Source: Candidatus Thorarchaeota archaeon (GTDB lineage: Archaea > Asgardarchaeota > Thorarchaeia > Thorarchaeales > Thorarchaeaceae). From it: a DNA stretch of 32,000 nucleotides. The notes beneath the pieces were generated by a model. It worked only from the letters and a program-made list of their open reading frames with translations. It ran no database searches and was not told where the DNA came from. The DNA lies in the NCBI GenBank assembly GCA_008080745.1, contig SHMX01000001.1:120001-152000 (forward strand), read 5' to 3'. Both the position numbers and the translations under genes were made by a program. How positions within the stretch are numbered: position 1 is the first letter of the stretch; each line of letters starts with the position of its first letter. Below are positions 1 to 32,000 of the stretch, one piece after another.

Positions 1-706
1 GAAATGGGAAGAATACAAGCGTATGAGCGGATATTAGAGAAAAGGCAACGTAATCACCAACACCTACAGTAACGCTTTCAGCTTGTATTCGAGTGTAATC
101 AAAAGGATCAGAACCAATATGATCCTCCATTTGCATAGATTGAATAGCTGGAGAGTGTCGTGTCAAAAAATAATCTTCAACTACTAGTGATAGAACCATT
201 ACAAACATTGTAGACGTGACCATTGTTAAACCCATAAAGACTCCAAAAATGCTCCCATAAAACACAACAAAGACATTCTTTACTGCGGGGGGGATTGCGT
301 CTATGACAATGAGTGCTAGAGCAATCATTGCTACTGCAAGAGATATCAAGGAAAGGACTCCGAACCAGACATCACGAGACCCTTTCAACAGTATGAGTAG
401 AAAGACTTGACTTACAAAGAGAGATACAAAATACAGAATTGGTGATACGACAAAGGCAACAACTAGCTTTCGTGCACCTTTACCCCGCCTTTTCATTACG
501 GTGAATAATGCAAAAACAACCGCCATACCTAGTCCTGTAGATACTACAGCTTGTAGAACTAATTCTGTTATATTGTAGTTACGCGATTCAGAGATAATCT
601 CTCCTATTACACCACTATTCAACACAGAAGATCCAATTGCAGACCCAATTACTAGAGGTAATGCAGATAGTAATATGAGAATTGTACGTTGTCTGGTTAT
701 TTTCAA
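1..706 (-). CDS. Presenilin/signal-peptide-peptidase-like (A22, GxGD) intramembrane aspartyl protease, 3' end outside the window
   Basis: Hand-translated; absent from the ORF track. AGGTG SD, then TTG at 706, and an open frame of 235 codons to the edge (MKITRQRTILILLSALPLVIG...). About 6-7 hydrophobic segments. First Asp in LVVEDYFLTRHSP (D178, nt 173-175) and TVGVGDYVAFSLISAH (D218, nt 53-55), matching the YD...GxGD layout. The PAL motif would lie beyond the window. Confidence 0.75.
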   Translation of the reverse strand, partial: MKITRQRTILILLSALPLVIGSAIGSSVLNSGVIGEIISESRNYNITELVLQAVVSTGLGMAVVFALFTVMKRRGKGARKLVVAFVVSPILYFVSLFVSQVFLLILLKGSRDVWFGVLSLISLAVAMIALALIVIDAIPPAVKNVFVVFYGSIFGVFMGLTMVTSTMFVMVLSLVVEDYFLTRHSPAIQSMQMEDHIGSDPFDYTRIQAESVTVGVGDYVAFSLISAHTLVFFPF

Positions 707-798
707 TATGAGCACCTATCAGTTCAGGACTAAAGAAATAGAATGAGTCACAGTATAAAGGAGCTTCTAATGACGTAATAATTTCTACTATTGGCATG

Positions 799-839
799 AA
801 GAAATATAAAAAAGAAAAGATTAGGGGACAGTGTCCCCT
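799..839 (-). terminator. Stem-loop plus U-tract after dppA
   Basis: AGGGGAC(823-829)-AGT-GTCCCCT(833-839), followed on the minus strand by TCTTTTCTTTTTT, ~15 nt past the dppA stop. Confidence 0.7.
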
Positions 840-853
840 TTAGTCTAAAATTG

Positions 854-2689
854 CTATTTCTGCCTCAACAGGACATATCCACCGACGAGGATAACCACTG
901 CTGCACCGACAGCACCAGCAACAACAGCCATCAACAAATCACCTTGGAACGGTGATGGTGGTGTGGTTGCTTCTGGATGCTCGATTCCAAAGAAGTAATC
1001 AGGGTTGTAGGTCAGTTCAGTGAACTCACCAGCAACATATTCGCTGATTGTGAATGGACCAGAGGTCACAAAGAATGGTTCGTCTGGATCGGTTGGGTCA
1101 GGGTTCCACTCATTCCAAGCTGGGAATTCAGGATCGGTGAAGATGTGCTTGGGTATGATAGGCTTGTATGAAACAGTGTGCAGATGCCAGAATGACTCAG
1201 AGTCGAACTCAACAATGAGTTGGTATGGAGTCTTAGCATAAGCTGCAGCAAGGTCAGTCAGGTCAGCACCATAGGGGTTGCCTGGAGCATCACGGAAGTA
1301 GTTCAGTGAAAAGGCAGCGTCCTCAGCGGTAATTGGAGTACCATCAGTCCAGGTTGCGTTCTGCAACATGTTGAAGGTGAATCGCGTATTACCGTCTGGT
1401 ACTTCTGGGTTGTCATCATGGGTCTCAGCGACGTAGGACTCAATTAACCAATTGACATCCTCACCGTCTTCATTCTGAGTGATAAGACTGTCCCAGAGCT
1501 GATTGTTGACGTTTGCTGTGTAAGCAGATGAGCTAGCCATGAAGTTGAAGGTGTCAATGTCAAGTGGGTTGCTCCAACGGAACGTACCACCGAATGGACC
1601 ACCTTGGCTCTCCTTCAAGTGAACCTTGTAGTTGGTCCACCAGCCAGGTACACCGTCGCTTACGTCGTTTACAAAGCCCTCGAACTTGTCAGTTCTGTAG
1701 GCAGATAAGAGAGTGTTTTCATAACAGATAATCATAGGACTCTCAAAGACCCAGATTCTCTGCATCTCAATAGCAGCTTCGTATACATCCTCGTATTGGA
1801 CACCATAGAGAAGTTGATCTCTCCAGCTGTCGTATGAATCATTCCTGAAGTTGGGGAAGTTCCAGTATGGCTCATCGGCGTATTCAGACCAGTACTCATA
1901 AGCGAGCCAGTCAACGTCGAAGGTACTGAAGCTTGAACCAAGGAATACGATGTCATAGTCCTCGTGGAAGTATAACCTGTTCAAGTACTCGTAGAAGTCT
2001 GTGGGTACGGAGGTTGCGTCGATGTTCAGGGCTACTAGAGCCTCTGCGACCTTCTGACCGACCTCAATAGCAATGTTTGAGGACTGGGCACATTCGACGA
2101 GAACATCAAAGTCCAAACCGCCGGGACCCTCTAGAAAGCCGTCTTCATCAACATCAGCAAAACCTGCGTCAGCAAGTAATTCTGCACCCTTTGCAACATT
2201 AGCCTCATAATATGTGTAAGGCAACTGTCCCTCGATTGTGAAGGGGTTCACAACTGGCACACAGGAGTCCTGTGGCTGTGAGAGACCATCCCATGCATCG
2301 TCAGAGATTGCCTCTTTGTCTAACGCAAAGGCAAGGGCTCTTCGGAATGAGGTATAGTTGAATGGGTATTTGTCACAGTTGATCGTGACGTATCCGTATC
2401 CGTTCCTGAGTACATTGGCGACCTCGATATCATCAGCTTGTTCCAACTGTGGAAGGAAGCTGGGATCGACCATGTCACCAATCAGGTCGATAGTATTGTC
2501 TTGTAGTGCGAGAACTTGTGCGTCATCGCCTGTGATTACGTTGAAAACCAGTTTATCAATAAATGGTCCTGTCTTTGAATGGCCAGGAAGTGCATCCTGT
2601 GCCGCGACGAGACCGGGAGAAACTGCCATCAACATAAATGCAGTAACTAATGACAGAGCAACAAGTCGTTTCACACGTGTGCTAGCCAT
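854..2689 (-). CDS. dppA: Peptide ABC transporter substrate-binding protein (family 5, OppA/DppA), circularly permuted, with N-terminal signal and C-terminal TM anchor
   Basis: Motifs FRRALAFALDKEAI, ATWTDGTPITAEDAAFSL, TSGPF and NPDY. Hydrophobic N-terminus; Pro/Thr linker then a hydrophobic C-terminal helix ending RQK. Opp versus Dpp specificity cannot be determined. Confidence 0.92.
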   Translation of the reverse strand: MASTRVKRLVALSLVTAFMLMAVSPGLVAAQDALPGHSKTGPFIDKLVFNVITGDDAQVLALQDNTIDLIGDMVDPSFLPQLEQADDIEVANVLRNGYGYVTINCDKYPFNYTSFRRALAFALDKEAISDDAWDGLSQPQDSCVPVVNPFTIEGQLPYTYYEANVAKGAELLADAGFADVDEDGFLEGPGGLDFDVLVECAQSSNIAIEVGQKVAEALVALNIDATSVPTDFYEYLNRLYFHEDYDIVFLGSSFSTFDVDWLAYEYWSEYADEPYWNFPNFRNDSYDSWRDQLLYGVQYEDVYEAAIEMQRIWVFESPMIICYENTLLSAYRTDKFEGFVNDVSDGVPGWWTNYKVHLKESQGGPFGGTFRWSNPLDIDTFNFMASSSAYTANVNNQLWDSLITQNEDGEDVNWLIESYVAETHDDNPEVPDGNTRFTFNMLQNATWTDGTPITAEDAAFSLNYFRDAPGNPYGADLTDLAAAYAKTPYQLIVEFDSESFWHLHTVSYKPIIPKHIFTDPEFPAWNEWNPDPTDPDEPFFVTSGPFTISEYVAGEFTELTYNPDYFFGIEHPEATTPPSPFQGDLLMAVVAGAVGAAVVILVGGYVLLRQK

Positions 2690-2745
2690 AATTCTCTCTA
2701 TCTCCTTTTCCGTGTCGAAATCGGATAAATAACAAATGATTATGG

Positions 2746-2760
2746 GTAATAAAAGCGTTA
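2746..2760 (-). promoter_or_regulatory. Probable archaeal BRE/TATA promoter of dppA
   Basis: Minus strand AACGCTTTTATTA ~60 nt upstream of the ATG; SD-like AAGGAG close to the start. Confidence 0.45.
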
Positions 2761-2875
2761 TGTTGTTTCTTGATACACATAGGCTTTGAAAATTATACTT
2801 GATTGAATCGAGATGTGTGTTAAGCCAACAAAATGATGGAGAGTAGAGATAGATATCTCCACTCTTTTTTAGACG

Positions 2876-3275
2876 ATTATCTCTCTCTGAGTCGTGGATT
2901 GAGGACCTGATCTAGAGTATGGCCCACAAAGGTGAAGGCCAGTGAGAGAATCGTGATCATAAGTCCTGGAAAGACCACAACCCACCAGGCACCGTTGCTG
3001 AATCCACCGGTACCCTGTGCGTCAGCCAGCATTCTGCCCCAGCTTGGTTCGTTGGGGTCGGTAAGACCGAGAAAGGCCAGACCTGACTCGGAGAGGATTG
3101 CAGCAACCACTCCTAAAGTAATATCCGCAAACAGAATGGGGGTCACATTGGGCAGGATATGTCTGAAGATGATGTAGGTGTCAGAGGCACCGATCGCCCG
3201 TGCGGACTCGACATACGCCTTGTTCTTCTCAGCCATAACTTGCGACCGTATCAGCCGCGATGTCCCCGTCCAACC
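2876..3275. repeat. Direct repeat copy A: ~400 nt identical to 6490-6889 (dppC 3' ends)
   Basis: Base-by-base comparison at offset 3614. First mismatch at 3276 T versus 6890 C; near-identity with mostly synonymous changes continues to ~3570/7185. Confidence 0.95.
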
Positions 3276-4448
3276 TAATATCGCTATCACAACGATGATA
3301 TTCTCAATGGTTGGTCCGAGGAAGGCTGCCAGGACCATCATCAGGGGCAGTCCAGGAATGACCAGAAGGAAGTCCACCACTCGCATGAGTATCTCGTCTG
3401 TCTTGCCTCCAAAGTATCCTGCAGTCAGACCTACGACGACTCCCACCCCTGTGGATAATGCAGTGGCTAAGATACCAATGGTCAATGAGATCCTAGAACC
3501 ATAGACTAACTGACTCCATGCGTCAGCTCCCTTATCCGTAGTTCCTAGTAATCCAAAGTAGTCTCCATATGCAATAACTTCAATTGATTGTAGCTTGGCC
3601 GTCACAGTCCCGGTATAATTTTGCCAAGGATTTTCTCCTTGAAAACTTCGAAATAATTTTGTTGGAGCAAGCCCGATTGCAATAGTAAGCTCATCACGAG
3701 GGTCTTCTTGTATTCCATCTTCCTCGATCATTCCACCCCATCCCTCAATGAGGTCAAAGAAGTTCAAGTCTATCCTGCGAGTCTGGTATTGTTCTGAATA
3801 GGGAGGATAGGATTGATAGACTCTTCTCCAGTTTCCTGAAGAATCTACAAGCCAAATATATACCTTGAACATCAAGCCACCAATATCTTCTTCTGCAAAA
3901 GTTCCTGTCATTGAAACTGATAAACCGAATGTGATATTTACATCACTGGGAGTGCTTTCGTAATCCCAGGAAAACGTCTGATTCACATATATAAAATCCT
4001 TACAATCAGGTAAATCACTGTACGGGTCAATTGTGTAATTTAATCGAGTCCCAGCAGTATAATCGAAAGTAAGATTCACGTGTCCCCCTTTTGTAGCATC
4101 ATTGGTGGGACTATACGAATGTGAATAGAGATGAGAAGAATTCCCAGCATAATGCACATTCGGTGTGTTCATAAAAAACGGATCAGGAGCAACCTGAGAT
4201 GTCACAACACCCTCTGGATCAAAAACAGCCATCCATTCTGGTGCAAGAAAGGTTGGTGCTATTTTATTACCAGGAGCAGGGTCATGTGTAGCTAGAGTTG
4301 GAGCTGCAATGGCAACACCAGAATAAATCAGTAGAATAGCCAGGCCGATTATTCCAATTCGATGTCGTCGATATTCTCTCCAGAAACCAGTCAATGATTC
4401 GTACCAAGTACTATCTCGCCAGCTTCCTTTTTCGGGTTCGGAAGTCAT
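2877..4448 (-). CDS. dppC: Peptide ABC transporter permease DppC/OppC paralogue 1, with large extracytoplasmic insert
   Basis: LGTTDKGADAWSQLVYGSRISL, EAA-like loop YVESARAIGASDTYIIFRHILPN, PSWGRML and LNPRLR; ~230-aa soluble domain after TM1; GAGGT SD before the ATG. Confidence 0.95.
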   Translation of the reverse strand: MTSEPEKGSWRDSTWYESLTGFWREYRRHRIGIIGLAILLIYSGVAIAAPTLATHDPAPGNKIAPTFLAPEWMAVFDPEGVVTSQVAPDPFFMNTPNVHYAGNSSHLYSHSYSPTNDATKGGHVNLTFDYTAGTRLNYTIDPYSDLPDCKDFIYVNQTFSWDYESTPSDVNITFGLSVSMTGTFAEEDIGGLMFKVYIWLVDSSGNWRRVYQSYPPYSEQYQTRRIDLNFFDLIEGWGGMIEEDGIQEDPRDELTIAIGLAPTKLFRSFQGENPWQNYTGTVTAKLQSIEVIAYGDYFGLLGTTDKGADAWSQLVYGSRISLTIGILATALSTGVGVVVGLTAGYFGGKTDEILMRVVDFLLVIPGLPLMMVLAAFLGPTIENIIVVIAILGWTGTSRLIRSQVMAEKNKAYVESARAIGASDTYIIFRHILPNVTPILFADITLGVVAAILSESGLAFLGLTDPNEPSWGRMLADAQGTGGFSNGAWWVVVFPGLMITILSLAFTFVGHTLDQVLNPRLRER

Positions 4449-4525
4449 TGTTCAATACCTCTATTAGACTCTAATAGTTACAGAAACTGCGAGATATTAA
4501 TCCAATTAATAACATTATGGAATTA

Positions 4526-4557
4526 AGAAAAAAGAAACTGGCTAGCAGATAGCCAGT
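4526..4557 (-). terminator. Stem-loop plus U-tract upstream of dppC paralogue 1
   Basis: ACTGGCTA(4537-4544)-GCAGA-TAGCCAGT(4550-4557), then TTCTTTTTTC on the minus strand. Confidence 0.65.
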
Positions 4558-4568
4558 CAAACAGTATC

Positions 4569-4877
4569 ATCAGCTGTTTTTTATTCGAGGGTATGCAACA
4601 GCTGATCAAAACGTGGACAAGCTTGGACATATATCGATTGACTCTTTGATATATTGACCTGTATACGGTAGCACCGGCAGCTCGGCCACCGGGAGTGTGT
4701 ATAATACCATCAGAAGTGGCGTTTATTAGGAATCATGTCTAAGACAGGTATGCCGCCGTGAGTTGCACGGAGGCATAAAACGCCTGTGAAGAGGAAATAA
4801 GACAGTACCAGTCCTCTGTGACCAGTGATGCAGCCTCGATGAAGCAGGAAACAGACAGCAGATGAGGACTCCGGTCC
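4569..4877 (+). ncRNA. Candidate structured RNA or mobile-element remnant (unclassified)
   Basis: Several stems: 4569-4578/4597-4606; 4629-4637/4646-4654; 4744-4760/4766-4787; 4811-4816/4864-4869; GGAC-TCCG-GTCC at 4866-4877. No credible protein. Family not recognised. Confidence 0.3.
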
Positions 4878-4881
4878 ACCT

Positions 4882-5217
4882 TTATCCAAGTTCTGTGCAA
4901 CGGTCAAGAACACCGTATAATAGGTTAGCCACAAAGTTTGCCAAGATGGCTGTAATTGCAATAATCATGAAGATTGCTTGAACGACTGGATAATCAAGAA
5001 CAAAGAAACTAGTGAAAATATAACGACCTAAACCATACCAATTGAAGACCGTTTCTATCAAAGTTGTACCAGTTATTAGACCACCAAATGTTATTGCAAT
5101 AATCGTGACCATTGGCAACATTGCATTCTTCAGACCGTGTTTGTATAATACCTGATTCTCTTCCAAACCTTTTGCTCTTGCAGTTAGAATATAATCCTCT
5201 GTCATGACATCAACAAG
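4882..5217 (-). pseudogene. 5'-truncated dppB paralogue remnant (C-terminal ~110 aa)
   Basis: LVDVMTEDYILTARAKGLEENQVLYKHGLKNAMLP...LLYGVLD is collinear with dppB at offset 395. It has no 5' two-thirds, starts directly after the dppB terminator, and the conserved DPRIKYG end is replaced by DRCTELG. Confidence 0.85.
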
Positions 5218-5220
5218 ATA

Positions 5221-5256
5221 GAAAATAAAAGAAAGGAGAAACGACCCTATGGGTCG
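5221..5256 (-). terminator. Stem-loop plus U-rich tract after dppB
   Basis: CGACCC(5242-5247)-TAT-GGGTCG(5251-5256), followed on the minus strand by TTTCTCCTTTCTTTTATTTTC. Confidence 0.65.
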
Positions 5257-5276
5257 ACTCCTCTAGGCTGAAAGGA

Positions 5277-6326
5277 TTAACCGTACTTGATCCGAGGATC
5301 TAGTACACCATACAACAAGTCAGCCACAAAGTTTGCCAAGATGGCTGTAATTGCAATAATCATGAAGATTGCTTGAACGACTGGATAATCAAGTACGAAC
5401 AGACTGTCGAAAATATATCGACCCAGCCCGTACCAGTTGAACACCGTTTCGGTAAGCGTCGCTCCGTTTATCAAGAACCCGAAGGTCATAGCAATAATCG
5501 TGACCATTGGCAACATTGCATTCTTCAGACCGTGCTTGTACAAGACTTGATTCTCGTCGAGACCCTTCGCACGTGCAGTTAGGATGTAATCCTCTGTCAT
5601 AACATCAATCAGGTTGTTTCTCATATAGAGGAAATATCCACCGTAACCTCCAACTCCTAATGCAATCATTGGAAGGAAGAGGTGATGGAGGATGTCACCT
5701 GCGATGTATAGTGCACCCAGCGGGTCTGTCTTTGCTGATACCCAGAGCTCATATGATATAGTACCACCTAGAGGAAAACCTATGAGGCCACCAGTCATAT
5801 TGGGCACATAAAATGCGAATACCATTAGTAGCATCATTCCCAACCAAAAGATTGGCAATGAGTATATGAATAACGCAAGAGTAACAGCACTAACGTCTTT
5901 TCTAGAACCAGGATCAGCAGCTACTTTCACACCAGTCCAGATACCAAGAATAATGGACACGATTGATGATGTACCCATCAAGAGAAGGGTATTTGGCAAT
6001 CGAGACATTAACTCATCAATAACCGGTTGCTGACTGATGAAAGATAGACCAAAGTTACCAGTAAACATGTTAACGAGATATCTCCAGAACATGTAGATCC
6101 AGTCAAAGATGTCTGGATCGGGAACCAGTCCGAATCGCTGGTAGAGACCTTGTAAGGCCTCTCTAGTAAGATTCCTTCTAAGTTCCTCACTGATCATGAG
6201 GTCTACTGGACTGACATCTAGTACAAGAGTAGGAAGTCTGAAGAGGAAAAAGTTGAAACATACAACAGCCACTACAAGAAGGAACATGTAGATACTTCTT
6301 CTAATGACATATTCTCGCAGTCCCAT
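5277..6326 (-). CDS. dppB: Peptide ABC transporter permease DppB/OppB
   Basis: GNFGLSF, PNTLLL, HLFLP, EDYILTARAKGL, LKNAMLP, LDYPVVQ and DPRIKY. ATG at 6326 after GGAGAGT is preferred over the ORF-track TTG at 6341. Confidence 0.95.
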   Translation of the reverse strand: MGLREYVIRRSIYMFLLVVAVVCFNFFLFRLPTLVLDVSPVDLMISEELRRNLTREALQGLYQRFGLVPDPDIFDWIYMFWRYLVNMFTGNFGLSFISQQPVIDELMSRLPNTLLLMGTSSIVSIILGIWTGVKVAADPGSRKDVSAVTLALFIYSLPIFWLGMMLLMVFAFYVPNMTGGLIGFPLGGTISYELWVSAKTDPLGALYIAGDILHHLFLPMIALGVGGYGGYFLYMRNNLIDVMTEDYILTARAKGLDENQVLYKHGLKNAMLPMVTIIAMTFGFLINGATLTETVFNWYGLGRYIFDSLFVLDYPVVQAIFMIIAITAILANFVADLLYGVLDPRIKYG

Positions 6327-6430
6327 ACTCAGACTCTCCAATTTTAAATATACCTAGTACGACTAAGTACCGTGATACAAGTTAGTATATGATTACCCCC
6401 CATATAAGGTTGATGTTTCGGGTGATGAGT

Positions 6431-6474
6431 AAAAATTGAAAAAAGAAGGAGGGAGAAAGGCCCGTAGGCCTTTC
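6431..6474 (-). terminator. Stem-loop plus pyrimidine/U tract after dppC paralogue 2
   Basis: GAAAGGCC(6455-6462)-CGTA-GGCCTTTC(6467-6474), then CCTTCTTTTTTCAATTTTT on the minus strand. Confidence 0.7.
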
Positions 6475-6489
6475 AGCCAATCATGATTT

Positions 6490-6889
6490 ATTATCTCTCT
6501 CTGAGTCGTGGATTGAGGACCTGATCTAGAGTATGGCCCACAAAGGTGAAGGCCAGTGAGAGAATCGTGATCATAAGTCCTGGAAAGACCACAACCCACC
6601 AGGCACCGTTGCTGAATCCACCGGTACCCTGTGCGTCAGCCAGCATTCTGCCCCAGCTTGGTTCGTTGGGGTCGGTAAGACCGAGAAAGGCCAGACCTGA
6701 CTCGGAGAGGATTGCAGCAACCACTCCTAAAGTAATATCCGCAAACAGAATGGGGGTCACATTGGGCAGGATATGTCTGAAGATGATGTAGGTGTCAGAG
6801 GCACCGATCGCCCGTGCGGACTCGACATACGCCTTGTTCTTCTCAGCCATAACTTGCGACCGTATCAGCCGCGATGTCCCCGTCCAACC
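6490..6889. repeat. Direct repeat copy B: identical to 2876-3275
   Basis: Direct comparison; see copy A. Confidence 0.95.
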
Positions 6890-8053
6890 CAATATCGCTA
6901 TCACAACGATGATATTCTCAATGGTCGGTCCGAGGAAGGCTGCCAGGACCATCATCAGAGGTAATCCAGGAATGACCAGAAGGAAGTCCACCACTCGCAT
7001 GAGTATCTCGTCGGTCTTGCCTCCAAAATATCCTGCAGTCAGACCAACAATGACACCAACAGCTGTGGATAATGCAGTGGCCAAGATACCAATGGTCAAT
7101 GAGATCCTAGAACCATAGACCAATTGACTCCATGCGTCAGCTCCCTTATCCGTGGTTCCCAGTACTCCAAAGTAGTCACCATATGCTACAAGACTCACTT
7201 CTTCAACAGTTAATGTTACACTTCCAGTGTAATTCAATGATGGAGTTTCACCAAGGTGATATCTGAAGTTATCTGTAGGAGCCAAACCAACTGCAACAGT
7301 TAATTCATCTGTGGGGTCTTCTTGAACTCCGTCATCTTCCACCATACCTCCCCATGCGTTGTTGAGATCAAAGAAGTTCAAGTCGATCTTTCGAGTTTGA
7401 AATTCCGAAGAATAGGGTGGAAACGATCTGTATACTCTCTGCCAATCTCCTGAAGAGTCAATTAGCCAAATGTATGTCTTAAACATCAATCCCGAGTTTT
7501 CTTCAGTGGCAAAAGTGCCAGTAAGAGAAACAGAGTAAGTAAAAGTGATGTTGACATCGCTTGGGAGTCCCTCAAATGGCCAAGTAAAGTTCTGCATAAA
7601 TATGACAAAGTCTTCTGAATCGGGATATTGGCTCATGGGATTTGGTGGAGCCCAGTTCATTCTATCTCCTGCCTTATGCTCCCATGTCATATTTACTCGA
7701 CCATCATTTCCGGCACCAGTAAAATGATCGTAGGAAAATTTACTACTATTGCCAAATGTACGAAAAGTTGGTTCGTTTGTCAGTTGGGGATCAGGCATAT
7801 ATTCATCTGTTAAAACACCTTCAGGGTCAAATACAGCCATCCACTCAGGGGCCAGAAAAGATGGTGCAACTTTTTTCCCTGGAGCGGGATCATGTGTTGC
7901 AAGCCAAGGAGCGGCAAAAGCCATACCAACAAATAGGAAAAGTACAATAATTCCTAGTATGCCTATCTTATGTTTTCTGTATTCTTTCCAGAATCCGGTG
8001 AGGCTCACGTACCAGTTGCTGTCTTTCCAACTGGAGCTTTTTGAATCGGACAC
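6491..8053 (-). CDS. dppC: Peptide ABC transporter permease DppC/OppC paralogue 2, with large extracytoplasmic insert
   Basis: Same motifs as paralogue 1; GGAGGT SD 6 nt before the GTG start. Confidence 0.95.
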   Translation of the reverse strand: MSDSKSSSWKDSNWYVSLTGFWKEYRKHKIGILGIIVLFLFVGMAFAAPWLATHDPAPGKKVAPSFLAPEWMAVFDPEGVLTDEYMPDPQLTNEPTFRTFGNSSKFSYDHFTGAGNDGRVNMTWEHKAGDRMNWAPPNPMSQYPDSEDFVIFMQNFTWPFEGLPSDVNITFTYSVSLTGTFATEENSGLMFKTYIWLIDSSGDWQRVYRSFPPYSSEFQTRKIDLNFFDLNNAWGGMVEDDGVQEDPTDELTVAVGLAPTDNFRYHLGETPSLNYTGSVTLTVEEVSLVAYGDYFGVLGTTDKGADAWSQLVYGSRISLTIGILATALSTAVGVIVGLTAGYFGGKTDEILMRVVDFLLVIPGLPLMMVLAAFLGPTIENIIVVIAILGWTGTSRLIRSQVMAEKNKAYVESARAIGASDTYIIFRHILPNVTPILFADITLGVVAAILSESGLAFLGLTDPNEPSWGRMLADAQGTGGFSNGAWWVVVFPGLMITILSLAFTFVGHTLDQVLNPRLRER

Positions 8054-8212
8054 ATTCTTACCTCCAATGCTGGGAGTTCGCAGGCAAAGGCCCTTATGAA
8101 AGCACCGCTTTCTGATTCCTAATACCTACTGTCCCTATGTACTGCTAACTATAACGGGGTGATTGTATGCTAAAAAAACTGCCTATCTCGGTATTCGTTG
8201 AAAATCGCATTT

Positions 8213-8536
8213 TCAATCAGAAGAATCCTCCAACGTATCAATAAAGGGATCGTCAGGAGTCACAGCTTCCTCAGCATGCATTCGCTTCTCTCGGGCTTTG
8301 ATAATATCTTTGGTTCGACGCGATGCCGCCCATAAATCTGCAAAGACCATTCCGACAAGGAACACTGTCAATACCCCAGTGAATGATAATAGAATTCCGA
8401 TAAATCTCAAGCTATCGTGAAGAAGTGCTAGGCCCAGACCACCAAATATCAAGATAAAAGGTATTGCCAAAATCCTCTTTCTTGGTTCCTCACGCGTTTC
8501 TGGGAACGACTTGATTCTCGGACTCATTGGTATCAA
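8213..8536 (-). CDS. Small two-TM hypothetical membrane protein
   Basis: Two hydrophobic segments (ILAIPFILIFGGLGLALL; FIGILLSFTGVLTVFLVGMVF) and a charged tail. The start is uncertain. Confidence 0.6.
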   Translation of the reverse strand: MIPMSPRIKSFPETREEPRKRILAIPFILIFGGLGLALLHDSLRFIGILLSFTGVLTVFLVGMVFADLWAASRRTKDIIKAREKRMHAEEAVTPDDPFIDTLEDSSD

Positions 8537-8880
8537 AGCTATCCATAAATTACCCCCTTTTACGGTTTTCGTCCTAGGCGTTTATTATATCAAAAATCGA
8601 AAATCACCCGCAACCCTTCTGGGCCTGAAATACACAATCGTTTCTTAGGTGTGATGACAATCAGCACAAGAGAGGTGTATCTAATTAAGGAAATTGTTAG
8701 CTTCTCTGCTTGTATTGAGAATTTCTGTGTTCCTGTGAAAACAGAATTACATCCGGTTCAAGAATCCTTCATTATCAGTATCCAAATCATCAATAACCAG
8801 TTGACCAAATCCCAAGGGTTATCAAGGCATAAGTCTCGGACCTATCATTAGTCTAATTTAGTACCGACGTGCTTGTGCCG

Positions 8881-8900
8881 TTAGGTATTTAAGAACCTAA
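8881..8900 (+). promoter_or_regulatory. TATA-like box inside an inverted repeat upstream of dppD (possible operator)
   Basis: TTAGGT-ATTTAAGA-ACCTAA, ~60 nt upstream of the ATG at 8958. Confidence 0.4.
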
Positions 8901-8957
8901 CCGAGCACACAGATTGTTACGGACGTGCTATTGTTCCGACGGAGAGTGCTACAATAT

Positions 8958-9947
8958 ATGAACCTGCTTGATGTAAGAAACTTGCGCATGTATTACCAAA
9001 CCCAGCAGGGATTGGTGAAGGCCGTCGACAATGTTACCCTACAGCTAGACTCCGGAGAATCGATTGGCCTGGCAGGCGAATCAGGTTGTGGAAAGAGCAG
9101 CTTGGCATATTCAATTATGCAGTTGTTACCACCAGCGGCGAATATTGTAGGAGGTAATATTTACTTTAAGGGAGACGACCTTCTAAGAAAAACAGCGAGA
9201 GAGATGCGTGACATCCGATGGAAGAATGTCGCAATTGTCTTTCAGGGTGCTATGAACGCTTTGAATCCTGTGTTCGAGATTGGTGAGCAGATTGCTGAAG
9301 CCATTCTTATGCACGAGAATGTTACGGAGGAGGAAGCTCTCGACCGTTGTGCTAAATTGTTTGAGATGGTTGGGCTAGATCCCGGCCGTATTCACAACTA
9401 TCCACACGAGTTCTCTGGAGGAATGCGACAGAGGGCTATGATTGCTATGGCTTTGGCATGTAATCCAGACCTTGTGATTGCAGACGAGCCTACAACAGCA
9501 CTGGATGTTACAATTCAAGCACAGATTCTCAAACTGATGCAAAAGCTTCAGAAAGACTTAGGTCTCTCACTGATTCTGATTACTCACGACTTGAGTGTAA
9601 TTGCAGAAACATGTGACAAGACCGCTATTATGTATGCAGGAAGAATTGCAGAGTTAGCTGATGTGGTTTCAGTATTCAAGGAACCCATTCATCCCTATGC
9701 TACAGGACTTGTAGGTGCAATTCCGAGCATGATTAAAGCAGAACAGAAGAAGCTGACATCAATTCCTGGATCACCTCCAGACCTTATAGATCCCCCAACA
9801 GGTTGCAGGTTCCATCCAAGATGCCCCTATGCAAAAGAGATCTGTTCCATTGAAGAACCGAGCTTTGACGAAATAGATCCTGGTCGATTTGTTTCCTGTC
9901 ACTTTGCAGAACAGCTAAAAGGAGAACTCACAGTAGACTTAGATTGA
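8958..9947 (+). CDS. dppD: Peptide ABC transporter ATP-binding protein DppD/OppD
   Basis: Walker A GESGCGKS, signature FSGGMRQR, Walker [13 protein letters not shown]-loop ITHDL, C-terminal GCRFHPRCP...C...CH Fe-S motif. ATG at 8958 after GGAGAGTG is preferred. Confidence 0.96.
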
Positions 9948-9961
9948 GGAGGTCCAAAATC

Positions 9962-11023
9962 ATGACATATGAAGAAAGTATTGAACTAAAAGGAGCCGAT
10001 GAGGCTACTGAAGGAGATACCATTATCAGGGTACAAAACCTACGGAAATGGTTCGAAGTAAACACAGGATTTCTCTCCTCACTCCTGTACAAACAAGAGC
10101 TCTATGTTAAAGCCGTTGATGGCGTCACCTTTGATATCAAAAAGGGTGAAGTTCTAGTACTAGCAGGAGAGTCTGGTTGTGGAAAGACAACCACTGGTAG
10201 ATGTGTTCTATATTTAGAGGAGCCAACTGATGGTACAGTATACTACATGGGTCAAGACTTGGGCACCATGGACCGAAATGAAATGAAAGAGATGCGAAAA
10301 CGAATGCAGATCACATTTCAAGACCCCTATGAATCTCTTAACCCAAAACAGAGTATCTATGGTATTGTATCAGAGCCACTGATGGTTCACAAAATTCCCT
10401 TATCACCAAGTCAGCGAAGACAACGTGTTCTAGAAGCATTGGAGAGTGTAGCTTTAACTCCAGCTGGAGATTATATTGACAGATATCCTCATGAACTGTC
10501 AGGTGGTCAGAGGCAGAGAATTTCAGTTGCTCGTGCATTAATTTTACATCCAGAGTTTATGGTTGCAGATGAGCCTGTATCAATGCTGGACGTATCCATT
10601 CGAGCTGAAATCTTGAATCTACTATTGCAGCTAAAGGATGAATTGGGTCTGACTTATCTGTTCATTACTCACGACCTTGCAGTTGCAACATATATCGCTG
10701 ATAGAATTGGAATTATGTACCTTGGAAAAATTATGGAGTTGGGTCCCGCTCATGAGGTAGCATTTAATCCAATGCATCCATACACTCGAGCGCTCATTTC
10801 AGCTGTCCCATCTGGAGACCCCACAGTCAAACGACGTGTTGAGTCACTGAAGGGAGAACCCCCAAGCCCTATCAATGTTCCATCAGGATGCAGATTCCAT
10901 CCTAGATGTCCATATGCACAGGTGAGATGTGTCGAAGAGATTCCAGAGGATCGTGACATGGGTGACGGTCACTTTGTTGCATGTCACTTTGCGGGCGAAC
11001 TACCCGATGAAGCACAATTCTAA
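9962..11023 (+). CDS. dppF: Peptide ABC transporter ATP-binding protein DppF/OppF
   Basis: [40 protein letters not shown]...VACH. GAGGAGGT SD before the ATG at 9962. Confidence 0.96.
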   Translation: MTYEESIELKGADEATEGDTIIRVQNLRKWFEVNTGFLSSLLYKQELYVKAVDGVTFDIKKGEVLVLAGESGCGKTTTGRCVLYLEEPTDGTVYYMGQDLGTMDRNEMKEMRKRMQITFQDPYESLNPKQSIYGIVSEPLMVHKIPLSPSQRRQRVLEALESVALTPAGDYIDRYPHELSGGQRQRISVARALILHPEFMVADEPVSMLDVSIRAEILNLLLQLKDELGLTYLFITHDLAVATYIADRIGIMYLGKIMELGPAHEVAFNPMHPYTRALISAVPSGDPTVKRRVESLKGEPPSPINVPSGCRFHPRCPYAQVRCVEEIPEDRDMGDGHFVACHFAGELPDEAQF

Positions 11024-11040
11024 AACTACAAATTATCTGA

Positions 11041-11085
11041 TAGAAAGGGGTCCAGCAGGACCCTTCTATCTCTGTTTTTAATTTC
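11041..11085 (+). terminator. Stem-loop plus T-rich tract after dppF
   Basis: TAGAA..GGGTCC-AGCA-GGACCC-TTCTA, followed by TCTCTGTTTTTAATTT. Confidence 0.6.
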
Positions 11086-11099
11086 CCTGAGGCTTGAAA

Positions 11100-11537
11100 A
11101 TGTCCGAGATAACCGACCGTCCCAGAGTGTTGCGCGCTATAAAAAAATGTTTGACTGATGCTTTTGATTTCTATCAAGATGCAATGGATATTCTCGACAG
11201 TATTGGTGAAGGATCGATGGGAGCAGGAATGACACCATTAGTTGGTGGATTTGCTATGAAGGACCCTAAAGATTCTTATCGAGAGGCGTTGATCAAAGTC
11301 GATGCTGCGGAAAATGCACTACTGCCTTTGATTAAACGTTTCAAAGATGGCAGAGTAAATGAATTACATTTCTCTGATGAAAAAGCCCTCGTAATGCTAA
11401 AGGATTTGGAATCATTTGACCACCAACTCCTTATCGATAAACTATCCCAACAGCGAGGACGAGAGTCGGTTTGGTATAGACTAAGAGAGCTTTCGGAAAA
11501 AGTCAAACACATATACAAACTCACAGCAGAAAGTTAG
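11100..11537 (+). CDS. All-helical hypothetical protein (~145 aa)
   Basis: Open frame with amphipathic helices flanking a Gly-rich loop (GEGSMGAGMTPLVGGF). No family recognised. Confidence 0.7.
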   Translation: MSEITDRPRVLRAIKKCLTDAFDFYQDAMDILDSIGEGSMGAGMTPLVGGFAMKDPKDSYREALIKVDAAENALLPLIKRFKDGRVNELHFSDEKALVMLKDLESFDHQLLIDKLSQQRGRESVWYRLRELSEKVKHIYKLTAES

Positions 11538-11606
11538 AGATTCTAGTAAAGATAATAACTTTACAAGAGTTTGGAATAGTATCGTAAAAGCTCTAGAGGT
11601 ACTAAG

Positions 11607-12275
11607 ATGGATAAGTCTGAATATATCAGTGACATCAAACAAGACCTAGAGAGAGCTAAAATAATCATAAAAGAGGTAATAGGTACTCTTGCTTCTATCT
11701 CGGATAAGATGGGGAAAGTAGAACAGAATATTAGAATTAAACAGTCTGCATTAGAAGGGGACTATATCATCCGAGAACCAAGCATAATCATTTGTGTTGA
11801 TTCTGTGGATTCAGAAAATAAGAGAGTGGTTACAGCTCTTCATAAGTTAGTTTCTAGAAACCATTTCAAGCCATCTGAGATAGCAATTGATGATGCAAAG
11901 GAGAATCTAGAAACGTGCAATAAAATAGCTAATATCTTGCGTGCTCATATTCAAAAATATGGCAGCACTATATCGGTGATTTATCTGAAGACTGGTAGGA
12001 TACCACAGAAATTAGATAAAAATAATGTAATCATCATTGGTAAAAGGTACCATCGCTGTGGAGAGGAGATTGCCGCCAGGCTAGAAAAAAACGGTTTTGA
12101 GGTTGTAACAGATCTGGGTGAATTCGGTGGAGGACGACTCATCTATCACATTATCACAGAGCTAGATAAATATGATAGAGGCAAAGCAGTTGAAATTACC
12201 ATATCTCAATCATTATTACATGATGAAGCCCAACTATTCAAATTGTTGAATGCTTTTTCATTGGTGGTGTCATAA
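11607..12275 (+). CDS. N-terminal coiled coil plus degenerate N-formylglutamate-amidohydrolase-like domain
   Basis: VIIIGKRYHRCGEEIAARLEKNGFEVVTDLGEFGGG...KAVEITISQSLLHDE parallels the FGase pattern (D-I-x-L-G ... GF-x-V ... Y-x-GG ... A-x-Q-I-E-I-x-R-x-L-Y-x-D-E). The strand that normally carries D-x-H-S reads VIYLKT. Confidence 0.5.
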   Translation: MDKSEYISDIKQDLERAKIIIKEVIGTLASISDKMGKVEQNIRIKQSALEGDYIIREPSIIICVDSVDSENKRVVTALHKLVSRNHFKPSEIAIDDAKENLETCNKIANILRAHIQKYGSTISVIYLKTGRIPQKLDKNNVIIIGKRYHRCGEEIAARLEKNGFEVVTDLGEFGGGRLIYHIITELDKYDRGKAVEITISQSLLHDEAQLFKLLNAFSLVVS

Positions 12276-12276
12276 T

Positions 12277-15200
12277 ATGTCAGAAAAGGGGGAGCCTTCT
12301 GAATTAGAACTGCCATTTCCTCAAGGAATAGAAGTTGAATTACAGGTTGTCAATAGAGATGGAAGCTGGATTCGCGGCGATGAAGTCCTTGATATCTTTG
12401 ACAAGATAGTTTCAAATGCGAAAATTCTATTGGATAAGAAAATAAAATCAACTACTATCGAATCAGTGCGGAGTAAGTATGGTCATTCCGCACAAACGGA
12501 GGAGGGTGAAAGAGGTTCCAGGATTGTAGCTAGTTATCAAGACCCGCAAGGAGTTACCAGAGAGTATACCCTCCTAGGACATGATCCAAATGTGACTTCA
12601 TTGACATGGATATTGGAGGTTGCAACACCACCATGCACCACTTTGGAAGAGCTCGCATGGTGGGTACAAACATTAATTGCAATTTCTTATGATTCAATTC
12701 CGAGAGAGTCTAGGATTGTCCTAATTTCTACAGGACTAAACCCTACACAAGAGTATCTCAAAAATCTCTCTTTCGGAGAACATCATCACATTCTTGGTCC
12801 AAAAGTCAGTGATGAAGTAAAAATTGCAGTTTACAATATGATACGAAATTTCATTCCACAGCTAATTTCTTTGTCTGTAAATTCACCTTTCGAGAATAAA
12901 GTCGCATCTGATGAAATATTAGTAGATGAGAAAGGGAGAACACGTGCTCCACGATGCAAACGCTCTATTCGCCTGTGGAAGAATACCACTCAAATGGGAC
13001 CGAGTAATGAGTTTGAATATATCCCATATCTAAAGACAGCGGATAAAGATGCATTTGCACGGCATGTCAATAGAAGTCCTCCAAGAATGGTGGACATGTA
13101 TCCATTTACAGACTATGGTACAATAGAGATACGTGTGACAGACACTCAGCTTTCAGTACCAAGAAGAATTGGAATTGCATTGATTTTACAAGCATTATCC
13201 TTGAAGGCAAAAAGAATGTTGGAAAAGGGAGAAACGATTCCCGATGTCGGTGCTCAAACCCTTGCGGCTAATAGAGAGGCTGCAATAGCAGCAGGATTAT
13301 GGGGTCCCTTCAGACCAGGACGAAGTGCTGATAATCCAGAATACATGAAAAAATACAATTATCAGACTCTTGACGATGGTACAGTATCTTCCAAGAAACG
13401 AAACCGGTTTTTGGGAGATGCAGTCATCTCTATGCTCTATATAATACGGGACGAATTAGAGGAACTGAATGCAATTGATAATCCATTCTTCCAAGCACTC
13501 CTGATATCGATCTATGGCAGTGAAACTGTTGAGCCACGTACTACGGGAGCAGATTTTCAACTGGATGTATATGCAAAGTCAGATTTCAATATGGTTGTCC
13601 TACTGAAAAGACTTGCAGAGATTACAAGAGAATGCTGTACAAACTGGCTTTATGATCCTCTTGATGGTACCCCTCAACTCCCAACTTGGTTATGCTGGTG
13701 GAAAGGAATTGAACCAGAAATAGTAATTGACGCGGATAAGGTCTTTTCCGGCCAAATAGCTCACTTCATGATAACCATCAAGAATTCACTGGATAGAGAC
13801 ATCACAAATCTTACAATTAAATACACAATAGAAGACTCTGATAGAAATGTGGTGGAAGAAAATATAGTTCCTATAGCTAAGATTGAATCAGGAGAAATTC
13901 ATCTTTCACGTCTTAGTTTCCAAACAGAAAGGGGAGTATCAGCATACAATGTATTTGCTGCTATAGGAATTGCTGGTAGAGAGATTCCCATTACAGGCAC
14001 TATAAGCACCTATTGGATGAGAGTCACCGCAAGACCAGGTACAACAACTCAATTCGTTGATGGAAAAACGCCTGTACGCTTCTCGGGAGAGATAGATACA
14101 AACTATCCCTTCAGTACACAAGTGGATTGCCGTATAGAAGTGCTTCTTCCATCAAAAGAGAAGGTCATTGCATCTGTGTCCGGACCTCTCGAAATTGAAA
14201 GAGGTGAATTGCGAGTAATCAATCAGGATGATTTCCCCCCTTTGATCATTCCAGAAGATACAGGAGAGGGGGTTCAGAGATGCATTCTTCAGGTTAGTCT
14301 CCATGAAGAAACAGGTAATGAGATTACTTCTGGAACTTCTAGACCATTCTATGCAGGTTTTGTGAAGAAGGGGCCACAAGTACTTCTGCGTACTGATGCA
14401 AAAGAAGCCCATTCACCTGGAGAAATTATTCATGGAGAAGTTGCCATTAAAACGAGGGGGAAGAAAATATCTCCAAATGCCTCAGTTCATGTAGTATTTC
14501 ATACAGATGCTGGAGAGATTTTTGATATTGCAAGTGTACGCATAGCCGATCTTTCTTCAGATTCTGTGGCATTTAGATGGAGAGTTCCAACCATTTCCAA
14601 TGATGCACCTGAAGCACGAACGGGAGCGATAAAAGCTTGGTTAGAACATAATGAGGAAAAACTGAGCTCCACAGAGTCAAATCGATTGAGAATAGCTCAC
14701 CTAGGAGTTCGAGTAAGCATTGACTCTCTAAGAGCTCCAACACAATCTGAAATTGGTAAAAAGATAACAGGTTGGCTAAGAATAAGAAGAAACACAGAAT
14801 TAGGTGAGCCCTCAAACATCGAGATGCTTTTTAGATTTCCAAGTGGTGAGGAACATCTTGTTCTTAAACAATCCGTAAAACAGAGTAGAAATCTTTCATT
14901 TGCATTTGGCCCTTTGGAAGTTCCAGAGCCCAAAGATGAGAAGAATCCAAGTCATGTGACTTTGGTAGCACGTTTACTATACGGAGGTGTAATCCTAGAT
15001 CAAAAAACACAGAACATAGATTTGGGGATTGGTACTCCTGAAGAAATCGCACAAATAAAATTCAGTGGCATACCCAAATTTGTTTTACCGGATGAAACGA
15101 TAGCGGGAACATTGCATATCACAAATATTTCTTCGACCTCATTAGATTGCATTCTCAATGTGTATCTGGAGTCAACAGCTGGAACTGAACACTTAATCTC

Positions 15201-15711
15201 ACGAAACTTGACCATAGTAAAAAATGGAACTAAGTTAATTCCTACAGAATTTAAAATACCATTAATTGCTGAAATGAGTACTGCCCAGCTGAAGGTAGTA
15301 CTTGAGTGTGCTAAACGAACCTTCGAGGGAAGACTAAGGCTTAAGATAAAAGCAATTGAAGAACCAGTATTCAATGCACAGTTCACTATAAGGAACCAAT
15401 CAGGAGAAGAAATTCCGGGTTTGGTTCAAAGAGTAACTCCAATTACTATAAACGTAGAGTTGGAGAGTAAAAAAGGGGGATTTCAAAACCTACAAGGAAT
15501 ACTAAAAATTCTCTCCAGACGGGAAGTTGTAAAAGAATTCAATATTGAAATTCCTGATACCGATACCAGTAATTATCAAGTAGAACTAGAATGGATTACA
15601 CCGGATGTTATGGTTACAGCGTATTATTTAGAATTGATACTGCTAAAACAAGGAAAGACCCTACCTGCAAGAGCAATACATCAACCAAGAAAACAATTCA
15701 CAGTCTATTAA
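12277..15711 (+). CDS. GCS2/YbdK-type carboxylate-amine (gamma-glutamyl) ligase fused to ~6 Ig/arrestin-like beta-sandwich domains
   Basis: GIEVELQVV, LEVATPPC, LISTGLNP, FGEHHHI, IPQLISLSVNSPF and YGTIEIRVTDTQ. The ~660-aa C-terminus from ~nt 13717 shows alternating beta-strand patterns. GGTGGTG SD; the ATG lies 1 nt after the upstream stop. No signal peptide. Confidence 0.85.
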   Translation: MSEKGEPSELELPFPQGIEVELQVVNRDGSWIRGDEVLDIFDKIVSNAKILLDKKIKSTTIESVRSKYGHSAQTEEGERGSRIVASYQDPQGVTREYTLLGHDPNVTSLTWILEVATPPCTTLEELAWWVQTLIAISYDSIPRESRIVLISTGLNPTQEYLKNLSFGEHHHILGPKVSDEVKIAVYNMIRNFIPQLISLSVNSPFENKVASDEILVDEKGRTRAPRCKRSIRLWKNTTQMGPSNEFEYIPYLKTADKDAFARHVNRSPPRMVDMYPFTDYGTIEIRVTDTQLSVPRRIGIALILQALSLKAKRMLEKGETIPDVGAQTLAANREAAIAAGLWGPFRPGRSADNPEYMKKYNYQTLDDGTVSSKKRNRFLGDAVISMLYIIRDELEELNAIDNPFFQALLISIYGSETVEPRTTGADFQLDVYAKSDFNMVVLLKRLAEITRECCTNWLYDPLDGTPQLPTWLCWWKGIEPEIVIDADKVFSGQIAHFMITIKNSLDRDITNLTIKYTIEDSDRNVVEENIVPIAKIESGEIHLSRLSFQTERGVSAYNVFAAIGIAGREIPITGTISTYWMRVTARPGTTTQFVDGKTPVRFSGEIDTNYPFSTQVDCRIEVLLPSKEKVIASVSGPLEIERGELRVINQDDFPPLIIPEDTGEGVQRCILQVSLHEETGNEITSGTSRPFYAGFVKKGPQVLLRTDAKEAHSPGEIIHGEVAIKTRGKKISPNASVHVVFHTDAGEIFDIASVRIADLSSDSVAFRWRVPTISNDAPEARTGAIKAWLEHNEEKLSSTESNRLRIAHLGVRVSIDSLRAPTQSEIGKKITGWLRIRRNTELGEPSNIEMLFRFPSGEEHLVLKQSVKQSRNLSFAFGPLEVPEPKDEKNPSHVTLVARLLYGGVILDQKTQNIDLGIGTPEEIAQIKFSGIPKFVLPDETIAGTLHITNISSTSLDCILNVYLESTAGTEHLISRNLTIVKNGTKLIPTEFKIPLIAEMSTAQLKVVLECAKRTFEGRLRLKIKAIEEPVFNAQFTIRNQSGEEIPGLVQRVTPITINVELESKKGGFQNLQGILKILSRREVVKEFNIEIPDTDTSNYQVELEWITPDVMVTAYYLELILLKQGKTLPARAIHQPRKQFTVY

Positions 15712-15941
15712 CAGACTTTTTCTAAGTTGCGATTACACATTAATTCAGTCAATAGTCGAAATCGACTTCGACAGTTAATGACGAGATTACCAAAGGTATA
15801 AATGGTACAAAAAATGATATTCTTCTAATAAGGGAGAACAGCAATAGCATATAATATATGCTCATATAATAGAGGTTCGGAAAGCGACGTCGAACTAAAG
15901 AATGACTACAATGATATCAAGAATCTCGGACGTGAAGAGAA

Positions 15942-16859
15942 ATGCAACAGCTATTGACCCACCCGGTAGTTTCAGGGCTAATACTAATGGCCATTATTGG
16001 AGCTTTGACGTATCGTCTTCGTTTTGTTGACGTATCAGGATTGATCAGTGCCTTTATTGTTGGATTCACTGTATGGTATACTGGTGGACCTGCGGCATTC
16101 ACACTATTACTCTTCTTCTTTGTAAGTTCCGGCATTGCAACTAAATTCAAGTATAAAGCAAAGGCCAAGCAGGGTTTTGCCCAAGAACAAAAAGGAAAAC
16201 GATCTTGGAAAAATGTATTTGGCAGTGGTTTGATTCCAATGATATTTTCAGTTGCTATGTACCTATCACCGCTCTTTAGCTCTGATCCAAATATGGCATT
16301 CTATATGTTTGGTGGATTTATTGGTGCTGTTGCAACCACATCTGCTGACACATTAGCTAGCGAAGTTGGAATATTCAGTAAAGGAAAACCACGACTGATT
16401 ACAAACCTTCGTCGGAAAGTACCCCGAGGCACCATTGGTGCAGTATCTCTTCTTGGAGAGGGTATCGCTGCTGCTGCTGGACTATTAATTGGTTTGATTG
16501 TAGTTATCTATGGAGTTCTAGCTCCTGAGCTAGTGCCTACGACAGATCCCTCACAACTACTATTAATCATACCACTTTCCGTTCTCACTGCATTTATTGG
16601 CTGCAATATTGATAGTTTATTGGGAGCAGCATTCCAAAACAAATTCGTGTGTGAGATATGTGGTGCGGTAACAGACAAACATTTCCATTGTAGCTACGAA
16701 ACAAAATACATTGGGGGATTCAAACGTTTCACTAACATGCATGTAAACTTTGGCTCATCAGGAGCAGGTGCGGCATTTGGTATAGTATTAGGAGCAGGTC
16801 TATTTGTCTGGATTCTTGGAGGCTTATTCTTCTGGATTCTAGCATCCTCGAGTAATTAA
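15942..16859 (+). CDS. DUF92/TMEM19 (COG1836) membrane protein
   Basis: FFVSSGIATKFK, RSWKNVFGSG, ATTSADTLASEVG, GTIGAVSLLG, DSLLGA and a C-terminal CEICG...HFHC motif. Confidence 0.88.
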   Translation: MQQLLTHPVVSGLILMAIIGALTYRLRFVDVSGLISAFIVGFTVWYTGGPAAFTLLLFFFVSSGIATKFKYKAKAKQGFAQEQKGKRSWKNVFGSGLIPMIFSVAMYLSPLFSSDPNMAFYMFGGFIGAVATTSADTLASEVGIFSKGKPRLITNLRRKVPRGTIGAVSLLGEGIAAAAGLLIGLIVVIYGVLAPELVPTTDPSQLLLIIPLSVLTAFIGCNIDSLLGAAFQNKFVCEICGAVTDKHFHCSYETKYIGGFKRFTNMHVNFGSSGAGAAFGIVLGAGLFVWILGGLFFWILASSSN

Positions 16860-16865
16860 AATCAA

Positions 16866-16903
16866 GTCGGAGATACATATCCGGCCAATCTATTTCTTTT
16901 TTT
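16866..16903 (+). terminator. Stem-loop plus T-tract after the DUF92 gene
   Basis: GTCGGA(16866-16871)/TCCGGC(16880-16885) with a G-U pair, then TTTCTTTTTTT. Confidence 0.55.
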
Positions 16904-16970
16904 GAGTAGATTCAAATAGGGGATAATTTCGCCAAATCAGTGGAAACATTTCATATTTGGAGAGAGAAAT

Positions 16971-17768
16971 ATGTCAGATATTCAAAATTCGGGAGCCTAC
17001 CCGTGGGCACTAACAGGTATTTTCGCTGCAGTTCATCTGATTATCTCCATCATTCCGTACACTATAAGTTTGGGAGCTGAAGGTGTGATATCATTTGGGT
17101 TGATATCGGCTCCGATTATTGGTTTTCTACTAGGCCCCTTTTTTGGCGTCATTGCGATAATTATTGGTACAGTTCTTGGCATTTTCGTAAATCCCGCAAT
17201 CGGAATCCTAGGGCCTTTCACACCCTTAGCACCAGCGTCTGCTGCTTTAGTTGCAGGGACTCTGAAAATTGGGAAACCGGAAATCCCCGTATTGATTTAT
17301 TTAGTAGGAATACTGCTTTTCTTGGTAGGACCGATAGCACTAGAAGCAGGAATTTTCTTATGGTTACATATCATTACCTTTACAATTGCCATCTTTATCA
17401 TGTTACCAAAAATTAGGACGATTGTTCTCAAAGGGCTAAGTCTAGATAAGAAGCTTAAATTTACCTACCTAGTACCTTCTTTCTTTATAATGGCATTTCT
17501 ATCCGTTATGACAGACCAATTGGTTGGCTCTGTGATAGGTGCATATTTCTTCATTTATATCCAATTAGTTCCAGCAGAAGTAATCGGTCCAATTTATGTA
17601 TCTATAGCATTCATCTATCCAATTGAACGTATTATTGCGACCATTCTTATTGCACCAATATGCATCCTGATATCAAGAGCTATTATCGCTGGCAATCTTA
17701 CACTTCCTACAACACCATTTGTTGAGGAACTTGCCGAATTGGATCAAGCTGAAGTGGATAAAGAGTAA
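16971..17768 (+). CDS. Multi-pass membrane protein, ECF transporter S-component-like
   Basis: About 7-8 TM segments; the GFLLGPFFG..A..IG pattern is typical of S-components. Substrate unknown. Confidence 0.55.
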   Translation: MSDIQNSGAYPWALTGIFAAVHLIISIIPYTISLGAEGVISFGLISAPIIGFLLGPFFGVIAIIIGTVLGIFVNPAIGILGPFTPLAPASAALVAGTLKIGKPEIPVLIYLVGILLFLVGPIALEAGIFLWLHIITFTIAIFIMLPKIRTIVLKGLSLDKKLKFTYLVPSFFIMAFLSVMTDQLVGSVIGAYFFIYIQLVPAEVIGPIYVSIAFIYPIERIIATILIAPICILISRAIIAGNLTLPTTPFVEELAELDQAEVDKE

Positions 17769-17906
17769 CGAGCCACATTCAGAAAGATATTGATGCCATC
17801 GATTGATTTGGTACCAAGCTTCATATGCTTTCGGGTAAATAATCCTCATAGAACGGGCTAGTACCGTTCTTGTTTACACGTCGGTGTGGACAGGAGCAGA
17901 ATAGAT

Positions 17907-18731
17907 TTGCAGTATACTGAACTAATCATCTTCTTAATAGTAGTTCTCGCGTTCTTCATCTTGATGTTTATCGCGAGTGGAATAAAGATTCTGAAGGAAT
18001 GGGAAAGAGTAGCAATACTGCGACTTGGTAAGTTCAAGCATATTAGAGGGCCAGGTATCATTTGGATTACTCCTTTGCTTGACAAGGTTGCAATGAAAGT
18101 ATCTCTACGATTACAGACCTATGCTTTCAAGACGGAACGCTCTCTTACAAAGGATAACGTCCCCGTTGTGGTGGACGCTGTCATGTATTTCAGAGTGATT
18201 AATGTTGAGAAAGCTATCCTAAGTGTTGAACGATATACCATAGCAGTTGAATTGGCAGCACAGACAACCCTTCGTGAAACAACAGGTAAAGTCACCCTCG
18301 ATGAGGTGCTCTCTGAGAGAGATAAAATTGCACAACATTTGCAAGAACTCATTGATGAGAAGACCGAACATTGGGGTGTGAAGGTCACAGCTGTAGAGAT
18401 TCGAGACGTCGTTATTCCAACCCAGTTACAGGATGCTATGAGCCGTGAGGCACAGGCAGAACGAGAACGTCGAGCTAGAATTACCCTAGCCACAGCTGAA
18501 CTAGAGGCTTCAGAGACTATGCTCAAGGCAGCTAAGATCTATGAAGAATCACAAGTTGGTTTTGTGCTGAGAACATGGAACATTATGCAGGAAATTAGCA
18601 AGAATGCTAACCTCATAATTATGTTACCAACCAATATCCCAGAAGTCGGTGCATCAGCAGCAGCTTCTGTTGCTTTGGCAGCAGGAACAGGTGGTCTGAA
18701 GGTTCCTCGAGACAAAGGTAGTGTACAATGA
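17907..18731 (+). CDS. SPFH/band-7 (stomatin-like, slipin) protein
   Basis: N-terminal TM, KEWERVAILRLGKF, GPGIIWITP, LTKDNVPVVVDAV, AQTTLRE, WGVKVTAVEIRDV, AEAERERRA. TTG at 17907 after AGGAG is preferred; GTG at 17886 is possible. Confidence 0.95.
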   Translation: MQYTELIIFLIVVLAFFILMFIASGIKILKEWERVAILRLGKFKHIRGPGIIWITPLLDKVAMKVSLRLQTYAFKTERSLTKDNVPVVVDAVMYFRVINVEKAILSVERYTIAVELAAQTTLRETTGKVTLDEVLSERDKIAQHLQELIDEKTEHWGVKVTAVEIRDVVIPTQLQDAMSREAQAERERRARITLATAELEASETMLKAAKIYEESQVGFVLRTWNIMQEISKNANLIIMLPTNIPEVGASAAASVALAAGTGGLKVPRDKGSVQ

Positions 18732-18746
18732 GGTAGGAGATAGATC

Positions 18747-19448
18747 ATGGACGCATGGATTAAGGTATTAGTCGTACTTGTTCTGGTTTCAGCACTAAGT
18801 ATGATTGTTGGATATATCGTCTTTGACCCCTTTGTAGGTCTTATTCTACTAGGGGTTGTCCTGACTCTACTTGTCCTAACTGTAGAACCTGCTACTGGTA
18901 AAGCAATGGCACAGGTCACAGTGCCAATTATCATTATCCTATTTGCATTTCAAACAGTGATTACACCAGATTTCCAATTTCAATGGTGGATGCTTCTGGT
19001 TGTAGGAGCTGTACTGTATATGATGTTCACCATCTTTACGGGTGGTGGTAGCTTTGTGGAGGGTGCGTTTATTGATGCGAAAGTATCATTCAAGCTCTTT
19101 CCATTGTACGCAGTAGCCATTTTCATTGCAACAGTAATTGATCCTACAAATAGACTGACAGTCTATATTATGATTGGTACTATCTTTTGTCTGATGATAC
19201 TTTACGCCATCTTTCTCCGAAATTATGATGAATGGCCTCTCTATCAGTATGGGACGACCCGAGATGTTGAGGCCCTTACTGACATCAATCCGAATGGAAA
19301 GGTGAAACTGGGTGCTGAGATCTGGTGGGCCAAAACCACTGGTCCACCCATTCAGGCTGGAGAGAAAGTGGTCATTGTAGGCCTTAGTGGTCTGACGATG
19401 TTGGTAACAAAAGATGACGGTAGTTATGATCCATCATCTCAAAATTAA
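18747..19448 (+). CDS. nfeD: NfeD-family protein (multi-TM N-terminus plus C-terminal OB-fold), without protease domain
   Basis: ALTDINPNGKVKLGAEIWWAKTTGPPIQAGEKVVIVGLSGLTMLV; directly downstream of the stomatin gene, with GAGGTAGGAG SD. Confidence 0.85.
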   Translation: MDAWIKVLVVLVLVSALSMIVGYIVFDPFVGLILLGVVLTLLVLTVEPATGKAMAQVTVPIIIILFAFQTVITPDFQFQWWMLLVVGAVLYMMFTIFTGGGSFVEGAFIDAKVSFKLFPLYAVAIFIATVIDPTNRLTVYIMIGTIFCLMILYAIFLRNYDEWPLYQYGTTRDVEALTDINPNGKVKLGAEIWWAKTTGPPIQAGEKVVIVGLSGLTMLVTKDDGSYDPSSQN

Positions 19449-19457
19449 GTAAAACAA

Positions 19458-19490
19458 TGGGTCGGACAACCGACCCAAATTTTTCTTTTA
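19458..19490 (+). terminator. Stem-loop plus T-tract after nfeD, at the convergent junction
   Basis: TGGGTCGG(19458-19465)-ACAA-CCGACCCA(19470-19477), then AATTTTTCTTTT. Confidence 0.7.
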
Positions 19491-20324
19491 TTCAAGTTTT
19501 TCTACCTCTGGTTTCACAATATAGGAATATGAAAACCAGAGCAATATAGCTCCCAACGTGAATCCCAAAATTGAAGTGACTCCCCATTCAATTTGAAATA
19601 TCTCAGGAAGATATGCATAGTCACGCGGATATATTGGAAACATCACATAAGCTATCATATTCCACATAAAATGAAATCCTATAGGCGCCCAGAGATTTTT
19701 CCCCGACAGATAATATGCTAATCCGAGAACTATCCCACCAAGCATTAGGTTAGTTGTAAATAAGATAATGAGAGGGATTGGGACTACACCAATAGGAACC
19801 CACCAGCTGAAATGAAATAAGGAAAAAATCAATGAACTTACCAAAATACCAGGCACGAGACCCCATGCTCTAGCCATTCTAGTCATCATATATCCACGAT
19901 AACATAATTCTTCAAAAAAGGCAACTGGAACTGTGATTATTATTTCTGACATTATTAAATCAGCAGTAATCTGACTAGCGGGCCGAAGAACACCCCCCAG
20001 AGAGGCAAATGCGACAACTAAGCCAGCAGAAACAATTCCAGCAATACCACCAATGAGTAAATCACGAATAGTATTGTCATTCATCGATACTCCTAGTTCC
20101 TCTATAGATTCTCCACCTTCCCATCGTACGAAATACAAAGGTAGTAGATACATTAAAAGAAAACTACCAAAGAAAAGAAATGTTACCACAAGAGAGTATG
20201 TATAGCCAGTGAAAAAAGATCCCACGACCAAGGGAAGGACTACTATCAGGAACATAAGGAGAGAAAAGAGTAAGACACGATATGTGTCTGATATAGATGC
20301 TCTTGGATCATTCATAGTATACAC
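19488..20324 (-). CDS. CPBP family (Abi/CAAX-protease-like) intramembrane metalloprotease
   Basis: EELCYRG (EExxxR), SSLIFSLFH (FxxxH), IGFHFMWN (HxxxN); multiple TM segments. Confidence 0.92.
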   Translation of the reverse strand: MYTMNDPRASISDTYRVLLFSLLMFLIVVLPLVVGSFFTGYTYSLVVTFLFFGSFLLMYLLPLYFVRWEGGESIEELGVSMNDNTIRDLLIGGIAGIVSAGLVVAFASLGGVLRPASQITADLIMSEIIITVPVAFFEELCYRGYMMTRMARAWGLVPGILVSSLIFSLFHFSWWVPIGVVPIPLIILFTTNLMLGGIVLGLAYYLSGKNLWAPIGFHFMWNMIAYVMFPIYPRDYAYLPEIFQIEWGVTSILGFTLGAILLWFSYSYIVKPEVEKLE

Positions 20325-20540
20325 AAGTCTGGTCTGTATTGTTCTAGCCTAAAATTCATCCGGTTCGCACTTATAATAAAAGGAATATGAAAATTACACA
20401 CCGTAAATGTTCTTATGGGAATTTAGAATTCATATCTATAGATACTCAAAACAATGTCTATTGCCGACTAATTTAAGTATCTGGCGACTCTTGAGAACAA
20501 GATAACCTCGAAGAAGTTGTAACATACTTTAAAGCACGAT

Positions 20541-22151
20541 ATGGAGAAAGTTCCTTTGTCAAAAACGAGAAGACTATTGTTGGAATTTGAAACCGAGGAG
20601 GTTGGAAAACAAGCAAGAAGTAATTCAGAGGTTCGAAAAGAATTGGTTCGTGCTATATCAGACTCATCGGATATCGTAAGACAAAGAGCACTGCTTGCGA
20701 CTATAGATTTAGCAGATCCAACAGTCGTTGATGATGTAACAAAAGCTATGAAAGATGACGAGGAAGAAGTTCGCATTGCTGCCGCTCAATCATTAGCATT
20801 TTATCATCAACCAAAGACTATCCCGATTCTTCTTGAAGGGTTGAAAGATTCTGACCCCTGGGTACGTTCTCACTGCGCAAAGGGACTATCCAAACTTATA
20901 CACGGACCTCTCTGGGCAAGACTACCCGAAGAAGATATTGACAAGATTTTATCTGATTTTCCTGGAATGGTAGAAGAAGATATTCGACAATATCTTACCG
21001 AGCTTAAACTTGAACCTGAAGCTATTGATTCGCTAATGAAGTGGAAACGGAAAGATTACGAGATAGATATTGACCCCTCAAGATTGGAAGAAGAAATGCT
21101 GAGTAAACCCATCATATTTGAATCCGAGAAAATTACAGATAAAACCAGACCGATGACACAAGCAGACGAGATTGCATCCATTCTTTCGGAACTACCCAGA
21201 GATGTTCTATCAACTCTACCACCAGAGGACTTGAAGCGCTTAACTCCAAAAACAGCAAGACAGCTCGTTGACTCCTTAAAAGAATCATTCCCAACTGAAA
21301 CCGAACCAGAAGAGGAAGTAAGAAGGAAAAAGAAAGACACGGGGAAGGTTAGAAAGGTCAGAAAGGTCCAAAGAGTCAAGAAAAAGAGTGCTCGAGAAGA
21401 GATGCTGGCCAAACTACCTGATGAGGTCAAGGAGAGTATGCCCCCAGAAGTGTTAGAGAATATCAGTGTTGAAGAACTTGAAGCATTGTTGAATATGACT
21501 GCCGACTCCGAAGGAGTTGCTGTTGACGTCCCAGAAGAAAAGGTAGAAGAAAAGAAACCGAAAAAGGTAAAGAAAAAAGTAGTCAAGAGAGTAAAGAAAC
21601 GTAAGAAGAAAAAATCACCGCAGCTTGAAGATATAGCTGGGATAGGCCCAGCAACTGTAGAAAGTCTAAAGGCCGCAGGATTCAACTCAGTTCAAATGTT
21701 ATCAGAAGCAAAGCCAGAAGAATTGATCGAAAAGGTGGTAGGTGTAGGATCTGCCAGTGCAGAGAAAATGATAGCAGATGCAAAAATATTAGTTTCTGGT
21801 GAAGAGGAAAAAACGAAACCTGAAAAGAAAGGTAGAAAGGAGAAAATGCTTGCAAAATTGCCTGCTGAAGTTAGAGAATCCATGGGCAAAGAGGCAATTG
21901 ATGCCATGACCGAAGAGGAAGTTGAGATGCTCATTTCTTCACTTGGAACTATTGAAACCGAAGCACCTGTAACACCTGAAAAGTCAGTAGATTCGAAAAT
22001 GGATATTCTTGTTGAGAAATATGGTAGAGAGAAGGCAGAGATACTTGCATTAATTCCGGATGATATGCTTGCAAGTATACCTGAAGATCAAATCAAAGAG
22101 ATGGATATTCCAACCCTCAAATCGCTCTCACAAGCTTTTGAGCACACTTAG
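20541..22151 (+). CDS. HEAT-repeat protein with four ~32-aa helical repeats, Lys-rich linkers and a tandem HhH domain
   Basis: Three HEAT_2/PBS-type repeats (D..DIVRQRA, D.EEEVRIAAA, DSDPWVRSHCA); HhH module LEDIAGIGPATVESLKAAGF...VVGVGSASAEKMI at ~21622-21785. Confidence 0.8.
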   Translation: MEKVPLSKTRRLLLEFETEEVGKQARSNSEVRKELVRAISDSSDIVRQRALLATIDLADPTVVDDVTKAMKDDEEEVRIAAAQSLAFYHQPKTIPILLEGLKDSDPWVRSHCAKGLSKLIHGPLWARLPEEDIDKILSDFPGMVEEDIRQYLTELKLEPEAIDSLMKWKRKDYEIDIDPSRLEEEMLSKPIIFESEKITDKTRPMTQADEIASILSELPRDVLSTLPPEDLKRLTPKTARQLVDSLKESFPTETEPEEEVRRKKKDTGKVRKVRKVQRVKKKSAREEMLAKLPDEVKESMPPEVLENISVEELEALLNMTADSEGVAVDVPEEKVEEKKPKKVKKKVVKRVKKRKKKKSPQLEDIAGIGPATVESLKAAGFNSVQMLSEAKPEELIEKVVGVGSASAEKMIADAKILVSGEEEKTKPEKKGRKEKMLAKLPAEVRESMGKEAIDAMTEEEVEMLISSLGTIETEAPVTPEKSVDSKMDILVEKYGREKAEILALIPDDMLASIPEDQIKEMDIPTLKSLSQAFEHT

Positions 22152-23428
22152 TCCTCTCCACCGCGCACAACAACAGCAAACTCCGTGGCCAGACGACCAT
22201 ACCATTCTAGTAAATCACGCATATTATCTACATGACGATATGTTCCATTACCATATTGAGCCATAGCCAACATAAGCTCTTCATCTATCTCACTCCGTTC
22301 ACCAAGACCAATACAATAGATGACCAAACGAGATCGGTCTGGAAATCTTTCCTTAAGCACCTTTAATGGGGGAGGCCCAAAAGTAGTCATACCATCTGTA
22401 AGCATTATGAGCATAGTGGGCTTTTTCTTCTCTCCGAACGCATCTAGAATATCGGCAGCAGTCTGTAAGGAAGACCCCATTGCAGTGAGGGTTCCCCCTT
22501 CTTCAACTTTATCAACCACATGTGTACTTATGATTTGTAGGCCAAGAGCTTTCTCTCTGCCGGTACACTCAACGAAAGGCTGTACTTCCCCAGTTTCCGA
22601 ATCAAGGAATGTCATTTCACTAACAGATTTTTCAAAGGTGATTACTGCAACCTTTTCACCATAACCTCTACCAACCTTTTCGGCCAGATAAAGTAGTACT
22701 GCCATTGCTGCAGCCTCGGCTCTACTAACTTTAGTTCCCTCTTCGAATCTATCGAGAAAGGCCTGTACCTCTGGATTATCCCCAGCCAAATCCTTTAGGC
22801 CCTCTCGTGCATGAGCGATATCTTGAACTGGGACATCGGTGGTTTTCATCGAACCACTAGTATCGATACACAGGATTGCATTGAAGGGTGTAGCAATTCC
22901 AATAGTTTTGAACTGATAACCTGTACGTTCCTTTAATGCTTCAAAGGCTAGTTTTGCAAAGCTCTTACCGGTCAGAGAGGGTCTAGTTATGAGAATCTCG
23001 ACCTTTACATCTAGTTCAGGCCAATTGAAGGACATACCAGGATACACTAGCCGTCCACCAATCAACTTCTCTAGTGAATCAAATGATTCAGCTGCTCTGC
23101 TAACAAGATCATCGGTATTGGCATCCTCTGTTAGGGGTTTGAGACCAAATTCCACATATTCCAAAGCAATCATATCTTCATCATAAAGGGATACTTCAAC
23201 CTCATCCCCTTCCATCAATAGTGATGCCTCTAGAACGAGTGAATCAACCACAATCTGATTTTCATCAATCTCTTTATTCTTGCGTATCTCTGCTGCACCC
23301 CAAAAACTACTGTGGGGATCTTCAAAGATCACAATTGACCCAATATCTGCTTTTAGCTTCTTTGCAGTATCGGGATGTAGATTGGCGTAACCTCTAAGGT
23401 CTCCGCCATCAATGATTTCAAGCTTCAC
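22148..23428 (-). CDS. Cdc48/NSF N-domain-like + VWA protein, intact MIDAS
   Basis: The N-terminus GYANLHPDTAKKLKADIGSIV...NQIVVDSLVLEASLLMEGDEVEV fits a double-psi beta-barrel. VWA motifs CIDTSGSM, GGTLTAMG, LIMLTDG, IYCIGLG. The stop overlaps the stop of the convergent HEAT gene. Confidence 0.8.
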   Translation of the reverse strand: MKLEIIDGGDLRGYANLHPDTAKKLKADIGSIVIFEDPHSSFWGAAEIRKNKEIDENQIVVDSLVLEASLLMEGDEVEVSLYDEDMIALEYVEFGLKPLTEDANTDDLVSRAAESFDSLEKLIGGRLVYPGMSFNWPELDVKVEILITRPSLTGKSFAKLAFEALKERTGYQFKTIGIATPFNAILCIDTSGSMKTTDVPVQDIAHAREGLKDLAGDNPEVQAFLDRFEEGTKVSRAEAAAMAVLLYLAEKVGRGYGEKVAVITFEKSVSEMTFLDSETGEVQPFVECTGREKALGLQIISTHVVDKVEEGGTLTAMGSSLQTAADILDAFGEKKKPTMLIMLTDGMTTFGPPPLKVLKERFPDRSRLVIYCIGLGERSEIDEELMLAMAQYGNGTYRHVDNMRDLLEWYGRLATEFAVVVRGGED

Positions 23429-23503
23429 TGATTTTGTGATTGTAGTAGCCTCCTTATCCGTTGATAATGTATTCCTGAGTTGTGTTATAAAATCTGAGGT
23501 GAG

Positions 23504-24994
23504 CTAGGTAAATAACTCTGAAATATGAGCAAATACCTCGTCAAAACTAGATATCTCCTCATCTGTAGCCTCTAATTCATCGTATAATGAAGGTGGTATC
23601 TCGTGAGATGCCAATTCAAGAGATGTTAATGCCTGCTTACCATGGGTCTGGAGCATAGCAACTCGTAAGAAGCCTAGATTCTCTCTGATCCAAAGATGCA
23701 TCTCTTTTGAACCGTTTCGTTTTCTAAGTGCGGCAATAATCGAATCAAATTGGATTCCATTATAAGCACCCTTTCTAACAGATTCTGGCATAGGCCAGGT
23801 ATGACTAGGTGGAATCATCATATCTAGAGATGCTACATCTACATCTTTTCGTAAAGATATTTTCGCTAAAATATGTTCAATTGATACCTTTGGAGAGGAA
23901 GTTGCTGTGAATTGCTGAGCTTTTGCAATAGTTTGTGACCTAGTGCTGAAAGGTCGATTGATAAGAAAAAGAGCATTACCGGCCAATATTCGTTGTGCAT
24001 CTGATAGAGTACCAGGAAAATCATGAGAGAGTAGAAAAAGAATGAGATCTACTGCTTGAACCGAAAGAAAACTGTAATCAGTTCCAAAGAGGATTTTTCT
24101 AGACCATTCCTTATCCCCATTTCTAATTCTGTCCTTTGCCATCTCAAACAATACAGGTATATCTTTTCCATGGAGGCTTGAGGTTTCCCCAAAGAGAGCA
24201 GGATCTCTAAGAATCTGATACAATTTGGGATCGCCAGGATTCATTCCACAATGTGCCAATATCACCCTCAAGTCGTCTTTTATCTTTGGTTCTCTTTCAC
24301 GAACACTCGAAACGAGACTATGAATCTTCTCAGCTGTACGAATATTTCGGGTATCGAATATAACAGGTATCCTAAGTTCAGCAGCACGCTTCAAAACACG
24401 AGCGGTCATGTCATCTTTTATTTCATCAACGAATAGTTGTGCAAGTGGATGTAACTTGAGACCCCTCAATCCTAGTGTCCTAATGGCGTAATCTAATTCA
24501 TCCACGGCGGAATTTCTTGAGATAGCTGATGCATCCTTTGGGTCAACTCGGCAAAATCCAATTAGTCTCGAAGAATTAGGAGAACGGGTTGTCCATCCTG
24601 CAATTTTCTCGTTAGATGTATGAAATGAAGGTACCTCTGGAAATCCATTTTTTGCATAATCGTCAGTATATGGAAAAACTACTGTTCTATCCACTAACCA
24701 TCCATGATTCAACCTATTCCAACTTTTCTTTGCCTTAAAAATCTCAGAAACAAAAGGCGTGGGAACTACCCCAACAGGTTCAAAGAGAAAACCGTCATTA
24801 TCTTTGATATCTTCGATTAGTTTTTGCATCTCAAACCATAACAAAGCGTAGAATTCGTAAGCTCCAGAGGGTGTATTTTGATGTCCTTTCTCACGACCCA
24901 TATGATGATGAAAATCTACAATATACAAACGATATTCATCATTCTTCTTGATACCCTGTCTGGGTATATCACGAGTCGCTCGTACAAGTAACAC
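23504..24994 (-). CDS. Amidohydrolase_2-type TIM-barrel metallohydrolase plus ~150-aa C-terminal domain
   Basis: IVDFHHHMG, IGFCRVDP, LGLRGLKLHP, RIPVIFDT, VILAHCG, ETS, KILFGTDYS, RILAGNA; GGTGAGGT SD before the GTG. Confidence 0.88.
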   Translation of the reverse strand: MLLVRATRDIPRQGIKKNDEYRLYIVDFHHHMGREKGHQNTPSGAYEFYALLWFEMQKLIEDIKDNDGFLFEPVGVVPTPFVSEIFKAKKSWNRLNHGWLVDRTVVFPYTDDYAKNGFPEVPSFHTSNEKIAGWTTRSPNSSRLIGFCRVDPKDASAISRNSAVDELDYAIRTLGLRGLKLHPLAQLFVDEIKDDMTARVLKRAAELRIPVIFDTRNIRTAEKIHSLVSSVREREPKIKDDLRVILAHCGMNPGDPKLYQILRDPALFGETSSLHGKDIPVLFEMAKDRIRNGDKEWSRKILFGTDYSFLSVQAVDLILFLLSHDFPGTLSDAQRILAGNALFLINRPFSTRSQTIAKAQQFTATSSPKVSIEHILAKISLRKDVDVASLDMMIPPSHTWPMPESVRKGAYNGIQFDSIIAALRKRNGSKEMHLWIRENLGFLRVAMLQTHGKQALTSLELASHEIPPSLYDELEATDEEISSFDEVFAHISELFT

Positions 24995-25132
24995 TCAGCA
25001 GACCTCACCATTCAATAATACACAATGATGATAAAGTATTGTGTAAATACAGGATATGCTGAAAGATTCCCATTAGGCATATATCATTTCAAACGAAGAT
25101 GCAAGTACAAGTTACTCGATGTGTAAGGTCTT

Positions 25133-32000: not shown

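Follow-up and report, generated by a model that had tools for sequence, protein, structure and literature searches.

The gene at positions 12277 to 15711 of the window (the whole 32,000-nucleotide stretch of archaeal DNA analyzed here) encodes a protein in which a divergent ligase domain of the YbdK/GCS2 branch is fused to an arm of six β-sandwiches. Orthologues of this ligase, with or without the arm, were linked to genes for an Amidohydro_2 hydrolase and a VWA protein. The best explanation for the whole, which we hold with slightly better than even confidence, is that the protein would act as an amide ligase in a conserved hydrolase-VWA module, in which the arm and an upstream partner would be non-catalytic. 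Our literature search found no description of a ligase-hydrolase-VWA gene set, and this conserved set is apparently undescribed.

A divergent YbdK/GCS2-type ligase domain with intact catalytic motifs

The gene and its ligase domain are located as follows.

12277 to 15711, + strand: ligase-arm gene; ATG at 12277, 1144 amino acids (aa), a length in line with all homologues
12277 to 13707, + strand: ligase domain, residues 1 to 477; divergent YbdK/GCS2-type carboxylate-amine ligase with the glutamine-synthetase fold

The reading frame was open already from 12250, and the ATG at 12277 was chosen as the start. A search of sequencing runs listed no RNA run and just two DNA runs, both from marine sediment and possibly the source. 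The protein contained no membrane segment (the maximum Kyte-Doolittle 19-residue mean was 1.15) and no signal peptide, as its N-terminus was not hydrophobic; both absences had been stated in the earlier note.

That note had also described a ligase domain with intact E-x-E, E, H, and E-x-R positions, and the motifs were found where it had placed them: GIEVE at G17 to E21, E114, GEHHH at E168 to H171, and GTIEIR with E284 and R286. In 28 full-length homologues the catalytic motifs were invariant or more than 90% conserved (E21 was invariant, and E19 was at least 90% conserved), and they were also kept in 13 fused and stand-alone relatives. A profile of these 13 relatives matched YbdK (1r8g) with an E value of 5.5e-15, and the match consisted of three collinear catalytic motifs, namely, the GhExE strand, the G-x-H-x-H segment, and the E-x-R strand. 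Specifically, G17-I-E19-V-E21 aligned with the GIELE motif of YbdK, and FGEHHH (166 to 171) and GTIEIR (281 to 286) aligned with FGQHVH and GTVEVR. GhExE is the Mg/ATP signature of the superfamily (PMC2588565).

The ligase shares the glutamine-synthetase fold with the YbdK/GCS2 enzymes (PF04107 and TIGR02050; Escherichia coli YbdK, PDB 1r8g; Salmonella 1tt4), but it differs from them in several respects. Its catalytic domain is approximately 100 aa longer and has invariant segments of its own, such as TEEGERGSR and an APRC-x-RSIRL consensus. It reached none of the curated cut-offs: TIGR02050 matched with an E value of 6e-14 and 52 bits (cut-off of 176), and PF04107 matched with an E value of 0.0026 and 17.6 bits (cut-off of 21), a cut-off that many of its homologues exceeded. 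A whole-genome PF04107 scan was blank, and thus no canonical GCS2 was found in the genome. Finally, GCS2/YbdK enzymes normally stand alone (YbdK has 372 aa), whereas the 1144-aa protein carries a 667-aa arm in a conserved fusion and is locked to the Amidohydro_2 and VWA genes. The earlier note was therefore right to call the architecture atypical.

Because the catalytic core is intact, the chemistry is probably acyl-phosphate amide ligation. As a predicted cytoplasmic, ATP-dependent carboxylate-amine ligase, the enzyme would activate a carboxylate as an acyl-phosphate and then join it to an amine, creating an amide bond; an ATP-dependent amide ligase activity is what its analogy with YbdK/GCS2 would lead one to expect. 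The kinship with this family also suggests that the bond may be of the gamma-glutamyl type, with glutamate as the donor. The ligase part of the AlphaFold2 (AF2) model was patchy, with several segments at pLDDT <50, and the substrate pockets were therefore not readable from the model.

The arm is an array of six β-sandwiches

The arm (residues 478 to 1144, 667 aa) was all-β in the AF2 model, which was built on a 28-sequence alignment and had block pLDDT values of mostly 70 to 91 in this region. Its approximately 45 strands were grouped into the following six units.

13708 to 14040, + strand: D1, residues 478 to 588; CARDB-like β-sandwich, AF2 strands
14041 to 14367, + strand: D2, residues 589 to 697; β-sandwich, AF2 strands, arm-wide Foldseek matches to CARDB/macroglobulin-domain arrays
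14368 to 14700, + strand: D3, residues 698 to 808; β-sandwich, HSPGEIIHGEVAI motif from residue 712
14701 to 15036, + strand: D4, residues 809 to 920; β-sandwich, IGKKITGWLRI from residue 826
15037 to 15363, + strand: D5, residues 921 to 1029; β-sandwich, PDETIAGTLHI from residue 938
15364 to 15711, + strand: D6, residues 1030 to 1144 and the stop codon; AF2 strands

Six β-rich units of about 105 aa had been proposed, and the modeled units measured 109 to 115 aa. That the repeats are β-sandwiches, which had been set beforehand as a point to check, was found in the AF2 model and in its Foldseek neighbors alike. In the family consensus, no part of the arm had a longer conserved stretch than D4, and the C-terminus of D6 was conserved family-wide, with FTVY as the final residues. 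Plain self-BLAST of the 1144-aa protein detected no internal repeats. D3, D4, and D5 were the only arm units with in-register profile similarity among themselves (E values of 8e-5 for D3-D4, 6e-4 for D3-D5, and 0.013 for D4-D5), and the three motifs at residues 712, 826, and 938 sat on the second strand of these units.

Foldseek searches of PDB, AFDB, and the Atlas returned CARDB, DUF11, IPT, and alpha-2-macroglobulin arrays as structural neighbors of the arm. Ranks 3 to 9 in AFDB included five CARDB proteins that matched across residues 477 to 1144 (E values of 1e-23 to 5e-22), and CARDB was present in 66 to 100% of the members of the Atlas rows matching the arm. The arm profile also cross-matched a DUF11/CARDB protein (E value of 3.6e-6), which is indirect evidence; the opening segment of D1 was the part of the profile that cross-matched such a repeat protein, in 8 stretches. 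The Pfam CARDB and DUF11 models gave no match on the arm. As modeled, the arm units resemble Ig-like sandwiches of the CARDB/DUF11 and macroglobulin type. Tandem seven-stranded sandwiches of approximately 110 aa are common to the arm and to CARDB/DUF11 and alpha-2-macroglobulin MG-domain arrays, its best structural matches. Such arrays are mostly secreted or surface proteins; in contrast, the arm appears to be cytoplasmic, has no Pfam match, and was found behind this ligase alone.

The earlier note had read the three motifs as an arrestin/Vps26/Spo0M signature. The motifs themselves are real, and they open three mutually related units, so D3 to D5 could be imagined as cargo-binding domains of an arrestin-like adaptor; arrestin domains are themselves Ig-like sandwiches, and some Asgard genomes are reported to carry arrestin-domain genes. 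The signature, however, was not borne out. Arrestin_N, Arrestin_C, Vps26, and Spo0M Pfam models gave no match up to an E value of 10 on three overlapping arm pieces, and no arrestin fold was among the listed PDB, AFDB, and Atlas rows when the whole 1144-aa model, as opposed to single units, was the query. The neighbors by structure and by language model were instead CARDB, MG2, NPCBM_assoc, and Transglut_C. Arrestins have paired lobes of approximately 150 aa each, whereas the arm has six tandem units of 109 to 115 aa, and CARDB/DUF11 units open with the same type of motif (Pro-Gly/Asp-Glu followed by alternating hydrophobics). We consider an arrestin-type arm very improbable.

The arm is exclusive to this ligase, and the ligase is far more widespread

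An exhaustive search of 1.84 billion proteins with the arm profile yielded 28 matches in all. Every tested match that reached the region upstream of the arm carried the ligase domain; the other strong matches were shorter pieces covering part of the arm only, and the weakest rows were DUF11/CARDB-type repeat proteins. Thus, the arm is exclusive to this ligase in that library. The arm-bearing proteins were constant in length (approximately 1140 to 1190 aa), and in-frame stops were absent from almost all arm matches.

In a phylum scan, the arm was present in 83 of 400 Asgard genomes, covering the Thor-type family and four others, and among Asgard lineages the six-sandwich form of the ligase was carried by the Thor type, the Odin type, and a few others. 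The ligase domain had a far wider distribution (253 of the 400 genomes), as did the Amidohydro_2 hydrolase (250), and the lists of families with and without the two were identical. Approximately 60% of the Asgard genomes sampled had the gene set. Most Asgard lineages, and one Methanomassiliicoccales genome, had arm-less orthologues of approximately 470 aa in this same ligase-amidohydrolase-VWA module. Because these orthologues share the module, the arm is best viewed as an accessory that determines neither the chemistry nor the class of target.

The ligase is linked to an Amidohydro_2 hydrolase and a VWA protein

The window contains the other module genes and a possible accessory.

22148 to 23428, − strand: VWA protein, 426 aa, with VWA Pfam matches; third module member
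23504 to 24994, − strand: Amidohydro_2 metal hydrolase, 496 aa (PF04909, E value of 6e-11)
25133 to 27769, + strand: 878-aa protein related to the hydrolase and to the VWA protein; no Pfam match

The gene that immediately follows stand-alone ligases encodes a homologue of the 496-aa hydrolase (E values of 3e-57 and 8e-28), and the aligned H-x-H, His, and Asp positions were retained. In arm-less lineages, a hydrolase of approximately 500 aa was the next gene after the ligase; the two genes stood side by side in the same orientation in 12 retrieved loci whose ligase is stand-alone, as well as in L065 (f11), where the ligase has a different tail. In other arm-bearing lineages, the hydrolase and VWA genes lay within 4 kb of the ligase. 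In the f3, f15, and f16 loci, the hydrolase came first, followed by the VWA gene and then, on the other strand, by the ligase and partner, so that the VWA orthologue lay between ligase and hydrolase; the whole fitted within approximately 8 kb. VWA orthologues also flanked the ligase-hydrolase pair in the Methanomassiliicoccales, Helarchaeota, f17, and f19 loci. In the window the hydrolase is displaced by approximately 8 kb from the ligase, and the distance in Thor-type genomes was 8 to 10 kb, with unrelated membrane-protein genes in between.

The 878-aa protein was weakly homologous both to the VWA gene (7e-8) and to hydrolases found at other loci, and an 856-aa relative was found near the module in L022; it is possibly an accessory of the module. 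A 509-aa gene after the Helarchaeota ligase was considered as a split-off arm and rejected, as hhalign gave a probability of 0.15% and the gene encodes the amidohydrolase.

The proposed mechanism is that the ligase, arm-bearing or arm-less, would work with these two proteins. The predicted role of the Amidohydro_2 enzyme is to cut the amide product or process it further, and the VWA protein may serve as a metal-site binding module.

A probable pseudo-enzyme partner precedes most arm-bearing ligases

Directly upstream of the ligase gene is the partner gene.

11607 to 12275, + strand: partner gene, 222 aa; long N-terminal helix (residues 3 to 50) and a zinc-peptidase/FGase-like alpha/beta domain

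The partner stop codon ends 1 nt before the ligase ATG, and in seven loci the partner was 1 to 70 nt from the ligase start or overlapped it. A short form was present in f1 (64/85), f2, f15, and f16, with one marginal match in f27 (E value of 2e-4). The partner was tightly coupled to most arm-bearing ligases, with which it would be co-translated; f3 and some Thor genomes were exceptions. Its domain has a zinc-peptidase-like alpha/beta fold. Across 20 sequences, however, only D169 and G175 were invariant; no His was conserved, and neither His nor Glu metal ligands were kept. Compared with N-formylglutamate amidohydrolase (FGase) and the PghP/YndL poly-gamma-glutamate hydrolases, the partner lacks conserved metal ligands and a sequence-level match and has an extra 50-residue coiled coil; a PDB sequence search with its profile returned coiled-coil noise only. 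The partner is most likely a pseudo-enzyme, a dead zinc-peptidase/FGase-like domain with a coiled coil. Together with the arm, it may position the enzyme or hold a substrate or an assembly.

Nothing usable came from Pfam for the pieces of the arm, for the upstream proteins of 147 and 222 aa, or for the 265-aa downstream protein. The 147-aa gene (11094 to 11537) was rejected as a module member: it was a neighbor only in the examined Thor-type loci, and its product is helical with no tag-like C-terminus.

The nature of the substrate

The earlier note had argued from the arm to a macromolecular substrate. The conclusion gained some support, because the fixed genomic partners of the ligase are of the interaction type (VWA and a dead peptidase fold with a coiled coil), and a macromolecular target thus fits better than a glutathione-pathway role. 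The argument from the arm fared less well, given the arm-less orthologues in the same module. No Pup-like tag gene was found. We put a protein or peptide substrate at a little short of an even chance and a small molecule somewhat lower, with the remainder going to something else.

The ligase could instead be a small-molecule enzyme whose product is a gamma-glutamyl dipeptide or amide, for example, gamma-Glu-Cys or a gamma-glutamylated amine, with the Amidohydro_2 enzyme acting later in the route and the arm building an oligomer or scaffold. We regard this as possible rather than likely. Its closest characterized relatives, YbdK and GCS2, ligate small molecules, and arm-less orthologues retain the same hydrolase neighbor. 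Catabolic routes that use gamma-glutamylation, such as the Puu and Ipu pathways, typically pair a ligase with a hydrolase. The genome also encodes a gamma-glutamyltranspeptidase (GGT) homologue, and small-molecule gamma-glutamyl metabolism is therefore possible. In addition, the ligase gene comes after an oligopeptide ABC-transporter (Opp) cluster, but this linkage was seen only in the examined Thor-type loci. Against this reading, a metabolic enzyme would not usually be accompanied by a VWA protein, a coiled-coil dead peptidase-fold partner, and a 667-aa arm, and the ligase scored far under the trusted cut-offs of every glutamate-cysteine ligase model. PF02955 (glutathione synthetase) matched two ATP-grasp genes of approximately 300 aa, a result that was uninformative because control archaea matched too.

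A Pup-like tagging role was also weighed. PafA of the actinobacterial PafA/Dop/Pup system is a member of the same ligase superfamily and probably descends from GCS2, and the two systems are alike in their ligase-plus-hydrolase logic (PMC2588565); the interaction-domain partners would fit as well. In this archaeal lineage, however, no conserved small open reading frame (30 to 200 aa) was found in 23 loci, as all clusters were shadows of large genes, although very short or fast-evolving tags could escape such a search. The companion hydrolase is a TIM-barrel amidohydrolase (PF04909) of unrelated fold and not a ligase paralogue like Dop, and neither a proteasome nor an AAA+ unfoldase gene was present in the window. 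Pup-like tagging is thus improbable.

The favored reading, an amide ligase in a conserved hydrolase-VWA module, has points against it as well: the arm is a poor guide to the target class, the GCS2 enzymes characterized so far act on small molecules, GGT is present, the Thor-type ligase and hydrolase genes lie far apart, and no conserved small tag gene was found. A more specific version is that the module is a new archaeal system for modifying proteins, one that depends on neither ubiquitin nor Pup, in which the ligase would write an isopeptide-type amide mark, the Amidohydro_2 enzyme would erase it, and the VWA protein, partner, and arm would select or read targets. We consider this version doubtful.

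The question lends itself to direct tests in vitro, as the catalytic residues have been defined and nature provides forms with and without the arm for comparison. If the target is a metabolite, a new gamma-glutamyl-type pathway would be defined. If it is a protein, prokaryotes would have a third type of conjugation chemistry in addition to the ubiquitin-like and Pup systems. The protein-regulation machinery of Asgard archaea attracts study because eukaryotes have no closer known relatives; if the protein-modification reading is true, the system would sit in the archaeal lineage closest to eukaryotes.

Ligase domain

The locus (window G+C, ~40%) contained a single long plus-strand open reading frame, open from 12250 to 15711. 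Its ATG at 12277, 1 nt past the stop codon of the upstream gene, gave a 1144-aa protein whose length and N terminus agreed with those of all homologues. The N terminus was not hydrophobic and, with 19-residue hydropathy peaking at 1.15, nothing in the protein resembled a membrane segment, in line with the earlier note's report of no signal peptide or TM. These features and the ATP requirement placed the protein in the cytoplasm. Two parts were distinguished.

Residues 1-477 (gene at 12277-15711, plus strand): ligase domain, divergent YbdK/GCS2 type, by motifs and profile match
Residues 478-1144: arm of six units (D1-D6)

The full-length protein had zero Pfam matches. Residues 1-480 scored 17.6 bits against PF04107 (GCS2), below the cut-off of 21, and matched NCBIfam TIGR02050 (YbdK family) at E 6e-14, yet far under that family's own cut-off. 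When 13 relatives, both fused and stand-alone, were combined into a profile, it matched Escherichia coli YbdK (1r8g) at E 5.5e-15 in three collinear stretches: the strand with GhExE, the segment with G-x-H-x-H, and the strand with E-x-R. Across 28 full-length homologues, G17-E21, E114, E168-H171, E284, and R286 showed little or no variation, and the catalytic positions were likewise kept between fused and arm-less forms. Thus, judged by residue conservation, the catalytic core of this GS-fold ligase is intact, and the E-x-E, E, H, and E-x-R positions previously read as intact were confirmed. The domain is a divergent branch of the YbdK/GCS2 superfamily; motifs and the profile match placed it there, whereas it failed every curated family cut-off and had a new architecture. 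Unlike YbdK, it was ~100 aa longer and had invariant segments of its own. The Asgard protein probably works like a YbdK/GCS2 ligase.

A whole-genome search of the source genome found no canonical GCS2. Despite this, the genome carried a gamma-glutamyltranspeptidase homologue (G000:C4:220495-221970; PF01019, E 1.7e-139).

Structure of the arm

An AlphaFold2 model built on a 28-sequence alignment had a mean pLDDT of 74, mostly 70-91 in the arm blocks and patchy in the ligase part. The arm was all-beta, and we divided it into six units of 109-115 aa; the six beta-rich units described earlier correspond to six Ig-like sandwiches. Foldseek matches in the PDB were tandem sandwiches, among them the MG-domain arrays of alpha-2-macroglobulin and complement. 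Two AlphaFold DB cluster entries named "glutamate-cysteine ligase" shared the protein's overall architecture (one of 1226 aa that aligned over 11-1143, the other of 1003 aa); CARDB, DUF11, IPT, and A2M arrays ranked after them. An ESM Atlas search agreed with these neighbours, and the language-model neighbours of units 3-4 were CARDB, MG2, NPCBM_assoc, and Transglut_C clusters, which we took as a lead only.

The earlier note had assigned an arrestin-N/Vps26/SpoOM-like signature to the arm. This assignment was not supported: Pfam gave the arm no match to arrestin, Vps26, or Spo0M at E up to 10, and none of the three was among the neighbours listed for the whole model (PDB, AlphaFold DB, and ESM Atlas) or by the language model. 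The three motifs quoted for it were present; they began at residues 712, 826, and 938, each opening strand 2 of its unit (3, 4, and 5, respectively). CARDB and DUF11 units begin with the same type of motif. The corresponding segment of unit 1 cross-matched a DUF11/CARDB repeat protein eight times. In-register profile similarity was limited to units 3, 4, and 5 among themselves (E 8e-5, 6e-4, and 0.013), so these units are probably old tandem duplicates.

Distribution and history of the arm

A word-indexed search returned >120 clusters, with lengths of 1130-1153 aa and identities of 50-80%; the named ones were almost all from Thorarchaeota-type MAGs. An exhaustive search of 1.84 billion representatives with an arm-only profile returned 28 proteins. 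Every match tested that extended upstream of the arm carried the ligase domain (MAG labels: Thor, Odin, "Asgardarchaeia", and one Korarchaeota); the remaining strong matches were shorter pieces covering part of the arm, and the weakest included DUF11/CARDB-type repeat proteins. Therefore, among these 28 matches, the arm is exclusive to the ligase fusion.

In a scan of 400 Asgard genomes, the arm was present in 83: 71/85 of the Thor-type family (f1), 1/1 of f2, 1/1 of f3, 5/5 of f15, and 4/6 of f16. It was absent from all other families in the scan, including the largest (0/135). Within the Thor-type family, identity was ~45% in the arm and ~70% in the ligase domain, and across the scan the arm's length and reading frame were kept almost everywhere. 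One arm-bearing relative from an NCBI MAG (P0142, 1374 aa) had a longer arm, in which residues 1001-1110 and again residues 1117-1365 matched the D4-D6 part of the profile; the ligase domain of this protein grouped with a partial protein labelled Bathyarchaeia.

Arm-less proteins of 469-498 aa covered the entire ligase domain at 27-39% identity and came from Helarchaeota, other Asgard MAGs, and Methanomassiliicoccales. A further ligase carried a different tail, which the arm profile did not match.

L065:191-3130 (genome G071, f11): 979-aa ligase with a basic, proline-rich (K/P/E-rich) linker of ~200 aa and a beta-rich tail of ~300 aa; an amidohydrolase gene lies directly upstream

A maximum-likelihood tree was built from 28 ligase domains and rooted at its midpoint. 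Arm-bearing ligases occupied several basal groups, all arm-less Asgard ligases formed one nested clade (support, 99/100), and the Methanomassiliicoccales pair lay across the root. Under this unsecured root, the simplest reading would be one gain and one loss of the arm.

The existence of arm-less orthologues bears on the substrate. Along with the small-molecule precedent of the GCS2 family and the GGT gene in the source genome, it counts against the macromolecular substrate that the earlier note had suggested from the arm, and a metabolite target is a realistic possibility.

The ligase-hydrolase-VWA module

In both loci fetched first, an Amidohydro_2 gene was next downstream of the arm-less ligase, and it was homologous to a window gene (E 3e-57 and 8e-28). 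One of the two loci, from Methanomassiliicoccales, had a VWA gene after the hydrolase, also with a homologue in the window (E 5e-10).

22148-23428, minus strand: VWA gene
23504-24994, minus strand: Amidohydro_2 hydrolase gene
25133-27769, plus strand: 878-aa protein, weakly homologous to the VWA gene and to amidohydrolases of other loci; no Pfam match

The ligase domain occurred in 253/400 Asgard genomes and the hydrolase in 250/400. The families with each were the same set (f1-f3, f11, f13, and f15-f23), and neither was found in f4-f10, f12, f14, or f24-f30; this co-distribution is a pattern among non-independent relatives and carries no statistic. Ligase and hydrolase were adjacent on one strand in 12/12 fetched stand-alone-ligase loci and in L065. 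In f3, f15, f16, and a metagenomic relative, the hydrolase and VWA genes were followed by the ligase-arm and partner genes on the opposite strand, all tightly packed. In Thor-type genomes, the two halves were separated by 8-10 kb containing DUF92, Band7/NfeD, Rce1-like, and HEAT genes. The linkage of the three genes is conserved. Our search of full-text literature on Asgard/archaeal GCS2-type ligases found no published description of the ligase-arm protein.

Several other genes lay nearby. A distant locus with an arm-bearing ligase encoded an 856-aa relative of the 878-aa protein (L022:477-3047) close to the module. After the module, window 28039-31699 (minus strand) held two further VWA paralogues (389 and 419 aa), one with a weak CDC48_2 match (E 0.004), and a 411-aa protein without Pfam matches. 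An oligopeptide-type ABC transporter cluster (window 854-11023; binding protein, permeases including two OppC-like paralogues, and OppD/OppF ATPases) preceded the ligase. Among the loci examined, such a transporter occupied this position in those of Thor type and was absent from it in the other lineages.

The upstream partner

The gene directly upstream of the ligase belonged to a family that held this position beside arm-bearing ligases in distant lineages; the two genes overlapped by up to 4 nt or were separated by up to 70 nt.

11607-12275, plus strand: partner, 222 aa
L017:1266-2441 and L056:5235-6476: longer partner relatives (391 and 413 aa; Helarchaeota and f17), adjoining arm-less ligases and VWA genes

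The short form was found in f1 (64/85), f2, f15 (5/5), and f16 (6/6), and elsewhere as a single marginal match in f27 (E 2e-4). In the partner model (pLDDT, 86.7), a helix of 48 residues preceded an alpha/beta domain with a zinc-peptidase-like fold; the best Foldseek matches were YndL and PghP, with several FGase entries in AFDB, and because the scores were tied, they establish the fold class alone. The family alignment contained no conserved His or Glu ligands, so the partner is most likely a pseudo-enzyme. This dead peptidase-fold protein joined the module in most arm-bearing lineages. The longer relatives matched only in their C-terminal domain (E about 1e-7), and their position beside arm-less ligases in two lineages indicates that the family is not strictly tied to the arm.

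In f2, an 805-aa protein ending in an EAP30/Vps36 (ESCRT-II type) domain (L021:6892-9309; PF04157, E 3e-19) was encoded directly upstream of the partner-ligase pair. Weaker relatives occurred in two other arm-bearing lineages (L020:6922-9240 and L063:10560-11738), and the source-genome orthologue (G000:C1:66913-69198) was ~63 kb from the ligase.

Possible function and target

A macromolecular target is favoured by how many of the parts are non-catalytic binding proteins or domains, and we give a protein or peptide target somewhat less than even odds, slightly ahead of a metabolite. A dedicated tag in the style of Pup, which is a subset of the protein or peptide reading, is improbable; no conserved tag-like small ORF was found near 23 loci, and this also counts against a macromolecular target. 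The ligase would carry out acyl-phosphate amide ligation, the hydrolase would cleave or process the ligase product, and the arm, partner, and VWA protein may serve in recruitment or scaffolding.
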